Assembly: GCA_050949525.1 (NCBI GenBank)
Contig: JBMNFW010000001.1
Location: 271,890 to 335,889, forward strand
Source of the DNA: Patescibacteria group bacterium
GTDB lineage: Bacteria > Patescibacteriota > Patescibacteriia > Patescibacteriales > UBA12465
Length of the DNA stretch: 64,000 bases
Direction: 5' to 3'
Position numbers and translations under genes: made by a program
Notes under the pieces: model-generated
The model's input: only the letters and a program-made list of their open reading frames with translations
Told to the model about the DNA's origin: nothing
Databases searched by the model: none
Shown: positions 1 through 64,000 of the stretch, in pieces
Layout: the number at the start of each line of letters is the position of its first letter
Position numbering within the stretch: position 1 is the stretch's first letter

Positions 1-549
1 TTTTTTGGTTATTTTGAAATTAATTGGTGGTATATACCAGTTTTTATTTTTATTATTGTGGCTACTTCTTTTTCTGTTAATGAAACTGATGGTTTAGATG
101 GTTTAGCCGGTGGTACTTTATTAGTGGCTTTTGCTTCTTATGGAGTAATATCATTTGCCCTAGGTCGATATGATTTAGCTACTTTTTGTGCTGTTATTAG
201 CGGAGCCTTGATTGCTTTTTTATGGTTTAATATTCCTCCAGCTCGTTTTTATATGGGGGATACGGGTTCCATGAGTTTAGGAGTCACTTTGGGTATTATT
301 GCCCTATTAACTAATAATGTTTTACTTTTACCTTTCATTGGTTTTATTTTTATGGTTGAATCTTTATCAGTTATTATTCAGATTATTTCTAGAAAAATTA
401 GAAAGAAGAAGTTTTTTTTATCAGCTCCAATTCATCATCATTTTCAAGCTAAAGGTTGGCCCGAGAGTAAAATTGTGATGCGTTTTTGGTTAATATCAGG
501 AGTGATGGCATCTTTAGGTTTATTAATATTTTTTATTGATAGAATTTAA
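1..549 (+). CDS. mraY: Phospho-N-acetylmuramoyl-pentapeptide transferase MraY, C-terminal part (5' end lies outside the window)
   Basis: The frame is open from base 1. It contains NETDGLDGLAGG and the MGDTGSMSLG motif typical of MraY and is multi-pass hydrophobic. It sits at the head of dcw-type neighbours. Confidence 0.9.
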   Translation, partial: FFGYFEINWWYIPVFIFIIVATSFSVNETDGLDGLAGGTLLVAFASYGVISFALGRYDLATFCAVISGALIAFLWFNIPPARFYMGDTGSMSLGVTLGIIALLTNNVLLLPFIGFIFMVESLSVIIQIISRKIRKKKFFLSAPIHHHFQAKGWPESKIVMRFWLISGVMASLGLLIFFIDRI

Positions 550-554
550 TTATA

Positions 555-1751
555 ATGTTTAAACGAGAAGAAACCAGAAGATTAAATGCGACAGCGGATA
601 GATTTAAATCTGATCCTTTGTTTTTTACTAAAGGGAGATTGAATAAGGCTTTAATTATTACTGTTTTAATTTTACTTTTAGCTGGTTTAATATTTTTATT
701 TAGTGCTTCTTTATTGAAGTCATTTTCTGAGCAGGGTAATGCTTATTATTATATTAAAAAACAGCTTTTAGGATTAACTTTAGGTCTTTTATCTCTTATT
801 ATTTTAAGTCGAATTAATTATCGTTTTTTTAAGAAATTTTCCCTTAGTTTTTTAATCATTTCTATTTTATTTTTAATTGCTGTTTTTATTCCTGGAATTG
901 GGGCTCAGTATGGAACATCACATAGTTGGTTAAATATTTTTGGTATGTCTTTTCAGGTAGCTGAATTAGTTAAATTATTTTTCATTTTTTATTTAGCAGC
1001 TTGGGTTGAGAGTCGTCAAGATGATCTAAAGAATTTTTCTACTGGTTTATTACCTTTTCTTTTAGTCGTATCCTTATTAGGGTTTTTATTTATTATTCAA
1101 CCAGATTTTGGTGGTTTCTTTTTAGTTTTTTTAATTGCCTTATCAATTTATTTTGTGGTCGGAGGTAACGTTAGGCAATTATTGGTTTTATTTTTAATTT
1201 TTGTTTTTATTGCTTTATTATTCTGGCCTCGGATAAATGATCCCGAAGCCTCCGGATTTTTTCGTAGTTATCAATTAGATCGTTTTAGATGCTTGAATAA
1301 TCCTAATTATGATCGAGATGCTTGCTATCAAGTTAACCAATCCTTAATTGCTGTTGGTTCCGGAGGATTATGGGGTCGAGGTTTTAGTAATAGTGTTCAG
1401 AAATTTAATTATTTACCTGAGGTGTGGGCGGATTCTATTTTTCCCATTATTGCTGAAGAGATTGGTTTTATTGGTTCGGTGGTATTAATTTTGGCTTATG
1501 TTTTTCTTTTATATCAAGGATTAATGATAGCTAAAAGAGCCCCGGATGTTTATGGTCGATCTTTAGCAGTTGGAATATCAGCTTGGATATTTTTTCAAGT
1601 TTTTCTTAATATTGCTGGAATGATAAATTTAGTTCCAATGACTGGAGTTCCTTTACCTTTTATTAGTGCTGGAGGAAGCTCTTTGTGGTTTTTATTAGCT
1701 TCGATTGGTATTTTGTTAAATATTGATCGACAATCTTTAAAGAGTAATTGA
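555..1751 (+). CDS. ftsW: SEDS-family peptidoglycan polymerase / cell division protein FtsW (RodA-like)
   Basis: 398-aa polytopic protein with PDFGG and a SAGGSS-type C-terminal motif (PFISAGGSSLW). Located between mraY and murG. Confidence 0.85.
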   Translation: MFKREETRRLNATADRFKSDPLFFTKGRLNKALIITVLILLLAGLIFLFSASLLKSFSEQGNAYYYIKKQLLGLTLGLLSLIILSRINYRFFKKFSLSFLIISILFLIAVFIPGIGAQYGTSHSWLNIFGMSFQVAELVKLFFIFYLAAWVESRQDDLKNFSTGLLPFLLVVSLLGFLFIIQPDFGGFFLVFLIALSIYFVVGGNVRQLLVLFLIFVFIALLFWPRINDPEASGFFRSYQLDRFRCLNNPNYDRDACYQVNQSLIAVGSGGLWGRGFSNSVQKFNYLPEVWADSIFPIIAEEIGFIGSVVLILAYVFLLYQGLMIAKRAPDVYGRSLAVGISAWIFFQVFLNIAGMINLVPMTGVPLPFISAGGSSLWFLLASIGILLNIDRQSLKSN

Positions 1752-1755
1752 TTGT

Positions 1756-2826
1756 ATGAAGCAGAAAAAAAAGATAATTTTAAGTGGGGGCGGAACCGGA
1801 GGATCAGTAACTCCACTTTTAGCTATATATCGAAAATTGAAACTAAAATATGATTTTCTTTTTGTGGGAACTTATCAAGGATTAGAATTAAAGATGGTTC
1901 AGAGTGAGGGTTTAGATTATACTTCAATTTTAAGTGGTAAATGGCGTCGTTATTTTTCTTGGCGTAATTTTTGGGATATTTTTAAAATTATATTAGCTTT
2001 TTTTCAATCTCTGATATTATTAATTCGAGAAAGGCCTAATATGATTATTAGTGCGGGGGCTTTTGTGGCCGTACCATTATCTTGGGCAGCTTGGGTTTTA
2101 AGAATTCCAATTATTATTCATCAGCAAGATGTTGAGCCTGGTTTGGCTAATAGGATAATGGCTCGAATCGCGACTGTTATTACTACTACTTTTGAATCTT
2201 CGGCTTGTTTCTATGGTCCGAAAGCTCGAGTGATTGGAAATTTAGGTCCTGATGTTGATAGCATTAACCATGATTTAGAGATTATTGATAAATATGATTT
2301 GAATAAAAAGGATTGTCCGATAGTTTTAGTTTTAGGTGGTGGAACCGGTTCTCTTTTTATTAATGAAATACTTAATCAGGGTTTACCAGAGTTGCTTAAG
2401 TTTTCTAAAATTATTCATATTAGTGGTTTATCAGATCGAGATTCGGCTAATCTTTTTATAGATTCATCGCGTTATTTTAAAATCGATTTTGTTGCCCCGC
2501 AGGAATTATTATTTTTAATGACTCAGGCTGATTTAGTAGTTTCTCGATGTGGACTAGGTACTTTAACTGAATTATCTTTTTTAAAAAAACCCAGCATTTT
2601 AATTCCGATGCCTAACTCTCATCAAGAGCTTAATGCTAATGAGTTTTTAAAAAAGGAAGCGGCTATAGTTTTGCATCAGAAAGATTTAAGTTCTGAGATT
2701 TTTATTAAAAAAATAAAAGAACTTCTGAATAATGATAATTTACGAAGTTCTTTATCTAAGAATATTGCTCAAGTTATACCAAATGCTAATCAAGTTATGG
2801 TAGATATTATTGAAGAATTGATTTAA
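1756..2826 (+). CDS. murG: UDP-GlcNAc:undecaprenyl-PP-MurNAc-pentapeptide GlcNAc transferase MurG
   Basis: N-terminal GGGTGGSVTPLLA glycine loop, HQQD motif and a C-terminal GT-B half (GGGTGS). dcw context. Confidence 0.9.
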   Translation: MKQKKKIILSGGGTGGSVTPLLAIYRKLKLKYDFLFVGTYQGLELKMVQSEGLDYTSILSGKWRRYFSWRNFWDIFKIILAFFQSLILLIRERPNMIISAGAFVAVPLSWAAWVLRIPIIIHQQDVEPGLANRIMARIATVITTTFESSACFYGPKARVIGNLGPDVDSINHDLEIIDKYDLNKKDCPIVLVLGGGTGSLFINEILNQGLPELLKFSKIIHISGLSDRDSANLFIDSSRYFKIDFVAPQELLFLMTQADLVVSRCGLGTLTELSFLKKPSILIPMPNSHQELNANEFLKKEAAIVLHQKDLSSEIFIKKIKELLNNDNLRSSLSKNIAQVIPNANQVMVDIIEELI

Positions 2827-4091
2827 GCAGCTAGCTCCATTTCTTTTTTTAGTTTCTTTTTTATTTCTTCCATTTTATAAACAAAGGGATGAAGATAATT
2901 CTGAATAAATTTAATAGTGAAGATATAGGGAGCTAGATTTTTGTAATTATTATGACTAATATCAATATCTTGATAGTCTTGTAGCAAAGCTTTAGAGATT
3001 CTTTCTTTTTTGTCTATTACTTTTTCTATTTCTTGATAAAGATCATTTTTAAGTCGGGGGTCATTTTTAGCTTTTTCTAATTCTTTATTTATTTTTTGAT
3101 AAGTATAGAGTAGACTTTTAGTTTCTAGACTAATGGTTTCTTTTAATTTTTCGACTGAATTTTGAATGTCAGGTGTGTCTAAAACTTCAATCACTTTCTT
3201 TTTAATACGTTGTCCAGCTTGACTATCATCATTAAAATCACTTAATTCTCCGAGGCGCATATTAGCTGAAAATTTACTGGAAATATCCAAAAACTCTCTT
3301 AGCAGTTTTCTTTTTTTTGGATCATTAGCACTAATACGTCCAGCAGTAAAGAATATTTCTCGAGCATTATTATCATTTAATTCAAAAAGATTAGCTAGGC
3401 GATTAATAAATTTTCCGGCTTTACTTTTAGAATAATATTCTTCACCATGTTCTTCATAATTTTTTAAGAAAGATTCTAGATTAAAATCTTTTATTTCTTC
3501 ACTTAAATTCTTAAAGTATAGCTCAATTTGTCCATCTCTATCGAGAGTGTTAAATCTTTCTAAAGAATAGTCGGATGGGTAATTTCTAATAATGGCATAA
3601 CTGGTATCAGCGGCCCCTGGATTGATAATACCATTACTAACATCAGTTTTTTGACCAAAGGCTTCCACTTCTACTTCTTCTCCTGATTCTAATTTTATTT
3701 TACCTTTAATGAAGGGACATTGAGTATTAGGGGCGATACCATCTTGAAAACCTAGTTTAGCAAATTCTTCTTTTATAATTGGAAAGTCTTTTTCGTGAAA
3801 AATAATATCAATATCATCAGGTTGTTTTTTACTCTCTTTAGCATTAATTAAAAAAGCAATTGAACCAATAACATACCAAGGGTATTGGCATTTGGTGTTA
3901 AAAATTTGAGCACAAATTTTTAAAGCTTCTTTTTGTTGCTCGGGAACTCTTTCTTGAAAGCGATTTCTTTCTTCTGGACTAGCAGGACGAAAAAAGAGGC
4001 TACCAGGAACCTCATAAAGATCTAGTTGATCTTCCTTGGTTTCGTTTTTAGATTTTTCTGCGATAATTTTTGTTTCTTTTTTTAGGCTCAT
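2823..4091 (-). CDS. Hypothetical protein with a Pol-beta-type nucleotidyltransferase-like N-domain and a long helical C-terminal half
   Basis: Motif VIGSIAFLINAKESKKQPDDIDIIF fits the hG[GS]...DxD minimal NTase pattern. The C-terminal ~200 aa are K/E-rich and helical. It is the only minus-strand gene inside the dcw block. Confidence 0.4.
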   Translation of the reverse strand: MSLKKETKIIAEKSKNETKEDQLDLYEVPGSLFFRPASPEERNRFQERVPEQQKEALKICAQIFNTKCQYPWYVIGSIAFLINAKESKKQPDDIDIIFHEKDFPIIKEEFAKLGFQDGIAPNTQCPFIKGKIKLESGEEVEVEAFGQKTDVSNGIINPGAADTSYAIIRNYPSDYSLERFNTLDRDGQIELYFKNLSEEIKDFNLESFLKNYEEHGEEYYSKSKAGKFINRLANLFELNDNNAREIFFTAGRISANDPKKRKLLREFLDISSKFSANMRLGELSDFNDDSQAGQRIKKKVIEVLDTPDIQNSVEKLKETISLETKSLLYTYQKINKELEKAKNDPRLKNDLYQEIEKVIDKKERISKALLQDYQDIDISHNNYKNLAPYIFTIKFIQNYLHPFVYKMEEIKKKLKKEMELAA

Positions 4092-4155
4092 ATTGTTAAA
4101 ATTAGTTTTTAATATTAATATTATATGATATAATTAGCTTAGTGTAAAGAAAAAT

Positions 4156-5580
4156 ATGAATTTTAGTGATAAAAAAAATATATACATGATTGGTATTAAG
4201 GGAGTAGGAATGTCAATGTTAGCTCAATTTTTACAGGGGCATGGTTTTAATATTTCTGGATCGGATGTCGCTGAATTTTTTCCTAGTGATCGGACTTTAA
4301 CTCAAGCGAAGATTAAAGTTAAATCTGGTTTTTCGTTACAAGATTTTCCGAAAAAAATTGATTTGATTATTTATTCCTCAGCTTTTAATGAGGAGAATAA
4401 TATTGAAATGGAGTATTTTGCTAATCAGGATATTCCTAAACTTTCTTATGCTCAGGCTTTAGGTTTTTTACAGCAAGATTATTTTGGTATCTCAGTTTGT
4501 GGTAGTCATGGTAAAACCACCGTTACTGCTTGGTTGGGTTATGTTTTAGATCAAGCTGGATTATCACCTAATGTTTTAAGTGGTTCTTATGTTAAACAGT
4601 TTTCTGGTAGTTCATTGTCAGGGACATCAAAATATTTAATTTTAGAATCTGATGAATATCAGAATAAGTTAAAATATCTTCATCCTCAAGCTATCGTTTT
4701 GAATAATATTAGTTTTGATCATCCTGATTATTTCAAAAGTCCAGTTGATTATTTAAAAGTTTTTTCTGATTTTATTGCTCGGTTAGATAAATCTGGATTT
4801 TTGATTAATAATTTAGAGGATGAAAATTCGAGTCAAATTTTAAATCAAAGTCCAGCCCGAATTATATCTTATTATATTGATCAGCCAATTTTTAATTCTA
4901 AAGTTCAGTATGAAAAAATTTATCAAGCTCGTAATTGTCAAATTGGCCAAGATTATCAAAGTTTTGATCTTTTTCGGGGTGATGAATTTTTAACATCTTT
5001 TAAAATTTATCTTCCGGGTCGACATAATATTCTTAACGCTTTAGCGGTTATTAGTACAGCTCTAGAATTAGGTTTGGGGGTGGAAGAAATAAAGGGACCG
5101 TTATGGTCGTTTAAAGGTCCGGCTCGACGTTTTGATGTTTTGGGTACTTATCAGGGGGCTTTAATTATTGATGATTACGCTCATCATCCTCAAGAAATCC
5201 AGGCTTCTTTACAAGCTATTAAAGAAAGATATCCTGACAAAAGAATAGTATGTCTTTTTCATCCCCATACTTTTAGTCGAACCGAAGCTTTTTTAGATGA
5301 TTTTGCTCGAAGTTTTACTTTAAGTGATGTTTTATATTTAGTTGAAATTTATGCTTCAGCTCGAGAAAAAAAATCAGAACTTTCGAGTCTTGATTTAATT
5401 GATAAAATTAGGCAGTATAATGAGACTAGGGGACAAGAGCAGGAATTAGGATATTTTAAAGATTTAGATCAGGCGGAAAAAGAATTAGTTAAAAAAATTA
5501 CTAATAATGATTTAGTTTTATTATTAGGAGCTGGTGACGTTTTTCGTGTTGCCTATAATTGGTTAGATATAAAAATATGA
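4156..5580 (+). CDS. murC: UDP-N-acetylmuramate--L-alanine ligase MurC
   Basis: IGIKGVGMS N-terminal Rossmann motif, GSHGKTT P-loop and DDYAHHP motif of Mur ligases. Confidence 0.9.
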   Translation: MNFSDKKNIYMIGIKGVGMSMLAQFLQGHGFNISGSDVAEFFPSDRTLTQAKIKVKSGFSLQDFPKKIDLIIYSSAFNEENNIEMEYFANQDIPKLSYAQALGFLQQDYFGISVCGSHGKTTVTAWLGYVLDQAGLSPNVLSGSYVKQFSGSSLSGTSKYLILESDEYQNKLKYLHPQAIVLNNISFDHPDYFKSPVDYLKVFSDFIARLDKSGFLINNLEDENSSQILNQSPARIISYYIDQPIFNSKVQYEKIYQARNCQIGQDYQSFDLFRGDEFLTSFKIYLPGRHNILNALAVISTALELGLGVEEIKGPLWSFKGPARRFDVLGTYQGALIIDDYAHHPQEIQASLQAIKERYPDKRIVCLFHPHTFSRTEAFLDDFARSFTLSDVLYLVEIYASAREKKSELSSLDLIDKIRQYNETRGQEQELGYFKDLDQAEKELVKKITNNDLVLLLGAGDVFRVAYNWLDIKI

Positions 5581-6593
5581 AATATTTAGAAGGTGAAAAT
5601 TTAAGAGATTATACTACTTTTAAAATTGGGGGGCCAATTAAGTTTTTGGTTAAGGTTCAGGATAAATCAGAACTCTTTGAAGCTTTAGATAAGGCTGAGC
5701 AAGAAAAATGGCCATTATTAATATTAGGGTCGGGTTCTAATATTTTAGCTTCGGATCAAGGTTTTTCTGGTTTAGTTATTAAAAATGAGATCAAGGGATT
5801 AGAAATAATTTCCGAGAATGATTCTGAGGTGATAATTAGAGCTCAGAGTGGTGAAATTTGGTCCAAGTTAGTAAAATTTACAGTTGATAGGAATTTTTAT
5901 GGTCTAGAAAACACCTTTCATATTCCTGGAACAGTGGGAGCAGCTCCGATACAAAATATTGGAGCTTATGGAACTGAATTAAAGGATTGTTTAGTTTCTC
6001 TTAAGGCTATTAATTTAAAGACTAAAGAAGAGAAAGAGTTTTCAGCTTCAGATTGTGAGCTAGCTTATCGTGATAGTATTTTTAAAAATGAACTGAAGGG
6101 GCAGTATTTTATTCTATCACTTGATTTAAGATTAAAGAAAAATGGAAATTTAAATTTAAATTATCCTGATATTCAAAGAGTTTTAACTGAGAGAAAAATT
6201 ACCGAACCTAGCTTAAGTGATTTAATAGAGATTATTAGGGAAATTAGAGATGAGAAATTACCTAATCCGGGAGTTTTACCTAGTGCTGGATCTTTTTTTA
6301 AAAATCCTATTATATCTTCCGAGCTTCTGAGTAAATTGCAGGATAAATTTTCTGATTTAAGATATTTTGTTAACGGTGATGAGATTAAGATTCCAGCTGG
6401 CTGGATGATTGAAAAGTGTGGTTTTAAGGATCGTGATTTTGGTTCAGTGGGAGTTCATAAAAAACAAGCTTTGATTTTAGTCAATTATGGTGGAGCTAAA
6501 CAAAGTGATGTTCTAGCCTTAGCTCAAAAAATAAAAGAAGAGGTTAAGGATAGATTTAATATTAGTTTAGAAGAAGAAGTTAATATTATTTAA
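5577..6593 (+). CDS. murB: UDP-N-acetylenolpyruvoylglucosamine reductase MurB
   Basis: LRDYTTFKIGGP and GSGSNIL FAD-binding motifs, plus AGWMIEKCGFK. The ATG at 5577 overlaps the murC TGA (ATGA). The ORF track offers an earlier start at 5559. Confidence 0.9.
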   Translation: MKYLEGENLRDYTTFKIGGPIKFLVKVQDKSELFEALDKAEQEKWPLLILGSGSNILASDQGFSGLVIKNEIKGLEIISENDSEVIIRAQSGEIWSKLVKFTVDRNFYGLENTFHIPGTVGAAPIQNIGAYGTELKDCLVSLKAINLKTKEEKEFSASDCELAYRDSIFKNELKGQYFILSLDLRLKKNGNLNLNYPDIQRVLTERKITEPSLSDLIEIIREIRDEKLPNPGVLPSAGSFFKNPIISSELLSKLQDKFSDLRYFVNGDEIKIPAGWMIEKCGFKDRDFGSVGVHKKQALILVNYGGAKQSDVLALAQKIKEEVKDRFNISLEEEVNII

Positions 6594-6598
6594 TTATT

Positions 6599-8449
6599 AT
6601 GATTAGTACTAAAGATTTACGAAACAAGTATTTAGAATTTTTTTCTAAAAAAAAGCATCAGATTATTTCTAGTGCTTCTTTAATTCCAGAAAATGATCCT
6701 AGCATTCTTTTTGTTAATGCGGGAATGTCGCCCTTGGTTCCATATTTAGCTGGACAAAAACATCCGGCGGGGAATCGCTTAGTTAATAGTCAAAAATGTT
6801 TTCGAGCTGAAGATATTGATGAAATTGGTGATGGGCGACATAATACTTTTTTTGAAATGTTAGGTAATTGGAGTTTAGGTGATTATTTTAAGAGAGAACA
6901 ATTATCTTGGTGGTTTGAGTTTTTAATTGATGAGTTGGGTCTAGATATTAATAATATTTATCAAACTGTTTATAAAGGAGATGGTAAAAATATTTCTAAA
7001 GATTATGATAGTATTAAAATTTTAATTGATATTTATGCGAAATATGGTATTGAGGCTCAGGAGGGTCCCGAGCCAAAGTTAGAGAATGATTTAGAGCTTG
7101 ATTTTAGTTCACAGAAAATTTTTGCCTATCGAGAAAAGAATTGGTGGCAGCGAGGAGATGCTGTAGGTGAGTTAGGTGGACCTGATAGTGAAACTTTTTA
7201 TGATACTGGTCGAGAGCATGATCCTAGTTTTGGGCCTCATTGTCATCCTAATTGTGATTGTGGTCGCTTTGTGGAGATTGGTAATTCGGTTTTTATGCAG
7301 TATCAAAAGACAGAAGATGGTTGGCAAGAATTAGAACAAAAAAATGTTGATTTTGGTGGAGGTTTAGAAAGATTAGTTATGGCAGTGAATAAGGAGAATA
7401 ATGTTTTTAAGATTGATTCTTTAAAAAATTTAATTGAGAGAATAGGAGAGTATTCCGGAAAGAAATATGAAGAGTATCCTAAGTATTTTGAGATTATTGC
7501 TGATCATATTAAATCAGCTAGTTTTCTTCTCGGGGATGATAAAAAAATCAGTCCTTCTAATGTTGATCAGGGTTATATTATTAGACGATTAATTCGTCGA
7601 GCTTTGAGATCGGCGAAGCAGATAGGTTTAAATCGAACCGGTTTTACCGCTGATTTATCTCATTTAGTAATTGATTTTTATCAGGATGATTATCCGGAAT
7701 TATTAAGAAATAAGGATTTTATTATCCAGGAAATGTTAGAAGAGGAAAAAAAGTTTTCTCGTATGATTGAGCGTGGTGAAAGAATTTTAAATAATATTTT
7801 AAAGAATAATGATCGAATTAGTGGTCAAGTAGCTTTTAATCTTTTTCAGTCTCATGGTTATCCTTTAGAGATGACTCGGGAAATAATTGAAGAAAAGGGT
7901 TTAGAAAAAACTGAGAATTTTGAAGATGAATATCAAGCTGAATTGAAGCGTCATCAAGAGCTTTCTAAAACTGCCAGTGCTGGTAAGTTTAAGGGGGGGT
8001 TAGCTGATCAGAGTGAGGCGACGACTAAACTTCATACCGCTGCCCATTTATTATTAGAGGCTTTACGTCGAGTTTTGGGCCCAGAAGTTGAACAAAGAGG
8101 TAGTAATATTACAGCGGAGAGATTACGTTTTGATTTTTCTCATCATAGCAAGATGAGTTCGGAAGAAAAAGAGGAGGTGGAGAGATTGGTTAATGAAGCT
8201 ATCGCACAAGAATTAGATGTTAGTTGTGAGGAAATGAGTTTAGAGCAAGCTAAAGAATCTGGGGCTGTTGGAGTTTTTGAGTCTAAATATGGTGAGCGAG
8301 TTAAGGTTTATTCAGTTGGAGATTTTTCTAAAGAGATTTGTGGTGGGCCTCATGTCGAAACTTTAAAAGGTTTAGGTCAATTTAAGATTCAAAAAGAAGA
8401 AAGTTCTAGTGCTGGAGTTCGCAGGATTAGGGCTGTGTTAATAGCATAA
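6599..8449 (+). CDS. alaS: Alanine--tRNA ligase, short form (catalytic, tRNA-recognition and editing domains; no C-Ala domain)
   Basis: N-terminal FFSKKKHQIISSASLIPENDPSILFVNAGM and the HTAAHLL...CGGPHV editing-domain zinc motifs. The protein ends at 616 aa directly after the editing domain. Confidence 0.85.
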   Translation: MISTKDLRNKYLEFFSKKKHQIISSASLIPENDPSILFVNAGMSPLVPYLAGQKHPAGNRLVNSQKCFRAEDIDEIGDGRHNTFFEMLGNWSLGDYFKREQLSWWFEFLIDELGLDINNIYQTVYKGDGKNISKDYDSIKILIDIYAKYGIEAQEGPEPKLENDLELDFSSQKIFAYREKNWWQRGDAVGELGGPDSETFYDTGREHDPSFGPHCHPNCDCGRFVEIGNSVFMQYQKTEDGWQELEQKNVDFGGGLERLVMAVNKENNVFKIDSLKNLIERIGEYSGKKYEEYPKYFEIIADHIKSASFLLGDDKKISPSNVDQGYIIRRLIRRALRSAKQIGLNRTGFTADLSHLVIDFYQDDYPELLRNKDFIIQEMLEEEKKFSRMIERGERILNNILKNNDRISGQVAFNLFQSHGYPLEMTREIIEEKGLEKTENFEDEYQAELKRHQELSKTASAGKFKGGLADQSEATTKLHTAAHLLLEALRRVLGPEVEQRGSNITAERLRFDFSHHSKMSSEEKEEVERLVNEAIAQELDVSCEEMSLEQAKESGAVGVFESKYGERVKVYSVGDFSKEICGGPHVETLKGLGQFKIQKEESSSAGVRRIRAVLIA

Positions 8450-8450
8450 T

Positions 8451-9518
8451 ATGAATAAAAAGGCTTTTTCTCTAGTTGAGCTTTTAGTAGTTATTGCTGT
8501 TATTGGGATTTTAGCTACCTTGGCCGTAGTGTCATTACAAGGAGCTAGAAAAGGAGCTCGTGATGCTAAGAGAATTGCTAATATTAAACAAATTCAAACT
8601 GCTTTAGAATTATATTACAATGATCAAGGGCAGTATCCAGAAAGTTTAAATTTTGGCCAAGGAAGCATTGAGAGTCCTAATGCTGTTTATATGGAGAAGA
8701 TTCCTAGTGCTCCAAGTCCAGCTGATGGGAATTGTGGTAGTAATAATGCTTATTTATATATTCCTATTGGTATTAATGGGCGAGCTTATCAAATATCGTT
8801 TTGCTTGGGATCTAAAGTTGGTCAATTAGATCCTGGACCACATTGCGCCAAGCCAGGAGGGATTATTCCTGGATCTTGTGGCGATGACTTTATTTGTGGT
8901 GATCCACTTTATGATAGTCGAGATGGTAATGTGTATAATACTGTTGCCATTGGTGATCAATGTTGGTTTCAGGAAAATCTAGCCTATTTGCCAATGGTTC
9001 ATAGTAATACCGAATATGTTGCTTCAAATACAGCAAAGTTACCTGGTTATGGTGTCTATGGTTATAACGGAAGTAATGTAGCCACCGCTAAATTAGAAAG
9101 CAATTATTCTACTTATGGAGTATTATATAATTGGTTTGCAGTTAATCAATCTGGAACTAATGCGATTTGTCCAGCAGGATGGCATGTGCCAACTGATGAT
9201 GAGTGGACAGAATTAACCAGGTATGTAATAGGTGATCCAACTTGCAACCCTAACACTGGATGTTCTCCGGCCGGAATAGCTTTAAAGACTGATGCTTGGG
9301 GTGGTGATAATAGCTCAGGTTTTACAGCTTTACTAGCCGGTTATCGGTATAATAGTGGTTTTGTGGATCTCGGAGCCGCCGCTTACTTTTGGTCATCTTC
9401 TGAGAATATTTCTAATCACTCTTGGTATCGTTTTTTGCAATCTGGTAGTGCTAAAGTATTTCGTGATTATAATGGTCAGATTCATGGTTATTCGGTTCGT
9501 TGCCTGAGAACTGAATAA
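8451..9518 (+). CDS. Type IV pilin-like protein fused to a Fibrobacter-succinogenes-major-paralogous (FISUMP) domain
   Basis: Prepilin N-terminus MNKKAFSLVELLVVIAVIGILA. C-terminal half carries GDQCWFQENL, YGVLYNW, CPAGWHVPTDDEW, GFTALLAGYR, YFWSSS and SVRCL, as in the TIGR02145-type domain. Confidence 0.8.
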   Translation: MNKKAFSLVELLVVIAVIGILATLAVVSLQGARKGARDAKRIANIKQIQTALELYYNDQGQYPESLNFGQGSIESPNAVYMEKIPSAPSPADGNCGSNNAYLYIPIGINGRAYQISFCLGSKVGQLDPGPHCAKPGGIIPGSCGDDFICGDPLYDSRDGNVYNTVAIGDQCWFQENLAYLPMVHSNTEYVASNTAKLPGYGVYGYNGSNVATAKLESNYSTYGVLYNWFAVNQSGTNAICPAGWHVPTDDEWTELTRYVIGDPTCNPNTGCSPAGIALKTDAWGGDNSSGFTALLAGYRYNSGFVDLGAAAYFWSSSENISNHSWYRFLQSGSAKVFRDYNGQIHGYSVRCLRTE

Positions 9519-9540
9519 ATAAGTTTTTTAAATTAAATAA

Positions 9541-9687
9541 ATGTATAAAAGATTACATCAAAGAGGTGTAGTCTTTTTTGTATATAGCGGGTTAAGTGGT
9601 GGAGTAAACCAAACAGATTTTAATATTCTCCAATACTCGGAGCAATTAGATACTTTAGGTTTAACTGTTAGATGTGTGAAGGATTAA
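9541..9687 (+). pseudogene. Relic of the C-terminus of another FISUMP-domain gene
   Basis: This short ORF ends ...QYSEQLDTLGLTVRCVKD*. That matches the characteristic G-x-[ST]-[VI]-R-C-[VLI] ending of two of the three intact paralogs (GYSVRCLRTE, GNSVRCVQDY); the third ends ALAIRCIKDYE, sharing only the IRC core. There is no pilin N-terminus and no core domain. Confidence 0.4.
9554..9579 (+). terminator. Candidate intrinsic terminator after the pilin-FISUMP gene
   Basis: TACATC/GGTGTA stem (one G-U pair), 5-nt loop, then GTCTTTTTT. Confidence 0.45.
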
Positions 9688-9716
9688 AGTTTTAAATAAT
9701 GGTTACTGTGTAAAAA

Positions 9717-9745
9717 TTGATAAAATAGGGTATAGATGTTATAGT
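9717..9745 (+). promoter_or_regulatory. Sigma-70-type promoter for the lipoprotein gene
   Basis: TTGATA, 17 nt, TATAGT. Confidence 0.5.
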
Positions 9746-9772
9746 GTTTATAGTTAAATATTAATTTATTAT

Positions 9773-10474
9773 ATGTTTAAGTTTCAAAGATTTTTTTTCT
9801 TGTTTTTAATTTTAATATCTTTTTCTGCTTGTTCAACTAATAAACCAGAAGTGAAAAATGATTTGGAGAATGTTAATATTAATTTTTTTAGAGAAGGGCA
9901 GTTTAATTCAATGTCGGAAGAAAATTTTACTTCTGAGAATGAAGATAGAAAGATAATTATTGATGAAGAAATCGGTGTTAATCGGGGTCGATATTCAGAT
10001 TATGAATTTGGAATAAGGTTTGAATATGCTAAAGTTGATCCGATTTATACCACTAATCAATGTGAGATTAAAAAAGAGGGGAATGTGATTTCTAATTCTT
10101 GTGGTTATGAGATTATACTTTTGAATAAAAGTCCAAAATTAAATGAAATAGAGGTTATTAATTATCTGATTCCGGATAAGAATAAATCTTATTGTAAAAT
10201 CCGGTTAGCTAATAATGAATATTTAGGTAAGACATATCATATTGATCCAGTTTATGATGAGATATCTAATAGTGAGGAAAATTTAGATACTTTTTGTGGA
10301 CAATATACTACTCATTATATGGGGCATAGGTATAAATTTTATTTTAATTCAGATTATCCTGATCGTTTTGTTGTTATTAAATATGGTGGCCATGAACCTA
10401 GTGGTGTGTTAGAGAAAAAAGATAATGGTTATTACAAATTCTGGTATGAAACTATAGAATTTTTTAATGACTAA
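9773..10474 (+). CDS. Putative lipoprotein, function unknown
   Basis: Signal peptide ending in the lipobox-like ISFSAC, with several conserved-looking Cys. No recognisable domain. Confidence 0.6.
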   Translation: MFKFQRFFFLFLILISFSACSTNKPEVKNDLENVNINFFREGQFNSMSEENFTSENEDRKIIIDEEIGVNRGRYSDYEFGIRFEYAKVDPIYTTNQCEIKKEGNVISNSCGYEIILLNKSPKLNEIEVINYLIPDKNKSYCKIRLANNEYLGKTYHIDPVYDEISNSEENLDTFCGQYTTHYMGHRYKFYFNSDYPDRFVVIKYGGHEPSGVLEKKDNGYYKFWYETIEFFND

Positions 10475-10493
10475 AATAGTTGAGTAGTTTTTT

Positions 10494-10522
10494 TTGATAA
10501 AAGGCATGAACTTTGTTATATT
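10494..10522 (+). promoter_or_regulatory. Sigma-70-type promoter
   Basis: TTGATA, 17 nt, TATATT. It ends 6 nt before the TTG start at 10529, so the mRNA would be near-leaderless. Confidence 0.45.
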
Positions 10523-10528
10523 ATAAAG

Positions 10529-11158
10529 TTGAACATTAAAATAGATATAATGATTAGAAGGTTAGATGAGCAAATTAGTATTTTAAATCAATTTATTCCA
10601 GAAGTTGGATTTATTGATGAAAGGAGAATTACAAGAGGGCTTCCATTGGCTGCTGAGGGATGGTTTATTATTCCTCGGTGGCAATTACTAGCCTCTACCT
10701 ATGAAGAGGCTTTGGAGTTGATCCTAGAGAGAGGTAATTTTTTAAATTATTTCCATGGTCAACTTCAGGAAAGAGAGGTGGAGAGAGGTGGGCTAGAAAA
10801 AAAATTAGAGATCATCTCCAAGAGTCAGAATAGCGATATCCTGATTTTGCCAGCCCAATTAGGACTGCTGTATAAAGGGTATAGCTCTGATGAAGTTCGT
10901 AGATCTCTTAAGGAGAACGAGTTTCAACTAGGGGCTTTTGAGATGAGTGTAATACTTCTCACACATAAAAATCGTTTGAATCATTACAATGATTTAGGGA
11001 TTTTATGTGGAGGAGATATGATCAATCCGGACCCAGAGGAGGAGATTGATTATACTAGCATTCCCAGTTTCTCTTTTAGAGGGCGAAGCTCTCAAGTTAG
11101 CTTGAAGTGGAGCGTCCAATCGTTACCGTCTTATGGTTCGGTAACCGCCTTTCTTTAA
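10529..11158 (+). CDS. Hypothetical protein in a compositionally atypical (GC-richer) segment
   Basis: 209-aa ORF with no motif I recognise. It is visibly richer in G+C than the flanks. The start is ambiguous: TTG at 10529 or ATG at 10550. Confidence 0.5.
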   Translation: MNIKIDIMIRRLDEQISILNQFIPEVGFIDERRITRGLPLAAEGWFIIPRWQLLASTYEEALELILERGNFLNYFHGQLQEREVERGGLEKKLEIISKSQNSDILILPAQLGLLYKGYSSDEVRRSLKENEFQLGAFEMSVILLTHKNRLNHYNDLGILCGGDMINPDPEEEIDYTSIPSFSFRGRSSQVSLKWSVQSLPSYGSVTAFL

Positions 11159-11165
11159 AATATTA

Positions 11166-11190
11166 GAGGGTTTTTATAAACCCTCGTTTT
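11166..11190 (+). terminator. Intrinsic terminator
   Basis: GAGGGTTT/AAACCCTC stem, 4-nt loop, then GTTTTATTT. Confidence 0.7.
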
Positions 11191-11203
11191 ATTTATACAA
11201 CTC

Positions 11204-11232
11204 TTGACAACAATAATAAATAAATATATAAT
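11204..11232 (+). promoter_or_regulatory. Consensus sigma-70 promoter of the infA-rpmJ-rpsM... operon
   Basis: TTGACA, 17 nt, TATAAT (both hexamers perfect). Confidence 0.7.
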
Positions 11233-11321
11233 CAATTTATAAATATTTTTAAAATATTTTTTTTGTATTTAAAAAGAGATTTTAACAAAAAGATTATTTT
11301 TGTTAAGGTTTTTTTGTGTTA

Positions 11322-11561
11322 ATGGATAAAGAAAATAATTCTAGCATTGATTCTAAAGACTTCTTAGAATTAAAGGGGGAGATAATAGAATTAATGCCGG
11401 CAGCTAATTTTAAGATAAAATTAGAAAATGGTCATGAAATATTAGGACATTTGTCTGGTAAAATGAGAATGAATCGAATTAGGCTTTTGCCAGGCGATAA
11501 GGTTAAAGTTCAAATGAGTCCTTATGATTTAAGTAAGGGTCGAATAGTTTTTCGTCTTTAA
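11322..11561 (+). CDS. infA: Translation initiation factor IF-1
   Basis: S1-like domain: [60 protein letters not shown]. An alternative GTG start lies at 11316. Confidence 0.93.
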
Positions 11562-11576
11562 TTTAATTAAGAAAAT

Positions 11577-11690
11577 ATGAAAGTTAGAGCTAGTGCTAAA
11601 AAAATTTGTAAAGATTGTAAGATAATTCGTCGTAAAGGGCGAGTTTATGTAATTTGTAAAAATCCTAGGCATAAGCAACGTCAGGGTTAG
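11577..11690 (+). CDS. rpmJ: 50S ribosomal protein L36
   Basis: Not in the ORF track (37 aa). My own translation is [37 protein letters not shown]. The infA-rpmJ-rpsM order is canonical. Confidence 0.93.
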
Positions 11691-11720
11691 TTTTTATTTA
11701 TTAAGATATAAAATAAAATT

Positions 11721-12116
11721 ATGGCAGTAAGAATTTCTGGAATAAATATTCCTAATGATAAAAGAGTCGAGGTGGCCCTAACCTATATCCATGGAATTGG
11801 ACTAAAGACTTCACAAGATATTCTAAAGAAGGCTAAAGTTAATCCTAATACTCGAGTTAAAGATTTAAAAGAAAGTGAAGCTAATACTTTACGTGATATT
11901 ATTGAAAAAAATTATGTAACTGAAGGGGATCTTCGTCGAGAAGTAGCTAGTAATATTAAACGATTGAAAGAAATAGGATCTCGAGTTGGGATTTGTCATT
12001 CTAAGCATTTACCTGTTCGAGGGCAACGAACTAAAACTAATAGTCGAACAGTGCGAGGAAATAAAAGAGCTACTATGGGATCTGGTAAGAGTAAAGCTGG
12101 AAGTCAAAAAACTTAA
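11721..12116 (+). CDS. rpsM: 30S ribosomal protein S13
   Basis: [32 protein letters not shown], typical S13. Confidence 0.95.
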
Positions 12117-12147
12117 TTTATATCATATATTAAATAATAAATAAAAT

Positions 12148-12738
12148 ATGAGTGAAGAAAAAAAGGAAAAAGATAAACAAGAAGAAGCGGATAAGGAAAC
12201 TAAGGCTTCCGAATTAGAAACATCAGAGGATTTATTTTCTGATGATGATGACTTGTTTTCAGTTGACTCAGAATCTAAAGATGAAACTGAGGATCTACCA
12301 GAAGAAATTAAACAAAAATTAGAAAAAAATAAACAGGCTCGAAGTAAAAAGAAGTTATCTAAGAAAAGAAAGAAAAAGGAGAATATTAGAGTTAAATCTG
12401 GTCATGCCTATATTAAAGCTACTTATAACAATACCGTGATATCTTTAAGTGATAAGTCTGGTAATGTTATATCTTGGGCTAGTGCTGGAATGGCTGGATT
12501 TAAAGGGGCCAAGAAGGCTACTCCTTATGCGGCTCAAATTATTGCTAAAATTGCAGTTTTAAAAGCTAAAGAAGAGTATGGTTTAGAAGAAGTTAAAGTT
12601 TTTGTAGCTGGGGTTGGAACTGGTCGAGAAGCTGCAATTCGAGCTTTAAATGCTAATGGTTTGGAAATAACAATAATTAAGGATGTGACTTCAGTACCTC
12701 ATAATGGTTGTCGTCCTAAAAAAGCTCGTCGAGTTTAA
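12148..12738 (+). CDS. rpsK: 30S ribosomal protein S11 with a ~65-aa acidic/basic low-complexity N-terminal extension
   Basis: The core [46 protein letters not shown] is S11. The first ~65 aa are E/D/K-rich. Confidence 0.93.
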
Positions 12739-12763
12739 TTAATCAAAAATAACTAATATAAAT

Positions 12764-13399
12764 ATGGGAAAAAATTTAGATGCTAAATGTAAACAATGTC
12801 GCCGAGCTGGGGAGAAGTTATTCCTAAAAGGGGAGCGATGCTTTTCACCTAAGTGTGCTATGGTTAAAAGAAATTATCCTCCAGGATTTCATGGTCCTAA
12901 AGGTAAAAAAAGATTAACTGATTATGGTCTACAATTAAATGAAAAGCAAAAGGCTCGAAAGATGTATGGTTTAAGAGAAGGGCAATTTAAGCTTATATTT
13001 AAAAAAGAACAAAGTCGTGGTGGTGATGTTGGGGCTAATTTTCTTAGAGCTTTAGAGATGCGTTTAGATAATATTATTTATCGAGCTGGATTTGCTCCGT
13101 CTCGGCAACAAGCTCGACAAATTGTTAGTCATGGTCATGTCACTATTGATGATAAAAAGATGAATATTCCTTCTTATCAAGTTAAGATTGGTCAAGTTGT
13201 TAAAATAAAGAAAAGTTCTGCTAAGAATAAATATTTTAGGGATTTACCGGAAAGATTAAAAACTTTAGCTCCTGAGCAAAAAAGTTGGCTAGCGGTTGAT
13301 GTGAAGGATTTATCAGCTAAAGTTTTACACGAACCTCGAACTGAAGACCTGCCTCAGAATATTAAAACCCACATGATTATTGAGTTTTATTCAAAATAA
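12764..13399 (+). CDS. rpsD: 30S ribosomal protein S4
   Basis: N-terminal CKQCRR...CFSPKC zinc-ribbon type S4 with an S4 RNA-binding domain (RLDNIIYRAGFAPSRQQARQIVSHGHV). Confidence 0.95.
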   Translation: MGKNLDAKCKQCRRAGEKLFLKGERCFSPKCAMVKRNYPPGFHGPKGKKRLTDYGLQLNEKQKARKMYGLREGQFKLIFKKEQSRGGDVGANFLRALEMRLDNIIYRAGFAPSRQQARQIVSHGHVTIDDKKMNIPSYQVKIGQVVKIKKSSAKNKYFRDLPERLKTLAPEQKSWLAVDVKDLSAKVLHEPRTEDLPQNIKTHMIIEFYSK

Positions 13400-13421
13400 T
13401 TTTTATTAATTTTAAAATAAT

Positions 13422-14234
13422 ATGGAAAAAATAGCTTTAGCCAAAAAAATTGATTTTAAACCTGGGGAGACTGCTAATGATGGAGTAGTCACCATTGAAC
13501 CTCTATTTCCTGGTTACGGCAATACCATTGGTAATTCCTTACGTCGAGTATTATTATCTTCTTTGCCAGGTGCTGCAGTAGTAGGAGTGAAAATAAAGGG
13601 AGTTAAACATGAATTTATGGCTGTTAAGGGGGTCAAAGAAGATGCTATTGATATTATTTTAAATTTAAAGCAATTAAGATTTAAAATTTTAGGAGAAGTA
13701 GAAGAGCCAATTAAATTAGAATTAAATGTACAGGGCAAAAAAACAGTTAGTGCTAAAGATATTAAGAAGAATAGTTTAGTTGAAATTGCTAATCCTGATT
13801 TAGTTTTAGCCACTATTACTGATAATACTGCTAGTTTAGGTATGGATATTTATGTTCTGCCTGGTATGGGTTATTCTATGGTTGATGCTGATAGAAAATC
13901 TAGTAAAGAGGTTGACTATATTGAGTTTGACTCAATTTTTTCTCCAATTATGGGAGTTAATTACAAGGTAGAGAACGTTCGGGTTGGAAAAATGACTAAC
14001 TGGGATAAATTAATTTTAGAAGTAAAAACTGATGGAACTATTTCAGTGGAAGAAGCTTTTAATCAATCAGTTAAGATTTTAGTTGATCAATTTAAAGCTT
14101 TGATTACTTTAGAAGAGAAAGAAGAAAAGAAGGAAAAAAAGGAGGAAAAGAAGGAAGTGAAGAAGGATGATAAGGAAAAGAAAGAAGAAAAGAAAAAGGC
14201 TAGTACTAAAACAACTGCTAAGAAAAGTAAATAA
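13422..14234 (+). CDS. rpoA: DNA-directed RNA polymerase alpha subunit: N-terminal domain only, with a K/E-rich tail in place of the alpha-CTD
   Basis: IEPLFPGYGNTIGNSLRRVLLSSLPGAAV is typical of the alpha-NTD. After ~aa 228 the sequence is EEKEEKKEKKEEKKEVKKDDKEKKEEKKKASTKTTAKKSK. Total length is 270 aa. Confidence 0.9.
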   Translation: MEKIALAKKIDFKPGETANDGVVTIEPLFPGYGNTIGNSLRRVLLSSLPGAAVVGVKIKGVKHEFMAVKGVKEDAIDIILNLKQLRFKILGEVEEPIKLELNVQGKKTVSAKDIKKNSLVEIANPDLVLATITDNTASLGMDIYVLPGMGYSMVDADRKSSKEVDYIEFDSIFSPIMGVNYKVENVRVGKMTNWDKLILEVKTDGTISVEEAFNQSVKILVDQFKALITLEEKEEKKEKKEEKKEVKKDDKEKKEEKKKASTKTTAKKSK

Positions 14235-14251
14235 TAAATTTAAATAATAAT

Positions 14252-14602
14252 ATGAGACATAAAAATAAAGGTAAAATTTTAGGTAGAACTAAAGAGGCGC
14301 GAGAAATGATGTTAAGGAATTTGCTTTCTAGTATTATTATCTATGAAAAGGTAGAGACTACTAAAGCTAAAGCTAAAGCTGTTAAACCATTATTAGAAAA
14401 AGCAATTACTACTGCTAAAAAGGGTGATCTAGCTTCTCGTCGAGAATTGTTAAAAATAATTTTAGAACCTAAGGCGGTTAATAAGTCTTTTGAGGTTTTA
14501 GCTGAAAGATATAAAGATAGGGCTGGTGGTTATAGTCGAATTATAAAAATTGGAAATCGAGTTGGTGATGGGGCTGAAATGGTTCAAATTGAGTTAGTAT
14601 AA
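14252..14602 (+). CDS. rplQ: 50S ribosomal protein L17
   Basis: MRHKNKGKILGRTKEAREMMLRNL; follows rpoA. Confidence 0.95.
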   Translation: MRHKNKGKILGRTKEAREMMLRNLLSSIIIYEKVETTKAKAKAVKPLLEKAITTAKKGDLASRRELLKIILEPKAVNKSFEVLAERYKDRAGGYSRIIKIGNRVGDGAEMVQIELV

Positions 14603-14625
14603 TAAAATTAATAAAAAATAAAAAT

Positions 14626-14973
14626 ATGGAAAGAAAGATACATAAAATTGATGCTAGTGGGCAAGCGGTGGGACGAATTGCTACTCAAATTGCTACTATT
14701 TTACGAGGAAAACATAAACCTGAATTTCAACCTCATATGGATTTAGGTGATATAGTTGAGGTTATCAATGTTGATCAACTTAAATTTAGTGGTAAGAAAT
14801 TAGAACAAAAAAAATATTTTAGTCACACTGGTCATATTGGAGGTTTAAAGGAAAAGAAAATGAAGGATGTTTTCTCTCAAGATCCAGGAGAGGTTTTGCG
14901 ACGAGCGGTCCGTGAAATGTTAGCTCCGACCAGATTAAGAAAAGATATTATGAAAAGATTGATTATTAGATAA
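14626..14973 (+). CDS. rplM: 50S ribosomal protein L13 (short, 115 aa)
   Basis: GRIATQIATILRGKHKPEFQPHMDLGD and HTGHIGGLKE. Both termini are trimmed relative to E. coli L13 as I recall it. Confidence 0.9.
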   Translation: MERKIHKIDASGQAVGRIATQIATILRGKHKPEFQPHMDLGDIVEVINVDQLKFSGKKLEQKKYFSHTGHIGGLKEKKMKDVFSQDPGEVLRRAVREMLAPTRLRKDIMKRLIIR

Positions 14974-14986
14974 TATTATTAAATTT

Positions 14987-15466
14987 ATGAGTGAAGATAA
15001 AAAAACAAAAAAAGCTACTACTAAAAAAACTACTGTTAAAAAAGTAGCTCCAAAAGAAAAAGTTAGTATTAAGGCTAAGAAATATATCAAAGCTATTGGA
15101 AGAAGAAAAACTTCAGTGGCTCAGGTTAGGATGTATGAAAAAGGTAAGGGTGAAATTATTATTAATGATAAATCAGCTTTAGATTATTTTAAAAAAGAGG
15201 AAACAGTAAATATTTTAACTCAACCTTTAAAATTAGTGTCTAAACTAGATGATTTTGATTTTTCAATTATTGTTAAGGGTGGAGGATATTTAGGGCAAGT
15301 AGATGCTATTAAACATGGCATTGCTCGAGCTTTAGTAAAGTATGATCCTGAATTAAAAACTATTTTAAAAACCGATGGACATTTAACTCGAGATCCTAGA
15401 AAAAAAGAGAGAAAGAAACCAGGATTAAAGAAAGCTCGTAAAGCTTCACAGTGGTCTAAGAGATAA
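14987..15466 (+). CDS. rpsI: 30S ribosomal protein S9 with a K-rich N-terminal extension
   Basis: AIGRRKTSVAQVRMYEKGKGEIIIN and the C-terminal KKARKASQWSKR. Confidence 0.95.
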   Translation: MSEDKKTKKATTKKTTVKKVAPKEKVSIKAKKYIKAIGRRKTSVAQVRMYEKGKGEIIINDKSALDYFKKEETVNILTQPLKLVSKLDDFDFSIIVKGGGYLGQVDAIKHGIARALVKYDPELKTILKTDGHLTRDPRKKERKKPGLKKARKASQWSKR

Positions 15467-15490
15467 TTTATTTCATTTATTATATATATT

Positions 15491-15520
15491 AAATCCCCTC
15501 ATTGTAGGGGATTTTATGTT
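15491..15520 (+). terminator. Intrinsic terminator after rpsI
   Basis: AATCCCCT/AGGGGATT stem, 6-nt loop, T-rich tail. Confidence 0.75.
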
Positions 15521-15540
15521 TTAATGAACTTATAATTTAT

Positions 15541-15613
15541 TATAGCTCCAAAAATAAGATAAAATGGAGCTATGATTTGACATATCTCCAAAAATAAGAT
15601 AAAATGGAGATAT
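15541..15613. repeat. Two tandem 32-nt hairpin-capable repeats, 40-bp period, upstream of and over the fic promoter
   Basis: Copy 1 is ATAGCTCCA-aaaataagataaaa-TGGAGCTAT (15542-15573). Copy 2 is ATATCTCCA-aaaataagataaaa-TGGAGATAT (15582-15613). The loops are identical. The single arm difference (G->T) is mirrored in the other arm (C->A). Confidence 0.85.
15577..15605 (+). promoter_or_regulatory. Sigma-70-type promoter of fic, embedded in repeat copy 2
   Basis: TTGACA, 17 nt, TAAAAT. The ATG lies 13 nt after the -10 box, so the leader is very short. Confidence 0.55.
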
Positions 15614-15618
15614 AAAAT

Positions 15619-16761
15619 ATGAAAAATTTTATTGCTGGAAAATATAAAAAACAATTTCGAGATAAGGAATTCGAATATCAGAGTTTTTCACCAACATTCA
15701 TAAATCGTGATTTTAATTGGTGTGATAAAAAAATTGACGTTTTATTGGAGCGAGCGACTCGATTATTGGGAGAGCTTAATGCTTATTCGTATTTAGTTCC
15801 TGATGTTAATTTTTTTATTCAAATGAATGTTGTTAGGGAGGCTACTAAGTCTAGTATGATTGAGGGTACTCGTACAGATATTGATGAAGTGATATTACCA
15901 AGAGAGGAGATTGATCCAAGAAAAAGGGATGATTGGGAAGAGGTGCAAAACTATATAAAAGCACTTAATTTTGCTATTTCTGAATTAAAAGTTTTACCAC
16001 TTAGTATGAGATTAATTTGTGAAACTCATAAAAAACTATTATTAGGTGTAAGAGGTGAGTATAAAAATCCTGGAGAAATAAGACGAAGTCAAAATTGGAT
16101 TGGCGGATCTTCTTTATCTGATGCTTTTTTTATTCCACCTAGTTATGAAGAGCTTCCAGATTTACTCGCCGATGTTGAAAAATTTTGGCATAATAAAAGT
16201 TTAAATTTACCTTTGATAATAAAAATAGGTATTATTCATTATCAGTTTGAAACTATTCACCCCTTTTTGGACGGTAACGGTCGCATTGGTAGACTTTTAA
16301 TTGCATTACAATTAGTTGAATCAAAAATTTTAACTAAACCTACTCTCTATCTATCAGTTTTTTTTGAGAAAAATAGAATTTCTTATTATGATTCTTTGAA
16401 TATGGTAAGAAAAAGTAATGATTTGGAGCAATGGATTAAATTTTTTTTGAATGGCATTATTGATACAGCTGATGATAGTATAAATACTTTTAAAAAGATT
16501 ATTAATTTACGTTTAGAATATGAACAAAAGATACTTAGCTTAGGTGTTCGAGCTAAAAATGCTCAGGAATTAATTAGATATATGTTTTCAAAACCAATTG
16601 TTAATTCAAAATTAGTTCAAGAGAATATTAAAATTAGCTCTAATACTTCTAATAGACTTTTAAAATCTCTTATTGATTTAAAGATTGTGGAAGAGATTAC
16701 TGGGTATTCTCGAAATAGATTTTATGTTTTAAGAGATTATTTGAATTTATTTAAGAAATAA
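15619..16761 (+). CDS. fic: Fic-family protein (AMPylase-type) with an internal inhibitory motif and a C-terminal winged-helix-like domain
   Basis: Active-site motif HPFLDGNGRIGR. The upstream SSMIEG matches the (S/T)xxxE(G/N) autoinhibition motif of class II Fic proteins. The C-terminus SNTSNRLLKSLIDLKIVEEITGYSRNRFYV is wHTH-like. Confidence 0.85.
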   Translation: MKNFIAGKYKKQFRDKEFEYQSFSPTFINRDFNWCDKKIDVLLERATRLLGELNAYSYLVPDVNFFIQMNVVREATKSSMIEGTRTDIDEVILPREEIDPRKRDDWEEVQNYIKALNFAISELKVLPLSMRLICETHKKLLLGVRGEYKNPGEIRRSQNWIGGSSLSDAFFIPPSYEELPDLLADVEKFWHNKSLNLPLIIKIGIIHYQFETIHPFLDGNGRIGRLLIALQLVESKILTKPTLYLSVFFEKNRISYYDSLNMVRKSNDLEQWIKFFLNGIIDTADDSINTFKKIINLRLEYEQKILSLGVRAKNAQELIRYMFSKPIVNSKLVQENIKISSNTSNRLLKSLIDLKIVEEITGYSRNRFYVLRDYLNLFKK

Positions 16762-16768
16762 AATTATA

Positions 16769-16797
16769 TTGACTCAATATTTGCTGTATGATACTAT
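16769..16797 (+). promoter_or_regulatory. Sigma-70-type promoter with an extended -10
   Basis: TTGACT, 17 nt (ending TGa), TACTAT. Confidence 0.5.
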
Positions 16798-16835
16798 ATT
16801 ATTATAGTTCTTTTATGAATTTTTTCTAATCTCGT

Positions 16836-16862
16836 GAGATTTGCACAAGCAAATCTCTTTTT
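16836..16862 (+). terminator. Terminator-like hairpin inside the GT2 leader
   Basis: GAGATTTGC-acaa-GCAAATCTC perfect 9-bp stem followed by TTTTTATATTTT. It lies about 32 nt downstream of the predicted start site and 32 nt upstream of the GT2 ATG. Confidence 0.55.
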
Positions 16863-16893
16863 ATATTTTCTAGTTGTGGTAATATAAAGTTGT

Positions 16894-17889
16894 ATGATAA
16901 AAATTACTTTAGGTTTAGTAACCTATAATCAATCTACATTTAAGTATTTAGAGCACTTTTTTTCAAGTTTAAAAGTTTCCTTAAGTTTAGCTTTAGAAAA
17001 GTGGCCTAATTTAGATTTTAAAATAGCGGTTTTTGATAATAGTGATAGTAATTATCAAGATAACTATAATTATCTTAAGGAAGAGGATCGAGTAGTTAAG
17101 ATTTTTCGTTCTGAGGTTAATCTTGGTTTTGCTAAAGCCTATAATCAATTAATACAATGGTCTTTAGAACAAGAGGATCAGTTTTTTTTAATGCTTAATC
17201 CTGATATTTTAGTAGATAAAGATTTTCTTAGGGAAATTATTGAAGTTATTTTAAAAGAGTCAGAGGTAGCTGTTTTAGCTCCTAAAATATATTATTGGGA
17301 TTTCGTTAATAAAGCTAAGACTAGGATTATTGATAGTTGTGGTTTAGGTTTAAGTCGAGCTCATTATTTTTTTGATCGAGGTCAGGGAAAATTAGATCAA
17401 CTTGATTATCGTGATCAAGAAGAAATTTTTGGTTTTACTGGGGCGGGAGCTTTAATTAATTTAGAGAGAATAAAAAAAATAGCTTATAATGAAAAAGAGT
17501 TTTTTGATGAAATGATGTTTATGTATAAAGAGGATATTGATCTTTCTTATCGATTACAAATAGCTGGAGAAAAAATAGTTTTTGTTCCTAAGGCCATTCT
17601 TTATCATGATCGTAGCTTGGGAAAATCTAAATGGCGTCAGTTGTTTAAGCTTAAAAATCGGAATCAGTCTCGACAACAGTCTTTTTTAAATCAGTTGATA
17701 ATTTTGTATAAAATTAGAAAACTTCCTTTTTCTTGGAAAACTAGAGTTTTTTCTGGAGGACGTTGTTTATTGTTAATTATCTATGCCTTTATTTTTGCCA
17801 GACAAGCTCTAAAAGAATTTAGACAAATTAGAAGAGATATTCGAATTCACGTTGGTGATGTAAAAAGAATTGAGAGGTTTATGGTATAA
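16894..17889 (+). CDS. Family 2 glycosyltransferase
   Basis: The N-terminal ITLGLVTYNQ, then DNSDSN, then NLGFAKAYN and NPD pattern is typical of GT2 (rhamnosyl/galactosyl-transferase-like). Confidence 0.75.
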   Translation: MIKITLGLVTYNQSTFKYLEHFFSSLKVSLSLALEKWPNLDFKIAVFDNSDSNYQDNYNYLKEEDRVVKIFRSEVNLGFAKAYNQLIQWSLEQEDQFFLMLNPDILVDKDFLREIIEVILKESEVAVLAPKIYYWDFVNKAKTRIIDSCGLGLSRAHYFFDRGQGKLDQLDYRDQEEIFGFTGAGALINLERIKKIAYNEKEFFDEMMFMYKEDIDLSYRLQIAGEKIVFVPKAILYHDRSLGKSKWRQLFKLKNRNQSRQQSFLNQLIILYKIRKLPFSWKTRVFSGGRCLLLIIYAFIFARQALKEFRQIRRDIRIHVGDVKRIERFMV

Positions 17890-17898
17890 ATTGTTATG

Positions 17899-18997
17899 AA
17901 TAAGTTCAGATACATTTTGGAAAATAAAAAGCCCAAAATGTATGCAGATAAAGTTTAAGTACTATAATTGTCCCGGATTTGGTACATTATATAATGATGC
18001 AATTAAGCAAAAATATATGATTACCAAAGAAGCTAGACAAAGACTCAAAATATTAGAATTTTGGAAGCAATATGGCCTTCAAGCCACTACTGATGCCTTT
18101 GGGGTTAAAAAATCTACCCTATACAATTGGCAAAAAATATTTAGAGAAGGGGGTGGCAAGATAGAAGCTCTCAATCCTAAATCCCAAGCTAGGATTAACA
18201 AGAATAAAAGAGAAATACATCCTCTGATATTAAAAGAGATTAGACGTTTAAGACTAGAGATTTGTCCTAATATGGATAAAACTAAAGTTAAAAAATTTTT
18301 AGATAAATTTTGTGAAATTAATAATTTACCAATATACTCAGAATCAAAGATAGGTAGAATTATTAAAGATAAAGATATATATCATCATAGACAGAAAATA
18401 TCTCATTTTGGTAAGATTAAAAAAATTAAAAAAACTAAAAAGAAAAGAAAACCTAAGGAATTACAAGTAAATAATCCTGGGGATTTAATAGAGATAGATA
18501 CTGTTGTTAGATTTCACAATGGATTAAAGAGATATATTATTACCGCTGTTGATACTTTTAGCCGAACAGCTTTCGCTTATGCCTATAACAGAATTAGTAG
18601 CTCTAATGCTAAAGATTTTTTTAAAAAATTAGAAGAAGTCATGCCCTTTAATATTAAGGCTGTTCAGACTGATAATGGTTTAGAATTCCATCTCTATTTT
18701 AAAAAATACTTAGAAGAGAGAAAAATTGAGCATTATTTCAATTATCCAGGTAGACCATACAAACAGGGTCATATTGAGAAGTTTAATAGGACTATTCAAG
18801 AAGAATTCATTGATTGGAGTGGTGAAAAATACTTTGATAATTTAGATGATTTTAATAATTTGTTAATTGATTGGCTTCTTTGGTATAATACCGATAGACC
18901 ACATTGGAGCCTTGAATTAGTATCTCCGATGAATTATTTGGTTAATAATAATTTTTTTTCCAAAATGACGTGGATTAATACATACGCTTGACTTATT
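17899..18997 (+). mobile_element. IS481-like insertion sequence (single-ORF HTH plus DDE/rve transposase); ends only weakly defined
   Basis: AATAAGT (17899-17905) and ACTTATT (18991-18997) are inverted. CATTTTGGAAAA at 17913-17924 also has a perfect inverted copy at about 18955-18966. I could not identify a clear target duplication. Confidence 0.6.
17942..18991 (+). CDS. Transposase, integrase-core (rve) DDE family
   Basis: HTH region KKSTLYNWQKIF. Catalytic residues lie in IEIDTV, QTDNGLEF and GHIEKFNRTIQEEF. The start may instead be the Met at 18017. Confidence 0.85.
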   Translation: MQIKFKYYNCPGFGTLYNDAIKQKYMITKEARQRLKILEFWKQYGLQATTDAFGVKKSTLYNWQKIFREGGGKIEALNPKSQARINKNKREIHPLILKEIRRLRLEICPNMDKTKVKKFLDKFCEINNLPIYSESKIGRIIKDKDIYHHRQKISHFGKIKKIKKTKKKRKPKELQVNNPGDLIEIDTVVRFHNGLKRYIITAVDTFSRTAFAYAYNRISSSNAKDFFKKLEEVMPFNIKAVQTDNGLEFHLYFKKYLEERKIEHYFNYPGRPYKQGHIEKFNRTIQEEFIDWSGEKYFDNLDDFNNLLIDWLLWYNTDRPHWSLELVSPMNYLVNNNFFSKMTWINTYA

Positions 18998-19079
18998 ATA
19001 TTTATTTTGTTAGATTTTAGATACTTTAAAAGAACCCTTTGGGTTTTTGTGTTTTGATTATTATATAATTTTTTAATTT

Positions 19080-19499
19080 ATGCCTACAATTAATCAGTTG
19101 ATTAGAAAAGGACGAAAAGCGTCAACCAAAAGAAAGAAAAATTTAGCTTTAAGAACTACTTTAGATTCTTTACATCGTAAGAGAAAAGTTAGAACTAAAG
19201 GAGCTCCTTTTAAGCAGGGAGTTTGTCTTAAGGTTACTACTATAACTCCTAAGAAACCTAACTCAGCTTTACGTAAGATTGCTCGTGTTCGTCTTTCTAA
19301 TGGAATGGAAGTTACCGCTTATATTCCAGGTATGGGCCATAATTTACAAGAACACTCTATCGTTCTTATAAAAGGTGGAAAGACTAAAGATTTACCGGGA
19401 GTTAGATACAAAATAGTTCGAGGTGTTTATGATACTCAGGGAGTGGAAGCTCGACGACAGAGTCGTAGTTTATATGGTGCTAAAAAACCTAAAGAATAA
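19080..19499 (+). CDS. rpsL: 30S ribosomal protein S12
   Basis: [12 protein letters not shown]...[11 protein letters not shown]. Confidence 0.96.
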
Positions 19500-19553
19500 A
19501 TTTTTATAAATAAATATATAATTAAATTGTTATAGCTGGCAATTTTTAAAACT

Positions 19554-20021
19554 ATGAGAGGTAAACAAGCCCCTAAAAGAGATATTGATAATGATTTAAA
19601 GTATGGCGATAAAGGGATCGCTAAATTCATTAATTATATTATGAAGGACGGAAAAAGATCAGTTGCTCAAACTATTGTCTATGATGCTTTTGATATTATT
19701 AGACAAGAGACTAAGCATGATCCTCGTCATATTTTTAATAAAGCTTTAAAAAGAGTTTCTCCTTTATTAGAGGTGAGAGGAAAGAGAGTTGGGGGAGCTA
19801 ACTATCAGGTTCCTTTTCAGGTTAGAGGTGAACGTCGTTTTTATTTAGGATGTCATTGGATTATTGATGCTGCTAAAGCTCGAAAAGGACGATCAATGGC
19901 TGAGAAATTAGCTGCCGAAATTTTAGATGCTTCTAATGGTGAAGGAGCTGCTATTAGAAAGAAAGAAGCTGTTCATAAGATGGCTGAGTCTAATAAGGCT
20001 TTTGCTCATTTTGCTCGATAA
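19554..20021 (+). CDS. rpsG: 30S ribosomal protein S7
   Basis: LLEVRGKRVGGANYQVPFQVRGERR and the C-terminal NKAFAHFAR. Confidence 0.96.
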   Translation: MRGKQAPKRDIDNDLKYGDKGIAKFINYIMKDGKRSVAQTIVYDAFDIIRQETKHDPRHIFNKALKRVSPLLEVRGKRVGGANYQVPFQVRGERRFYLGCHWIIDAAKARKGRSMAEKLAAEILDASNGEGAAIRKKEAVHKMAESNKAFAHFAR

Positions 20022-20047
20022 TTAATAATTTAAATTAAAAATATTTT

Positions 20048-22126
20048 ATGTCACAAGATTATAGTTTAGATAAATTTCGTAATATCGGAATCATGGCTCA
20101 TATTGATGCTGGAAAAACAACTTTCTCCGAAAGAGTTCTTTTTTATACTGGAAAAAAACATAAAGTAGGTGAAACTCATGATGGAGCTGCTGAGATGGAT
20201 TGGATGGAACAAGAACGAGAACGTGGTATTACCATCACTTCTGCTGCTACTACTTGTTTCTGGAAAGATAATAAGATTAATGTTATTGATACTCCAGGTC
20301 ACGTGGACTTTACTGTGGAAGTTGAAAGATCATTACGAGTTTTAGACGGAGCTGTAGCTGTTTTTGATGGTTCACAGGGAGTTGAACCTCAATCAGAAAC
20401 TGTTTGGCGTCAAGCTGATAAGTATAATGTTCCTCGTTTATGTTTTATTAATAAGATGGACAAAACTGGTGCTGATTTTTATATGAGCTTAGAGTCAATT
20501 AGAAAGAGATTAAATCCTAAGGCTGTAGCTTATCAATTACCGATTGGAGCTGAAGATAAATTTTTGGGTATCATTGATATTTTAAGTAAAAAAGCCTATA
20601 AGTTCGAGGGGAATTTTGGTGAACAGGTTAATGAGATGCCAGTTCCAGAGGATATGAAAGATAAGTTAGATCAGTATTATAATGAATTAGTGGAAAAAAT
20701 AGTGGAATTTGATGATGCTCTAACTGAAAAGTATTTGGGTGGAGAAGAAATTTCTTTAGAAGAATTAAAAAAAGCTTTACGTAAAGGAGTTATTGCTAAT
20801 GGTATTTATCCAGTATTATGTGGTACTGCCTTACAAAATGTTGGAGTTCAGTTAGCTTTAGATGCTGTTTGTGATTATTTACCCTCACCTTTAGATGTGC
20901 CACAAATTGAAGGTAGTGATGTGAAAGATGAAACTAAAAAAATAATTATTAAAGCTGATGAAAAAGAGCCTTTTGCTGGTATAGCTTTTAAAGTAGCTAC
21001 TGATCCTTTTGTTGGAAAGCTTTGCTTTGTTAGAGTTTATAGTGGAGTTTTAAGTTCTGGTTCTTATGTTTTAAATGCTTCTACTGGTAATAAAGAGAGA
21101 ATTGGTCGTTTAGTTCGAATGCATGCTAATCATCGTGAAGAGATTAAAGAAATTAAGGCTGGTGATATTGCCGCTGTTATTGGTTTAAAGGATACTACTA
21201 CCGGAAATACCTTATGTGATGAAAAGCATCCAGTATTATTAGAATCAATTACTTTTCCTGAGCCAGTTATTAAAATTGCTGTTGAACCAAAAACTAAAGC
21301 TGATCAAGAAAAGATGGGGGTAGCTTTAGGTCGCTTAGCAGAAGAAGATCCAACCTTTAGAGTGGAGAGTGATGAAGAAACTGGTCAAGTTTTAATTTCA
21401 GGAATGGGAGAATTACATTTAGATATTTTAGTAGAAAGAATGAAGCGAGAGTTTGGAGTTGAGGCTAATGTTGGTAATCCTCAAGTATCATATCGAGAGA
21501 CTATTAGAAAAATGGCTGAAGCCGAGCATAAATATGCTAAGCAGTCTGGTGGTCGTGGACAATATGGTCATTGTTATCTTCGAGTTGAACCTCAAGAGGT
21601 GGGAGAAGGTTATCAGTTTGTTGATGAGGTAAAAGGGGGAGTAATTCCTAAGGAATATATTCCAGCTATTGAAAAAGGTGTTAAGGAAGCTATGCAAAGT
21701 GGAGTTTCAGCTGGTTATCCAGTAGTTGATGTTAAGGTTACAGTTTATGATGGATCTTATCATGAAGTTGACTCTTCCGAGATTGCCTTTAAAATGGCGG
21801 CTATTTTTGCTTTTAAGGATGCTTGTCAAAAAGCTAATCCAGTTCTCTTGGAGCCAATTATGAAAGTTGAAGTAACTACTCCGGAAGAATACATGGGTAA
21901 TATTATCGGTGATCTTAATGCTAAAAGAGGTCAGGTAGATGAAATGACTGAAAGAGGAAATGCTAAAGTAGTTCTAGCTAAAGTTCCTTTAGCGGAAATG
22001 TTTGGTTATGCTACCTCTCTTCGATCTATGAGTCAGGGACGAGCTAACTATGTGATGGAGTTCTCTCATTATAATGAAGTGCCGAGAAATATTTTAGAAA
22101 AGATTAAAGAGGAGAGCGGTAAATAG
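20048..22126 (+). CDS. fusA: Elongation factor G
   Basis: [22 protein letters not shown] and NKMDK GTPase motifs; 692 aa. Confidence 0.97.
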
Positions 22127-22146
22127 GTTAATAGTATAATAAATTA

Positions 22147-22173
22147 AAAACGAGTCTTAGGGCTCGTTTTTTG
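22147..22173 (+). terminator. Intrinsic terminator after fusA
   Basis: AAAACGAG...CTCGTTTT stem followed by a T run. Confidence 0.7.
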
Positions 22174-22183
22174 TTTATTTTTG

Positions 22184-22192
22184 TGTTATAAT
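22184..22192 (+). promoter_or_regulatory. Extended -10 promoter element for the pilin-FISUMP pair
   Basis: TGtTATAAT ends 8 nt before the ATG at 22201, implying a leaderless or near-leaderless mRNA. No convincing -35 box. Confidence 0.4.
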
Positions 22193-22200
22193 TTTTTCAT

Positions 22201-23253
22201 ATGAATCAGAGAAAAGCTTTTACTTTAATTGAATTAATAATAGTGATATCTATTATTGTTATTTTATTTAGTTTATCTTTATTTTTTGTTTCTCGATCTC
22301 GAAGTCAAGGAAAAGATTTAAAAGTGCTATCTAATATCAGCCAGTTTCAAATAGCTTTAGATAATTATAATATTAGTGAGGGGTCTTATCCAGAATTTTT
22401 AGATTTAGATAATTTTGCTTTAGTTGGTCACGAAGCTCAACTTCTTTTTTCTTTTATCCCTAAACATATTAATAGTTCTGACTATCGATATAATGAAGTT
22501 GATAATACTTATGAGTTAGAGTTTTATTTAGAAAATGCGGTTGATAATTTAAAAGCGGGGGCTAAGTGTGCTATTCCGGGTAAAATTTTGGAGGGAGCTT
22601 GTTGTTTTCATCCGGTGCTAGATGGAGAAGGTAATTCTTATCCGGTGGTTAGAATTGGTGAGCAGTGTTGGATGGCTAAGAGTTTGAATTTAGGGGAAAT
22701 GATGTGCTCATCTTATAGTGGTAGCTCTACTTGCTCTGAGAGTCCTAGTGATAATGGGGTTATAGAAAAATATTGTTATTTTAATTTAGAGGAAAATTGT
22801 AATGTTTTTGGTGGTCTTTATCGATGGAATGAGGCGATGAATTATACTGATAATCCACAAGGGATTTGCCCTGATGGTTGGCGGATTGCTAATGATCAGG
22901 ATTGGCATGTTTTAGAGTCTTATTTAAAAAATAGTGGTCAAGATTGTGATCCGATCCGAGCTGGTAGTTTTTCTTGTTTTCCGGCTGGTAATAGATTAAA
23001 AATAGATCTTCCGGAGTCTAATCCTTATTGGTCAGGTAGCAATACTTCTGGTTTTTCGGCTTATCCTGGCGGTATTTTTGATGGTTATAATTTTTCTGAT
23101 CAAAGTTTGACAGCCTTTTGGTCACCTGGCTATTATTTTGGTGATATCATACCATATTATCGACTTTTGAAATATAATGATGACCGAGTTTATCGTTGTA
23201 AGTTTCCCGATCCTTATGCTTTAGCTATTCGTTGTATAAAAGATTATGAATAA
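22201..23253 (+). CDS. Type IV pilin-like protein fused to a FISUMP domain (paralog 2)
   Basis: MNQRKAFTLIELIIVISIIVILF prepilin N-terminus. C-terminal GEQCWMAKSL, GGLYRWNEA, CPDGWRIANDQDW, GFSAYPGG and IRCIKD. Confidence 0.8.
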   Translation: MNQRKAFTLIELIIVISIIVILFSLSLFFVSRSRSQGKDLKVLSNISQFQIALDNYNISEGSYPEFLDLDNFALVGHEAQLLFSFIPKHINSSDYRYNEVDNTYELEFYLENAVDNLKAGAKCAIPGKILEGACCFHPVLDGEGNSYPVVRIGEQCWMAKSLNLGEMMCSSYSGSSTCSESPSDNGVIEKYCYFNLEENCNVFGGLYRWNEAMNYTDNPQGICPDGWRIANDQDWHVLESYLKNSGQDCDPIRAGSFSCFPAGNRLKIDLPESNPYWSGSNTSGFSAYPGGIFDGYNFSDQSLTAFWSPGYYFGDIIPYYRLLKYNDDRVYRCKFPDPYALAIRCIKDYE

Positions 23254-24355
23254 TCGTAAAATAAAAAATAGAACCGCTTTTACCTTAATTGAACTTATGG
23301 TGGTTATTTTTTTAATTGCCTTAATTGGATCCTTAGTTAGTGTGTATTTTTCTCAATATCGAAGGGTTCTTCGTGATGGGAAAAGATTGATGGATGTTTC
23401 TGAAATTCAATTAGCTTTGGAAAATTATCGTATGTTTGAAGGTTATTATCCGATAGAATTGAATCCCGGTGAAGCATTAGTTGGTCCATCGAGCGGTCGA
23501 ATTTATTTAGATCAAGTTCCAGAAAATCCAATATATCGTAATTCTTTTTGTTCCTCACCTGATTATAATTACACTTATGATGCTGAAGAAGATGAATATC
23601 GTATTTCTTTTTGTTTGGAAGGGCGGTTTGAGAATTATAATCCAGGATCTAAATGTGCTTTTAGTGGTGAGGTATTTGAGGGGGCTTGTGTTTCTTGTCC
23701 ATCATTTATTTCTGATATTGATGGTAATAATTATTCAACAGTGGTTATTGGAAATCAATGTTGGATGGCGGAAAATTTAAAAGTTACTAAATATAATGAT
23801 GGTAGTGATATTCTGTATCCTGGTGTCGATATGGATCTTTGGGTTAATAATACTGAAGGGGCTTATGCTTGTTGGTGGAATGATATGAGTAATTGCAGTA
23901 CCAATAGAGGTGCTTTGTATAATTGGTATGCTATTAGTAATCCTAAAGGTTTATGTCCGGAAGGTTGGCATGTCGCTACTCATTATGAGTTTATTCAATT
24001 AGAAAATAATGTTTGCGTATCTAGTGGTAATAGTGTGGAATATTGTCAGGAGATATTTCCTTTTGATTATAGTACTAATGGTTGGCTGGGAACTGATGAG
24101 GGTCGTCGATTAAAGGCCGTTACTTGGAGTAATGGAACTGATGATCTTGGTTTTTCTTTAGTTCCTACTGGTTATCGTCATGATAATGGTAATTTCTATT
24201 CTAATGCTACTGATTGGGCTTTTGTATCAACGGCTACTGAAATAGGGGATAATAATTGGCGTCGACTTTTTAGCCCTGATGAAGATCGAATTCAGCGAGT
24301 TAAAAACGCACCTAAGACTAGAGGAAATTCAGTTCGATGTGTTCAAGATTATTAG
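23246..24355 (+). CDS. Type IV pilin-like protein fused to a FISUMP domain (paralog 3)
   Basis: RTAFTLIELMVVIFLIALIG N-terminus. GNQCWMAENL, GALYNWYA, CPEGWHVATHYEF, GFSLVPTGYR and SVRCVQD. It overlaps the upstream paralog by 8 nt. Confidence 0.8.
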   Translation: MNNRKIKNRTAFTLIELMVVIFLIALIGSLVSVYFSQYRRVLRDGKRLMDVSEIQLALENYRMFEGYYPIELNPGEALVGPSSGRIYLDQVPENPIYRNSFCSSPDYNYTYDAEEDEYRISFCLEGRFENYNPGSKCAFSGEVFEGACVSCPSFISDIDGNNYSTVVIGNQCWMAENLKVTKYNDGSDILYPGVDMDLWVNNTEGAYACWWNDMSNCSTNRGALYNWYAISNPKGLCPEGWHVATHYEFIQLENNVCVSSGNSVEYCQEIFPFDYSTNGWLGTDEGRRLKAVTWSNGTDDLGFSLVPTGYRHDNGNFYSNATDWAFVSTATEIGDNNWRRLFSPDEDRIQRVKNAPKTRGNSVRCVQDY

Positions 24356-24423
24356 TTAACTTGATTTTTAAAAAAACTGTGTTATAATCCTGAGTTAAAA
24401 TATTTAGAATTAAATTTTCTTTT

Positions 24424-24675
24424 ATGTCCAAACAGTTAAAACAGGTTATAAAATTATCACAGCAGACTGGAGATCGAGTAATAGTTTTTGATAATAGTGC
24501 TCCGGAAGAATCTTTTGTGTTAATGACTTTAGATCAATATCAGGATTTAATTAATTCCGATTCTAATTCCTTGACAGAAAAAAAAATAGTTGATAATATA
24601 GGCAGTAATAATGAGAAGTCCAAGAAAAATAATAATTGGAGTATTCCTTCTCAAGTAAAAGAAGAATCAGAGTAA
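24424..24675 (+). CDS. Small hypothetical protein with a Phd/YefM-antitoxin-like N-terminal segment
   Basis: GDRVIVFDNSAPEESFVLMTLDQYQDL resembles the PILITRxGxxxxVLMSLEEYxSL core of YefM/Phd as I recall it. The C-terminal tail is polar and low in complexity. No toxin gene is adjacent. Confidence 0.35.
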   Translation: MSKQLKQVIKLSQQTGDRVIVFDNSAPEESFVLMTLDQYQDLINSDSNSLTEKKIVDNIGSNNEKSKKNNNWSIPSQVKEESE

Positions 24676-24689
24676 TGATTTAATAAATA

Positions 24690-24719
24690 AAAATAGTTAA
24701 TATTTTTTAACTATTTTTG
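24690..24719 (+). terminator. AT-rich intrinsic terminator
   Basis: AAAATAGTTAA/TTAACTATTTT 11-bp stem, 6-nt loop, T run. Confidence 0.55.
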
Positions 24720-24720
24720 G

Positions 24721-24748
24721 TTGTTTAAATACAAATTTAATTTATAAT
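24721..24748 (+). promoter_or_regulatory. Promoter of tuf
   Basis: TTGTTT, 16 nt, TATAAT. Confidence 0.5.
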
Positions 24749-24757
24749 TAATTTAAT

Positions 24758-24803
24758 CGACTGGTTGCCTTTTAGGCAGGTAACTCTCCATTAGGAGGGG
24801 TCG
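24758..24803 (+). promoter_or_regulatory. GC-rich structured element in the tuf 5' UTR
   Basis: Closing stem CGAC/GTCG encloses two hairpins: TGCCT-ttt-AGGCA and CTCTCC-atta-GGAGGG (one G-U pair). The segment stands out against AT-rich surroundings. Confidence 0.4.
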
Positions 24804-24816
24804 TAAGTTTAAAAAA

Positions 24817-26004
24817 ATGGCAGAAAAATTTGAACGCGGAAAAGACCATGTCAACGTTGGCACCATTGGACACGTTGATCATGGAAAAACAACCTTGACA
24901 GCTGCGATTTTAAATGTAGCTAATGCTCAGGGTATGAAAGCAACTCAACGGGATGTCAAAGAAATTGACAATGCTCCGGAAGAGAAAGAGAGAGGGATTA
25001 CTATTGCTACCTCTCACCAAGAGTATGAGACTGAGTCTCGTCACTATGCTCACGTTGACTGTCCTGGTCACGCTGATTATGTTAAAAACATGATCACTGG
25101 AGCAGCTCAAATGGATGGAGCTATTTTAGTAGTTTCAGCCACTGATGGACCAATGCCTCAAACTCGAGAACACATCTTATTAGCTAAGCAAGTTGGTGTT
25201 CCTTATATCGTTGTATTTTTAAACAAATGCGATATGGTTAGTGATAAGGAATTAATTGACTTAGTTGAAGAAGAGGTGCGAGATTTATTAAAGAAATATG
25301 ATTTTCCTGGAGATGCTACTCCAATTATTCGAGGTAGTGCTTTAAAGGCTTTAGAGAATCCTAGCGGACCAGATGCTCAACCAGTAGTTGATTTATTAAA
25401 AGCTTTAGATGAATACATTCCAACTCCAGAAAGAGATTTAGATAAACCATTCTTAATGCCAATTGAGGATATTTTCTCTATTGAAGGACGAGGAACTGTA
25501 GTAACTGGAAGAATTGAGCGAGGTATTATTAAGGTGGGAGAGGAAGTTGAAATTGTTGGTTTAATGGAAACTAAAAAAACTACTATTACTGGAGTTGAAA
25601 TGTTTAACAAATCTTTAGATCAAGGACAAGCTGGAGATAATGCTGGATTACTTCTTCGAGGAACTAAGAAAGATGAAGTAGAGCGAGGACAAGTTTTAGC
25701 TAAACCAGGAACTGTTACTCCTCACACTGAATTTGAAGCTCAGGTTTATATTTTAAGTAAGGATGAGGGTGGACGACATAAACCTTTCTTTAAGGGTTAT
25801 AAACCACAATTCTATATTCGAACTACCGATGTTACTGGAGAGGTAGAGTTACCAGCTGGAGTTGAGATGGTTATGCCGGGTGATACTGTTAACATGACTG
25901 TTAAACTTATTTCACCAATTGCTCTAGAGGATAAGCAAAGATTTGCTATTCGAGAGGGTGGACGAACTGTTGGAGCTGGAACTATTTCTAAGATTATTAA
26001 ATAA
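24817..26004 (+). CDS. tuf: Elongation factor Tu
   Basis: [18 protein letters not shown] and NKCD motifs; 395 aa. Confidence 0.98.
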
Positions 26005-26010
26005 ATATTT

Positions 26011-26045
26011 AGACCTGTTCTCTTAATGGAGGACAGGTCTTTAAT
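26011..26045 (+). terminator. Hairpin terminator after tuf
   Basis: AGACCTGT...ACAGGTCT stem that can be extended further. The T tail is weak. Confidence 0.55.
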
Positions 26046-26098
26046 GTTTATTTAGATAGAAACATTACCAATATTTTTGGTTAATTCATAATTTAAGT

Positions 26099-26452
26099 AT
26101 GGCTGAAAGTAAAAAAAAGTCTGCCAGTAAAGAGGGCGGAGATTTTAAAACTAAGATTAGAATCAAAATTAAAGCTTTTGATCATAAGATTATTGATCAA
26201 GCAGCTAAAACTATTATTGAAACAGCTCAGAAGACTGATGCTCAGATTTCAGGGCCAATTCCTCTACCAATTGAAAAGAGGAAGTATACTGTTAATCGAT
26301 CAACTTTTGTTCATAAGGATGCTCGAGATCAATATGAGATCCGAACTCATAAAAGATTGATTGATATTTTTGAGCCTTCCGCTAGGACTATTGAAGATTT
26401 GACTAGTCTAAGTTTACCAGCCGGGGTTGACCTAGAAATAAAAATGGATTAG
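26099..26452 (+). CDS. rpsJ: 30S ribosomal protein S10 (short N-terminal extension)
   Basis: IRIKIKAFDHKIIDQAAKTIIETAQKTDAQISGPIPLP...RTHKRLIDI. Confidence 0.96.
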   Translation: MAESKKKSASKEGGDFKTKIRIKIKAFDHKIIDQAAKTIIETAQKTDAQISGPIPLPIEKRKYTVNRSTFVHKDARDQYEIRTHKRLIDIFEPSARTIEDLTSLSLPAGVDLEIKMD

Positions 26453-26623
26453 AATATTAAGGTATTTTTAAAACATAAGACATTTAATTGATTTTTTAGA
26501 AACTCCAATTTAGGAAAGTTCTTTAATTGAGATTAGATGTTTATATAGGAGGTAAAATTCAACAAAATAGCTTTTCAATTTAATATAAATATTTATTATT
26601 TCTTTTAGATTGTTTAATGTGTA

Positions 26624-26653
26624 AAGCTGGTTTTGTTGCTAACCGGTTTTTTT
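26624..26653 (+). terminator. Terminator-like hairpin plus T7 run immediately upstream of rplC
   Basis: CTGGTT/AACCGG stem (one G-U pair), 8-nt loop, TTTTTTT. It ends 23 nt before the rplC ATG. Confidence 0.45.
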
Positions 26654-26675
26654 ATTTATTATCTTTATTAATATT

Positions 26676-27398
26676 ATGAAATTTATATTAGGAAAAAAAA
26701 TTAATATGACTCAGGTTTGGGATGAAAAAGGACAGGCTGTAGCAGTAACCAGAGTTCAGGCTGGACCTTGTATAGTGACTCAGGTTAAGGATGAAAAAAA
26801 TGATGGTTATCAAGCAGTTCAGATAGCTTATGATCGTAAAAAGGTTAAGAATGTTTCTAAACCAGTTCGGGGTCATTTAAAAAAGGCCGGTTTTTTATCA
26901 GAAGATGCTCGATTTTTACGTGAGTTTCGTACTTCAGCTGATTTGAAACCTGGTGATGTTATCGATGTTTCTACTTTTAATAAAGGGGATATTGTTGATG
27001 TTCAAAGTGTTTCTAAGGGGAAAGGTTTTCAGGGTGTGGTTAAACGTTATGGATTTGCTGGATCTCAAAAAACTCATGGAAATAAAGATCAGCTTCGAGC
27101 TACTGGTTCTATTGGAGCTTTAGGTCCATCTCGAGTTTTTAAGGGAAAGAAAATGCCTGGTCGAATGGGGGGAGATACTGTTACTATTAAAAATTTAGAA
27201 ATAATTGAAGTTGATTTAGAAAATAATATTTTATTCATCAAGGGAGCTGTTCCTGGTTATAACGGGATACTTTTAAAGATTAAAGGTGTTGGAGATTTGG
27301 TAGTGAATAATAAGAAGGAAGAAAAGGAAGAAAAAGAAGATAAAAAGGAAGAAAAGGAGGTAGAAGCTCCAGTTGAAGAAGATAAAAAAGAGGAATAA
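26676..27398 (+). CDS. rplC: 50S ribosomal protein L3 with a K/E-rich C-terminal tail
   Basis: GKKINMTQVWDEKGQAVAVTRVQAGPC and GKGFQGVVKRYGF. Tail: NNKKEEKEEKEDKKEEKEVEAPVEEDKKEE. Confidence 0.95.
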   Translation: MKFILGKKINMTQVWDEKGQAVAVTRVQAGPCIVTQVKDEKNDGYQAVQIAYDRKKVKNVSKPVRGHLKKAGFLSEDARFLREFRTSADLKPGDVIDVSTFNKGDIVDVQSVSKGKGFQGVVKRYGFAGSQKTHGNKDQLRATGSIGALGPSRVFKGKKMPGRMGGDTVTIKNLEIIEVDLENNILFIKGAVPGYNGILLKIKGVGDLVVNNKKEEKEEKEDKKEEKEVEAPVEEDKKEE

Positions 27399-27416
27399 TT
27401 AATTACTAATAAAAAT

Positions 27417-28079
27417 ATGTCACTTAAAACAAATATATACAATCAAAAAGGAGAAGTGTTGGGTGAGTTAAAATTATCTGATCAGGTTTTTGCTGTAGAG
27501 CTTAATGAAGATTTGGTGCATCAAGCTATGGTAGCTCAAATGTCTAATGAGAGACAAGTTTTAGCTCACACTAAAACTAAATCAGAGGTTCGAGGTGGAG
27601 GACGAAAACCTTGGAAACAAAAAGGAACTGGTCGAGCTCGAGCTGGATCTAGTCGTTCGCCTTTATGGATTGGTGGAGGAGTCACTTTTGGTCCTCGTAA
27701 GGATCGTAATTTTAGTAAAAAAATTAACAAAAAAATGAAACAAAAAGCTATGTTAATGGTTTTAAGTGATCGTTTTAATAATAATAATTTGGTGGTTTTA
27801 GATAAAGTTGATTTAAAAGATTATAGCACTAAAAAGTTTAATGAAATTCTTAAAAATTTGGAAACAATTTTTCCTTCTGAAGAGGGGAAAAAATCAAAAC
27901 GCAGTCTTTTATTTGTTAATGATAGTAAAGATGATAAGGTATTATTATCATCTCGTAATTTGAGTGGTTTTAATATTATTAATTTAGAAAACATTAATAT
28001 TATTGATTTGTTAAAGTATCGTAATTTAATTATGACTGAATCAGTAGCTAAAAGTATTAATGAACGTTATTCAAAATAA
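27417..28079 (+). CDS. rplD: 50S ribosomal protein L4
   Basis: RGGGRKPWKQKGTGRARAGSSRSPLWIGGGVTFGP. Confidence 0.95.
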   Translation: MSLKTNIYNQKGEVLGELKLSDQVFAVELNEDLVHQAMVAQMSNERQVLAHTKTKSEVRGGGRKPWKQKGTGRARAGSSRSPLWIGGGVTFGPRKDRNFSKKINKKMKQKAMLMVLSDRFNNNNLVVLDKVDLKDYSTKKFNEILKNLETIFPSEEGKKSKRSLLFVNDSKDDKVLLSSRNLSGFNIINLENINIIDLLKYRNLIMTESVAKSINERYSK

Positions 28080-28098
28080 AAATAATTAATTTATTCAT

Positions 28099-28515
28099 AT
28101 GGCAATATTTAATAGTAAAACTGATAAGAAAGCTTCAGCTAAGAATAAAAAGTCGAGTAGTGATAGTATGAAGGATTTATACGAAGAAAAAGCTGATGTA
28201 GTAAAAAAAAGTACTAATATTAGGGTTTCTAGTCGGGCTGATCGAGTTTTACTTCGCCCCTTAGTAACTGAAAAAGCTACTAATCTAGGTGAATTAAATC
28301 AATATGTTTTTGTGGTAGCCGATAAAGCTAATAAAATTGAAGTAGCTAAAGCTATTTATGATGTGTATAAAGTTAAACCTTTAAGTGTTAATATTGTTAA
28401 AGTTAAAGGTAAAAAGGTTAGTCGAGGTCGAATTAGTGGACGAAGAAAGGATTTTAAAAAGGCAGTAGTTACTCTCAAAAAGGGAGAAACCATTTCAGTT
28501 TATGAAGGTGTTTAA
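28099..28515 (+). CDS. rplW: 50S ribosomal protein L23 (N-terminal extension)
   Basis: VLLRPLVTEKATNL...VFVVADKANKIEVAKAI; correct operon position. Confidence 0.93.
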   Translation: MAIFNSKTDKKASAKNKKSSSDSMKDLYEEKADVVKKSTNIRVSSRADRVLLRPLVTEKATNLGELNQYVFVVADKANKIEVAKAIYDVYKVKPLSVNIVKVKGKKVSRGRISGRRKDFKKAVVTLKKGETISVYEGV

Positions 28516-28540
28516 AAAATATTTATTAAATTTTTAAAAT

Positions 28541-29380
28541 ATGGCAATTAAGAAATTAAAACCAAATAGCCCTAAAAGACGTCATGCTACCTTTGATGAT
28601 TTTTCTGATTTAAGTAAGAATAAGTTACCAGAAAAGAATCTTTTAGTTATTAAAAAGAAGAAGAGCGGTCGAAATAATCAAGGTAAAATTACAGTTAGAC
28701 ATCGAGGTGGAGGGGCTAAGAGATTTATTCGTATTGTGGATTTTTATCGAAATAAATTTGATATTCCGGCTACAGTGGCTAGCATTGAATATGATCCAAA
28801 TCGAGGAGCTCGTTTAGCTTTGTTGAATTATAAAGATGGGGAAAAGAGATATATTATTGCCCCTGTTGGTTTAAAGGTTGGTGATACGGTAGTTAGCTCT
28901 AAGGAATTAGTAGAAATTAAGAATGGTAATGCTATGCCTTTAAAGTTTGTTCCGGCTGGTATTGCTGTTTCTAGTGTAGAATTAGAACCTGGCCGAGGAG
29001 CTAAGATTGCTCGAGGAGCTGGAAATTCAGTTCAGGTGATGGGAGTTGAAGGTAAATATGCTCAACTTAAAATGCCATCTGGAGAAATTAGGCTAGTTAA
29101 TAAAGAGTGTTTAGCCACTATTGGTCAAGCTAGTAATCCTGATAAAAGACATATGAAAATTGGTTCAGCGGGAAGAAAGAGACATTTAGGTATTAGACCA
29201 ACTGTTAGAGGAACTGCTATGAACCCTAATGATCATCCTCATGGTGGAGGAGAAGGTAAGCAACCAATTGGATTAAAAAGTCCTAAGACTAAGTGGGGTA
29301 AGATTGCTCTAGGGGTTAAAACTAGAAAAAAGAAAAGGTCAAATAAATTAATTGTTCAACGACGACCTAAGAAAAAGTAA
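28541..29380 (+). CDS. rplB: 50S ribosomal protein L2
   Basis: [19 protein letters not shown] and [14 protein letters not shown]. Confidence 0.97.
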
Positions 29381-29403
29381 TTTATTTATAAGTATATAAT
29401 CAT

Positions 29404-29688
29404 ATGGCAAGAAGTTTAAAAAAGGGTCCTTATATCAATCAAAAAATTTTGAAAAAAATTCAAGCTTTAGATCCAAATAGTAAGACAGTAATCAAAGTTT
29501 GGGATCGAGCTTGTACTATAGTTCCAGAAATGGTTGGTCATACTATTGGAGTTCATAATGGTAAGCAACATATTCCGGTTTATATTACTGAAAATATGGT
29601 TGGACATAAATTGGGTGAATTTTCTCCGACTAAGAAATTTATTAGTCATGGCGGAAAAATGGCCAAAACTCAAGCTAAGGAAAAATAA
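29404..29688 (+). CDS. rpsS: 30S ribosomal protein S19
   Basis: [11 protein letters not shown]...[29 protein letters not shown]. Confidence 0.97.
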
Positions 29689-29720
29689 TTGTATATAAAT
29701 AATTAAGATATTAAAATAAT

Positions 29721-30233
29721 ATGGAAGTTAAAGCTAGTTTAAAACATTTAAGAATTTCTCCTCGCAAAGTTCGCTTGGTGGCCAATTTGATTCGAGGTTT
29801 GGAAACCGAAGCTGCTATTAGTCAGTTAAAGTTTTTGAATAAAAAAGCGGCTCGACCAGTTTTAAAATTACTAGAATCAGCTATTGCTAATGCTACTAAT
29901 AATTATAATTTAGATAAAAAGAATTTAAGAATAAAAGAGATTCGAGTTGAGGATGATAAAACTTTGAGAAGATGGTTACCTCGAGCTCATGGTCGAGCTA
30001 CTATTCTTCGAAAAAGAATGAGCCATGTTTATATCGTGTTGAGTGAAATTGTTTCTAGTGGTAAGAAGGAGGCTAAGAAGGTGGTAGTTGAGGAACCAGT
30101 TAAATTAGAGGAATTAGGTAAAAAGACTAAGGCGGGAGCTAAAGAGGATGTTAAAACTAAGACTAAGGAAACAAAAAGAAAGGCTTCATCTAAAGGTTTT
30201 GCTAATAAGGTTTTTCAACGAAAGGCCGGATAA
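29721..30233 (+). CDS. rplV: 50S ribosomal protein L22 with a K-rich C-terminal extension
   Basis: LRISPRKVRLVANLIRG...RAHGRATILRKRMSHV. Confidence 0.95.
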   Translation: MEVKASLKHLRISPRKVRLVANLIRGLETEAAISQLKFLNKKAARPVLKLLESAIANATNNYNLDKKNLRIKEIRVEDDKTLRRWLPRAHGRATILRKRMSHVYIVLSEIVSSGKKEAKKVVVEEPVKLEELGKKTKAGAKEDVKTKTKETKRKASSKGFANKVFQRKAG

Positions 30234-30271
30234 GTTAAAAGTTAAAATAAAAATAATTTATATTAATAAAT

Positions 30272-30931
30272 ATGGGTAAAAAAATAAATCCAAAAATAAT
30301 AAGAGTCGGAGTTATAAAAAACTGGCCATCAACCTGGTTTGCTTCGGGTGATAAATATATTAAGAATGTTAGACAGGATGTTTCGATTAGAAAATATATT
30401 ATTAAGAATTTTAAAGAAGCTGGTATTGATCGGGTTGAGATTTTTAGAAATTCTGGTCAAATTAATATTGATGTCTATACAGCTCGACCAGGAGTTATTA
30501 TTGGGCGAGGAGGTAATGGAGTTGAGGAATTAAAAAGAACTTTACATCGAAAATTTTTATCTCGACCAATGGGGATTCGTTTGAATGATATTAATTTAAA
30601 TATTAAAGAAGTTGAAAATCCTAATCTTAGTGCTCAAATTAATGTTCAGTCTATGATTTTAGAAATAGAAAAAAGAGTTCCTTTTAAGAGGGTTATGAAA
30701 CAAGCTATTACTCGAATTGAACGTGGCGGAGCTTTAGGGGTTAAGGTAGTAGTTTCAGGGCGTTTAAATGGAGCTGAAATTGCTCGTTCGGAAAAACTTA
30801 GTTCTGGTAAATTACCATTAAGTACTTTAAGAGCTAATATTGATTATGCTCGAGGAGCGGCTAATACTACTTATGGGGCTATTGGAATTAAAGTTTGGAT
30901 TTATAAAGGTGAAGTTTTTAATAAGCAATAA
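30272..30931 (+). CDS. rpsC: 30S ribosomal protein S3
   Basis: MGKKINPKIIRVG; KH domain and GRLNGAEIARSE. Confidence 0.96.
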   Translation: MGKKINPKIIRVGVIKNWPSTWFASGDKYIKNVRQDVSIRKYIIKNFKEAGIDRVEIFRNSGQINIDVYTARPGVIIGRGGNGVEELKRTLHRKFLSRPMGIRLNDINLNIKEVENPNLSAQINVQSMILEIEKRVPFKRVMKQAITRIERGGALGVKVVVSGRLNGAEIARSEKLSSGKLPLSTLRANIDYARGAANTTYGAIGIKVWIYKGEVFNKQ

Positions 30932-30959
30932 ATATAAATATAAATAATTTTTCAAATAT

Positions 30960-31367
30960 ATGTTGATGCCAAAGAAAACTAAATATCGTAAGTCACATAA
31001 GGGTAGTCGAGGCGGAAAAGCTACTGGAGCTACTAAGGTTGATTTTGGTTCTTATGGTTTAAAGAGCTTGGAGGCTTGTTGGATAACAGCTCGACAGATT
31101 GAGGCTACTCGAAGAGTTATTACTAAACATACTAGAAAAGGTGGTCAGATTTGGATTAGAGTTTTTCCTCATAAGCCAGTTACAAAAAAGGGTGGCGAGA
31201 TTCCAATGGGTAAAGGAAAAGGATCAGTTGATCATTATGTTGCCGTGGTTAAACCAGGAACAATTATGTTTGAGATTGATGGTTTAAATGAAGAGTTAGC
31301 TAAAAAAGTTTTAGAATTAGCGGCTCATAAGTTACCAGTTAAGTGTAAGTTTGTTAAAAAAGATTAA
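30960..31367 (+). CDS. rplP: 50S ribosomal protein L16
   Basis: MPKKTKYRKSHKG...RQIEATRRVITKHTRKGGQIWIRVFPHKPVT. An alternative ATG lies at 30966. Confidence 0.96.
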   Translation: MLMPKKTKYRKSHKGSRGGKATGATKVDFGSYGLKSLEACWITARQIEATRRVITKHTRKGGQIWIRVFPHKPVTKKGGEIPMGKGKGSVDHYVAVVKPGTIMFEIDGLNEELAKKVLELAAHKLPVKCKFVKKD

Positions 31368-31385
31368 TATTAAAATATTAAAAAT

Positions 31386-31571
31386 ATGGATTTAAAAGAT
31401 TTGTCAACTAAAAGTGAAACTGAATTACATAAAATCTTAGCTGAGCAACGAGAAAAGTTAAGAGATCTTCGATTTAAGGATTCTAGTCGACAGTTAAAAA
31501 ATGTTAGAGAGATTAGATTAATTAAAAAAGATATTGCTCGAATTTTAACTCTATTAAATCAAAATAAGTAA
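31386..31571 (+). CDS. rpmC: 50S ribosomal protein L29
   Basis: 61 aa: ELHKILAEQREKLRDLRFK. Operon position between rplP and rpsQ. Confidence 0.9.
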   Translation: MDLKDLSTKSETELHKILAEQREKLRDLRFKDSSRQLKNVREIRLIKKDIARILTLLNQNK

Positions 31572-31591
31572 AATAATAATAATATAATTAT

Positions 31592-31861
31592 ATGGTTAAA
31601 GATATCAAAGAAAAAACTAAAGCAGAAGCTAAGAAAGTTATAAGAAAAAAGTTTTCTGGTGTAGTAGTTAGTAATAAAAATGATAAAACTATTATTGTTG
31701 AAGTAGAGAGAGTTAAGATGAATAAGAAGTATAAAAAAAGATACACTGTTACTAAAAGATATAAAGTTCATGATGAAAAAAATGTTTCTCAAGTAGGTGA
31801 TAAGGTTAGTTTTGTGGAGTGCCGTCCTTTAAGTAAGGATAAAAAGTGGCGTTTAGTATAG
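31592..31861 (+). CDS. rpsQ: 30S ribosomal protein S17
   Basis: GVVVSNKNDKTIIVEVERVKMNKKYKKR...KVHDEKN...GDKVSFVECRPLSKDKKW. Confidence 0.95.
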   Translation: MVKDIKEKTKAEAKKVIRKKFSGVVVSNKNDKTIIVEVERVKMNKKYKKRYTVTKRYKVHDEKNVSQVGDKVSFVECRPLSKDKKWRLV

Positions 31862-31885
31862 ATAATTTATTAATTTTTTAAAAAT

Positions 31886-32257
31886 ATGATACAAACAGAA
31901 AGTCGATTAAAAGTAGCTGATAATAGTGGAGCCAAAGAGGTTTTATGTATTAGAGTTTTGGGGGGATATAGAAAAAGATATGCTCGAGTAGGTGATATTA
32001 TTGTAGCTACTGTTAAATCTGCTTCTCCTCATATGCCAGTTAAAAAAGGGGATATTGTTAGAGCGGTAGTCGTTAGAACTAAAAAGGAAATTAGGCGAGC
32101 TGATGGTACTTATTTACGTTTTGATGATAATGCTTGTGTTATTATTGATAAAGAGAAGAAAGAGCCAAAGGGTTCTAGAGTTTTTGGACCAGTGGCTAGA
32201 GAAGTGCGACGAGCTGGATTTTTTAAGATTGCTTCTTTAGCTCCAGAGGTTTTGTAA
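31886..32257 (+). CDS. rplN: 50S ribosomal protein L14
   Basis: [27 protein letters not shown]. Confidence 0.97.
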
Positions 32258-32279
32258 AATATAAAATAAATTTTTGAGT

Positions 32280-32603
32280 ATGAAAATTAAGAAAAATGAT
32301 CAAGTAAAAATATTGGCAGGAAAAGATCGGGGTAAGACTGGTAAAGTTTTACAAGTTTTTCCTAGAACTCAAAGAGCCAGTATTGAGGGTTTAAATATTT
32401 TAATTAAACATCTTAGACCACAACAACGGGGCGAGAAAGGGCAGAGAATTGAATTTCCTGGTTTAATTAATATGTCTAATCTAGCTTTAATTTGTCCTAA
32501 ATGCGGTCAAAGTACCCGAGTTTCATATAAAAATGTTACAGATTCAGAGGGGCGAAATAAGAAGTTTAGAATGTGTAAGAAGTGTCAAGAAACTTTTGAA
32601 TAA
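32280..32603 (+). CDS. rplX: 50S ribosomal protein L24 (C-terminal CxxC...CxxC zinc-ribbon form)
   Basis: KIKKNDQVKILAGKDRGKTGKVLQV KOW motif. C-terminal CPKCG...CKKC. The ORF track start at 32274 is TTG; the ATG is at 32280. Confidence 0.93.
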   Translation: MKIKKNDQVKILAGKDRGKTGKVLQVFPRTQRASIEGLNILIKHLRPQQRGEKGQRIEFPGLINMSNLALICPKCGQSTRVSYKNVTDSEGRNKKFRMCKKCQETFE

Positions 32604-32626
32604 AAATCAAAAATAATATTAAGTTT

Positions 32627-33178
32627 ATGAAATTAAAAGAAAAATATCAAAAAGAGGTCGTACCACAATTAAAAGAAAAGTTTGCCTATAAAAATATTTT
32701 TTTAGTTCCTAAGGTTAAGAAGGTAGTGATTAATGTTGGTTTTGGTCGCCATAATAAAGAGAAGGATTATGTCGATAATGTGGTTAAAACTTTAACTAGA
32801 ATTTCAGGACAAAAACCAGTTCTAACTAAGGCTAAAAAATCAATCGCTTCTTTTAAGGTTAGAGAAGGGATGTTAATTGGAGCTATGGTAACTTTAAGAG
32901 GTGATCGAATGTATGACTTTTTAGATAAATTAATTAATATTACCTTTCCTCGAGTTCGGGATTTTAGAGGTATTTCAGAAAAATCAGTTGATAAGCAGGG
33001 CAATATTAGTATTGGATTTAAGGAAAATTCAGCTTTTCCAGAGATTAAGATTGAAGATTTGCGAGATATTCATGGTTTAGAGGTGATTATAGATTCCAGT
33101 GCTAAAAATAGAGAGGAAGGTTTAGAATTATATAGATTACTAGGATTTCCCTTTAAAAAGGAAGTTAAAAATAATTAA
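32627..33178 (+). CDS. rplE: 50S ribosomal protein L5
   Basis: [25 protein letters not shown]...[11 protein letters not shown]. Confidence 0.96.
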
Positions 33179-33189
33179 TAAATATATTT

Positions 33190-33375
33190 ATGGCCAGACG
33201 TGCATTAATAGTAAAAGCAAATAGGAAACCTAAATTTTCAACTCGAAAAATAAATCGATGTTGGCGTTGCGGTCGAAATAAAGGTTATATCAGAGATTTT
33301 GATTTATGCCGAATTTGCTTTCGAGAACTAGCGGATAACGGGAATTTACCGGGGGTTAAGAAGTCTAGTTGGTAA
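33190..33375 (+). CDS. rpsN: 30S ribosomal protein S14, zinc-binding type Z (61 aa)
   Basis: [23 protein letters not shown]. Confidence 0.95.
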
Positions 33376-33454
33376 AAATAATTAAATAAAATAAAATATA
33401 AAAAATTGTTGATTATCTTGCTTTAAATAATTTTCAATTTTAAATTAAAATATT

Positions 33455-33874
33455 ATGATAGATCCAATCGCAGACATGTTAACTAGAATTAGAAATGCTT
33501 CTCTAGTTAAAAAAACAGAAGTACTTTTACCGATGAGTAAGGTAAAATTTAATGTAGCTAAGGTTTTAGAAAAAGAGGGCTTTATTACTAAAGTTGAAGT
33601 GATTCCAGGTGGGAAAGATTTACAGAAGAATAAAGCAGCTAAATTTGATCAGATAAAAATAACTCTAAAATATAAGGAAAATGGTCAACCTAAGATTAGC
33701 TCACTAAAAAGAGTTAGTAAACCTGGTCGTCGAGTTTATGTTAATAAAGATGAAATTAAGCCAGTTTTAGGTGGTTTAGGTTTTTCCATCATCTCAACTT
33801 CTAAGGGGATAATGACCGGTCATCAAGCTTTTCAGGAGAAGATTGGTGGAGAGTTTATTTGTGAAATTTATTAA
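33455..33874 (+). CDS. rpsH: 30S ribosomal protein S8
   Basis: DPIADMLTRIRNA. Confidence 0.96.
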   Translation: MIDPIADMLTRIRNASLVKKTEVLLPMSKVKFNVAKVLEKEGFITKVEVIPGGKDLQKNKAAKFDQIKITLKYKENGQPKISSLKRVSKPGRRVYVNKDEIKPVLGGLGFSIISTSKGIMTGHQAFQEKIGGEFICEIY

Positions 33875-33893
33875 TTTTTAAGATATTAAATAT

Positions 33894-34433
33894 ATGTCAA
33901 GATTAGGAAAATTACCAATACAAATACCAGCTGGAACTGAAGTTAATATTGATCAGGGAATTATTCGAGTTAAGGGACCTAAGGGGCAATTAGAGCAAGC
34001 TATTGACCCGATGGTTAAGGTTGAAAAAACCGAAGAGGGTTTGGTGGTTACAGTTGGAAAGCCTGAGGACAAGAAAGAACGAGCTCTTTGGGGCTTATTT
34101 CGAGCTTTAATTGCTAATATGGTAACTGGAGTTAATGAGGGTTATGAAAAAAAATTAGAAGTTAAGGGTGTTGGGTATAAAGTGGCTGTAGCTGGAAATA
34201 AAGTTAATTTAAATTTAGGTTTTTCTCATCCTTTAGAGTTTGTTTTACCAGAAGGAATTAGTGCAGTAGCCGAAGGAAATAATTTAACTATTTCTGGAAT
34301 TGATAAACAATTAGTTGGTGAGACAGCGGCTCGGATTAGAAAGTTAAGAAAACCAGAACCATATAAAGGAAAAGGAATTAAGTATTCTGATGAGATTATT
34401 AGACGAAAGGCTGGTAAGACGGCTGCTAAATAA
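33894..34433 (+). CDS. rplF: 50S ribosomal protein L6
   Basis: MSRLGKLPIQIPAGTEV...KGPKGQL. Confidence 0.96.
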   Translation: MSRLGKLPIQIPAGTEVNIDQGIIRVKGPKGQLEQAIDPMVKVEKTEEGLVVTVGKPEDKKERALWGLFRALIANMVTGVNEGYEKKLEVKGVGYKVAVAGNKVNLNLGFSHPLEFVLPEGISAVAEGNNLTISGIDKQLVGETAARIRKLRKPEPYKGKGIKYSDEIIRRKAGKTAAK

Positions 34434-34455
34434 TAAATAATTTTAATTTACTACT

Positions 34456-34809
34456 ATGAATATTAAGGAAAAAAATAATAAATTAGTTCGACGTCATAAA
34501 AGAATTAGATCTACTCTTAGTGGAACCGCTACTAGACCTCGTTTAAGCGTTTTTAGATCTAATCGAGGTATGTATGTTCAATTAATTGATGATGTTTCTG
34601 GTAAGACTTTAGTTAGTGCTAATAGTAAAGAGATTAAGGCTAAAAATCTTAAAAAGATTGATATGGCTTTAGCTTTAGGAAAACTTTTAGCGGAAAAAGC
34701 TACTAAGAATAAAATTACTCAAGTTGTTTTTGATCGTGGTGGTTATAAGTATCATGGACGAGTTAAGGCAGTGGCTGAAGGGGCTCGAGAAGGTGGTTTA
34801 ATTTTTTAA
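34456..34809 (+). CDS. rplR: 50S ribosomal protein L18
   Basis: [20 protein letters not shown]...[26 protein letters not shown]. Confidence 0.96.
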
Positions 34810-34833
34810 TTTAATATATAAATAATAAATAAT

Positions 34834-35439
34834 ATGTCAGAGCAAAAAAAAGATGAAATTAAAAAAGTAGCCTCAAGTTCTAAGGATGCTTCTGGAGCTA
34901 AACCTAAGAGATCTTTTTCTTCTCGAAAGCGTTTTGCTGATCGACCAAAAGAAGAATTTGAACAACGAATTTTAGATATTGCTCGAGTTACTCGAGTTAT
35001 GAAGGGAGGAAAGAGGATGAGTTTTAGAGCTTGTGTAGTTATTGGTGATAAGAAAGGACGAGTGGCTATTGCTTTAGGTAAAGGAGCTGATGTTACTATT
35101 GCAGTTAATAAGGCAGTCAATAAAGCTAAGAAGAATATCATAGTAGTTCCGATTGTAAAAGATACTATTCCTCATGAAATTTATCAAAAGTATGGTTCAG
35201 CTAAAATTTTATTAAAACCAGCTAATCAAGGACGGGGAGTTATTGCGGGTGGAGTAGTTCGAGTTATTATGGATTTGGCTGGGGTTAAAAATGTTACTAG
35301 TAAGATTTTAGGTACTAATAATAAAGTTAATAATGCTAAATGTGTAATGTTGGCTTTTAAAAATTTGAAAACTAAGAAGAGTCCTAAAACTAAGCCAGTT
35401 ACTAAGGAAAAGAAACTTGAAGTAAAAAATAAAAAATAA
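34834..35439 (+). CDS. rpsE: 30S ribosomal protein S5 (N- and C-terminal K-rich extensions)
   Basis: RVTRVMKGGKRMSFRACVVIGDKKGRVAIALGKG. Confidence 0.95.
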   Translation: MSEQKKDEIKKVASSSKDASGAKPKRSFSSRKRFADRPKEEFEQRILDIARVTRVMKGGKRMSFRACVVIGDKKGRVAIALGKGADVTIAVNKAVNKAKKNIIVVPIVKDTIPHEIYQKYGSAKILLKPANQGRGVIAGGVVRVIMDLAGVKNVTSKILGTNNKVNNAKCVMLAFKNLKTKKSPKTKPVTKEKKLEVKNKK

Positions 35440-35462
35440 TTTATAAATAAGAAAATAAAAAT

Positions 35463-35894
35463 ATGGCTATCTCGTTGCATAATATTAAAAGAAGTTCAGG
35501 AAGCTCTAGACCAGGAAAAAGATTAGGTCGAGGAGATTCTTCTGGTAAAGGAACTTATAGTGGCCGTGGTTTAAAGGGGCAAAAGTCTCGTTCTGGTGTT
35601 AGTCGAACTAAGCTTAAGAGATTAGGAATGAAAAGTGTTTTATTAAAAACTCCGAAAAGCCGAGGTTTTAAATCATTGTCACCTAAAAATCAAGTAGTGA
35701 GCGTTGTTAAAATTAATGAGAATTTTAAGGATAATGAAGTGGTGAATGCTGAAACTTTATTAGCTAAGAAGTTAATTAGAAACAAAAATTTACCAATTAA
35801 AATTTTAGGAAAAGAAGCCTTAATTCCTAAAGGTTTAAAATTTGAAAAGATATTATTTAGTCAAAGTGTTAAGGATCAGTTAGAGAAAAAATAA
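35463..35894 (+). CDS. rplO: 50S ribosomal protein L15
   Basis: GKRLGRGDSSGKGTYSGRGLKGQKSRSG. It follows rpsE directly, with no rpmD between them. Confidence 0.94.
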   Translation: MAISLHNIKRSSGSSRPGKRLGRGDSSGKGTYSGRGLKGQKSRSGVSRTKLKRLGMKSVLLKTPKSRGFKSLSPKNQVVSVVKINENFKDNEVVNAETLLAKKLIRNKNLPIKILGKEALIPKGLKFEKILFSQSVKDQLEKK

Positions 35895-35906
35895 TAATAA
35901 AGAATT

Positions 35907-37178
35907 ATGATTGAGAAAATAAAAAAAATTTGGAAAATTAGAGATTTAAGAAATAATATAATTTTTGTCCTATTGATGTTGGTTGTTTTTAGATTATTTG
36001 CTCATATTCCAGTTCCAGGAGTTAATGTGGCTGTGCTTAGAGAAATTTTTGCTTCCAATCAGATTTTAGGAATGTTAAATCTTTTTTCTGGTGGTAGTAT
36101 GAGTAATTTCTCTATTGTTATGATGGGTATCGGTCCTTATATTACTTCTTCTATTATCTTTCAGTTATTAGGTATGGTAGTACCAAAATTTGAAGAAATG
36201 CAAAAGGAAGAGGTGGGGCGACAGAAGATTAATTCTTGGACTCGTATCGCGACTGTTCCTTTAGCTATGATTCAAGCTTATGGTATGATTACCTTATTAC
36301 GAAAATCATCCGGTGCTATTTTTACTGATGTTTCTTCTTTTGATCTTTTTGTAACCATTATTACTGTTACCGCTGGAACCATATTTTTAATGTGGATTGG
36401 AGAATTGATTTCAGAAAAGAAAATTGGTAATGGTATTTCTTTGTTAATTTTTGCTGGTATTATTTCTTCTTTACCAACTACAGTACAAAATCTTTTTGTT
36501 ACATTTGATTTATCACAGATATATTTATTAATTGGATTTTTAATTATTGCTTTAATTACTATTATTGGAGTTGTTATTATTAATGAAGGGCAAAGAAAGA
36601 TTCCAGTCCAATATGCTCGTCAAATTAGAGGGAATAGAGCTTTTGGTGGTAATACCACTCATCTTCCTTTAAGGGTTAATACTGCTGGAGTTATCCCTAT
36701 TATCTTTGCTATTTCAGTTACTGTTTTTCCTTCAATGATAGCTCAGTTTTTTACTTCAGCTAAGTCCGCTTTTATTTCTAAGGCTGCTTTTTGGGTGATT
36801 AGATTATTTGAAAATCAATTATTCTATGGTATTTTCTATTTTATTCTAGTAGTTGCTTTTACTTATTTTTATACTGAGATCGTTTTTAAACCTGATCAGA
36901 TTTCTGAGAATTTACAAAAGCAAGGAGGTTTTATTCCTGGAATTAGGCCGGGGCGACACACTAGTGAATACCTCTCTTATATTAGTCGTCGTATTCTTTT
37001 GACTGGAGCTTTGTTTTTAGGTTTAATTGCTGTTTTACCTCTCATTATGAAATACTTTACTGGTATGCAATCTTTGGCTATTGGAGGAACCAGTCTCTTA
37101 ATCGTAGTTTCAGTAGTTATTGAAACGGTTAAACAAATTGAAGCTCAGATTAGTATGAGAGAGTACGATCAAATTTAA
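35907..37178 (+). CDS. secY: Preprotein translocase subunit SecY
   Basis: 423-aa, 10-TM-type protein with GIGPYITSSIIFQLL and GGTSLLIVVSV. Confidence 0.96.
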   Translation: MIEKIKKIWKIRDLRNNIIFVLLMLVVFRLFAHIPVPGVNVAVLREIFASNQILGMLNLFSGGSMSNFSIVMMGIGPYITSSIIFQLLGMVVPKFEEMQKEEVGRQKINSWTRIATVPLAMIQAYGMITLLRKSSGAIFTDVSSFDLFVTIITVTAGTIFLMWIGELISEKKIGNGISLLIFAGIISSLPTTVQNLFVTFDLSQIYLLIGFLIIALITIIGVVIINEGQRKIPVQYARQIRGNRAFGGNTTHLPLRVNTAGVIPIIFAISVTVFPSMIAQFFTSAKSAFISKAAFWVIRLFENQLFYGIFYFILVVAFTYFYTEIVFKPDQISENLQKQGGFIPGIRPGRHTSEYLSYISRRILLTGALFLGLIAVLPLIMKYFTGMQSLAIGGTSLLIVVSVVIETVKQIEAQISMREYDQI

Positions 37179-37198
37179 AATATAGTTAATATAGAATA

Positions 37199-37227
37199 AG
37201 AAAGAGCTATTTTAGCTCTTTTTTTAT
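37199..37227 (+). terminator. Intrinsic terminator after secY
   Basis: AAAGAGCTA-ttt-TAGCTCTTT followed by TTTTT. Confidence 0.85.
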
Positions 37228-37242
37228 TGGGTTTTATTGGGC

Positions 37243-37271
37243 TTGACTTTTTTAATATATTATGGTATACT
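37243..37271 (+). promoter_or_regulatory. Strong sigma-70 promoter with extended -10
   Basis: TTGACT, 17 nt (ending TGg), TATACT. Confidence 0.65.
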
Positions 37272-37277
37272 GAGTTT

Positions 37278-37425
37278 AGTTATTTAAAAATTTAAAATTA
37301 TGGTAGTATTATGCTTTTTAATGATCATTGTAGCGGGAGTAATTAGATCAAACTTCAGTCTAGGACACTTTGTTAGAAAGTAGTCCAGCTACAATTAAAG
37401 CCTTATTAGTTTAAGGCTTTTTTTA
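37278..37425 (+). ncRNA. Candidate ~150-nt independent transcript: either a structured small RNA or the mRNA of a 27-aa hydrophobic peptide
   Basis: Bounded by the promoter above and a terminator at 37397-37425. Long-range stem ATTGTAGC (37327-34)/GCTACAAT (37388-95) encloses hairpin GGACACTT-tgttaga-AAGTaGTCC. An ORF at 37300-37383 encodes MVVLCFLMIIVAGVIRSNFSLGHFVRK. Confidence 0.35.
37397..37425 (+). terminator. Intrinsic terminator of the small transcription unit
   Basis: AAAGCCTTA-ttagtt-TAAGGCTTT followed by TTTT. Confidence 0.8.
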
Positions 37426-37482
37426 TTAGTATTTTTTTTCTTTTATTGCTATAATAAAAGAGTTAGAATTAAGTTTTTTATT

Positions 37483-37770
37483 ATGTTTTCAAAAAAACTT
37501 CCTTCTGGTCGATCTGATTTTAGAATGTCAGGTTCTAGTGGTTTTAAGCGAAAGTTATCTAATTTAACTAGGTATGGTCAGTTTAATAATTTAAAAAACA
37601 ATCGCTCTCAAGCCATTAGTATTTTTAATGATTTAGCGCCATTAATTCGAAAAAATGGTAAATTATCTCTATCAGTTCGACAAAGAGCCGCTCGAAAATT
37701 TGCCTCTTTGCCTAATACTACTAGGCAAGATGAGCGAGATTTTAGGAAGATTTTAGATTATTACAAATAA
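37483..37770 (+). CDS. Small basic hypothetical protein (95 aa)
   Basis: The ORF starts 3 nt... it ends 2 nt before map and occupies the slot where adk usually sits. An upstream TGcTATAAT extended -10 lies at 37447-37455. No recognisable motif. Confidence 0.5.
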   Translation: MFSKKLPSGRSDFRMSGSSGFKRKLSNLTRYGQFNNLKNNRSQAISIFNDLAPLIRKNGKLSLSVRQRAARKFASLPNTTRQDERDFRKILDYYK

Positions 37771-37772
37771 TT

Positions 37773-38618
37773 ATGATTTATATTAAAAATCAAGCCGAAA
37801 TTGATATTATTTATCAAGGTGGTCAAATTTTAGCTAGAATTTTAGATAAATTAGGCCAAGAACTTAAGCCTGGAGCTTCAACAGCTCAAATAGAGGATTT
37901 GGCTCTTAGTTTAATAAAGGAAGCTGGTGGTCGACCAGCTTTTAAGGATTATAATATGGGGGGTGGGATATTTTTCCCCTCCGCTTTATGTGTTTCAATT
38001 AATAATGAAGTGGTTCATGGTTCTTCTTTGCCAGATAGGATTGTGCAGGAAGGGGATATAGTTAGTTTTGATATTGGTATGGAGTGGCCTTTACAAACGC
38101 CTGAGGAGGCTCAGAAAAATAATCGACCCTATAATAATCATTCTCTGGGTGGTGGATTCTATACTGATACTTGTCGGACTTTTGCGGTTGGAAAAATTAG
38201 TTCTTTAGCTGAAAAACTTTTAAAAGTTACTCAAACAGCTCTTAATTTAGGTATTTCACAGGCTGTAGCTGGTAAAACTTTAAACGATATTGGGAAAACC
38301 ATTGAAGATTATATTAAAAAGGAAGGTTTTAGTTCTGTCCGAGATTTAGTTGGTCATGGAGTTGGGTATTTAGCTCATGAAGATCCTTATGTTTTTCATT
38401 ATGAAATTGGTGATAATTCTCCTAGTAATATTATTTTAAAGCCAGGAATGGTGATAGCAATTGAACCGATGATTAATGTTGGTAAATCTAGAGTTAAAAT
38501 GGCTAGTAATGGTTATACTGTCTTAACGGCTGATAACTCTCTTAGTGCTCATTTTGAACATTCAGTGGCTATTTTAGAACCAGGGAAGGGTAATTTAATC
38601 TTAACTAAGTTAAAATGA
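37773..38618 (+). CDS. map: Methionine aminopeptidase, type I
   Basis: NEVVHG, DIVSFDIG, GHGVG, IEPM and FEHSV metal-ligand motifs. Confidence 0.93.
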   Translation: MIYIKNQAEIDIIYQGGQILARILDKLGQELKPGASTAQIEDLALSLIKEAGGRPAFKDYNMGGGIFFPSALCVSINNEVVHGSSLPDRIVQEGDIVSFDIGMEWPLQTPEEAQKNNRPYNNHSLGGGFYTDTCRTFAVGKISSLAEKLLKVTQTALNLGISQAVAGKTLNDIGKTIEDYIKKEGFSSVRDLVGHGVGYLAHEDPYVFHYEIGDNSPSNIILKPGMVIAIEPMINVGKSRVKMASNGYTVLTADNSLSAHFEHSVAILEPGKGNLILTKLK

Positions 38619-38992
38619 TTAAAAAATATTTAGGTTTAGATTGGGGGGAGAAAAGAATTGGATTGTCGATAGCTGATAGTGAGAATAGGGTGGCCTTACC
38701 TCTTAAAACCATTAATAATTTTCAAGAACTTTTAGAAGTGGTTAAAGAAGAGGGAATTGATTTCTTGGTGATTGGCCAGCCTAAAAAAATGTCAGGTGAT
38801 GAAGCTAATCAGCCACTTTTTTTAAAGTTTTTAGATTTAATTAGGAAAAATAATTTTTCTTTCTTTTTAATAGATGAGAGATTGTCTAGTGTTCAGGCTG
38901 ATAGTCTTCGAGTTAAAGAGTTTAAATTTGACCGCGATGCTTTATCAGCGATGATAATACTTCAATCTTATTTAGATAAAACTTATGATTAA
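38615..38992 (+). CDS. ruvX: YqgF/RuvX-family putative pre-16S rRNA nuclease / Holliday junction resolvase-like protein
   Basis: YLGLDWGEKRIGLSIADS N-terminus and DERLSSVQA. Confidence 0.85.
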   Translation: MIKKYLGLDWGEKRIGLSIADSENRVALPLKTINNFQELLEVVKEEGIDFLVIGQPKKMSGDEANQPLFLKFLDLIRKNNFSFFLIDERLSSVQADSLRVKEFKFDRDALSAMIILQSYLDKTYD

Positions 38993-39683
38993 AACTAAAG
39001 CTATAGTTTTAAATCGTAAACCTTATCGTGATTATGATGCTCTGGTTTCTTTTTATACCTTAGATCAGGGTTATTTAGTTTTATTAGCTCGAGGTTTACA
39101 AAAAGAAAAGTCTAAATTAGCTGGTCATTTAGAACCTTTTAATTTAGTTGATTTAATGATTATTAAAGGACGAGAAAGATATTATATTGGTAGTGCTATT
39201 TCAGAAAACTCTTTTTTAAATATTAAATCTGATTATCAACGAATATGGTTAGCTGGTGAGGCGATTAATTTTGTTCAAAGTTTAAGTTTTCCGGAGCAGG
39301 TTGATTATAATATTTTTTTAACTCTTAGAGATTTTCTTTTAAGTTTAGATTTTAGTTCGGATAGTGCTAAAGAGCTATTATTATTTTTTAAACTTAAGGT
39401 TCTAGAGATTTTGGGTTATGGTTTAGGCTCTAGTTCTTGTTCTTTTTGTCACTCTAAAGATGATTTAATTTTTAATTTTTTTGATAAAGAATTTATTTGC
39501 CGAAATTGTGCTCAGGGTCAGGGGTTATCTAATGAGTATTTATTTAAAATTAGTCGTAAGTCTTTAAATTTAAGAGATAATATTATTAATTCAGAATTTC
39601 TAGCTTTACAAAAATTAAGTCTAGAATCTAATGAATATCAAGATTTAGAAACTTTAGTTAATCTTTTTAAACGAATAATTTAG
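38985..39683 (+). CDS. recO: DNA repair protein RecO
   Basis: The OB-fold N-terminus AIVLNRKPYRDYDALVSFYT and the CSFCHS...CRNC zinc motif are typical of RecO. Confidence 0.8.
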   Translation: MIKTKAIVLNRKPYRDYDALVSFYTLDQGYLVLLARGLQKEKSKLAGHLEPFNLVDLMIIKGRERYYIGSAISENSFLNIKSDYQRIWLAGEAINFVQSLSFPEQVDYNIFLTLRDFLLSLDFSSDSAKELLLFFKLKVLEILGYGLGSSSCSFCHSKDDLIFNFFDKEFICRNCAQGQGLSNEYLFKISRKSLNLRDNIINSEFLALQKLSLESNEYQDLETLVNLFKRII

Positions 39684-39729
39684 TTGATTGATTTATCGCT
39701 TAAAATGAGTTAAAATCTAAGAGTTAGAT

Positions 39730-40470
39730 ATGATGGAGGTAAAAATAGATAACTTTCAAGGGCCTTTGTCGCTCTTGCTTCAAATAATTGAAAAAGAGGA
39801 ATTAGATATTAATTCAATTAGTTTAGCTAAGATTGCTGATGAGTATTTGGAGTATGTAAAAAATTCACCTGATATTTTACCGGAATCAATGGCTGATTTT
39901 TTATTATTAGCTGCTCGACTTTTATATATTAAATCTAAATCTTTATTACCTTTTTTATTTAGTGAAGAAGATGAAGCTGAAATTCAGAATCTAGAAGAGA
40001 AGTTGAGGTTGTATAAAGATTTTGTTGATTTAAGTGCTAAAGTTCAAAAGATCATTGGTCGAAAAAAGTTTTTCTTTTTTCGTGATAATTTAAAAACTAA
40101 GCGTCATTGGTCTTTAATGGAGGATACTTTTATATCGCCTCAGAATTTAAGGTTGGAGGAATTGAGCTCTGAATTTCAGAAAATATTGAATCGAATTGAG
40201 GTGTTGGAGGAATCTTTGGGTCGAGATGTTATAATGGAAGAGATCAGTATTGAAGAACGGATTGTTTTTATTCGTCAAGCTATTGTTAGTAAGGTTAGAA
40301 TTAGTTTTACTAAAATATTACGCGAGTCTAAGTCTAAAACTGAAGTTATTGTTAATTTTTTAGCTGTTTTAGAATTAGCTAAGCAAAAAGAAATTGTTTT
40401 TAATCAAGATGGATTATTTGGTGAAATTTTTGTTGAAACTTACAAAAGTTTAGAAGAAAATTTAAATTAA
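39730..40470 (+). CDS. scpA: Segregation and condensation protein A
   Basis: NFQGPLSLLLQIIEKEELDINSISLAKIADEYLEY. Confidence 0.85.
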   Translation: MMEVKIDNFQGPLSLLLQIIEKEELDINSISLAKIADEYLEYVKNSPDILPESMADFLLLAARLLYIKSKSLLPFLFSEEDEAEIQNLEEKLRLYKDFVDLSAKVQKIIGRKKFFFFRDNLKTKRHWSLMEDTFISPQNLRLEELSSEFQKILNRIEVLEESLGRDVIMEEISIEERIVFIRQAIVSKVRISFTKILRESKSKTEVIVNFLAVLELAKQKEIVFNQDGLFGEIFVETYKSLEENLN

Positions 40471-40474
40471 ATAT

Positions 40475-41014
40475 ATGGAATTAAAGTATATTATTGAATC
40501 ATTATTCTTTGTTAGTCCTAAACCTTTAACTATTAAGGAGATTGCTTCTTTTTTGGATAAAGAAAAATCAGAGGTGGAGCAGGCTTTAGAGCTTTTAAGT
40601 TCTGAATATGAATCATCTAAGCGAGGTATTAGGATAATTGAGAGTAATAAGAAGTATCAGATGGCTAGTGCTCCGGATAATGCTAAGTTGGTTCAGAAGT
40701 TTTTACAAACTGAAGTTAGTGGGGAATTAAGTCCAGCTAGTTTAGAAACTCTAACTATTATTGCTTATCGTGGACCGATTAAAAAGAAAGATTTAGAGAA
40801 AATTAGGGGTATAAATTGTAGCTTAATTTTACGGAATCTTTTAATCCGAGGTTTAGTAGAGGAGAAAGATGCTCCAGAAGCGGAGGATCGAGAATATTCG
40901 GTTAGTTTAGAGTTTATGAAATTTTTAGGTCTTAGCACTCTAAAAGATTTGCCTGATTATGAAAAATTTAATCAGAATGAGCAGATTGATAAATTATTAA
41001 GTGAGAATGAGTAG
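40475..41014 (+). CDS. scpB: Segregation and condensation protein B
   Basis: IESLFFVSPKPLTIKEIA and LSPASLETLTIIAYRGPI; follows scpA. Confidence 0.85.
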   Translation: MELKYIIESLFFVSPKPLTIKEIASFLDKEKSEVEQALELLSSEYESSKRGIRIIESNKKYQMASAPDNAKLVQKFLQTEVSGELSPASLETLTIIAYRGPIKKKDLEKIRGINCSLILRNLLIRGLVEEKDAPEAEDREYSVSLEFMKFLGLSTLKDLPDYEKFNQNEQIDKLLSENE

Positions 41015-41921
41015 TTTTATGTGGGGGAGTATTTTTTTAAATCTTTTAAGTTTTTTTATTTTCAAAAGTAATTGTTTAGCTTTTGTACCTTTTCCATCTT
41101 TTGAGGAAGGGGAGATAGTTAAGGTAGTTGATAGTCAATATTTTTCGGAAAAATTATCTAAGATGGAAATTCCGGATATTTCTGCTACTAATGCTGTAGT
41201 TTTAGATTTGAATAAGGATATATTTATCTTTGAAAAAGATTCGGAGGAGGTTAAGCCAATCGCTAGTATTAGTAAGTTAATGGCTGTTTTAGTTATGATG
41301 GAAAATTTTAAGTTAGATTTAGATGAATATTATATAATTAAGGGAAGTGATCATCGTCCTGGTGGTCGAAATCATGTATTTAGAGGTGAGGAAGTTAAAC
41401 GACAAGACTTATTAGCCTTAACCTTAATCGCTTCTGATAATAGTGCTTTAATATCTTTAATTTCTTCGTTAAATTTAGAGGAAAAAGATTTAGTAGAATT
41501 AATGAATCAAAAAGCTAAAGATTTAGGATTAGAAAATACTAGATTTGAAGATGCTACTGGTTTGGATGTCAGGAATGTTTCTACTGCTAAGGAATTAGCC
41601 ACTCTTTTAAAGGAGTCTTTTAGTATTCCTGAGATTGTTGATTTAATTAAGAAACCGCAGTATAGTTTTTATACTAAACAAGGAGTTTTAAAGACTGCTT
41701 ATTCAACCAATGAATTATTAAATAATTTTACCAATCAGCTTGATTTAGAAATAATTGGAGCTAAGACCGGTTATAATGATTTATCTGGTTATTGTTTAGG
41801 GAGTAAATTTAGTATTAATCAGTCTGAATTTATTAGCATTGTATTAAATGCTAGTAGCCTAAAAGCTCGTTTTAATGATACTAGGAATATAGCTCAAGCT
41901 GTATATAATTATTATAATTAA
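41001..41921 (+). CDS. D-alanyl-D-alanine carboxypeptidase (S11 penicillin-binding protein family)
   Basis: SISK (SxxK), SDN and KTG (AKTGYN) motifs in the right order, with an N-terminal signal/anchor. GTG start at 41001; an alternative ATG is at 41007. Confidence 0.8.
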   Translation: MRMSSFMWGSIFLNLLSFFIFKSNCLAFVPFPSFEEGEIVKVVDSQYFSEKLSKMEIPDISATNAVVLDLNKDIFIFEKDSEEVKPIASISKLMAVLVMMENFKLDLDEYYIIKGSDHRPGGRNHVFRGEEVKRQDLLALTLIASDNSALISLISSLNLEEKDLVELMNQKAKDLGLENTRFEDATGLDVRNVSTAKELATLLKESFSIPEIVDLIKKPQYSFYTKQGVLKTAYSTNELLNNFTNQLDLEIIGAKTGYNDLSGYCLGSKFSINQSEFISIVLNASSLKARFNDTRNIAQAVYNYYN

Positions 41922-41923
41922 AT

Positions 41924-42352
41924 ATGAAGTTTAGAGTGGCAGCTAATTTGGTAGGTAATTATAAAACTTTTGCTCGTCGAGCTGGTTATGCTTTTATTTT
42001 TGATCGAAGAAGTGGTCAGGAAAGTTTTGTTAAAAGATTGGGCTCTTCACACTATCCTCGTCTTCATTTATATATCAGTTCGATAGAAGATGATTTAATT
42101 TTTGATCTTCATCTAGATCAGAAAAAGGCTAGTTATCAAGGTTATCATCGTCATAATGCTGAATATGATCATGAATTAGTTCGGGAGGAGATTATTCGTC
42201 TGAAATCTTTATTAGGTGTGGACTCTATTAATTCTAATGATTTATTAAATGATTTTTCTGAGTCTAGAGATCAGGCAGTATTTTCTGGTAATTTAGACGA
42301 AGATTTAGCCCGTCTTAGAGGAAAAAAGAAAAAGCGATTTTTATTTTTCTAA
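41924..42352 (+). CDS. Hypothetical protein (142 aa) ending 2 nt upstream of dnaG
   Basis: ORF with no motif I recognise. Its tight coupling to dnaG supports it being real. Confidence 0.5.
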   Translation: MKFRVAANLVGNYKTFARRAGYAFIFDRRSGQESFVKRLGSSHYPRLHLYISSIEDDLIFDLHLDQKKASYQGYHRHNAEYDHELVREEIIRLKSLLGVDSINSNDLLNDFSESRDQAVFSGNLDEDLARLRGKKKKRFLFF

Positions 42353-42354
42353 AT

Positions 42355-44151
42355 ATGAATCAAAGTGATGAAATAAAAAATAAATTAGATTTAGTTGAAA
42401 TTATTGGTGAATATATTAGCTTAAAACCAGCTGGATCTAATTTTAGAGCTCTCTGTCCTTTTCATAATGAAAAGACTCCATCTTTTATGGTATCACCTGA
42501 TAAGCAGATTTGGCATTGTTTTGGTTGCGGTAAGGGGGGAGATGTTTTTTCTTTTGTGATGGGGATGGAGGGTTTAGATTTTGTTGAAGCTTTAAAAGTT
42601 TTAGCTCCTCGGGCTGGGGTGGTTTTGAAAACTCGGGATTTTTCTTCTGATAATAAAAGAAATCGACTTTTACAAATTATGGAATTAAGTCGTAAGTATT
42701 ATCATCAGGTTTTAAATTCTAGTCCAGCTAGTGCTCCAATTAAAAAATATTTAGAGGGCCGGGGTTTAGATAGGAAAGCTTTAACAGCTTGGCAAATCGG
42801 TTATAGTTTAGATGATTATTATGATTTAAATAAATTTCTTAAGTCTAAAGGTTTTAATGATGACGAAATATTAGCGGCCGGAATTTCTTTTAAAAGTAAA
42901 CAGGGGAAATATTTAAATCGTTTTCGTGATCGTATTATGTTTCCTATAAATGATCATAATGGTCGAACGGTTGCCTTTACGGCTCGAATTAATCCAGCTA
43001 TCAAAGATAGTGATTTAGGGAAATATATCAATAGTCCTCAAAGTGATATTTATGATAAGAGTCAAATCCTTTTTGCTCTAGATCGAGCTAAGTTGTATAT
43101 TAAAAAGAGAGGTTATATTATTTTAGTGGAAGGACAAATGGATGCCATTTCAGCTCATCAGGCTGGTTTTCTAAATACTTGTGCTGTTTCTGGTACTGCT
43201 TTAACTAAAACTCAATTAAACTTAATTAAACGATATACTAAGAATATTATTTTAGCTTTTGATCAAGATTTAGCTGGACAGAAGGCTACTGATCGGGGGA
43301 TTGGGGAAGCTTTAAGGATGGGTTTTAATCTTAAGGTGGCTTCTTTACCTAAGGGCCAAGATCCAGATGATTTAATTCGAGAAGATTTAAAAGCTTTTAA
43401 AGAATCTATTAGAAATGCTCAAGCTTTGATGGATTATTATTTAGATCGGGAATTTAAGGATTTAGATTTGACGAATTTTCAAGAAAAGGGCCAAGCTGTC
43501 AACAGGATATTAACAGTTATAAACATGGTGTATAATAAAGTTGAACAAGATTTTTGGTTAAAAGAATTAAGTCAGAGAGCTCAAGTTGATGAAGTTTTTT
43601 TACGAGAGGAATTAGTGAAAATAGGCCAAAAATCGAGGGTTTCTCGGATAAATGATCCAGAGGAGACAGATAAATCGTCTTTTGTCAAAGTTGAGGAACT
43701 TTCTTGGCGACAAAAATTAGTGGAAAATCTTTTATCCTTAATTTTAAAAGACAATCAATACTGTGGATATGTTTTTAATAATTTAAATAGTGATTTTTTA
43801 GATTCCAAATATCAGGTTTTTTACCAAGAAGCTATAGTTTATAATCAAGATAAGAAGCAGCTTGACTATCAGGGTTTTTTAAACTATCTTGAAGAGAGAG
43901 ATTTAAAAGCTGAAATTGAAATCTTAAAGCGGGTGGCTCTTAAAGCTGATTGGTATGATTTATCTCCCAGTGATTTAAAGACTGAAATTATTAAAATTAT
44001 TATGGAGATAAAAAAAGACTATTTTAAGGCTAAGATTTTTTTAGCTAATCAAGAATTAATTGAGGCGGAAAAAAATAATGATCAAGAAAAAATAAATAAA
44101 ATTATGACTGATCTGCAAAATTATAATCAAGAATTACAAAAAATAATATAA
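42355..44151 (+). CDS. dnaG: DNA primase
   Basis: Zinc finger [30 protein letters not shown] and the TOPRIM motif EGQMDAIS. Confidence 0.93.
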
Positions 44152-44159
44152 GTTTAAAT

Positions 44160-45497
44160 ATGTCAAAAAAGAAAGTGGTAGAAAAAAAGACTAAGTCTTC
44201 AACTAAAGCGCTTAGTAAAAAGAAGAGCTCAGTAACTACAAAAAAAGCGGTGGTAAAAAAACCAGTAACTAAAAAGAAGGTTAGTGTGACTAAGAAAAAA
44301 GTTGTTACTAAAAAGCCTGTGGTTAAGAAGAAGGTCAGCACTACTAAGAAGCCGGTGACTAAGAAGACTAAAACTCCTGTTAAGAAAAGTCCTACTCCCA
44401 AAAAACTTAATCCAGCTCCTGAGGAGAGCCAGATTTTAAAAGTTTTAGAAAAGGGGAGATTACGAGGTTTTTTAACTGAAACTGAGGTTTTGCATCTTTT
44501 TCCTTTTGTTGAGGATTATATTTTTGATTATGAAGTTTTTTTAGGTCGCTTGACCAGTAATGGTATTAAATTGGTTGAAGATAGTGGTAATATTTTAGGT
44601 GATAAGACGGCTGATTTAGAGCAGGATAATTTTTTGGATAAATCAGTTTTAGATATTACTAATTTAAATTTTGATTCTATTCAACTTTATTTAAAAGAAA
44701 TTGGTAAAATTCCATTATTAACAGCTGAGGAGGAAGTTGAATTAGCTAAAAGAAAGGATCGAGGTGATAAAGAGGCGGAAAGAAAGATGATAGTTTCTAA
44801 TTTAAAGTTAGTAGTATCTATTGCTAAGAAATTTTCTGGAGTAAAAACTTTGAGTCTATTAGATTTAATTCAGGAGGGTAATATTGGTCTTTTTCGGGCG
44901 GTAGAAAAATTTGAGTATCAGAAGGGTTATAAGTTTTCAACTTATGCTACTTGGTGGATTAGACAAGCCATTACTCGAGCGCTAGCTGATCAATCTCGAA
45001 CTATTCGTATTCCAGTTCATATGGTAGAAACTATTAATCGTTACCGACAAGCTCGAAGATTTTTAGTTCAAGAATTGGGACGTGAACCTTTAGCTGAAGA
45101 AATAGCGGCTGAGATGGGGGAGGAGATTGAAAAGGTGAGATATATAATTAAAATTTCCCAAGAAACTATTTCTTTAGAAACCACTATTGGTGATGATAAT
45201 GACAACTCTACCCTTGAAGATTTTATTAAAGATGTAAAAAATGAAACTCCTGATCGTATTGCGGCTTTACAATTATTAAAAGATTATGTGCAGGAAGTGA
45301 TGGTAAATCTTTCACCTCGAGAGCAGAAGATCTTAGAAATGCGTTTTGGTTTAGTTGATGGCGTAGCTCATACTTTAGAGGAGGTAGGAAAAGAGTTTGA
45401 GGTAACTAGGGAACGTATTCGTCAAATTGAGGCTAAGGCTTTAGAAAAGATCAGAAAGATGCAAAATAAAAGTTTGGAAAAATTAAAAGATTTTTAA
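44160..45497 (+). CDS. rpoD: RNA polymerase sigma factor RpoD (sigma-70) with a lysine-rich repetitive N-terminus
   Basis: Regions 2-4 are present: [40 protein letters not shown] and [20 protein letters not shown]. The first ~85 aa are KK(P)V(T/S)KK repeats. Confidence 0.93.
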
Positions 45498-45503
45498 ATA
45501 ATT

Positions 45504-45531
45504 ATTGACATATTATTTTTCTTTGTTATTA
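45504..45531 (+). promoter_or_regulatory. Promoter of tRNA-Asn
   Basis: TTGACA, 16 nt, TATTAT. Confidence 0.55.
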
Positions 45532-45548
45532 TTATTGTATTAGTTCAT

Positions 45549-45620
45549 TCTCGGGTGGCGCAGCGGTAGCGCAGTTGGCTGTTAACCAATTGGTCGTCGG
45601 TTCGAATCCGACCCCGAGAG
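45549..45620 (+). tRNA. tRNA-Asn (anticodon GTT), no encoded CCA
   Basis: Hand-folded cloverleaf. Acceptor TCTCGGG/CCCGAGA. D arm GCGC-AGCGGTA-GCGC. Anticodon arm GTTGG-CTGTTAA-CCAAT. Variable loop TGGTC. T arm GTCGG-TTCGAAT-CCGAC. Discriminator G. 72 nt. Confidence 0.9.
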
Positions 45621-45627
45621 CTAGTAA

Positions 45628-45652
45628 TAAAACACCTATTGGTGTTTTTTAT
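45628..45652 (+). terminator. Intrinsic terminator after the tRNA
   Basis: AAAACACC-tatt-GGTGTTTT followed by a T run. Confidence 0.85.
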
Positions 45653-45697
45653 TTTATCTTTATAAACCATATAGATTTATAGGCTATCTTAGTCATC

Positions 45698-46837
45698 TTA
45701 CGCACATTTCGGACAAAAATATTCTCTAAAATAGAAAAGAGTGGTAAAATTTAGTTGAAGTAAATCTAACTAAAAATTAACCACTCAATTCTATGAAGAA
45801 TTATAACATTTTTTCTGATTTTGAAAAACAGAAGAAGCTAAAAGAAGTAGCGGATGAAAGTAAGAGACTTAAAAAACCTAAATATTGGATATTAAAGAAA
45901 ATGGGTATTCCTAAAAGTACATATTATGATTGGTTAAAAAATAAAGGAAAATCCAAGTCTAAAGCACCAAAAACAATTTGGAATAAAACTCCAGAGAATA
46001 TTGAAAAATTAATAATACAGTATAGAGATAATAATAATTTAATGATATCAGAAAGATCAGCTCTTGGAATAGCTAGTAAACTAGAAAAGCTAAATATATC
46101 GATTAGTGAAAGTGGGGTGTATAATGTTTTAAAAAGAAATAATAAAAATAGACAGTTTAAAGAGTATAAAAAAACATTCATTATTTATCCTAAAAGTGAT
46201 AAATTTTTTAAAGTAGTTTGTATTGATGATATTGCTCTAAGTAATAATAAACCACGAGAACTGAGTGTTTTTAATGCTGTTGATGAATATTCTGGAGTAT
46301 GTTTAAAATCTTTGTTTGTTAATCACCGCATTAATAAATATGATGTTATTAAATTATTAGAAGAAATTAAAAAGAAATATAATAAATTACCCGAGATAGT
46401 GAGACTGGATAATGCTAAAGCTCATATTAGTTTAGCGGTAAATAGATATTGTAAAGATAATGGTATAAAACTACAATTCATAGATAAAGGAAGGCCACAA
46501 CAAAATTGGCCAGTAGAATCATTTAATGCTGTTATTGAGAAAGATTTAATCTATACTAAATTTTGGGGTGGTTGGAGAGATTTTTCTAATAAACAAAAGA
46601 TAATAGATGAATATATTGATTATTATAATGATATTAAACCATTGAAGTCCGATTATCTAAAAAGAACTCCAAATGAGATAGCTTCAGATATTACTTCAGC
46701 CTTAACTCAAAGAAGATTAAAAATAAAGTTAATTAGAAAACATCGAGGACAAGTTGCTGCTAAGAAAGAAATAAATAAATATTTAAATAATAATCAACCA
46801 ATTTTTACTACTTGTAATTTGTCCGAAATGTGCGTAA
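45698..46837 (+). mobile_element. IS element (IS481-like, single rve/DDE transposase ORF) with perfect 20-bp terminal inverted repeats
   Basis: IRL is TTACGCACATTTCGGACAAA (45698-45717). IRR is TTTGTCCGAAATGTGCGTAA (46818-46837). The transposase ORF reads through the IRR. Confidence 0.85.
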
Positions 46838-46842
46838 ACTAA
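45793..46842 (+). CDS. Transposase, integrase-core DDE family (distinct from the one at 17942)
   Basis: HTH region IPKSTYYDWLKNK. Candidate catalytic residues lie in VCIDDI, RLDNAKAH and WPVESFNAVIEKD. Confidence 0.8.
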   Translation: MKNYNIFSDFEKQKKLKEVADESKRLKKPKYWILKKMGIPKSTYYDWLKNKGKSKSKAPKTIWNKTPENIEKLIIQYRDNNNLMISERSALGIASKLEKLNISISESGVYNVLKRNNKNRQFKEYKKTFIIYPKSDKFFKVVCIDDIALSNNKPRELSVFNAVDEYSGVCLKSLFVNHRINKYDVIKLLEEIKKKYNKLPEIVRLDNAKAHISLAVNRYCKDNGIKLQFIDKGRPQQNWPVESFNAVIEKDLIYTKFWGGWRDFSNKQKIIDEYIDYYNDIKPLKSDYLKRTPNEIASDITSALTQRRLKIKLIRKHRGQVAAKKEINKYLNNNQPIFTTCNLSEMCVN

Positions 46843-46916
46843 CCATATCTTGACATTTTTTATCTTTTATGATATAATCCCTAGTTGTCTAAAAATTAAA
46901 AAATAATTTTAAACAT

Positions 46917-48335
46917 ATGAAAAAAGTTTTTTTGTTTCTAGCCTTACTTTTAGGGGTGGTGCTCATTAGTTCAGTTCCAGCTAAAACTAAGGTTAAGTCA
47001 TACTATTCTGGTGATGCTATTAACTATAATAATAAATTAGTGGTAGCTTCAACTGATAGTGAGGGTTTAGAAATTTTTTCTTTAAACTCTAATGGATTAG
47101 AACGACATTCTAATTGGCGTCCTTTTGATAAGCGTTTTAATAAGGATGACAGTTTCTATGGAGTTAAGTTAAATATTGAAAAGGGTCGTTTATATGCTTA
47201 TGCTATATCTGGTTTTACTCTTTTCAAGTATGATATTTCTAATTTAAATAATCCGGTTTTAGTTAAAGAATTAAAAAACAATCTTTGGGAGTGGTATAAT
47301 AAGGTTGATAAGGTTGGTGATAAAATCGCTACTATTAGTGCTAAAGGAGTTAAGGTTTATAATTCTGATTTAGAGGTTATTGATACCTATGACATTGATT
47401 ATGAATATTTTTCTAGCATCTCTTCAGCCGGAAATCCTAATTTAATTTTTGCTTTAGATGAGGAGAATAATAAGATTGAGGTTTTTGATACTAATCGAAG
47501 AAGTTTTCTTAATAGTTTAGAGATTAATTTCTTTGGTGGACAAAACAATCGTTCAATGTACTTTGATCAATACGAAAATAGTCTTTATCTAGCTGATGAT
47601 ATGTCAGTTAAAAAAATTGGCTTAGATGGATCTTTAAGAGCTACCTTTGAGCATTTAGGTTATCCTGGTTATGATGTTAGCTCTATTGGTAATGAATATT
47701 TATATTTTGCTAATGGTTTAGGGATTGTTAAACTAAATAAAAAAGATTTGTCGGTTGTTAACTCTCGTCGCACTGGGTCTTTATCGGTTGATGAGGGCTG
47801 GGCCATGGGACTAAGAACTGTATCATTACCAGAAGGGGAAAGGGTGGTTGTGTTTAATAATTCTAGTATTATAATTATGAATGGTGATTTAGAGTTATTA
47901 GATTATGTTGTAGCTAGTGTGGAAGAAGATCGGGCTTATGCTTTAGAGAATTTATTTTTAAATTTAGATTATACTTTAGCCGATAGTGGAACTGAAGTTA
48001 ATCTTCAAGGTGGAGGTTTTCTTCCTGGAGAAGAATTAGTAATTGATTTTTACAAAAATCAATATAAGATTCAGGCTAATAGCGAAGGACGATTTTCTAA
48101 AAAATTAATCGTTCCAGATTTAACTAATAGTAATTCTCGTGATCGGGTTATTACTCAAAGTGAAAATAATAATGGCTTAACAGTTAAAAATATTTCAGAG
48201 CGAGTTGATGTTAAGGTTACCGGACAAAGCTCTAATTATACTTATAGCACCACCTTAGATATTAGGGATACAGTTATAATTAATTATCAAAATACTAGAG
48301 TTTTGGAAGCAATATGGCCTTCAAGCCACTACTGA
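46917..48335 (+). CDS. Secreted repeat (beta-propeller-like) protein; native 3' end replaced by IS-fragment sequence
   Basis: Signal peptide MKKVFLFLALLLGVVLISSVPA, then beta-rich repeats. The last ~16 codons (from about 48287) are read out of frame from the IS fragment (...VLEAIWPSSHY*). Confidence 0.6.
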   Translation: MKKVFLFLALLLGVVLISSVPAKTKVKSYYSGDAINYNNKLVVASTDSEGLEIFSLNSNGLERHSNWRPFDKRFNKDDSFYGVKLNIEKGRLYAYAISGFTLFKYDISNLNNPVLVKELKNNLWEWYNKVDKVGDKIATISAKGVKVYNSDLEVIDTYDIDYEYFSSISSAGNPNLIFALDEENNKIEVFDTNRRSFLNSLEINFFGGQNNRSMYFDQYENSLYLADDMSVKKIGLDGSLRATFEHLGYPGYDVSSIGNEYLYFANGLGIVKLNKKDLSVVNSRRTGSLSVDEGWAMGLRTVSLPEGERVVVFNNSSIIIMNGDLELLDYVVASVEEDRAYALENLFLNLDYTLADSGTEVNLQGGGFLPGEELVIDFYKNQYKIQANSEGRFSKKLIVPDLTNSNSRDRVITQSENNNGLTVKNISERVDVKVTGQSSNYTYSTTLDIRDTVIINYQNTRVLEAIWPSSHY

Positions 48336-48788
48336 TGCCTTTGGGGTTAAAAAATCTACCCTATACAATTGGCAAAAAATATTTAGAGAAGGGGGTGGTA
48401 AGATAGAGGCTCTCAATCCTAAATCCCAAGCTAGGATTAACAAGAATAAAAGAGAAATACATCCTCTGATATTAAAAGAGATTAGACGTTTAAGACTAGA
48501 GATTTGTCCTAATATGGGTAAAACTAAAGTTAAAAAATTTTTAGATAAATTTTGTGAAATTAATAATTTACCAATATACTCAGAATCAAAGATAGGTAGA
48601 ATTATTAAAGATAAAGATATATATCATCATAGACAGAAAATATCTCATTTTGGTAAGATTAAAAAAATTAAAAAAACTAAAAAGAAAAGAAAACCTAAGG
48701 AATTACAAGTAAATAATCCTGGGGATTTAATAGAGATAGATACTGTTGTTAGATTTCACAATGGATTAAAGAGATATATTATTACCGC
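48287..48788 (+). pseudogene. Internal fragment of the 17899-18997 IS (HTH region only; both ends and the DDE core are missing)
   Basis: Collinear with 18045-18546 at a constant offset of 30242. Between 48301 and 48788 I count only three substitutions. Identity stops abruptly after ATTATTACCGC. Confidence 0.9.
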
Positions 48789-48863
48789 ATTTTAGTTTTA
48801 TTTCTCTCTTAGTTATGTTATAATAACTAAGAGGAATAATAAAATTAAATTTAAAATCATAAT

Positions 48864-49649
48864 ATGGATTTAACAGCTTTAATTCGAAAAAAACGCCAAA
48901 CTTTGTTTTCTATTTTTTTAGTTTTTTTAGTATTGGGTCTTTTGTTTTTGTTAACTCAAAATTTTAAGTATAGTACTAAGTCTAAAATTTTAGTTATTCA
49001 AGAAGGGGCGGGTCGAGTAGACCCTTATTCAGTTTCTCGTTCGGTAGAATATTTATCCGATCTTTTAACTCGTGTTATTTATTCTAACTCTTTTTATGAG
49101 TCAGTAATAGGAACTGATTTTAATATTGATAAAAAATATTTTGGTGATAGCTCGATTAAAAAAAGTAAGATTTGGAAAAAAACCATTAGTGCTAAGAGCT
49201 TAGAAGATTCTGGCATTATTAATATTAGTGTCTATCATCCCGATAATTATCAAGCTAGTCAAATTGCTTTAGCTGTTAATCATATTTTAATAACTAAGCA
49301 TCAGAATTTTCATGGCCTTGGTTCTTCAGTTAAGATTAGTGTTATAGATCAACCAGTTGCTTCAGCTTATCCTAATAAACCTAATATTATTTACGCCTTA
49401 TTAGTTATTATTGCTAGTAGTCTATTCTTTGGTTTAATATATATATATTTATTTCCAGAGAGTAAATATGATATTAATTTTTTTACTAAAAGAAGAAAGG
49501 CTGTGGTAAATAAAAATCAAGCTAGGATTGGTCGAGTAACAATTCCTGATGAAATTAAAAGTCAGGCTAGAATAGGAAGAATAGTAGATTCTAAAGATGA
49601 AACTGAGGGATTAGATAGTTCAGGTGATATTAGTAATCTATTTCGATAA
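48864..49649 (+). CDS. Wzz-like polysaccharide chain-length-determinant family protein (tentative)
   Basis: N-terminal MDLTALIRKKRQTLFSIFLVFLVLGLLFLL, then YSTKSKILV, a periplasmic-type middle and a second TM near the C-terminus: PCP-like topology. The C-terminal tail carries the tandem QARIGR(V/I) motif. Confidence 0.45.
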   Translation: MDLTALIRKKRQTLFSIFLVFLVLGLLFLLTQNFKYSTKSKILVIQEGAGRVDPYSVSRSVEYLSDLLTRVIYSNSFYESVIGTDFNIDKKYFGDSSIKKSKIWKKTISAKSLEDSGIINISVYHPDNYQASQIALAVNHILITKHQNFHGLGSSVKISVIDQPVASAYPNKPNIIYALLVIIASSLFFGLIYIYLFPESKYDINFFTKRRKAVVNKNQARIGRVTIPDEIKSQARIGRIVDSKDETEGLDSSGDISNLFR

Positions 49650-49677
49650 TAATATTTAAAATATAATATAAAATACT

Positions 49678-49702
49678 AAGAGCTCTGTTAATCAGAGCTC
49701 TT
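49678..49702 (+). terminator. Perfect 10-bp hairpin after the Wzz-like gene (poor T tail); overlaps the next promoter's -35
   Basis: AAGAGCTCTG-ttaat-CAGAGCTCTT. Confidence 0.5.
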
Positions 49703-49729
49703 GACATTTAATTTTATTTGTGATATAAT
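49701..49729 (+). promoter_or_regulatory. Perfect-consensus sigma-70 promoter with extended -10
   Basis: TTGACA, 17 nt (ending TGa), TATAAT. Confidence 0.7.
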
Positions 49730-49845
49730 TATTAGTTAAATTTAGATCTTTGACAAACAGTTATTCATTGGATTAATTATTAAGGTTGTTAATATTAATA
49801 ATCTCAATAGTTAATCTGATGTCTAACTTAAATAATAATAGAATA

Positions 49846-50662
49846 ATGAAAAAAATAGTTCTTTTTGTCGTCGTATTTTTTGCGCCATTCATTGTATTGG
49901 CACAAAATGAGGCCCCTAAGGTTAGCTTGTCATATGATGGCAAGACTACCTTCCTAGATCAATATGTATCTTCGGAAGGGGATACTCTCTCCAAGATAGG
50001 GATGTTCGCTGCGAACATCGTATCTGGAGAATATTTCTTCGGATATAATGACTTCCAGGTGGGGGTTTTGGGAGAGTTTAAAAATTCCCAAACCCTTAAT
50101 AAGCTCGCAGTGAGGCGAGAAGCTTCAATAATCTTCAAATTTGGGAGTTATTTCTCGCTACAACTTCAACCTTGGCGAGGTGAAGTTGGGCGGCGGGTAC
50201 TTCCGAGATTGCCAAAAGAATTTTGGCATCTTAGGTCAAGATTTTTTTGAGTATAATACCACAAAACCAGGGATATTCATCTCTGGAGGTGTTGTTCTGG
50301 GGCTCGAGACTCGATTGCTTCCAAGATTGGAAGCCATATTTAGTCAAAAATTCGGTTTTACTACCGAATCGGAGGCTAAATATTTTGAAATTCAGGGAAC
50401 TCATGTATCTCTGGATTTGTCTCTAGTTAAAGTAATTTTACCACTAGCGGAGATTTATATATCTCCTATGGTGGGATTTGAAATGAACTCCAATGAAGAA
50501 TTACTAAACTCAATCTATAAGGTTGGTTTAGAGGTTTCTTCAAATCACAATGTTAGGGCTAACATTGTGAAGGTTGGATATTTCAGAAATTACAATTCCT
50601 TCGGAATCGAAGGAGTGTATTTCTCTGTAAATCCAATCGGGATTTATCAGGCCTTCAAATAA
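49846..50662 (+). pseudogene. Signal-peptide-bearing beta-strand-rich (outer-membrane beta-barrel-like) gene interrupted by a +1 frameshift
   Basis: MKKIVLFVVVFFAPFIVLAQNE signal. Two overlapping ORFs (frame 1 to 50250, frame 2 open from 50132). The protein-like reading switches within ATCTTCAAATTTGGG (50131-50145). The C-terminus shows alternating hydrophobic residues. The segment is visibly GC-richer than its flanks. Confidence 0.6.
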
Positions 50663-50670
50663 AAAAATAT

Positions 50671-50700
50671 AAAACCCTGTTACAAATACAGGGTTTTTTT
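50671..50700. terminator. Bidirectional intrinsic terminator between convergent genes
   Basis: AAACCCTGT-tacaaat-ACAGGGTTT flanked by an A run and a T run. Confidence 0.85.
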
Positions 50701-50724
50701 AATATCTAATTTTTATAATCTTTT

Positions 50725-51009
50725 TTATTTTTTATTCTTTTCCACCTCAACAAATTTAGTATTAACTAGTTTACCATCAAATTTTCTAGCTTTTTTAGTT
50801 TTAAATTTAACGGTCCCGGAACTAAGGGCAAAAAGGGTATCATCTTTTCCTTTACCAACATTATTTCCAGGATGATATTTAGTTCCTCGTTGACGAACAA
50901 TAATAGAGCCAGCTTTAGCTTTCTGACCATCAGATAGTTTAACTCCTAATCGTTTACTTTGGGAATCGCGTCCCAGGGAGGTGGATCCTCCCGCCTTTTT
51001 TGTTGCCAT
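50725..51009 (-). CDS. rpmA: 50S ribosomal protein L27
   Basis: [52 protein letters not shown]. No rplU is adjacent. Confidence 0.95.
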
Positions 51010-51063
51010 ATTTTTTTAACTATTATTTATTTTACTAAGTTAATATAACAAAGTTAGAGTGTC

Positions 51064-51092
51064 TTGTCAATTCTTTTTTTATATAGTATAAT
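51064..51092 (+). promoter_or_regulatory. Promoter of the ferredoxin/ATPase/giant-protein/uppP operon
   Basis: TTGTCA, 17 nt, TATAAT. Confidence 0.6.
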
Positions 51093-51126
51093 TAAAGCGT
51101 TATTTTATATATATAATATTAAAAAT

Positions 51127-51303
51127 ATGTCAATAAAAGTAGACCAAGAAAAGTGTATTGGTTGTGGTATGTGTGCTAATATGTGCCCCCAAGTTTTTAA
51201 AATGAATTCTCTGGGAAAAACAGAGGTATTTAGTCAACAAGACAAGGATTGCGCTCGTAATGCTGCTAATAGTTGTCCAGTTGATGCTATTAAAGTTGAA
51301 TAA
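51127..51303 (+). CDS. Small single-cluster ferredoxin (58 aa)
   Basis: CIGCGMCANMCP...CP cysteine pattern. The ORF-track start at 51064 is the promoter -35 box, so I prefer the ATG at 51127. Confidence 0.8.
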   Translation: MSIKVDQEKCIGCGMCANMCPQVFKMNSLGKTEVFSQQDKDCARNAANSCPVDAIKVE

Positions 51304-51305
51304 AT

Positions 51306-51821
51306 ATGCCACAAATAAGAAAAGGTTTTGAACAAGAGCAATTAGAAGATCTTCCTATTTCTCCAGAAGAGGAGGTGGTTAAGGTTGAAAGTCAGGAGCC
51401 TCGTATAGAAAAGGAAAGTATTTTAGAAAAAGAATCTGAGTTTAAAAAAGAAGAAAAAGAAGAAGAGGATAAGTTAGAGAAAAAAATTGATCCCCCGAGT
51501 GCTAGTCCAGTAACCGTTATTTTAAGTCCTGAGGAAGAACGAGAAAAAAAAATTGATAAAATCTTAGCCGAAGGTTTAGAAGATGTTTTTTTAGGTATGA
51601 CTCCAAAACAGCAAAAAAAGTTTAAAACTGAAGGAGAAAAAACTGTTAAAAAAATTAATGTGCTTTTAAGAGATGCTAAGGTTAAAATTAAAAAAATTGT
51701 TGATTTAATTAGAAGATGGCTGAGAAATATTCCTAAGGTTAATAAACATTTTTTAGAGCAGGAAGCTAAAATTAAAGCTGACCGAATTGTTAATTTAAAA
51801 AAAGAAGAGAAAAATAAATAA
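51306..51821 (+). CDS. K/E-rich hypothetical protein (171 aa), acidic disordered N-half and basic helical C-half
   Basis: It starts 3 nt after the ferredoxin stop and ends 5 nt before the ATPase. The antisense ORF at 51392-51850 is the complement of its K/E codons. Confidence 0.55.
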   Translation: MPQIRKGFEQEQLEDLPISPEEEVVKVESQEPRIEKESILEKESEFKKEEKEEEDKLEKKIDPPSASPVTVILSPEEEREKKIDKILAEGLEDVFLGMTPKQQKKFKTEGEKTVKKINVLLRDAKVKIKKIVDLIRRWLRNIPKVNKHFLEQEAKIKADRIVNLKKEEKNK

Positions 51822-51826
51822 GCGTT

Positions 51827-54349
51827 ATGAGTAATAACATTAGTGATCAATTATTTTTAGAGGGAGAAAGAGTAGTCGAAAGAAACCTCGATTTTTTATA
51901 TTTTATTGGAATTGTTTTAATTCTTTTTTTTATTTTATTAATAGTTCGTTATCTCATAAAATATTTTAGTGTTAAGAATAAAACTAATCCTAACACTATT
52001 TTTTTAATTAGAGTTCCTAAAGAAAAACCAAAAGATCAGGATAGCACTTTGAGTGTTCAACAATTACAAGAAGAAATATCTATTGGTGAGAATGTTTTTT
52101 CGGCGGTGGGAGGATTAAGAGTTAAGAAAAGTATTGTTGATTGGTTTTTTGGTCGTAATGATAATTTTTCTTTTGAAATAGTGGCTAATAAAGGTAAGAT
52201 ATCTTTTTATGTCACTGCTCCTAAAGATAAGGCTTTGTATTTGGAGCAGCAAATTCATGCTCATTATCCAGATGCGATGGTTGAAGAGGTTGAGGATTAT
52301 AATGCTTTTAATCCTCAAGGATTTATTAGGGCTGGTCGTTTAAAGGCAGCTCGTAGTTTTATTTTCCCATTTTTAGATTATAAAGATATGGAGTCTGATC
52401 CGATGAATTCTTTGATTAATGTTATGTCTAAATTAGATCCCAGTGAGAGTATTGCTATCCAATATGTGGTTCGAAGTGCTAAAAAAACTTGGCACACTAA
52501 AGTTAAGCGGGCGGTTTTAAATGCTAATAAAAAGAATGATGTTAAGGAGATTTTCCGAACTAGTAGTTCAGCTTTTCATAATGCGGTTAATTTTTTTGTT
52601 TATGATATTGTTTTAGGTCTTTTTAATATGGGGCGAGCTGATTCTAATTCTGAACCTGGGGCTAATCAAAAAGAATTAACTGAAAAAGAAAGGGAGATGT
52701 TAAAGAAAATGGAGGATAAAAATGCTAAACCAGGTTTAGATGTTAATTTGCGAGTAATAGTTAGCTCTGATAGAGAGGATCGAGCTAAGACTTTTTTTGA
52801 TAATATTACTAATGCTTTTAGTGAATATACTTATTATCAGTATGGAAATTATTTTCAGAGAGTTAAAAAGGCTAGACAAGAAGATATTATTAATAATTTT
52901 ATTTATCGTCGATTTATAGAAAGTCAAAGCTTTTTATTAAGTACCCAAGAATTAGTTAGTATGTTTCATTTTCCTTTAGCTCACACTGAAACACCTAATA
53001 TTGATTGGTTAACTTCTAAGACTGCTCCCGCTCCGTCTAATATTCCTAAAGAGGGTACTATTTTAGGTTATAATCTTTATCGTGGCGTTAGAACTGATAT
53101 TAGGATTAAGAATGTTGATCGTCGACGTCATATGTATATAGTGGGTAAATCTGGAACTGGTAAATCAGTATTGTTAAATAATTTAGCTATTCAAGATATT
53201 GAGAATGGACATGGGGTTTGTGTTATGGATCCTAATGGAGATTTGATTGAGGATATTTTAAATCGAATTCCACCGGAGAGAGCTGAAGATGTTATTATTT
53301 TTTCACCAGCTGACACCCAAAGACCAATCGGTTTAAATTTATTAGAATATGATCCTCGATATCCTGAGCAAAAGACCTTTGTTATTAATGAAATGATTGG
53401 TATTTTTGATAAACTTTATGATTTAAAGGCTACTGGAGGACCGATGTTTGAACAATATATGAGAAATGCTTTATTACTGATCATGGATAGCCCTGAGACT
53501 GGATCCACGCTAATGGAAATTTCTAAAGTTTTAGCGGATGAGGATTTTCGTCGAATGAAATTATCTTTGTGTAAGAATAAGACAGTAGTTGATTTCTGGC
53601 AAAAGGAAGCTGAAAAAGCCGGTGGAGAAGCCGCTTTAGCTAATATGGTACCTTATATCACTTCTAAATTAACCCCTTTTGTTTCTAATGATATGATGAT
53701 GCCTATTATTGGTCAGCAAAAAAGCGCTTTTAATTTTAGAGATTTAATGGATAATCAAAAAATATTAATGGTTGATTTACCTAAAGGTTCTATTGGTGAA
53801 ACTAATGCCTATCTTTTGGGTATGATTATTGTTGGTAAAATATTGATGTCAGCGTTATCAAGAACTGATATACCACAAGAACAACGTAAAGATTTTTATT
53901 TATATATTGATGAGTTTCAAAACTTTACCACTAATTCTATTTGTCAAATTTTATCTGAGGCTCGTAAATATGCTTTATGTTTAAATATTGCTCATCAATA
54001 TATTGGACAGTTAAGTAAAAATCAGGATACTGAAATTAAAGATGCAGTTTTTGGTAACGTTGGTACTATGATTAGTTTTAGGGTTGGTTCGGAGGATGCT
54101 GAATTTTTGGTTAAAGAATTTGGTCCGGTTTTTAATGAATATGATTTAGTTAATGTGGGTCGTGGAGCTTTTGTTAAACTTTTAGTTGATGGTCAAGGAG
54201 TTAGACCTTTTTCTCTTCAAACTATTTGGCCTTTAATGGGTAAGGCTAGAGATGGAATGTCAGAAAATATTAGACAATTAAGTCGATTTAAATATGGGCG
54301 TGATCGTGATGTTATTATGAAAGAAATAGCTTTACGCTCTATTGATTAA
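51827..54349 (+). CDS. Membrane-anchored P-loop ATPase of the TraD/VirD4/TrwB (type IV coupling protein)-like family
   Basis: N-terminal TM FIGIVLILFFILLIV. Walker A is IVGKSGTGKS and the Walker B-like motif is FYLYIDEFQNF. ARKYALCLNIAHQYIGQL resembles the TraG/TraD C-terminal signature. About 380 aa between the TM and the P-loop are unassigned. Confidence 0.65.
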   Translation: MSNNISDQLFLEGERVVERNLDFLYFIGIVLILFFILLIVRYLIKYFSVKNKTNPNTIFLIRVPKEKPKDQDSTLSVQQLQEEISIGENVFSAVGGLRVKKSIVDWFFGRNDNFSFEIVANKGKISFYVTAPKDKALYLEQQIHAHYPDAMVEEVEDYNAFNPQGFIRAGRLKAARSFIFPFLDYKDMESDPMNSLINVMSKLDPSESIAIQYVVRSAKKTWHTKVKRAVLNANKKNDVKEIFRTSSSAFHNAVNFFVYDIVLGLFNMGRADSNSEPGANQKELTEKEREMLKKMEDKNAKPGLDVNLRVIVSSDREDRAKTFFDNITNAFSEYTYYQYGNYFQRVKKARQEDIINNFIYRRFIESQSFLLSTQELVSMFHFPLAHTETPNIDWLTSKTAPAPSNIPKEGTILGYNLYRGVRTDIRIKNVDRRRHMYIVGKSGTGKSVLLNNLAIQDIENGHGVCVMDPNGDLIEDILNRIPPERAEDVIIFSPADTQRPIGLNLLEYDPRYPEQKTFVINEMIGIFDKLYDLKATGGPMFEQYMRNALLLIMDSPETGSTLMEISKVLADEDFRRMKLSLCKNKTVVDFWQKEAEKAGGEAALANMVPYITSKLTPFVSNDMMMPIIGQQKSAFNFRDLMDNQKILMVDLPKGSIGETNAYLLGMIIVGKILMSALSRTDIPQEQRKDFYLYIDEFQNFTTNSICQILSEARKYALCLNIAHQYIGQLSKNQDTEIKDAVFGNVGTMISFRVGSEDAEFLVKEFGPVFNEYDLVNVGRGAFVKLLVDGQGVRPFSLQTIWPLMGKARDGMSENIRQLSRFKYGRDRDVIMKEIALRSID

Positions 54350-54373
54350 ATATATAATTAATTTAAATATCTT

Positions 54374-57300
54374 ATGTCTACAAGAAATTTAATGCTTAGA
54401 ATTTTTCTTTATTCAATTCTAATCGTTAGCTCTATTCATTTTATCAATATTAAAGGGATGATAAATGATTGTTGTAATAATCCTTTTGTTTTTCAAAATT
54501 TTTCTGCTCGAGCGGCCGATGATCTTTTTTATACCGGAGATACTAAGGTTTTAGAGCCAGTCGGAGCTGATTCTTTAGTGTCTCTTAATAAGGGGTATAT
54601 TAAAATTGATGGTATTAGTCAGATATTTTTTGATGGCACAATTAATGAATTAAAAGATTTTAGTTTTTCTAAACAACGACCATCAGATGTTTTTGGTTCA
54701 GGGGTGGGATATTTTAGATTTCAACTAGGGGCACCCTATAAAGAAGCTGAAAGTGTGGTGTATATTATTAATAATGATAAACATTTTTCGGCTAATTTAA
54801 AAAATGGTTGGTTTGAATTAGATTATCCGATTGCTGTAAATAAAGATGGTAATTGGCTTCCTATTAATGGACAGACACAAAATTTATTAATTAAGTTTAT
54901 TGATAAGGATAAAAATGAAATTGGAATCAAGAGTTTAGTTATTAGTAATTCGGAAATTAAATCTGAATCTGAGTCATTTAGTGGAAAGGCAGTTCGAGCT
55001 TTTAGTAATAATATTCCTGCTGAACTGATGAATGTTTCTGATGGGGCGGTTGATATTTATCCTTTTACTGTTAAACAAGATGGATCTACTAATTATGATC
55101 AATTAAGATTACTTAGTGATCCTAATTTTCCTGATAATAAGTATTTAGATCTTTATTTTCCAGTTGAGGAAACTGTGACTACTGTTACCAAACTTAGTCC
55201 TGAGGAAATAGAGGTTTTAGAAAGTGATTTAGCTGATTTAGAGTTATTAATTGCGGAAAAAGATGCTCCATATTTAGCTCAAATAGAGGCCTTAGAACAA
55301 GAATTAATCCGTTTAAAAGCTGAGTATAATAATGCTAGTACTGATGAAGAGAGAAAAGAAAAAATAGAAAATTTAATCAAGGATGTTTATATTCGGAAAA
55401 ATGAAGAAGATAATAAGAGGATGAGTGAATTAGGAGGATTGTTTCAGCAAAGAGATGAGTTGATTAATACCATAAATAAGGGGGAGATAGAGACTATTGA
55501 AAATCTTGATATTGATCAGGTTTCTTTTATTCTTAATAATGAGGAATACAGTTCTAGTAGTGGCGATTATATTTTAAATTATGATCCAGTTAAACAGAAT
55601 GTCGAAGTTTTATTTGCGGTTGCCAAAAAAGAAGCTGATGGAAAGTTTTATCCTTATTACCCCTCTGGATCAAAAAATAATTTTAGTCTCATAGCTAAAC
55701 CAATAGTACCAGATTATAAATTAGAAGATAGATATTTAGTGGTTAGTTTTCAGGTTAATGGCGTTTTACCACCAGTTATTGGTGATATAAAACCACTTCC
55801 GGTTCAGTATTTGGCATCTCCAATGAATGTTTTTGATATTTCTGATGGAAATATTAGTGTTAATTCTGATATTTATTTTTTCAAAGATGGTAATAAAGAA
55901 CAATTATATAATAATAATTTGGATCTCCTTCATACCTTCCCTGAAGGAGGTGAAGGTTTAAAAGACTTAAATCCTAAGTGTCGTTATTTTAATTTTTCTT
56001 TGGATTTAAAGACTAATAATCCAATTACTCTTCATTATTTTAAATATATTTCTGATGGACAAGAGTTTGAAATTAGTGAGCTCGGGAAAAAGGGAGCTGT
56101 TATGATAGTTGATGATCAGCACCCTAATAAAGTTGATTTATATTATCCACTTGTTTGTGAGAATCGGGCTACTAAGGGATTAGATATTCAATTACAAATA
56201 TCTTATACCATTTTATTAAAAACTGATAAGGGGGAGGAAAGTGAAGATCATAAATATTATCTTAATATTAATTTGAAGCCAGTTACAGTTTGTGAAAGAA
56301 ATTATCAAAGTTTTGAGATACCAGCTGAATCCTTTTATTTTAGTGATGAGTATTTGGATAAATATGCTCAAAAGAGGGATAGTTTTGTTTATTATAATTA
56401 TCCTTTAAATATTGATATGCAGAAAAAATATAATGATCAAAGAGTGGCTAGTTTTTCCGGATTAAATAATTTTAAATATTTTCAATTGAAATTTAGGCCA
56501 CTTAAAATAGAAATAGAAAAGGATAAGTTTATAGAAATGAAGTTTCTTAATATTGATAATATCAAAGATTATTCTGAAAATATTATTTCTGATTCTGATT
56601 CTATTTATTTTACTGCTTTAAATTATAATAATAAAAAGCTGGAACCTTATAGTTTAGACGCTGATTTAAGATTAAATTTTAAGGATGATCGATGTAGTAT
56701 TTATTCTAGCGATTTTAAAATCATTTCTAAACCAGTAATTGAGGAAAGATATGTTGGAGTCACCACTCCAGTTATTGATCAAGTTAAGGTAGAGCCTAAA
56801 TATATTGAATCATATGATCCAATAAGCGGTAAATTAATTAGAGAGGAGATTAAAGAGAAAATTTTATCAGAAGCTGAGATGATTGATCAAAGTAGTATTA
56901 AGAAAAAGGTTAAAGAGATGCTATTAAATTCAGTTCAGTTAGAGCAAGAAGATATTGAATTGGAAAAGAAAGTAGAAACTAGATATCAAAATATTTTAAC
57001 TAGTACCGTTAGTCCTGAAGCTAAAATATCTTTAAGAAACTATTTAAGTTATGGTAGTGAAAGCACTCTTAGATTAGGGGAGGGGCAGAGAGCTGCTACG
57101 GTTATCAACTATACTAATTTTAAAGGTAGAAGTCCGGAGGGTGAAGATGATATTGAGAATGTTTTAAAAATTGCTAATAATATAATTCCTTTAATGCGAA
57201 ATCCTGAATTAGAACCAAAATTAGTTGGAAATTTTCATCGTTTAAATAATATCATTAAGGATAATGATATTACTAAAATTGATGAAAATAATTTAATTTT

Positions 57301-57571
57301 AGAATTAAATCAGTTCCTAAGATTCGCTTATGGAATTTTTCCAATGGAAAGAAGTTTAGCTCGAGAAAATTGGGCTATTGATATTTTTGTTAAGAATTAT
57401 AATAAATTACCTCAAAGTAGTGGAGATTGGAGAATTGTTAATTCTTGGGCTTATCGTAATACTTTAATCGATCAGGTGGCTACTTGGCAGGAATGGATTA
57501 ATTTAGCTTCTGATAAATATTCTGAAGTTAATACTGATCTTCTAGATGAATTCTTTAATTTACTTCAATAA
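54374..57571 (+). CDS. Giant (1065 aa) N-terminally anchored hypothetical protein
   Basis: N-terminal hydrophobic helix LRIFLYSILIVSSIHFINI. A central coiled-coil-like segment runs LESDLADLELLIAEKDAPYLAQIEALEQELIRLKAEYNN. No domain I recognise. Confidence 0.6.
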   Translation: MSTRNLMLRIFLYSILIVSSIHFINIKGMINDCCNNPFVFQNFSARAADDLFYTGDTKVLEPVGADSLVSLNKGYIKIDGISQIFFDGTINELKDFSFSKQRPSDVFGSGVGYFRFQLGAPYKEAESVVYIINNDKHFSANLKNGWFELDYPIAVNKDGNWLPINGQTQNLLIKFIDKDKNEIGIKSLVISNSEIKSESESFSGKAVRAFSNNIPAELMNVSDGAVDIYPFTVKQDGSTNYDQLRLLSDPNFPDNKYLDLYFPVEETVTTVTKLSPEEIEVLESDLADLELLIAEKDAPYLAQIEALEQELIRLKAEYNNASTDEERKEKIENLIKDVYIRKNEEDNKRMSELGGLFQQRDELINTINKGEIETIENLDIDQVSFILNNEEYSSSSGDYILNYDPVKQNVEVLFAVAKKEADGKFYPYYPSGSKNNFSLIAKPIVPDYKLEDRYLVVSFQVNGVLPPVIGDIKPLPVQYLASPMNVFDISDGNISVNSDIYFFKDGNKEQLYNNNLDLLHTFPEGGEGLKDLNPKCRYFNFSLDLKTNNPITLHYFKYISDGQEFEISELGKKGAVMIVDDQHPNKVDLYYPLVCENRATKGLDIQLQISYTILLKTDKGEESEDHKYYLNINLKPVTVCERNYQSFEIPAESFYFSDEYLDKYAQKRDSFVYYNYPLNIDMQKKYNDQRVASFSGLNNFKYFQLKFRPLKIEIEKDKFIEMKFLNIDNIKDYSENIISDSDSIYFTALNYNNKKLEPYSLDADLRLNFKDDRCSIYSSDFKIISKPVIEERYVGVTTPVIDQVKVEPKYIESYDPISGKLIREEIKEKILSEAEMIDQSSIKKKVKEMLLNSVQLEQEDIELEKKVETRYQNILTSTVSPEAKISLRNYLSYGSESTLRLGEGQRAATVINYTNFKGRSPEGEDDIENVLKIANNIIPLMRNPELEPKLVGNFHRLNNIIKDNDITKIDENNLILELNQFLRFAYGIFPMERSLARENWAIDIFVKNYNKLPQSSGDWRIVNSWAYRNTLIDQVATWQEWINLASDKYSEVNTDLLDEFFNLLQ

Positions 57572-57573
57572 AG

Positions 57574-58368
57574 ATGATAATTGATTTACTTAAGAGTTTA
57601 GTACTGGGGGCCGTACAAGGTTTTACTGAGTTTTTACCTATTTCATCTACAGCTCATTTAATTATTGGGGTTCGATGGATGAATCTGCCAATGAGTAGCT
57701 TTATGAAAAGCTATATTATTATAATTCAGTTGGCTTCTATTTTAGCTGTTGTTATTTTCTTTTGGAAAAAGTTGTGGTCCAATCCTTGGATTTATTTCAA
57801 AAAATTATTAGTGGCTTTTATTCCCACTGCTGTTATAGGTTTTTTAGCCTATAATTTAGTTAAAAATTTTTTACAAGAAAGTTTAGCAATTATTGCTTTA
57901 GCTTTATTATTAGGGGGAGTTTTAATGTTAAAATTAGAGCGAAGATATAGTGAAAAAAATAAAGATAATTTAGTGGATAATTTAGATATTAGTTCCATTT
58001 CTTATTGGCAATGTTTTTTAATTGGAATTTTCCAATCTTTAGCCATAATTCCAGGGGTGTCTCGTTCAGCTGCTACTATTTTAGGCGGTCTTTCCTTAGG
58101 TATTAGGCGTTTATTAATAGTAGAATTTTCTTTTTTTCTAGCTATTCCAACTATGTTAGCAGCCTCTTCTTTAGATTTAATAAAAAGTGAATTTAATTTT
58201 TCTTCTTCAGAATTAATTTTTTTAGGAGTTGGGTTTATAGCTTCATTTTTTGTAGCTTGGCTCAGTATTAAATTTTTACTTAATTTTATTAAAAAGTATA
58301 ACTTTAATCCTTTTGCTTGGTATCGAATAATATTTGGGACTCTTGTTTTATCTTATTTGTATTTATAA
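57574..58368 (+). CDS. uppP: Undecaprenyl-diphosphate phosphatase (BacA/UppP)
   Basis: GFTEFLPISSTAHL and PGVSRSAATI motifs. Confidence 0.92.
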   Translation: MIIDLLKSLVLGAVQGFTEFLPISSTAHLIIGVRWMNLPMSSFMKSYIIIIQLASILAVVIFFWKKLWSNPWIYFKKLLVAFIPTAVIGFLAYNLVKNFLQESLAIIALALLLGGVLMLKLERRYSEKNKDNLVDNLDISSISYWQCFLIGIFQSLAIIPGVSRSAATILGGLSLGIRRLLIVEFSFFLAIPTMLAASSLDLIKSEFNFSSSELIFLGVGFIASFFVAWLSIKFLLNFIKKYNFNPFAWYRIIFGTLVLSYLYL

Positions 58369-58370
58369 AT

Positions 58371-58402
58371 AAAAAACAAGCTTTTAGATAGCTTGTTTTT
58401 TT
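58371..58402. terminator. Bidirectional intrinsic terminator
   Basis: AAAAACAAGC...GCTTGTTTTT with a 9-nt loop, between convergent uppP and rplA. Confidence 0.8.
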
Positions 58403-58410
58403 ATAATATA

Positions 58411-59064
58411 TTAAAGAGAAACTTTTATTCCGGGACCCATAGTGGAGTTAATACTTAGATTTTTAATATAAACTCCTTTGGAGGAATTGGGTTTAGCTTT
58501 TTTTACGGCTTCAATTAGAGCTACTAAGTTTTCTTCTAGTTTCTGTTTATCAAAACTTAGTTTTCCAATAATAGCGTGAACATTTCCGGTATCATCATTT
58601 TTAAAGCTAATTTTTCCTTTTTTTAGTTCTTCAATAGCTTTAGCTGGATTATTAGTTACAGTATCATTTTTAGGGGAGGGCATCAGACCTCGGGTTCCTA
58701 AGATTTTAGCTATTTTAGCTAAATTTTTCATCATATCCATATCAGCTACCGCTATTTCAAAATCAGTTTTTTCGGTTTTTATAATTTCTTCAATTAAATC
58801 TTCTCCTCCTACTATATCGGCTCCGGCTTCTTTAGCAGCTTTTTCGTTTTCCGGTGAAACAAAAGCAGCTATTTTTATGGTTTTTCCGGTTCCATGAGGT
58901 AGGCTCACAGTTGATCGTACTTGTTGCTCACCTTTTTTAGTATCAATACCTAATCTAAAATGAGCTTCAACTGAGGCGTCGAATTTAGCTTTTTTTAATT
59001 CCTGACACCAGGCAATTGCCTCGCTGATGGAATATGATTTATTTTTGTCAAATGTTTTTTCCAT
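58411..59064 (-). CDS. rplA: 50S ribosomal protein L1
   Basis: VEAHFRLGIDTKKGEQQVRSTVSLPHGTGK and GTRGLMPSPK. Confidence 0.95.
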   Translation of the reverse strand: MEKTFDKNKSYSISEAIAWCQELKKAKFDASVEAHFRLGIDTKKGEQQVRSTVSLPHGTGKTIKIAAFVSPENEKAAKEAGADIVGGEDLIEEIIKTEKTDFEIAVADMDMMKNLAKIAKILGTRGLMPSPKNDTVTNNPAKAIEELKKGKISFKNDDTGNVHAIIGKLSFDKQKLEENLVALIEAVKKAKPNSSKGVYIKNLSINSTMGPGIKVSL

Positions 59065-59074
59065 AGATTTATTT

Positions 59075-59107
59075 AGTGGTAATAACGAAAAATATTTCTC
59101 CCACCTT
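59075..59107 (-). promoter_or_regulatory. Candidate L1-binding mRNA element (mimic of the base of the 23S L1 stalk) upstream of rplA
   Basis: The minus-strand RNA reads AAGGUGGGAGAAAUAUUUUUCGUUAUUACCACU. GGUGGGAG and UACCAC recall the AGGUGGGAG...AAAUACCACC strands that flank the L1 stalk in 23S rRNA (recalled from memory). GGUGG can pair with CCACU. Confidence 0.35.
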
Positions 59108-59120
59108 AATTAGTAATTAT

Positions 59121-59546
59121 TTAATCTTTTATTTCTACTCCCATTTGTCTAGCAGTGCCAGCAATTATTTTACTAGCTTGCTCGACATCAGTGGTATTAA
59201 GGTCGGCCATTTTCTTTTTAGCAATTTCCATTAATTGAGCTTTAGTAATTGAGGCGACCTTATCACTTAGAGGCTTACCAGATCCTTTAGAAATTTTAGC
59301 CTCTTTTTTAATTAATTCAGCGGCGGGAGGTGATTTCATGACAAAATCAAAACTATGATCATCATAGACGCTAATTTCAACTGGAACAACTTCACCCATT
59401 CGATCTTTACTAGCATCATTAAATTTACTGCAGAAGTCTTGAATATTTAAACCATGTTGACCTAAAGCTGGTCCAACTGGTGGAGCTGGATTAGCTTGTC
59501 CAGCATTGATTTGTAGTTTTATTTTAGTTAATAATTTTTTAGCCAT
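59121..59546 (-). CDS. rplK: 50S ribosomal protein L11
   Basis: [35 protein letters not shown]. Confidence 0.96.
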
Positions 59547-59607
59547 ACTTTTAAATTAATAATTTGAAGAAGCAATCATATTTTTATGATTTCAAATTAT
59601 GTTTAAA

Positions 59608-60153
59608 TTATATTTTTTTAATTTGTAAAAAATCTAATTCTACTGGGGTTTCTCGATCAAAAATAGAGACATTAACCTTAACTTTACCTCTAGCTTCATC
59701 AATATTAGTTACTTTACCTTCAAAGTTTTTAAATGGTCCGTCATTAATTTTTACCAATTCTCCTAATTCAATATCAATTTTGTATTTAGGTTCTTCGACC
59801 CCCATTCGTTTCATTAGGGCTTGAACTTCTTTTTCGCTGATAGGGGTTGGTACTGTACCCACACCAATAAATCCAGTGACATTGGGGGTATTTCTAACTA
59901 TATACCAAGATTCATCAGTTACGATCATTTCCACTAACACATAACCAGGGAAAATTTTTTCCTCTACTACTTTTCTTTTACCATTTTTTATTTTAATCTT
60001 TTTTTCAATAGGAACCAAAACATTGAATATTTTTTTATCCGCATCCAGGTTTTCTATTCTTTGTCTTAAATTATGGGCTACATTTTCTTCATAACCAGAA
60101 TAGGTGTGTAGGACATACCAACGTCGGCCCTCATTTAGATTTTGTTTAGCCAT
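59608..60153 (-). CDS. nusG: Transcription termination/antitermination factor NusG
   Basis: RRWYVLHTYSGYEENV NGN domain and KOW motif GELVKINDGPFKNFEGKV. Confidence 0.94.
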   Translation of the reverse strand: MAKQNLNEGRRWYVLHTYSGYEENVAHNLRQRIENLDADKKIFNVLVPIEKKIKIKNGKRKVVEEKIFPGYVLVEMIVTDESWYIVRNTPNVTGFIGVGTVPTPISEKEVQALMKRMGVEEPKYKIDIELGELVKINDGPFKNFEGKVTNIDEARGKVKVNVSIFDRETPVELDFLQIKKI

Positions 60154-60162
60154 ATTATTCTA

Positions 60163-60351
60163 TTATATTTTTGTGATTAAAGTTTCTAAACCTAAGTTAA
60201 AAATTAAGTCTAAGGCCCCTAAAAAGATAGCCATCGCTAAACTTAACCCAATTACTAAGAAAGTATAGCGATAAGTCTCTTTTTTACTTGGCCAAGTGAC
60301 TTTTTTCAGTTCAATAATAGACTCTTTTACGTATTTTGATATCTTATTCAT
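60163..60351 (-). CDS. secE: Preprotein translocase subunit SecE
   Basis: IELKKVTWPSKKET followed by a single TM; upstream of nusG. Confidence 0.9.
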   Translation of the reverse strand: MNKISKYVKESIIELKKVTWPSKKETYRYTFLVIGLSLAMAIFLGALDLIFNLGLETLITKI

Positions 60352-60397
60352 ATCTGTTTTGTTTAAATTAAAAACAGCCTGCGGGGCTTATGTTTAT

Positions 60398-60426
60398 ATA
60401 ATAGTAAAGTAGGGGAAATAAGTCAA
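60398..60426 (-). promoter_or_regulatory. Promoter of secE-nusG-rplK-rplA
   Basis: On the minus strand: TTGACT, 17 nt, TATTAT. Confidence 0.55.
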
Positions 60427-60491
60427 GTTTAGTTTGATTTTTTATTTTATTTATTATATTATACTGGTATAGTATTAAATAATAAAATAAT

Positions 60492-62204
60492 ATGGTTAGT
60501 CCTCATTTAGTTAAGAAAAAAGAGGGAAAATTTAATTTAAATGCCAGTGTTAAGAAATTATTCCAATTAATTTATATTAAACAGAATAAAAGTGATGATT
60601 CTAATGCTGAATCTAAAATAACGGTTTCCACGATGGTTTCTCGTTTAGCTTTTTTTTATGAAAAGATTAGAAATGCCGTCGATTATGAAGATGATCATTT
60701 ATTACGTAAGAACGCTATTAAACGTATTTTTAAACGTCAGGTAGTGATTGAGGGTTTAGTTAAAAGTGCTGAGAGTAAAGAAATGGCCATTCACTTATTA
60801 ACTGAGTTAATTCAGGCTGGATATTTAGAAAATAATACTATTCCAGAGAAAAAGATTTATGAAGTGGCTGAGATTTTAGAAAAATATGTTAAGTTACAAT
60901 ATTATTGTTTTAAAAAAGAAAATTTTTCTTTATATGAAGTATTTTTCAGAAAGAAGAAAAAGAAAAAACAGGATAAGAAAATTGAGAAGAAGCTTTCCAA
61001 TTGGATTATCGCTTTAGCTGCTGCCGAAATTGAAGAAAATTTTACTAAAGATGAAGTTGAGGATGAAATAGTTTCTGAAATGTTTGATATTTTAAAAACT
61101 AATATCAAACTTCCACGAGATTTACCTTTTGAGAAAGATTTAGATTTACAAATTTATTTGGGTATTGCTCGTAATTTTTTAAATTTTGATCAAGATTCTT
61201 TAAATTATACAATTTTTAAGTATTATAATAAGGATTGGGGAAGCTTAGAGCATAAAAAAAATGATGAAGAAATTGAAGCTTTGTCAAAAAAGATTGATGT
61301 TTTATATTTAACTATTGAAGAGCAGTTAAAACATCCTCTTAAAAAACAATTAGATAAGATTATTAAATCTTATTCCCTGTATTTTTCTATTTTAAGGGAA
61401 ATTATTGAGAATAATCCGTTGAAGGCTTATGATCAGGTTATTAATAATCATAAGTCTTTTATTAATTTAGTTAAAGAAACTTGTGAAAAAAGATATCGAC
61501 GGATTAAGAATAAGCTTTGGAAAGCTGGTCTTCGTAGTATTATTTATATTTTTTTAACTAAATCTATTTTTGTTTTTTTAATAGAAATTCCGGCGGTTAA
61601 ATGGTTTGGGGAAGAGATCAATATTTTTTCTTTAGCGATTAATATTGCTTTTCCAGCTTTCTTTCTTTTCATGATGATATTATTTACTTGGTCTCCAGCT
61701 CAAGAAAACACTAAAAAGATAGTAGCTGGGGTCGAGGAGGTAGTTTTTAGTGAAAAAAGAAGAAGTCATGCTATTTTACTAAGAAAGCCAGCTCGAAGAA
61801 GTTGGGTAATGGATTTAATTTTTAATCTCATCTATATTAGTGGTTTTTTTATTACCATTTATTTTACTATTAAGGCTTTAGACTTTATTGGTTTTAATTG
61901 GGTTAGTATTGTTATTTTTCTTTTCTTTTTAGCTTTTGCTAGTTTTTTTAGTTTTAGAATTAAACGAGATATTAAGAAGTTTATTATCATTGAACCTCGA
62001 GAAGGGGTAATTAGATCCTTGGTAGATTTTTTCTATACTCCGATTGTAGCGGCGGGAAAATTTTTATCTGATAATGCTTCCAAGATTAATGTTTTTGTTT
62101 TTATTTTAGACTTTATTATCGAAGCTCCATTTAAAGTTTTTGTTGAGATTTTTGATGATTGGTTGAAGTATATGAAGGAGAGAAAAGATGATTTAGTTAA
62201 TTAG
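60492..62204 (+). CDS. Large hypothetical membrane protein (soluble ~330-aa N-domain plus several C-terminal TM helices)
   Basis: 570-aa ORF with a hydrophobic C-terminal half (LRSIIYIFLTKSIFVFLIEIPAV, IFSLAINIAFPAFFLFMMILF and others). No assignable family. Confidence 0.55.
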   Translation: MVSPHLVKKKEGKFNLNASVKKLFQLIYIKQNKSDDSNAESKITVSTMVSRLAFFYEKIRNAVDYEDDHLLRKNAIKRIFKRQVVIEGLVKSAESKEMAIHLLTELIQAGYLENNTIPEKKIYEVAEILEKYVKLQYYCFKKENFSLYEVFFRKKKKKKQDKKIEKKLSNWIIALAAAEIEENFTKDEVEDEIVSEMFDILKTNIKLPRDLPFEKDLDLQIYLGIARNFLNFDQDSLNYTIFKYYNKDWGSLEHKKNDEEIEALSKKIDVLYLTIEEQLKHPLKKQLDKIIKSYSLYFSILREIIENNPLKAYDQVINNHKSFINLVKETCEKRYRRIKNKLWKAGLRSIIYIFLTKSIFVFLIEIPAVKWFGEEINIFSLAINIAFPAFFLFMMILFTWSPAQENTKKIVAGVEEVVFSEKRRSHAILLRKPARRSWVMDLIFNLIYISGFFITIYFTIKALDFIGFNWVSIVIFLFFLAFASFFSFRIKRDIKKFIIIEPREGVIRSLVDFFYTPIVAAGKFLSDNASKINVFVFILDFIIEAPFKVFVEIFDDWLKYMKERKDDLVN

Positions 62205-62212
62205 TTAATGTT

Positions 62213-62881
62213 ATGAATTTTTATGTGGTGGCCACTCCAATCGGTAATTTGGAAGATATTAGTCTGAGGGCTTTAAGAATTTTAAAAGAGGTTGATATTA
62301 TTTTAAGTGAAGATACTCGAGTTAGTGCTAAACTTTTGTCCCATTATCAGATTAAAAAGCCCTTAATCTCTTTTCATCAACATTCTAGTCAGAATAAATT
62401 TGAAAAGGTGTTAGATCTTTTAAAGAGCGGAAAATCTTTAGCTTTGATTAGTGATGCGGGTACTCCTAATATTTCAGATCCTGGGGGTCAAATCGTTTCA
62501 TATTTAAGGGAGAATTTAGTTGGGCTTAATATCGAAGCTATTCCTGGAGCTTCGGCTTTAACTACGGCTTTATCAATTTCGGGAATTAGGGCGGATAAGT
62601 TTTGTTTTTTTGGTTTTTTAGCTCATAAAAAAGGGCGACAGAAGCAATTAAAAGAGATTCTAGATAGTAAATACCCGGTTGTTTTTTATGAGTCAAAATA
62701 TCGGGTTGTAAAGTTATTAGAGGAGTTAATAGATCTTGATTTTAAGAAGAAAATAATGATCTTTCGGGAATTAACTAAAAAACATCAATCTTTTTATCAA
62801 GGTACACCAAAGTTGTTATTAGAACAGTTTAAAAGTGATGAAAAATCTCTTCAAGGAGAATTTACTATAATAATTTATTAA
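62213..62881 (+). CDS. rsmI: 16S rRNA (cytidine1402-2'-O)-methyltransferase RsmI
   Basis: FYVVATPIGNLEDISLRALRILKEVDIILSEDTR and SDAGTPNISDPG (tetrapyrrole-methylase fold). Confidence 0.88.
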   Translation: MNFYVVATPIGNLEDISLRALRILKEVDIILSEDTRVSAKLLSHYQIKKPLISFHQHSSQNKFEKVLDLLKSGKSLALISDAGTPNISDPGGQIVSYLRENLVGLNIEAIPGASALTTALSISGIRADKFCFFGFLAHKKGRQKQLKEILDSKYPVVFYESKYRVVKLLEELIDLDFKKKIMIFRELTKKHQSFYQGTPKLLLEQFKSDEKSLQGEFTIIIY

Positions 62882-62887
62882 AAATAT

Positions 62888-63403
62888 ATGCCTATTTTTG
62901 ATTTAATTTTAGTGTTATTTTTAGGAGCTTTTGTTTTTTATGGTTTTTATGTTGGTATCTTAAGAATGATACTGAATTTAATTTCTTCTTTGTTAGCAAT
63001 TATTATTTCAGTTAATATCTACCTTCAGGTTTATAATCTTATTCCATTTATTGGTTTTGGTTCAGAAAGCCTAGGTAAGATTTTATCTTTCATATTAGTT
63101 TTAGCTATTTTAGCTTATCTTTTAGGTTTTGTTTTTAAAATTATTGCTAAATTGTTAAAGATCATTAGCTCTCTTCCTATTATTTCTTCTTTTAATCGAA
63201 TTTTAGGGGGAATATTGGGTTTCTTGCAGGGTTTATTTATTTTAGGTATGATTATTTTTGTTATGTCTAGATATGCTATTACTAATGAATTTTTAAATAA
63301 TTTAGTTAGTAATTCTGATGTGGCGCCAGTGTTTATGAAAAGTATTAATTGGTTAAGCCCTTTAGTGCCACAAGCGTTACGACTTTTAGATTCAGTTATC
63401 TAA
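62888..63403 (+). CDS. cvpA: CvpA-family membrane protein
   Basis: 171 aa, about 4 TM. The N-terminal DLILVLFLGAFVFYGFYVGILRM and the SSFNRILGGILGFLQG motif are typical of CvpA. Confidence 0.6.
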   Translation: MPIFDLILVLFLGAFVFYGFYVGILRMILNLISSLLAIIISVNIYLQVYNLIPFIGFGSESLGKILSFILVLAILAYLLGFVFKIIAKLLKIISSLPIISSFNRILGGILGFLQGLFILGMIIFVMSRYAITNEFLNNLVSNSDVAPVFMKSINWLSPLVPQALRLLDSVI

Positions 63404-63407
63404 TTTT

Positions 63408-64000
63408 ATGAAAAAGGTTTATAAAATAATAGTTCGAGTTTTTTTATTTATTACTATCTTCTGGTTAGGAGCTTTTTTAGCAACTGAGAATCAGGTTGTT
63501 AAAAGAATGGCTGAAAAGGGAAATTTGCACATTGGTCGTTTAGCGGGAAAATATAGTCGTAGTCCAGAAGGTTGGGGGCAGAATATTGATTTTGGATTGT
63601 ATTGGGACTTATGGGATACTATTAAAGAGCTTTATGTTGATCAAGAATCTTTAAATGATAAGGAAATGTTTTATGGATCATTAAAAGGTTTAGTATCTTC
63701 TCTCGATGATCCTTATTCAGAATTTATGGATCCTTTAGAGAATCAAATTTTTCTAGACGAGGTTTCTGGGTCTTTTGAGGGAATTGGAGCTGAGGTCGGT
63801 ATTCGAGACAATCTCTTGACTGTTATTTCGCCGTTAGATGGTAATCCAGCGCAAAAAGCTGGGATTATGGCTGGAGATAGAATTATTGAAATTGATGGCG
63901 AATCAAGCCAAGGTATGACCTTAAATGAGGCAGTTAGTCGAATAAAGGGACCTAAGGGGAGTGAGGTAGTTTTAAATATTTTTCGAGATGGCTTTGAAGA
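63408..64000 (+). CDS. ctpA: Carboxy-terminal processing (S41) peptidase, N-terminal part (3' end lies outside the window)
   Basis: N-terminal anchor, then LDDPYSEFMDP, GSFEGIGAEV and PDZ motif PLDGNPAQKAGIMAGDRIIEIDG. The frame is open to the window edge. Confidence 0.85.
   Translation, partial: MKKVYKIIVRVFLFITIFWLGAFLATENQVVKRMAEKGNLHIGRLAGKYSRSPEGWGQNIDFGLYWDLWDTIKELYVDQESLNDKEMFYGSLKGLVSSLDDPYSEFMDPLENQIFLDEVSGSFEGIGAEVGIRDNLLTVISPLDGNPAQKAGIMAGDRIIEIDGESSQGMTLNEAVSRIKGPKGSEVVLNIFRDGFE

What the first reader, a model, noticed from the sequence alone, without database searches (positions are those of the whole stretch)
13422..14234. RNA polymerase alpha subunit lacks the C-terminal domain
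Seen in the sequence: the 270-aa RpoA has a normal N-terminal (assembly) domain up to ...SVKILVDQFKALITLEE. It then ends in about 40 residues of K/E low complexity (EKEEKKEKKEEKKEVKKDDKEKKEEKKKASTKTTAKKSK). rplQ follows 17 nt later, so no room is left for a CTD.

Established knowledge: the alpha-CTD (about 80 aa, helix-hairpin-helix) binds UP elements and is the contact point for many activators.

Inference: this organism either dispenses with CTD-dependent regulation, encodes the CTD separately, or uses the charged tail as a nonspecific DNA or protein contact.
Basis: partly seen in the sequence, partly recalled or inferred. Interest (0 to 1): 0.55.

Follow-up and report, generated by a model that had tools for sequence, protein, structure and literature searches.

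The report
RNA polymerase alpha without its C-terminal domain
This uncultured ultra-small bacterium (Falkowbacteria, Patescibacteria) and hundreds of its relatives make an RNA polymerase alpha subunit whose DNA- and activator-binding C-terminal domain is replaced by a short charged tail, usually ending in a lysine patch or an AT-hook; as far as I could find, nobody has described this.

Summary
rpoA (13422-14234, +) encodes 270 aa: a complete alpha N-terminal domain, then 40 charged residues, then tandem TAA TAA stops. rplQ starts 17 nt later.

No alpha-CTD (PF03118) is detectable in the protein, in any frame of the 64-kb window, or in 80 related loci. It is not an artefact. The identical protein lies on at least 23 independently assembled contigs, and all 120 closest homologues and 80 species-level relatives are 244-295 aa and lack a CTD.

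The trait is shared by Falkowbacteria, Uhrbacteria and some Parcubacteria. Doudnabacteria, Saccharibacteria and other Patescibacteria keep the CTD in the same operon slot. At least one further lineage seems to have lost it independently.

New here: the tails are not random low complexity.
- In 79 species the last 12 residues average +5.1 net charge and the preceding linker -6.9. None of 2000 within-tail shuffles reached this.
- The pattern holds from 27% to 59% GC.
- 14 of 79 species, and 24 of 97 more distant proteins, end in a canonical or near-canonical AT-hook (KKRGRPKK).

Best reading: the CTD was replaced by a minimal tethered, low-specificity DNA contact. This is inferred, not shown. 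I found no UP-like AT enrichment at the conserved operon promoter and no prior report.

The parts
13422..14234 (+). rpoA coding sequence: 270 codons plus stop (CTD-less RNA polymerase alpha subunit)
   Evidence: ORF list. Pfam PF01193 + PF01000 only. NCBIfam rpoA equivalogs TIGR02027 (261.6 bits, cutoff 227.8) and NF003519 (278.5 bits, cutoff 277). The identical protein lies on at least 23 contigs.
13422..14111 (+). Alpha N-terminal (dimerisation and beta/beta' assembly) domain, residues 1-230
   Evidence: phmmer against PDB alpha subunits, E 2.5e-55, aligned to their N-terminal domains. AlphaFold2 block-mean pLDDT is above 87 for most of the domain (lower for residues 1-10 and 151-170; mean 85.7 for the whole protein). 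Foldseek against solved RNAP alpha N-terminal domains gives target-normalised TM of 0.82-0.93 for chains that comprise only the N-terminal domain, over ~221-225 columns. R41 and R42 of the G-N-x-L-R-R-x-L-L-S-S motif are invariant in 88 homologues.
14112..14189 (+). Alternating K/E linker, residues 231-256 (12 K, 11 E, 2 D; net -1)
   Evidence: Read from the sequence. AlphaFold2 extends the last N-terminal-domain helix (residues 209-260) through it, with pLDDT falling 78 > 69 > 54. In relatives the equivalent segment is acidic, mean net -6.9. In CTD-bearing relatives the interdomain linker is also acidic, mean -2.1 and negative in 80 of 110.
14190..14231 (+). Terminal basic patch KKKASTKTTAKKSK, residues 257-270 (net +7, no acidic residue)
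   Evidence: Read from the sequence. The last 10 residues have pLDDT below 50. In 75 of 79 related species the last 12 residues carry a net charge of +3 or more, and 0 of 2000 within-tail shuffles reach the observed mean. In 14 of 79 the position holds an AT-hook-like core, KKRGRPKK in 13 of them.
14232..14237 (+). Tandem stop codons TAA TAA
   Evidence: Read from the sequence. They make read-through into a downstream domain implausible.
14252..14602 (+). rplQ (ribosomal protein L17), starting 17 nt after the rpoA stop
   Evidence: Pfam PF01196, E 2.8e-32. rplQ follows rpoA directly, with gaps from 1 to about 240 nt (most under 60 nt), in 79 of 80 related species loci; the 80th (L034) has a broken rpoA call.
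11204..11232 (+). Candidate operon promoter, perfect TTGACA-17-TATAAT, 89 nt upstream of infA
   Evidence: Consensus scan. A 12/12 match lies upstream of infA in 62 of 64 related species. This is a prediction only; no transcript data.
11322..13399 (+). Upstream genes of the operon: infA, rpmJ, rpsM (11721-12116), rpsK (12148-12738), rpsD (12764-13399)
   Evidence: ORFs. Pfam on S11 and S4. Called genes with Pfam on identical contigs.
14626..15466 (+). Downstream genes of the operon: rplM (14626-14973) and rpsI (14987-15466)
   Evidence: ORFs. Pfam L13 and S9 on identical contigs.
15491..15514 (+). Terminator-like hairpin followed by a T run, at the end of the operon
   Evidence: Consensus scan.

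Best explanation
SHOWN: The gene is the organism's ordinary rpoA, in the ordinary infA-rpmJ-rpsM-rpsK-rpsD-rpoA-rplQ operon. It encodes an alpha subunit with an intact N-terminal assembly domain and no C-terminal domain. This is the normal state of a large Patescibacteria lineage: Falkowbacteria, Uhrbacteria and some Parcubacteria. Other Patescibacteria keep the CTD. In place of the CTD there is a 16-65-residue tail with no aromatic or hydrophobic core and a conserved polarity: an acidic or mixed-charge linker, then a basic C-terminal patch. In roughly one fifth to one quarter of the lineages sampled the patch is a canonical or near-canonical AT-hook (KKRGRPKK) 3-4 residues from the end.

INFERRED: The RNA polymerase of these organisms cannot read UP elements or be recruited by activators that dock on the alpha-CTD. 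The acidic part of the tail descends from the ancestral interdomain linker. The basic end is a selected, minimal replacement for the CTD's DNA contact. Two copies per polymerase, each on a flexible (in this organism perhaps helical E/K) spacer, would touch the backbone or AT-rich minor groove of DNA upstream of the -35 element. That would add non-specific affinity rather than sequence-specific activation. Promoter strength would then rest on sigma-core promoter contacts, which fits the perfect-consensus promoter of this operon.
For: CTD absent:
- Pfam, NCBIfam and PDB alignments cover only the N-terminal domain.
- The CTD HMM finds nothing in 546 kb of six-frame translation, while it detects 93 of the 150 representative proteins as CTD-bearing.
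- AlphaFold2 shows no globular domain after residue 230.

Real and clade-wide:
- The identical protein lies on at least 23 contigs.
- 120 of 120 best homologues carry only PF01000 + PF01193 and are 244-291 aa.
- 79 of 80 GTDB species loci encode a 244-295-aa RpoA followed by rplQ; the 80th has a broken gene call.
- An Uhrbacteria locus at 58.9% GC shows the same arrangement.

CTD-bearing orthologues in the same slot: P0130 and P0216; Doudnabacteria and Saccharibacteria.

Tail under constraint:
- The last 12 residues average +5.1 (75 of 79 at +3 or more), the rest -6.9, with 0 of 2000 shuffles as extreme. Aromatic residues make up 0.1%. Locus GC ranges from 27% to 51%.
- 74 of 94 more distant CTD-less proteins have the basic end, and 24 of the 97 CTD-less proteins carry an AT-hook-like core.
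- RGRP needs residues that are rare in these tails (R 1.3%, G 2.2%, P 3.2%).
- Pfam AT_hook aligns at exactly that spot in 6 of 8 proteins tested.
- Hook and lysine-patch forms alternate between nearest neighbours.

Linker origin: CTD-bearing relatives have an acidic linker, median 18 aa, net -2.1.

Precedent: Myxococcus CarD combines an RNAP-binding domain, an acidic segment and RGRP AT-hooks (PMC4374960). In one species the hooks are replaced by a histone-H1-like lysine-rich domain, and the two can be exchanged without loss of function (PMC2919716).

Consistent context: the full-length CRP/FNR family is absent from the CPR clade (PMC12531629). A perfect consensus promoter upstream of infA is found in 62 of 64 species.
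Against: - There is no experimental or structural evidence that the tail touches DNA.
- The 30 nt upstream of the -35 element at the conserved operon promoter are no more AT-rich than the loci as a whole (0.641 vs 0.625, p=0.21). There is thus no UP-like signature where one might expect it.
- K/E-rich extensions also decorate L3, S11, S9, S5, L22 and sigma-70 in this window. Part of the tail may simply reflect a genome-wide habit.
- A subgroup of CTD-less proteins (240-244 aa) has only a short acidic tail with no basic end, so the basic patch is not indispensable.
- The window's own tail has no RGRP core.
- Pfam AT_hook scores (9.9-13.1 bits) are below the 17.4-bit cutoff.
- Only about 64 kb of this genome was available, so a CTD encoded elsewhere is not strictly excluded.
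Confidence: 0.55

Rival explanations
1. The tail is functionless filler: a leftover, expanded interdomain linker made of the lysine/glutamate-rich low complexity that this genome adds to many proteins. The polymerase simply has no upstream contact at all.
For: - K/E-rich extensions occur on L3, S11, S9, S5, L22 and an unknown ORF in the same window, and there is a lysine-rich sigma-70 N-terminus.
- There is no UP-like AT enrichment at the operon promoter.
- Some CTD-less relatives carry only a short acidic tail.
- Tail length and sequence vary widely.
Against: - The acidic-then-basic polarity is kept in 75 of 79 species and is never reproduced by shuffling each tail's own residues.
- It persists in a 58.9% GC Uhrbacteria locus, where AT-driven lysine codons cannot be the cause.
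- The RGRP core uses residues that are otherwise rare in the tails and always sits 3-4 residues from the end.
- A lysine tail replaced the CTD in a second, separate lineage.
Confidence: 0.2
2. The tail is functional but does not contact promoter DNA. The acidic block might act as a nucleic-acid mimic, like the acidic tail of the Gram-positive delta subunit. Alternatively, the block-charged tail might bind RNA or another protein, or drive polymerase clustering.
For: - There is strong charge segregation, -6.9 then +5.1.
- An acidic-only subgroup exists.
- There is no AT-rich upstream signature.
- The behaviour of the delta subunit's acidic tail is cited from my own knowledge; it was not tested here.
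Against: - The AT-hook is, in every characterised case, a DNA minor-groove binder (Aravind & Landsman 1998, as cited in PMC2919716).
- Its free interchange with plain lysine patches among close relatives mirrors the DNA-binding CarD case (PMC2919716).
- The tail emerges from the point on alpha where the linker to the DNA-binding CTD normally emerges.
Confidence: 0.17
3. The CTD exists but is encoded elsewhere: as a separate small gene, fused to another protein, or on a second full-length rpoA paralogue.
For: Only 64 kb of the genome could be examined. NCBI does annotate an 84-aa 'alpha CTD-containing protein' next to a 220-aa RpoA in one Patescibacteria lineage.
Against: - There is no CTD signal in any frame of the window, of the 80 related loci, or of loci L081-L086 and L088. 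The CTD-bearing locus L087 was detected as a positive control.
- All CTD-bearing relatives inspected sit in the same operon slot, so they are orthologues.
- The annotated split is an artefact. The junction codon is TGA in a lineage whose neighbouring genes carry 1-4 in-frame TGAs.
- An untethered CTD would lose the property that makes it useful (inference).
Confidence: 0.06
4. Sequencing, assembly or gene-calling artefact: a frameshift or premature stop near 14100-14230 hides a CTD.
For: None was found. The A-rich K/E-coding run is the kind of sequence where indels occur.
Against: - Tandem TAA TAA is followed after 14 nt by the rplQ start, so there is no coding room.
- The identical protein occurs in at least 23 contigs from independent assemblies.
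- The same architecture occurs in 79 of 80 species loci.
- No CTD is found in any frame.
Confidence: 0.01

Closest known systems
Canonical bacterial RNA polymerase alpha subunit (E. coli RpoA, 329 aa; B. subtilis RpoA, PDB 6WVJ)
   Same: Same gene, same operon position and same N-terminal domain: 45% identity to B. subtilis in the Foldseek structural alignment, phmmer E 2.5e-55 against its sequence, and target-normalised TM of 0.82-0.93 against N-terminal-domain-only chains of solved structures. The acidic segment after the N-terminal domain aligns with the B. subtilis interdomain linker.
   Different: It lacks the ~70-80-aa helix-hairpin-helix CTD (PF03118) that binds UP elements and activators. 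It ends instead in a 40-aa charged tail.
Engineered E. coli alpha truncations (alpha-235 / alpha-256; Igarashi & Ishihama 1991, cited from my own knowledge)
   Same: An N-terminal domain without a CTD. In E. coli such subunits still assemble core enzyme and support factor-independent transcription. That shows a CTD-less alpha is biochemically viable.
   Different: Those are laboratory constructs that cannot replace the wild-type gene. Here the truncation is the natural, sole and clade-wide form, and it carries a conserved basic end.
Myxococcus xanthus CarD and its Anaeromyxobacter orthologue (HMGA-like or histone-H1-like C-terminal domains)
   Same: An RNA-polymerase-bound module followed by an intrinsically unfolded acidic segment, then basic RGRP AT-hooks. 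In a relative the hooks are replaced by a lysine-rich H1-like region that is functionally interchangeable (PMC4374960, PMC2919716). The same two alternatives, AT-hook or lysine patch, alternate among these RpoA tails.
   Different: CarD is an accessory factor that binds the beta subunit, has four hooks in ~140 residues, and is restricted to myxobacteria. Here a single hook or patch in 16-65 residues is fused to a core subunit. There is no sequence homology. PMC2919716 described CarD and its Stigmatella orthologue as the only known prokaryotic proteins with HMGA-like domains.
Archaeal Rpo3 (subunit D) and eukaryotic Rpb3/AC40
   Same: Homologues of the alpha N-terminal domain that naturally lack any alpha-CTD. 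Those polymerases rely on separate factors for upstream DNA contacts.
   Different: The window protein is clearly bacterial. It scores 261-278 bits on bacterial rpoA equivalogs against 23.9 bits (cutoff 153) on the archaeal subunit D model. It forms part of a bacterial ribosomal-protein operon.
Eukaryotic HMGA proteins / AT-hook motif (PF02178)
   Same: Relatives carry the textbook core R-G-R-P flanked by K/R, next to an acidic stretch, in a disordered context.
   Different: There is one hook rather than three. The acidic block precedes rather than follows the hook. The window's own tail has no G-R-P core, only a lysine/threonine/serine/alanine patch.

Membership tests
Bacterial RNA polymerase alpha subunit (RpoA; TIGR02027 / NF003519) | N-terminal dimerisation/assembly domain (PF01193 interrupted by the PF01000 insert) | tested here: met
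   PF01000 E 2e-28 and PF01193 E 2.2e-22. AlphaFold2 model matched to solved alpha N-terminal domains, target-normalised TM 0.82-0.93 for N-terminal-domain-only chains.
Bacterial RNA polymerase alpha subunit (RpoA; TIGR02027 / NF003519) | Whole-protein score above the curated equivalog cutoff | tested here: met
   TIGR02027 scores 261.6 bits against a cutoff of 227.8. NF003519 scores 278.5 against 277, only just above. The other six NF0035xx sub-models fall below their cutoffs.
Bacterial RNA polymerase alpha subunit (RpoA; TIGR02027 / NF003519) | Position in the rpsM-rpsK-rpsD-rpoA-rplQ gene cluster | tested here: met
   The same order is found in the related species loci and in the more distant lineages inspected.
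Bacterial RNA polymerase alpha subunit (RpoA; TIGR02027 / NF003519) | C-terminal helix-hairpin-helix domain (PF03118) joined by a flexible linker | tested here: not met
   There is no PF03118 hit at E<=1. The equivalog alignments stop at model position ~252 of 320. The custom CTD HMM is negative. No fold is predicted after residue 230.
AT-hook motif (PF02178 / HMGA-type) | G-R-P core (usually R-G-R-P) flanked by K/R, in the window's own protein | tested here: not met
   The window tail ends KKKASTKTTAKKSK and has no G-R-P. There is no AT_hook hit.
AT-hook motif (PF02178 / HMGA-type) | G-R-P core flanked by K/R, in orthologous tails of relatives | tested here: inconclusive
   The motif is present as KKRGRPKK in 13 of 79 species, with one KKRGRSKK variant, and as an AT-hook-like core in 24 of 97 distant CTD-less proteins. 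Pfam AT_hook aligns there in 6 of 8 proteins tested, but at 9.9-13.1 bits, below the 17.4-bit cutoff. DNA binding was not tested.
HMGA-like domain as in CarD | Acidic region plus several (3-4) AT-hook repeats in an unfolded domain of ~100-140 aa | tested here: not met
   The acidic block and disorder are present, but there is a single hook or patch in 16-65 aa. The resemblance is one of design, not of family membership.
E/K-rich single alpha-helix (SAH / ER-K motif) | Long run of alternating E and K/R predicted or shown to form a stable isolated helix | tested here: inconclusive
   Residues 231-256 alternate E and K. AlphaFold2 draws one helix over residues 209-260, but block-mean pLDDT falls from 78 to 54 across residues 231-260. 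Most relatives have E/A/V/P-rich linkers that do not fit the motif.
Archaeal/eukaryotic Rpo3-Rpb3 type subunit | Score above the cutoff on the subunit D model | tested here: not met
   NF001988 scores 23.9 bits against a cutoff of 153, and the match is local only.

The most novel reading that the evidence does not exclude
A major radiation of bacteria (Falkowbacteria/Uhrbacteria-type Patescibacteria and at least one separate lineage) has repeatedly swapped the alpha-CTD for a eukaryote-style HMGA/H1-like mini-module built into the core polymerase. The alpha-CTD is normally treated as part of every bacterial RNA polymerase. The replacement is an acidic spacer plus one AT-hook or lysine patch. 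These organisms would then have no UP-element reading and no class-I-type activation at all. Two tethered minor-groove hooks per enzyme would supply generic upstream DNA affinity. That would be a third solution, besides the bacterial CTD and the archaeal/eukaryotic factor-based one, to the problem of anchoring a polymerase upstream of its promoter.
Probability: 0.35. Interest if true: 0.8.

Novelty: new variant of a known kind. Interest (0 to 1): 0.62.

Why it matters
The alpha-CTD is the textbook docking point for UP elements and for a large share of bacterial activators (CRP-type class I activation, and many others). In model bacteria it cannot be deleted. A large natural clade that lives without it is a ready-made experiment on what the CTD is really needed for.

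It predicts that transcription control in these ultra-small, host-dependent bacteria works almost entirely through sigma-promoter contacts and repressors. That fits their small regulator repertoire and the perfect-consensus promoter seen here.

The AT-hook and lysine-patch ends suggest a simple, testable replacement: a peptide-sized DNA anchor on a core subunit. This would extend the prokaryotic occurrence of HMGA-like logic beyond myxobacterial CarD.

There are practical consequences too:
- The length and domain content of RpoA could serve as a lineage marker within Patescibacteria.
- Annotation pipelines barely pass these proteins (278.5 bits against a 277-bit cutoff).
- Promoter-design efforts for genetic tools in Patescibacteria should not assume that UP elements work.

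Tried and rejected
1. Frameshift or hidden CTD. Nothing was found. The best window hit (E 0.008) lies inside the alanyl-tRNA synthetase ORF, and weak hits in related loci fall upstream of rpoA at about locus position 1200-1650, which by position should be ribosomal protein S13 (not verified).

2. Split rpoA. A cluster from 'Paceibacterota' holds a 220-aa N-terminal-domain protein and an adjacent 84-aa CTD protein. The junction codon is TGA, and neighbouring genes carry 1-4 in-frame TGAs with almost no TGG. This is a UGA-recoding lineage annotated with the standard code, not a real split.

3. UP-element signature. I aligned 62 orthologous perfect-consensus promoters upstream of infA. AT content upstream of the -35 element does not exceed the locus mean. 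This gives no support for sequence-specific upstream reading.

4. Pfam AT_hook. It aligns at the right place but below threshold, so it cannot count as a formal family hit.

5. Single or multiple losses. A neighbour-joining tree of N-terminal domains interleaves CTD-bearing and CTD-less sequences and is too poorly resolved to count events. Nearest-neighbour analysis and synteny give one good candidate for an independent loss, P0154 against P0216.

6. Taxon names. Three cluster look-ups gave few names. Names came mainly from record titles and hit tables.

7. Database search for free-standing CTD proteins. Not run. Only the best 120 hits are listed and cannot be filtered by length, so a negative result would have meant little.

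8. Literature. Nine full-text searches found no description of CTD-less RpoA in Patescibacteria or elsewhere. One search retrieved the CarD papers. Subscription-only literature was not searchable.
Full report
**1. The observation**

The ORF at 13422-14234 (+) encodes 270 residues. The DNA ends ...AGT AAA TAA TAA, and the rplQ ATG is at 14252, 17 nt after the first stop.

- Pfam finds the two families that make up the alpha N-terminal domain: PF01193 (residues 26-224) interrupted by PF01000 (residues 56-174). It finds no PF03118, even at E<=1.
- NCBIfam's rpoA equivalogs match, but only over model positions 1-252 of 320 (NF003519: 278.5 bits, cutoff 277) and 2-231 of 298 (TIGR02027: 261.6 bits, cutoff 227.8).
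- Against solved structures the protein aligns with the N-terminal domains of alpha subunits (B. subtilis 6WVJ, E 2.5e-55; E. coli chain residues 22-248). The first part of the charged tail aligns with the B. subtilis interdomain linker.
- An AlphaFold2 model built on 88 homologues (mean pLDDT 85.7) gives a confident N-terminal domain. A long helix (residues 209-260) runs out into the K/E stretch with falling confidence, and the last 10 residues are disordered.
- Foldseek matches only the N-terminal domain of RNAP alpha chains, with target-normalised TM of 0.82-0.93 for N-terminal-domain-only chains over ~220-225 columns.

**2. Not an artefact**

- The E. coli CTD used as a probe, and a 72-position CTD HMM built here from 77 sequences, find nothing in any frame of the window or of 80 related loci, 546 kb in all. 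The HMM does detect 93 of the 150 representative proteins as CTD-bearing.
- The exact 270-aa protein is carried by at least 23 contigs from independent ENA, JGI and Logan assemblies, always with the same neighbours.
- The tandem stops and the immediately following rplQ leave no coding room.

**3. The organism and how far the trait extends**

The window is about 31% GC. All 120 best homologues (57-100% identity) are 244-291 aa and carry only PF01000 + PF01193. The named ones are Falkowbacteria or 'Patescibacteria group'.

A scan of one genome per GTDB species returned 80 loci from distinct species, mostly labelled Falkowbacteria or Patescibacteria. In 79 of them rpoA is 244-295 aa and rplQ follows directly, usually within 60 nt and at most about 240 nt; the 80th has a broken gene call.

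An exhaustive search of 1.84 billion representatives showed how the best 150 clusters at 50% identity divide:
- 93 have a CTD.
- About 45 lack it and end in lysine-rich or AT-hook tails.
- The rest are fragments or chimeras.

A profile search with diverse CTD-less N-terminal domains added names:
- CTD-less: Candidatus Uhrbacteria (P0305), 'Candidatus Parcubacteria' (P0341), and a 'Parcubacteria group' protein (P0129).
- CTD-bearing: Doudnabacteria (P0309, P0373), Saccharibacteria (P0365) and several 'Patescibacteria group' proteins.

CTD-bearing relatives sit in the same operon slot, so they are orthologues rather than second copies.

Pooling 382 usable sequences gives 252 CTD-less proteins with low-complexity tails and 110 CTD-bearing ones. 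The nearest neighbour of a CTD-less protein is CTD-less in 246 of 251 cases. The exceptions include P0154 (259 aa, lysine tail, locus L088, 53% GC) and P0216 (320 aa, with CTD). Their N-terminal domains are 62% identical, and they share a synteny that differs from the Falkowbacteria arrangement: a SecY-linked operon, a long L17, and LigT downstream. That is a good candidate for an independent replacement. A neighbour-joining tree was too poorly resolved to count events.

**4. The tail is structured in charge, not random**

In 79 species:
- The last 12 residues have a mean net charge of +5.1, and 75 of 79 are at +3 or more.
- The rest of the tail averages -6.9.
- Shuffling each tail's own residues never reproduced this (0 of 2000; shuffle mean -0.38).
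- Aromatic residues are 0.1% of the tails.
- The loci span 27-51% GC.

An Uhrbacteria locus at 58.9% GC has the same design...AEDDDGEKKKAKKAAKKKK. AT-biased codon drift therefore cannot explain the lysine end.

Fourteen of the 79 species end in an AT-hook-like core 3-4 residues from the C-terminus, KKRGRPKK in 13 of them and KKRGRSKK in one. Among 97 more distant CTD-less proteins, 74 of the 94 with a tail of at least 14 residues have the basic end, and 24 carry an AT-hook-like core. R, G and P are rare in these tails (1.3%, 2.2%, 3.2%), so the motif is not a compositional accident. Pfam's AT_hook model aligns at exactly that place in 6 of 8 proteins, although below its cutoff.

Hook and lysine-patch forms alternate between nearest neighbours. 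A minority (240-244 aa) has only a short acidic tail.

In CTD-bearing relatives the interdomain linker is already acidic: median 18 aa, mean net -2.1, negative in 80 of 110. The acidic block of the tails is therefore most simply an expanded remnant of that linker, with the basic end standing where the CTD was.

The window's own tail is the mixed-charge variant. Residues 231-256 alternate E and K (net -1) and are possibly helical. Residues 257-270, KKKASTKTTAKKSK, carry +7.

**5. How it most likely works**

Shown: the enzyme has no alpha-CTD, and the tail's charge polarity is conserved.

From established knowledge:
- The CTD binds the minor groove of A/T-rich UP elements and is the target of class I activators.
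- E. coli alpha truncated at residue 235 still assembles and transcribes without factors (my own knowledge of Igarashi & Ishihama 1991).
- AT-hooks bind the minor groove of AT-rich DNA.

Inferred: these polymerases have given up CTD-mediated regulation. They keep, at the same exit point on alpha, a peptide-sized, low-specificity DNA anchor on an acidic or helical spacer.

The closest precedent is Myxococcus CarD. It has an RNAP-binding domain followed by an unfolded acidic segment and RGRP AT-hooks (PMC4374960). In Anaeromyxobacter the hook domain is replaced by a histone-H1-like lysine-rich domain, and the two can be exchanged without loss of function (PMC2919716).

Supporting context:
- The full-length CRP/FNR family is reported absent from the CPR clade (PMC12531629).
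- The operon containing rpoA is driven by a perfect TTGACA-17-TATAAT promoter (11204-11232). A 12/12 match is present upstream of infA in 62 of 64 related species, as if promoter strength were placed entirely in the sigma-contacted elements.

**6. What speaks against the DNA-anchor idea**

- The 30 nt upstream of the -35 element at those 62 promoters are no more AT-rich than the loci overall (0.641 vs 0.625, p=0.21). There is no UP-like signature.
- K/E-rich extensions are common in this window, on L3, S11, S9, S5 and L22. Sigma-70 carries an ~85-aa lysine-rich N-terminus. Some of the tail may be a genome-wide habit.
- The acidic-only subgroup shows that the basic end can be dispensed with.
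- Nothing here tests binding.
- A CTD encoded elsewhere in the genome cannot be strictly excluded from 64 kb. The only 'split' rpoA I encountered is an artefact of an in-frame TGA in a UGA-recoding lineage.

**7. Comparison and novelty**

The protein is a member of the RpoA family by its N-terminal domain, its equivalog scores and its synteny, but it fails the family's CTD feature. It works like an engineered alpha-235 truncation with an added CarD/HMGA-like anchor, and it is homologous to neither CarD nor HMGA. It is not an archaeal-type subunit D (23.9 bits against a cutoff of 153).

Nine full-text searches found no description of CTD-less RpoA in Patescibacteria or any other bacteria. A recent review of Patescibacteria biology does not mention RNA polymerase at all. 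The proteins themselves are in public databases, annotated simply as 'DNA-directed RNA polymerase subunit alpha'.

I rate it a new variant of a known kind.

**8. Verdict**

| Claim | Confidence |
|---|---|
| The CTD is truly absent and the trait is clade-wide | about 0.95 |
| The tail's basic end is under selection | about 0.75 |
| The tail is a DNA anchor that replaces the CTD's DNA contact | about 0.5 |
| The combined explanation | 0.55 |

Interest is 0.62. A transcription specialist would be surprised by a large natural clade without the alpha-CTD. The AT-hook variants make the question of what replaces it directly testable.

Noticed in passing
window 11204-11232 (+); loci L001-L080 upstream of infA: The infA-rpmJ-rpsM-rpsK-rpsD-rpoA-rplQ-rplM-rpsI operon has a perfect consensus sigma-70 promoter (TTGACA, 17 nt, TATAAT) 89 nt before infA. 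A 12/12 match is conserved upstream of infA in 62 of 64 related species, often abutting the end of the preceding gene. The window holds three perfect matches (11204, 46850, 49701) against 0.3 expected from shuffles.
   Followed up: partly
window 44160-44415 (start of the sigma-70 gene 44160-45497): The housekeeping sigma factor (regions 1.2, 2, 3 and 4 found by Pfam) begins with about 85 residues of K/T/V/P-rich, histone-H1-like sequence ([40 protein letters not shown]...). In this organism both alpha and sigma therefore carry lysine-rich appendages.
   Followed up: no
window 26676-27398 (L3 C-terminus), 12148-12400 (S11 N-terminus), 14987-15080 (S9 N-terminus), 34834-35439 (S5), 29721-30233 (L22), 51306-51821: Several ribosomal proteins and one unknown ORF carry K/E- or K-rich low-complexity extensions. 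This is relevant as a compositional background for the RpoA tail.
   Followed up: partly
window 8451-9518, 22201-23253, 23246-24355: There are three paralogous pilin-like proteins, each with an N-terminal methylation motif plus a Fib_succ_major domain. Two of them are inserted between fusA and tuf in the otherwise conserved str operon.
   Followed up: no
window 15546-15569 and 15586-15609: A 24-nt direct repeat (ctccaaaaataagataaaatggag, itself with inverted ends) flanks the -35 hexamer and covers the spacer and -10 of the near-consensus promoter (15577-15605) of the Fic-domain gene (15619-16761). It could be an operator.
   Followed up: no
loci L089 (4110-4772) and L090 (1342-2271): In a 29% GC lineage labelled 'Candidatus Paceibacterota', NCBI annotates rpoA as a 220-aa protein plus an adjacent 84-aa 'alpha CTD-containing protein' (HRV32416.1 / HRV32417.1). 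The junction codon is TGA, and neighbouring genes hold 1-4 in-frame TGAs with almost no TGG. The lineage evidently reads UGA as sense, and the split is an annotation artefact.
   Followed up: yes
locus L088 (3501-4280) versus protein P0216: In a second, unrelated-looking Patescibacteria lineage (53% GC, SecY-linked operon, long L17), one species has a lysine tail without an acidic linker (P0154, 259 aa). A relative whose N-terminal domain is 62% identical keeps the CTD (P0216, 320 aa), in the same synteny. This is probably an independent CTD replacement.
   Followed up: partly
proteins P0219 and P0247: Two CTD-bearing RpoA proteins carry an extra basic tail after the CTD (...KKEEKKNSKKTKSKNKD...AAKRRGRKPSR). 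They could be intermediates, or parallel additions of a basic end.
   Followed up: no
window 51827-54349 and 54374-57571: A type IV secretion coupling-protein-like ATPase (TrwB/TraG domains) lies next to a 1065-aa protein with no Pfam match.
   Followed up: no
loci L001-L080 (record titles): Many species-representative records of these Patescibacteria (accessions CAY.../CAZ...) are titled 'uncultured Gammaproteobacteria bacterium', and one 'Planctomycetota'. These are evidently mislabelled bins.
   Followed up: no

Follow-up and report, generated by a model that had tools for sequence, protein, structure and literature searches.

Autorepression by Fic proteins that carry an HTH domain has so far been shown for CccR and suggested for SoFic. 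CccR of Yersinia pseudotuberculosis is a class II Fic protein with a C-terminal HTH (PDB 7XUX), and its self-repression has been demonstrated with a lacZ fusion, EMSA, DNase I footprinting and ITC (PMC9755527). The DNase I footprint of its HTH on its own promoter lies near the -35 and -10 elements and reads AGATAATCAT-N26-ATGATAATCT; the HTH half shifts a promoter probe, the dimer is required, and mutation of the palindrome abolished binding and raised expression (PMC9755527). SoFic of Shewanella oneidensis (SO_4266, mloA; PDB 3EQX and 3ZCN) binds the 100 bp directly upstream of its own gene as a dimer, and not as a monomer, while a composition-matched random fragment is not bound (bioRxiv 10.64898/2026.07.09.737422). 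The same protein AMPylates EF-Tu (bioRxiv 10.64898/2026.07.09.737422), and its AMPylation activity requires dimerisation. In CbFic2 of Coxiella burnetii (PDB 8CIL), the C-terminal HTH binds random DNA with high affinity, and this binding is coupled to dimerisation and stimulates (de)AMPylation (PMC10628234).

Here, we describe the fic locus within a 64-kb window, meaning the whole stretch of 64,000 nucleotides of Patescibacteria DNA that was analysed. An earlier note on this DNA had reported two tandem, hairpin-capable repeats overlying the fic promoter at 15541-15613 and had proposed that they are either a pair of autoregulatory operators, to which Fic itself might bind, or cruciform or hairpin elements. 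The features of the locus are listed below in window coordinates; copy 1 and copy 2 denote the upstream and the downstream repeat.

15491..15514, + strand: intrinsic terminator of the upstream rpsI (S9), whose 9-bp stem contains 4 GC pairs and leads into a T-rich tail (predicted fold)
15542..15553, + strand: box 1, forward, ATAGCTCCAAAA (9-bp core ATAGCTCCA), the 5' arm of copy 1
15560..15565, + strand: second TAAAAT hexamer, between the arms of copy 1; the matching -35 position reads TTTATT
15562..15573, - strand: box 2, reverse, AAATGGAGCTAT on the + strand, the 3' arm of copy 1, ending 3 nt upstream of the -35 hexamer
15577..15582, + strand: -35 hexamer TTGACA (consensus scan), within the 8-nt spacer that separates box 2 from box 3
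15582..15593, + strand: box 3, forward, ATATCTCCAAAA, the 5' arm of copy 2, filling the spacer between -35 and -10
15600..15605, + strand: -10 hexamer TAAAAT (consensus scan), overlapping the inner end of box 4
15602..15613, - strand: box 4, reverse, AAATGGAGATAT on the + strand, the 3' arm of copy 2, covering the predicted start site
15619..16761, + strand: fic, class II Fic enzyme of 380 aa (translation, Pfam and similarity to SoFic)
16594..16734, + strand: C-terminal winged-helix segment of Fic (AF2/DSSP; HTH_13 match below the cut-off)
16836..16857, + strand: terminator after fic (terminator scan)

The encoded protein matches the Pfam families Fic_N (4.8e-22) and Fic (2.9e-18) and contains the active-site motif HxFx(D/E)GNGRxxR as HPFLDGNGRIGR at residues 214-225. 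The inhibitory motif SSMIEG is located on the same chain at residues 78-83 and corresponds to the class II form (S/T)xxxE(G/N), following the definition quoted for CccR (S59ARIEG). Residues S78, E82, G83 and H214-R222 are invariant in 25 homologs. Identity to characterised Fic proteins amounts to only ~17-24%. In a phmmer search of the PDB, SoFic was the best solved relative (E about 1e-32, residues 47-375), with the Fic protein of Mycobacterium marinum (7cb8) also close, and Foldseek gave a TM of ~0.65 both to SoFic (full length) and to the Mycobacterium marinum protein. The alignments of both programs to SoFic reach residue ~375.

A C-terminal winged-helix-like domain had been ascribed to Fic in the earlier note, and this assignment holds. 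The AF2 model has a mean pLDDT of 63 and is confident only in its C-terminal third, where pLDDT values of 83-92 were reached over residues 270-360 and DSSP assigned a helix at 330-337, a second helix at 341-353 and a beta wing. The full-length matches to SoFic point in the same direction, as does a weak Pfam match to HTH_13 (E 4e-4, 20.8 bits versus a cut-off of 26.1). According to the model, residues 341-353 (SNTSNRLLKSLID, encoded at 16639-16677) are likely to form the recognition helix. Weak similarity of the C-terminal domain to MarR-type and S25 winged helices was also observed, and when the C-terminal 80 residues were searched against the PDB by themselves, the winged-helix matches were only marginal (E ~0.5).

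In its domain order of N-terminal helix, Fic domain and winged helix, the window Fic is the same as SoFic (~24% identity). CccR also combines a Fic enzyme and a C-terminal HTH on one polypeptide and shares the SxxxEG motif, but only its Fic domain resembles the window Fic in sequence (E 1.6e-12, residues 72-282; Foldseek TM ~0.45, 17% identity). Moreover, CccR dimerises back to back, unlike SoFic, and is a T6SS effector, whereas nothing suggests secretion for the window Fic. CbFic2 likewise carries a DNA-binding C-terminal HTH on a Fic protein, but it is distant from the window Fic (TM ~0.46) and its DNA binding is non-specific, with no specific operator or autoregulation shown.

Both repeats upstream of fic are real, although the array starts one base later than had been reported, at 15542. 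Copy 1 (ATAGCTCCA-AAAATAAGATAAAA-TGGAGCTAT) extends over 15542-15573 and copy 2 (ATATCTCCA-AAAATAAGATAAAA-TGGAGATAT) over 15582-15613. As had been described, and as sequence inspection and pattern search confirmed, these 32-nt copies have perfect 9-bp arms, share an identical 14-nt spacer and start 40 nt apart. The two copies are the same apart from a G>T exchange at position 4 of one arm, which is mirrored by C>A in the other. A relative with 99% identity (L161) has one substitution within the spacer of copy 2, which is thus not strictly fixed. Instead of two 32-nt hairpin units, the array is more aptly seen as a functional unit of four boxes of 9-12 bp with a spacing of ~20 bp. Box sequences in the window follow the consensus ATA[N]CTCCA, extending to ~12 bp, and their orientation alternates about every 20 bp, with 8 nt between box 2 and box 3.

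The reported promoter, TTGACA-17 nt-TAAAAT, matches 11/12 consensus positions and is the best in the region. Its geometry is as previously stated, with copy 1 upstream of the -35 hexamer and copy 2 over the spacer, the -10 hexamer and the start site: copy 1 ends 3 nt before the -35 hexamer, and copy 2 starts on the last base of this hexamer, contains the -10 hexamer and ends 6 nt before the fic ATG (15619). Judged from the position of the -10 hexamer, transcription of fic would start at ~15612-15614, under box 4. The second TAAAAT hexamer is the vestige of a duplicated 40-bp promoter-operator unit. The rpsI terminator, which has its equivalent in a hairpin and T-run at the same position in close relatives, indicates that fic is insulated from the ribosomal-protein operon. 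With terminators on both sides, fic looks monocistronic and needs its own promoter. A terminator scan returned only 15491-15514 and 16836-16857 and gave no indication that the repeats, which have 14-nt loops and no T-run, are intrinsic terminators themselves.

We then compared the locus with its close relatives (79-99% protein identity), which were found by exact-protein look-ups and include a 99% match to the window Fic in GCA_040364275.1. The gene order rpoA-rplQ-rplM-rpsI-fic is found in all of them, usually followed by prfA and comEC, which shows that fic is a stable resident after rpsI in this lineage of Patescibacteria. The intergenic regions align well and share one layout, consisting of a reverse box, 8 nt with TTGAC, a forward box, 14 nt ending in TAAAAT, a reverse box, 8 nt, a forward box and AAAT-ATG. 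A stretch of 16 nt (ATATATAACTCCAAAA) present in all nine other relatives is absent from the window and its 99% twin, in which the last box has therefore been lost. The extra upstream box, at the position of box 1, is intact in these two as well as in L169 and L173 and degenerate in most close relatives. The position of box 3 is the best conserved box position across the orthologs (fwd1 column).

Position 4 is the most variable position of the box and is occupied by A, G or T among close relatives. The two arms are sometimes asymmetric at this position (G/A in L171, an A/C mismatch in L172 and A/G in the upstream unit of L169). In the L162-L169 group the A type sits in three boxes at once, a concerted change, whereas T is found in the more divergent relatives and in most of the distant orthologs tabulated. 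The G type of box 2 also occurs in the same box of L166, L168, L169 and L172 and was probably inherited in common with these four relatives. The compensatory pair of substitutions, from which a function of the dyad had been argued, is genuine but, taken alone, weaker evidence of function than it had seemed: it lies at a freely varying, tolerant position that is not always symmetric, so it adds little alone, and the strong evidence is family-wide.

This evidence was drawn from 173 fic loci, namely 80 from genomes, 80 from metagenomes (at most 68% identity among the matches listed) and the 13 close relatives. Counts were made over 160 distinct fic upstream regions from many phyla, with 160 intragenic and 160 shuffled sequences as controls, and a dyad was defined as a perfect run of at least 8 bp with a spacer of 3-18. 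We used these geometry-based counts in place of a box count based on 8-mers with one mismatch, because the latter statistic was too noisy in AT-rich DNA. The comparison of orthologous upstream regions, which had been suggested as a check, revealed the same layout. At least one dyad was present in 74/160 ortholog regions (intragenic 8/160, shuffled 5/160) and at least two in 39/160 (0 in either control). Perfect 9-bp dyads that span 32 bp from end to end occurred in 35/160 ortholog regions, compared to 1 intragenic and 0 shuffled sequences.

Of 51 distances between successive dyad centres, 39 measured 20-20.5 bp and 3 measured 40 bp. Relative to the dyad centres of the orthologs, TTGAC starts at -40, -20, 0, +20 and +40, and TANNNT peaks at +2; the window promoter obeys this register. 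The ortholog layout thus comprises boxes of 9-12 bp in alternating orientation with a period of ~20 bp, the -35 and the -10 being placed in consecutive spacers. It was found in orthologs down to 52% protein identity, in which the geometry is kept and the box sequences differ. No array was seen in about half of the orthologs, for the most part proteobacterial loci that are GC-rich and have fic apparently inside operons. Box sequences vary between lineages and are alike within a locus, i.e. the boxes evolve in concert. The prevailing type in close relatives is ATAACTCCA. Among distant orthologs, ATATTTCCA was found in L003 and L081, ATATCTCAA in L004, L025, L082 and L089, ATATTATAA in L006 and L088, ATATTGTCA in L086, ATATGTAAAGTT in L020, L093 and L098, and ATATTAAAAGTT in L130, while other loci hold further variants.

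The array might alternatively be a recent 40-bp tandem duplication or a small MITE- or REP-like repeat without a function of its own, in which case symmetry and matched substitution would be accidental. In line with this, the 40-nt tandem units (family D1) are 80% identical, their identical spacers suggest recent copying or gene conversion between the units, and the matched change affects the most variable box position. However, no further copy of the 32-nt unit or its 24-nt core was detected in the 64-kb window with up to 3 mismatches, and the core has no exact copy in viral contigs. In the 173 loci the dyad occurs only directly upstream of fic, apart from two likely chance matches (L006, L013), and orthologs down to 52% identity combine the same geometry with different box sequences. 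A dispersed MITE-like repeat, which would have spoken against an operator, was thus not found in the window, the viral contigs or the 173 loci, and we regard simple copying as highly improbable. In 100 dinucleotide-preserving shuffles there were 0 matches to the 32-nt or 24-nt pattern. The paired arrangement CTCCA-N10-18-TGGAG was found twice in the 64-kb window compared to 0.19 expected occurrences; single boxes are not over-represented there (9 found, 5.2 expected).

A role at the RNA level would require that hairpins in a transcript from upstream, produced by rpsI read-through or an upstream promoter, control translation or stability of fic, for instance by hiding the GGAG sequence. Both units are predicted hairpins, the folding z-score of the region is -4.7, and arm pairs remain complementary across relatives; furthermore, 9 nt separate the ATG from the GGAG (15606-15609), which belongs to the 3' arm of copy 2, and this is a Shine-Dalgarno distance. 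Nevertheless, this explanation is very unlikely. A near-consensus promoter is located inside the array, with -35 and -10 in a register conserved across phyla, so that most arms lie upstream of the predicted start, and the array is preceded by the rpsI terminator. Shine-Dalgarno sites are essentially unused in the window, as just 1 of the 49 long ORFs is accompanied by such a site within 20 nt, namely the fic GGAG itself, and this GGAG is 25 nt from the ATG in 9/11 close relatives. On these two observations we rejected a hairpin that sequesters a Shine-Dalgarno site over the fic GGAG. A search of Rfam with 14500-17500 at E values up to 10 identified no family (best E 0.85, all matches below the gathering score).

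The pattern of pairing leads to the same conclusion. When 11 close relatives were aligned and scored, 86% of cells were paired in the hairpin register (forward-14-reverse) and 90% in the alternative one (reverse-8-forward), and both values exceed all shuffles and slid controls. Convergent box pairs (14-bp spacer) and divergent ones (8-bp spacer) are equally symmetric in the relatives. Arm mismatches show no sense-strand G-U bias (2 sense wobble, 4 antisense wobble and about 9 transversions). In addition, one sequence is common to all arms of a locus. For an RNA structure it would suffice that partner arms match, while a homodimeric or oligomeric protein requires a match in every half-site, which favours recognition of the DNA by a protein.

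It could also be argued that the palindromes extrude as cruciforms and thereby modulate promoter opening with no need of a sequence-specific protein, since the arms form perfect 9-bp palindromes in AT-rich DNA. The central spacers of 14 and 8 nt would, however, make extrusion costly, and the single box sequence per locus, the 20-bp phasing and the tracking of the recognition helix described below would be left unexplained; we therefore consider cruciform extrusion extremely improbable. Taken together, the hairpin or cruciform alternative of the earlier note found no support.

Recognition of the boxes by a protein being favoured, the question arises which protein binds. No flanking ORF within 2.5 kb is common to any two of the 19 array-bearing loci with less than 80% identity, and with a 35-aa threshold common neighbours are restricted to the close clade and comprise ribosomal proteins and prfA. 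In the absence of a common flanking ORF, the array is linked to no gene other than fic. A separate antitoxin gene beside fic is not conserved at the array-bearing loci either.

Box sequences were also compared with the protein. Box distance correlated with the distance of the recognition-helix segment (r=0.79) and with that of the rest of the protein (r=0.69), and the partial correlation between box and helix given the rest of the protein was 0.61 (partial Mantel, 24 related sequences, permutation p about 5e-4). We take this correlation as supportive only, because the sequences are related and phylogeny can inflate a partial Mantel test. The helix feature NTSNRLL goes with CTCCA boxes, NTANSLL with CTCAA boxes, HPxAxxL with TGTAAAGTT boxes and FPTAxAI with TTAAAAGTT boxes. 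In principle, the boxes could serve a regulator encoded elsewhere in the genome. Nothing in the 64 kb analysed speaks positively for such a regulator, and it is improbable, as the array follows fic across unrelated contexts and phyla without a common flanking gene, the box sequence tracks the recognition helix of Fic more closely than the rest of the protein, and the homologous CccR and SoFic domains bind their own promoters.

Hence, comparative and literature evidence make it likely that the four boxes are the operator of a Fic autorepressor at its own promoter. Paired autoregulatory operators, possibly bound by Fic, had been one of the two initial proposals, and they are supported by the conservation of the register, the linkage to fic only, the covariation with the helix and the precedent of CccR and SoFic. 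We infer from this that Fic is the box-binding protein and that binding represses, and we deduce the stoichiometry in the same manner; either convergent or divergent box pairs may form the dimer site. A Fic dimer would bind a pair of boxes via its C-terminal winged helices, probably with one dimer per 32-bp unit, so that the two units, 40 bp apart, would accommodate two dimers on one face of the DNA. Centres of neighbouring boxes are 20-23 bp apart, which corresponds to ~68-78 A or about two helical turns and places neighbouring boxes on the same face. Bound Fic would cover the spacer between -35 and -10, the -10 hexamer and the start site and thereby keep RNA polymerase off. The outcome would be negative autoregulation of the potentially toxic fic gene. 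The number of boxes in the relatives ranges from three to six, and many orthologs have a three-box core, which does not fit neatly with symmetric dimer sites and was counted against the operator model, as were the orthologs that have no array, the different operator geometry and back-to-back dimer of CccR, and the low identity of the window Fic to characterised proteins.

Several known operators resemble this arrangement. In type II toxin-antitoxin modules, multiple palindromes lie over the -35 and -10 elements of a potentially toxic gene, which is repressed by the module's own DNA-binding domain. At the window locus, in contrast, a single polypeptide provides enzyme, inhibitory helix and DNA-binding domain, and there is no separate antitoxin gene. 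The CccR operator consists of one pair of 10-bp arms with a 26-bp spacer, whereas the window has four boxes of 9-12 bp with spacers of 14 and 8 bp and ~20-bp phasing; we see these as two variants of the same kind of operator. In the SoFic upstream fragment (Table S2 of the preprint), we read ATGTCGAT at -107, -68 and -28 and a reverse box ATCGACAT at -137 and -57. These putative boxes were read from sequence alone; the forward ones are ~40 bp apart, echoing the 40-bp period of the window units, while the reverse ones are 11 and 30 bp from forward ones, compared to ~20-23 bp in the window.

It may be speculated that the array is in addition a platform on which at least two Fic dimers assemble and switch between AMPylating and de-AMPylating states, so that the promoter would be an allosteric effector coupling Fic dosage to activity. 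This idea is drawn from the precedents that DNA-induced dimerisation activates CbFic2 and that AMPylation by SoFic needs dimerisation, and we regard it as rather unlikely. If it were true, the location of fic after rpsI, between ribosomal-protein operons, and the SoFic target EF-Tu would tie a translation-modifying enzyme to its ribosomal neighbourhood.

An autorepressing Fic protein is no new kind of mechanism and will be of little surprise to a specialist who knows the work on CccR. New here are the conserved operator grammar of the SoFic-like clade, its contrast with the CccR geometry, the variants of box and helix and the fixation of fic after rpsI in one lineage of Patescibacteria. The grammar derived from the orthologs, i.e. 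alternating boxes of 9-12 bp with ~20-bp phasing and with -35 and -10 in successive spacers, can be used to annotate fic promoters and to design binding experiments. The orthologs represent natural specificity variants in which box sequences are paired with recognition-helix sequences, and they lend themselves to specificity-swap tests. Judging from the window locus together with its orthologs, the arrangement has a wide distribution within the SoFic-like clade and extends to small-genome Patescibacteria.

The upstream copy of the two palindromic repeats in the fic promoter (copy 1) contains a TAAAAT of its own (15560-15565), and its -35 position (15534-15541) reads AATTTATT, the equivalent in copy 2 being GATTTGAC. 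Based on these two sequence features, the 40-bp promoter-operator unit seems to have been duplicated and the -35 of the upstream copy to have decayed. The same pattern (agatttaa) was found in L169, the fic locus of a close relative.

Furthermore, the alignment of fic upstream regions (A2) revealed that 16 nt (ATATATAACTCCAAAA) are missing from the window and its 99%-identical twin but present in all nine other close relatives:

15613-15619: 16-nt deletion compared to L162-L173 (A2, columns 101-116)

The deletion, which is flanked by short AAAA direct repeats, removes the last predicted operator box and cuts the predicted leader to ~5-7 nt in both sequences. The whole window has 49 ORFs that encode at least 150 aa. 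Only one of them carries GGAG, GAGG, AGGA or AAGG in the 20 nt before its ATG, and the ORF upstream regions are simply A/T-rich. It seems that the organism does not depend on Shine-Dalgarno pairing.

In our own reading of Table S2 of the preprint on SoFic, the Fic protein of Shewanella oneidensis, the SoFic-bound promoter fragment contains ATGTCGAT at -107, -68 and -28 and ATCGACAT at -137 and -57 from the start codon. The preprint does not draw attention to these sequences (bioRxiv 10.64898/2026.07.09.737422), which are candidates for operator boxes of SoFic and have a period of ~40 bp. In the distant ortholog L069 (Desulfobacterales MAG), a perfect inverted repeat of 30 bp (TTTTCCATATGCAATTGCTTACGGAAAATT-N8-reverse complement) precedes fic by about 130 nt; it is far longer than the usual fic boxes.

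In the close relatives (L161-L173, 79-99% identity), fic is usually followed by prfA and then comEC. The window lacks this pair 3' of fic and instead contains:

16894-17889: family-2 glycosyltransferase
17942-18991: DDE transposase of IS type, carrying an HTH at its N-terminus (rve/rve_3/HTH_23)
19080-19499: rpsL

Compared to the prfA-comEC order of the relatives, the region 16894-19499 suggests a local rearrangement or insertion. In several close relatives, fic is also directly followed by a small ORF (49-59 aa), and two of these ORFs are annotated as DUF7695. Such an ORF is present at:

L165, 2646-2825: small ORF after fic
L170, 2646-2825: small ORF after fic

Elsewhere, such ORFs encode 49 aa (L162-L164) or 59 aa and 66 aa (L173). 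As only 132 nt, including a terminator, separate fic from the next gene in the window, there is no room for this ORF.

Core translation and transcription proteins in the window bear low-complexity charged additions:

12148-12738: ribosomal protein S11, acidic/lysine-rich N-terminal extension of ~70 residues
13422-14234: RpoA, long K/E-rich C-terminal tail (KEEKKEKKEEKKEVKK...)
14987-15466: S9, lysine-rich N-terminal extension

The genes directly 5' of fic are the same in all close relatives, namely rpoA-rplQ-rplM-rpsI:

11721-16761: part of the window that contains rpoA-rplQ-rplM-rpsI-fic

This fixed placing of a Fic enzyme amid translation genes is notable because SoFic, the closest characterised homolog of the window Fic, AMPylates EF-Tu (bioRxiv 10.64898/2026.07.09.737422).

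Follow-up and report, generated by a model that had tools for sequence, protein, structure and literature searches.

A species-restricted promoter, small-ORF and terminator cassette downstream of secY in a Falkowbacteria genome: a possible young membrane-peptide gene

The window analysed here is a stretch of 64,000 nt (64 kb) from the genome assembly of a Patescibacteria group bacterium, and all coordinates refer to it unless stated otherwise. Judged by its SecY relatives, the source is a Candidatus Falkowbacteria-like member of the Patescibacteria, with a G+C content of ~31%. The host genome is compact (87% coding, median intergenic gap 35 nt). The locus opens with the secY gene (35907-37178), the upstream neighbour of the unit described below, and with the secY intrinsic terminator (37198-37224, plus strand), a bidirectional element made of a 12-bp stem and a T run, with an ortholog in the closest outgroup locus (L179) and in other relatives. 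On the 3' side of the unit, the genes are arranged as follows: a conserved hypothetical gene of 95 aa (37483-37770), map, ruvX, recO, scpA and scpB. The gap between secY and the 95-aa gene measures 304 nt in the window versus 89-139 nt in the closest species-level relatives (SecY 79-89% identical), where it contains only a terminator and a promoter. An original prediction, made from the letters of the DNA, had described an orphan transcription unit in this gap, a position at which no public contig calls a gene. The promoter, stem, bulged hairpin, terminator and ORF that it listed were all recovered at their predicted coordinates and, by its sequence, the unit is autonomous from promoter to terminator.

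The unit starts with a sigma-70-type extended -10 promoter (37243-37271, plus strand), composed of the TTGACT hexamer (37243-37248), a 17-nt spacer containing the TG dinucleotide (37263-64) and the TATACT hexamer (37266-37271), the downstream part reading TGgTATACT. This was the sole 10/12 match obtained when 4 kb were scanned on both strands. In the 64-kb window, 13 strong extended -10 promoters were counted, including that of the unit, versus 3.2 expected from shuffles; on the gene strand, most of them precede the tRNA at 45549 or a long ORF, whose first ATG then lies 27-38 nt further on. In the unit, 28 nt separate the -10 from the ATG at 37300, which is the first ATG downstream, and this distance falls within the 27-38 nt range of the real genes. 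Transcription would start at ~37278, and the predicted 5' leader (37278-37299, plus strand) is ~22 nt long, A/U-rich, unstructured and devoid of a Shine-Dalgarno motif. About 125 nt of sequence follow the -10 before the 9-bp stem of the unit's own intrinsic terminator (37397-37424, plus strand), whose arms (AAAGCCTTA/TAAGGCTTT, 37397-37420) enclose a 6-nt loop and are followed by 7 T, the T run reaching 37424. The unit has its own promoter and an intrinsic terminator around a predicted RNA of ~147 nt, the layout of a trans-acting sRNA gene (50-300 nt), with expression predicted from the sequence. Taken together, the feature is a real, species-restricted and autonomous cassette of promoter, small ORF with structured RNA, and terminator.

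Across the window, strong extended -10 promoters were seen only 27-38 nt upstream of starts (examples at 9717, 10494, 24361 and 46850), and a (T/G)AGT motif often follows the -10 by a few bases. Such promoter-start spacing implies that leaders would be very short and A/U-rich, and that translation would initiate without Shine-Dalgarno pairing.

For the definition of the insertion boundaries, the window was compared with L179. The whole cassette is a species-specific insertion of 199 nt (37229-37427, plus strand): in L179, the T run of the secY terminator passes straight into ATTAGCCTTTTTTTTCTTTTATTGATATAAT, the ortholog of window positions 37425-37455, and the 95-aa protein that follows is 82% identical to that of the window. 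According to the same comparison, the insertion is bordered by an 11-nt direct repeat, CTTTTTTTATT, with a left copy at 37218-37228 and a right copy at 37417-37427, and the insertion ends are ambiguous within 11 nt owing to this repeat. The left copy corresponds to the T run of the secY terminator plus the next ATT. A tandem duplication of TTTTATTGGG (two copies, 37222-37241, plus strand) occupies the left insertion edge, just 5' of the -35 hexamer. Outside the insertion lie the ancestral promoter (TGcTATAAT, -10 at 37450-37455) and the leader of the 95-aa gene (37430-37482, plus strand), which could be aligned to the intergenic regions of L179 and L002 (p<0.002 and p=0.024, respectively).

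The unit was not found by blastn in 160 related secY loci (L001-L160) from genome and metagenome collections, nor in L179; beyond the species, it fails the conservation check by which the original prediction could be refuted. It had also been remarked that the unit occupies the usual place of adk. The relatives without the unit have no adk at this position either, and adk was not detectable in the 64-kb window by tblastn with the E. coli Adk; since these relatives pass from secY straight to the 95-aa gene, the argument from the adk position is irrelevant in this lineage. The infA gene (11355-11555) was located ~26 kb upstream of secY and not after map, which makes the tail of the ribosomal-protein/secY operon non-canonical in this lineage.

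The source of the inserted DNA was sought in several collections. Searched against the window itself (blastn), the unit displayed generic promoter similarity only, for instance with 46849-46905. The unit DNA had no match in phage and plasmid collections, an exact 28-mer and a back-translated peptide pattern were absent from the viral contigs searched, and tblastn of the peptide against the window and the loci revealed no paralogs. When a covariance model of the three-way junction described below was run on ~980 kb (the window plus the related loci), the unit alone was matched and no second copy was obtained. The ends carry no terminal inverted repeats, no extra copies were found in the window or the loci and the unit has no similarity to the IS481-like element of the window, which sets it apart from MITEs and IS-derived miniature elements; the flanking 11-nt direct repeat is all that was seen at the insertion ends. 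Judged by these comparisons, the unit is a young insertion that belongs to no known family.

Several candidate origins were tried and rejected. For a relic of a Na+/Ca2+ exchanger gene, peptide and DNA comparisons with six exchanger N-termini were not significant. A duplication of the region of the 95-aa gene was suggested by two short colinear matches, but 3.6% of arbitrary window segments score as high or higher. The part of the unit made up of ORF and terminator was compared with the 5' ends of other promoter-proximal genes of the window, and no significant similarity resulted. The IS481-like element of the window (17897-18982) has no similarity to the unit and was discarded as the insertion source. 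Finally, the coincidence of an element junction with the unit in L169 corresponds to an independent IS insertion, 2 nt downstream, with a 5-bp ATTAG duplication.

This IS481-like insertion sequence is 1086 bp long, with TG...CA ends and imperfect terminal inverted repeats, and encodes a transposase of 349 aa (17942-18991) with HTH and rve domains. It is polymorphic in the population (left junction in L183-L185, right junction in L169) and, by these junctions, appears to be active. In several samples, a copy is inserted between 37429 and 37430, 2 nt after the unit, with the ATTAG target duplication, and disrupts neither the unit nor the 95-aa gene promoter.

The small ORF of the unit (37300-37383, plus strand) has 27 codons and encodes MVVLCFLMIIVAGVIRSNFSLGHFVRK; it is open in both of the alleles found in the species, and the second allele, of 28 codons, encodes MVSVLCFLIIVVAGVIRSNFTLGHFIRK (loci L162, L164 and L165). 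The peptide is built of a hydrophobic N-terminus of 15-16 residues and a basic tail, RSNF[S/T]LGHF[V/I]RK. The hydrophobic stretch is short for a transmembrane span, which speaks against a peptide gene. As noted in the original prediction, no Shine-Dalgarno motif precedes the ORF and few are present elsewhere: such motifs are rare genome-wide, with 2/60 genes versus 20% of random positions. Real gene starts have G/C-poor leaders (87% A+T). Compared with true gene starts, the ATG at 37300 has a start context at the 62nd percentile; compared with other ATGs, it ranks in the top 2-4%. The local folding energy at this ATG (-2.0 kcal/mol) equals the gene mean. The chance of a first ATG opening at least 27 codons was estimated from base composition alone as ~9-11%.

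The codon usage of the ORF points in the other direction. Its synonymous-codon score (-0.33) lies in the bottom 0.6% of 1835 27-codon windows of real genes and in the bottom 1.3% of the hydrophobic ones, and is typical for chance small ORFs. The rare codons are GTA (four times), TGC, ATC, GCG, AAC, TTC, CTA and CAC, many of which are located in RNA stems. This codon usage argues against an established protein gene. The combination of a good start context with non-coding-like codons fits a young, unadapted gene, and also an sRNA with an incidental ORF. No Pfam or NCBIfam family was detected for either peptide allele at E-values up to 10.

For the comparison of strains, 35 same-species loci were recovered by exact-protein look-ups from many samples. 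The unit is present in all of the 34 loci that span the site, and in the window. Two real alleles were distinguished: haplotype 1 in 26 loci and the window (including a variant with one T fewer) and haplotype 2 in 6 loci, with two sub-variants. All comparative tests rest on these two alleles, which makes each of them weak. Relative to haplotype 1, the haplotype 2 ORF is longer by one codon (TCA) and differs by three synonymous changes (TGC>TGT, TTT>TTC and ATC>ATT) and four conservative replacements (M8I, I10V, S20T and V25I); the stop codon is unchanged and the ORF remains open. The sole cassette indel located inside the ORF has 3 nt and is in frame, and the other two, of 1 nt each, fall outside it. 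Between the window and the most distant strain, the background divergence was pS 0.058 and pN 0.0039, with a pS range of 0.013-0.092 for the flanking genes. Between the alleles, 3/18 synonymous and 4/66 non-synonymous sites of the ORF differ (pN/pS ~0.36); at ~8%, the overall divergence of the ORF comes close to that of neutral sites (pS 0.058), so that these counts do not demonstrate purifying selection acting on the peptide.

Some backgrounds carry the haplotype 2 cassette although their secY, 95-aa gene and map do not differ from those of the window, which indicates short-tract recombination around the unit. Across 34500-40800 (compared with L161-L168), the strains of the species are mosaics: blocks with ~2% divergence, for example in recO or scpA, are interspersed with stretches that do not differ at all. 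Around the haplotype 2 cassette, the flanks are otherwise of haplotype 1, and the breakpoints fall between 37060 and 37638. At the sequence level, these mosaics indicate that short-tract homologous recombination would be frequent.

The predicted RNA fold of the unit is a three-way junction of 69 nt (37327-37395, plus strand, -19.4 kcal/mol) with three helices: P1, 8 bp, pairing ATTGTAGC (37327-37334) with GCTACAAT (37388-37395); P2, 5 bp, pairing GGAGU (37336-40) with ACUUC (37352-56); and P3, a bulged hairpin (37363-71 paired with 37377-86) that contains the stop codon of the ORF. The 8-bp stem and the bulged hairpin agree with the original prediction. According to the folding model, the 28-nt stretch that it took as unpaired probably contains the P2 helix, which turns the structure into a three-way junction. 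A 13-nt stretch made of the P2 3' side and the adjacent junction (37350-37362, AAACTTCAGTCTA) shows 85% complementarity to the 95-aa gene leader (37464-37476), just before the start of that gene. This complementarity is a lead only for a possible sRNA target, chance matches being common in such A/T-rich DNA (33 inverted pairs per 500 nt).

Weighing this evidence, we tentatively prefer to read the unit as a young, translated small membrane-peptide gene, with confidence somewhat short of even. This reading builds on the insertion and its boundaries, the quality and invariance of the promoter and terminator, an ORF that is kept open, its start context and a fold compatible with both alleles, all of which were obtained by analysis; transcription, translation, membrane location and any cellular role of the unit are what we infer for it. 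The proposed course of events is as follows. The ancestor of this single Falkowbacteria species would have received a 199-nt insertion just 3' of its secY terminator. The promoter, extended -10 and of the native type, would drive the synthesis of an RNA of ~147 nt ending at the unit's own intrinsic terminator. In this RNA, the AUG at transcript position +23 would be the first AUG in a short, unstructured, A/U-rich leader and, since the host genome uses Shine-Dalgarno-free initiation at the first AUG, it would be translated. The product would be a peptide of 27-28 residues, with a hydrophobic N-terminal helix of 15-16 residues and a basic tail, most likely located in the cytoplasmic membrane. 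The three-way junction would extend over the downstream half of the ORF, stop codon included, and probably acts together with the terminator to make the transcript more stable or to modulate its translation.

Counted in favour of this reading were the rarity of the promoter, the 28-nt spacing, the start context, the in-frame indel and the invariance of the promoter and terminator, as well as the presence of the cassette in all the spanning same-species loci of a compact genome, in strains that differ by a pS of 0.058. Counted against it were the codon usage, the near-neutral divergence and the lack of any homolog, family or paralog in the searches described above. Small hydrophobic membrane proteins of less than 50 aa are produced from stand-alone mini-genes, for example KdpF, MgtS and AcrZ. 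The unit shares with these a peptide of 27-28 aa with one hydrophobic helix and a basic tail, a promoter and a terminator of its own, and the fact that it was missed by gene callers. Unlike them, it has no family relationship, is restricted to one species, displays non-coding-like codons and is not adjacent to a plausible partner gene.

If expressed, the unit would add an unannotated small gene to a Patescibacteria genome and would provide a dated example of a complete promoter-ORF-terminator unit arising in a very compact genome. It would also be a convenient test case for first-AUG translation without Shine-Dalgarno pairing in this group. Such orphan small ORFs and sRNAs are common in bacteria, and the unit has no bearing on a long-standing open question.

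The original prediction had left a choice between a structured small RNA and a small membrane peptide, and these remain the right pair of alternatives. The first of them, a non-coding sRNA of ~147 nt composed of an unstructured A/U-rich 5' region, the 69-nt three-way junction and the intrinsic terminator, with the ORF being incidental, is in our judgement somewhat unlikely. The stable core (-19.4 kcal/mol, z = -2.9 to -4.0) is predicted in all three haplotypes, but its coordinates were picked after the stem had been seen, and the z of the whole transcript (-2.7 to -3.2) falls to only -1.6 when the terminator is left out. All of the 31 base pairs are kept in the three haplotypes and the sole two changes at paired positions are one-sided wobble changes (A-U to G-U and U-A to U-G); by our own count, 2/62 paired versus ~10/89 unpaired alignment columns vary, but no compensatory double-sided change was found. 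The ORF codons cannot be distinguished from non-coding sequence, and the rare G/C-rich codons sit in the stems, both of which suit an untranslated RNA. Ribosome loading would nevertheless be expected on a first AUG in a good initiation context, and the sole indel inside the ORF is in frame. It had been suggested that covariation should be scored against codon-like conservation: the allele comparison was run, and coding and structural constraints could not be separated by it. The allele data are compatible with the coding and structural readings alike, and prove neither.

The search for known RNA families is also relevant to the sRNA. When the whole window was scanned with Rfam 15 at gathering thresholds, the tRNA at 45549 was the only match and the unit was left unmatched, in line with the initial impression that it belongs to no known RNA family; likewise, the covariance model gave no second copy in the ~980 kb. 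Terminator-ended RNAs that are trans-acting or have dual functions include SgrS/SgrT, RNAIII and SR1. Like these, the unit would produce an RNA of ~150 nt whose 5' region is unstructured and whose body is structured, with an intrinsic terminator at its end, and includes a short ORF, as do the dual-function sRNAs. Unlike these, it is not conserved beyond the species, displays no covariation among its three haplotypes and has no Rfam family.

Alternatively, the unit may be a functionless recent insertion or proto-gene with a working promoter and terminator by chance, perhaps transcribed and translated, and neutral; this we consider unlikely. The restriction of the unit to one species, its absence from the closest outgroup, the non-coding-like codon usage of the ORF and the lack of homologs among the collections searched would all be in keeping with it. 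The interior divergence (~8%, plus indels) is also about the synonymous rate of the flanking genes (pS 0.058, 0.013-0.092), and the site tolerates insertions, as seen in the strains with an IS element 2 nt downstream. The edges of the cassette behave differently from its interior: no haplotype departs from the others in the promoter hexamers, the spacer or the terminator, and the 57 nt of the promoter (29 nt) and terminator (28 nt) have 0 inter-allele differences, whereas the interior or synonymous rate would predict ~3-5. This invariance suggests, as far as sequence comparison can tell, that expression is being maintained. A neutral insertion is also at odds with the fact that all the strains sampled have kept the cassette in a highly compact genome, and with the preservation of the open ORF, its in-frame indel and all the stems.

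A more elaborate account of the membrane-peptide gene was also considered. In this account, the unit would be a newborn gene, arisen de novo or from unrecognisable DNA in one species of a Patescibacteria lineage with ultra-small genomes, and fixed as two alleles of deep divergence, which would be exchanged between strain backgrounds through short-tract recombination; it would act as a dual-function RNA plus membrane peptide, or encode a toxin-like peptide without antitoxin. We regard this version as improbable.

Type I toxin-antitoxin modules encode toxins of several classes (Fst/Ldr, Ibs, TisB and Hok), and the original prediction had pointed out the resemblance of the peptide to such toxins. 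By analogy, the unit could be a module of this type, in which a membrane-damaging peptide would be kept in check by 5'-3' pairing of its mRNA and by an antisense RNA. The size and shape of the peptide fit: the unit ORF (27/28 aa) is within the limit for a hydrophobic toxin ORF (<60 aa), and a hydrophobic helix is followed by a charged, basic C-terminal tail. Further points of likeness are the stand-alone intergenic position, the structured mRNA with long-range pairing and the stop codon buried in a stem, and the minimum-free-energy fold of haplotype 1 pairs the 5' part of the ORF with its 3' part; for haplotype 2, however, a fold without this 5'-3' pairing is predicted. Unlike type I modules, the unit has no detected antisense or overlapping sRNA gene: no minus-strand promoter reading into 37278-37425 was found in a consensus scan, which does not amount to proof of absence, and the sole nearby minus-strand promoter-like site (37288 to 37259, 9/12) points away from the unit. 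The peptide matches no toxin family in Pfam or NCBIfam, has no paralogs and is single-copy in the window. The resemblance did not extend beyond the size and shape of the peptide, and a type I module is a very unlikely identity for the unit.

The order of promoter, short ORF with structure, terminator and genes is also that of a cis-regulatory leader. A sensitive Rfam scan of 37150-37500 gave as best matches RF01859 Phe_leader (27.4 bits, E 0.012, versus a cutoff of 55) and rimP (25.5 bits versus 47). Phe_leader resembles the unit in its general arrangement, which combines a short ORF with nested stems and a terminator, but the sub-threshold match was largely driven by the unit terminator, and the unit differs by lacking runs of Phe codons and by having downstream genes with their own promoter; it is not a member of this family. 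By inspection, no regulatory codon run was seen in the ORF, and no upstream complement to the terminator arm that could form an antiterminator. The extended -10 promoter that the 95-aa gene keeps between the unit terminator and its own start is ancestral, being orthologous to the promoters of L179 and L002. A leader-peptide attenuator or riboswitch controlling read-through into the 95-aa gene, map, ruvX and recO is hardly credible, given that the relatives regulate the same genes without the unit, that the 95-aa gene retains its promoter downstream of the unit terminator, and that in some strains an IS element parts the unit from these genes.

Other features of the secY-map interval vary among the relatives. 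The 95-aa protein is basic, starts with MFSKKLPSGRSDFRMSGSSGF, and has no Pfam or NCBIfam family; it directly follows secY in the closest Falkowbacteria relatives, with 59-82% identity among database matches. In L013, L034 and L083, an extra gene of ~100 aa precedes the 95-aa gene, just after secY. In several relatives (L003-L009, ~4650-5750 in locus coordinates), the 95-aa gene and map are separated by a Na+/Ca2+ exchanger gene (PF01699), and in L005 such a gene is found directly 3' of secY (4390-5460).
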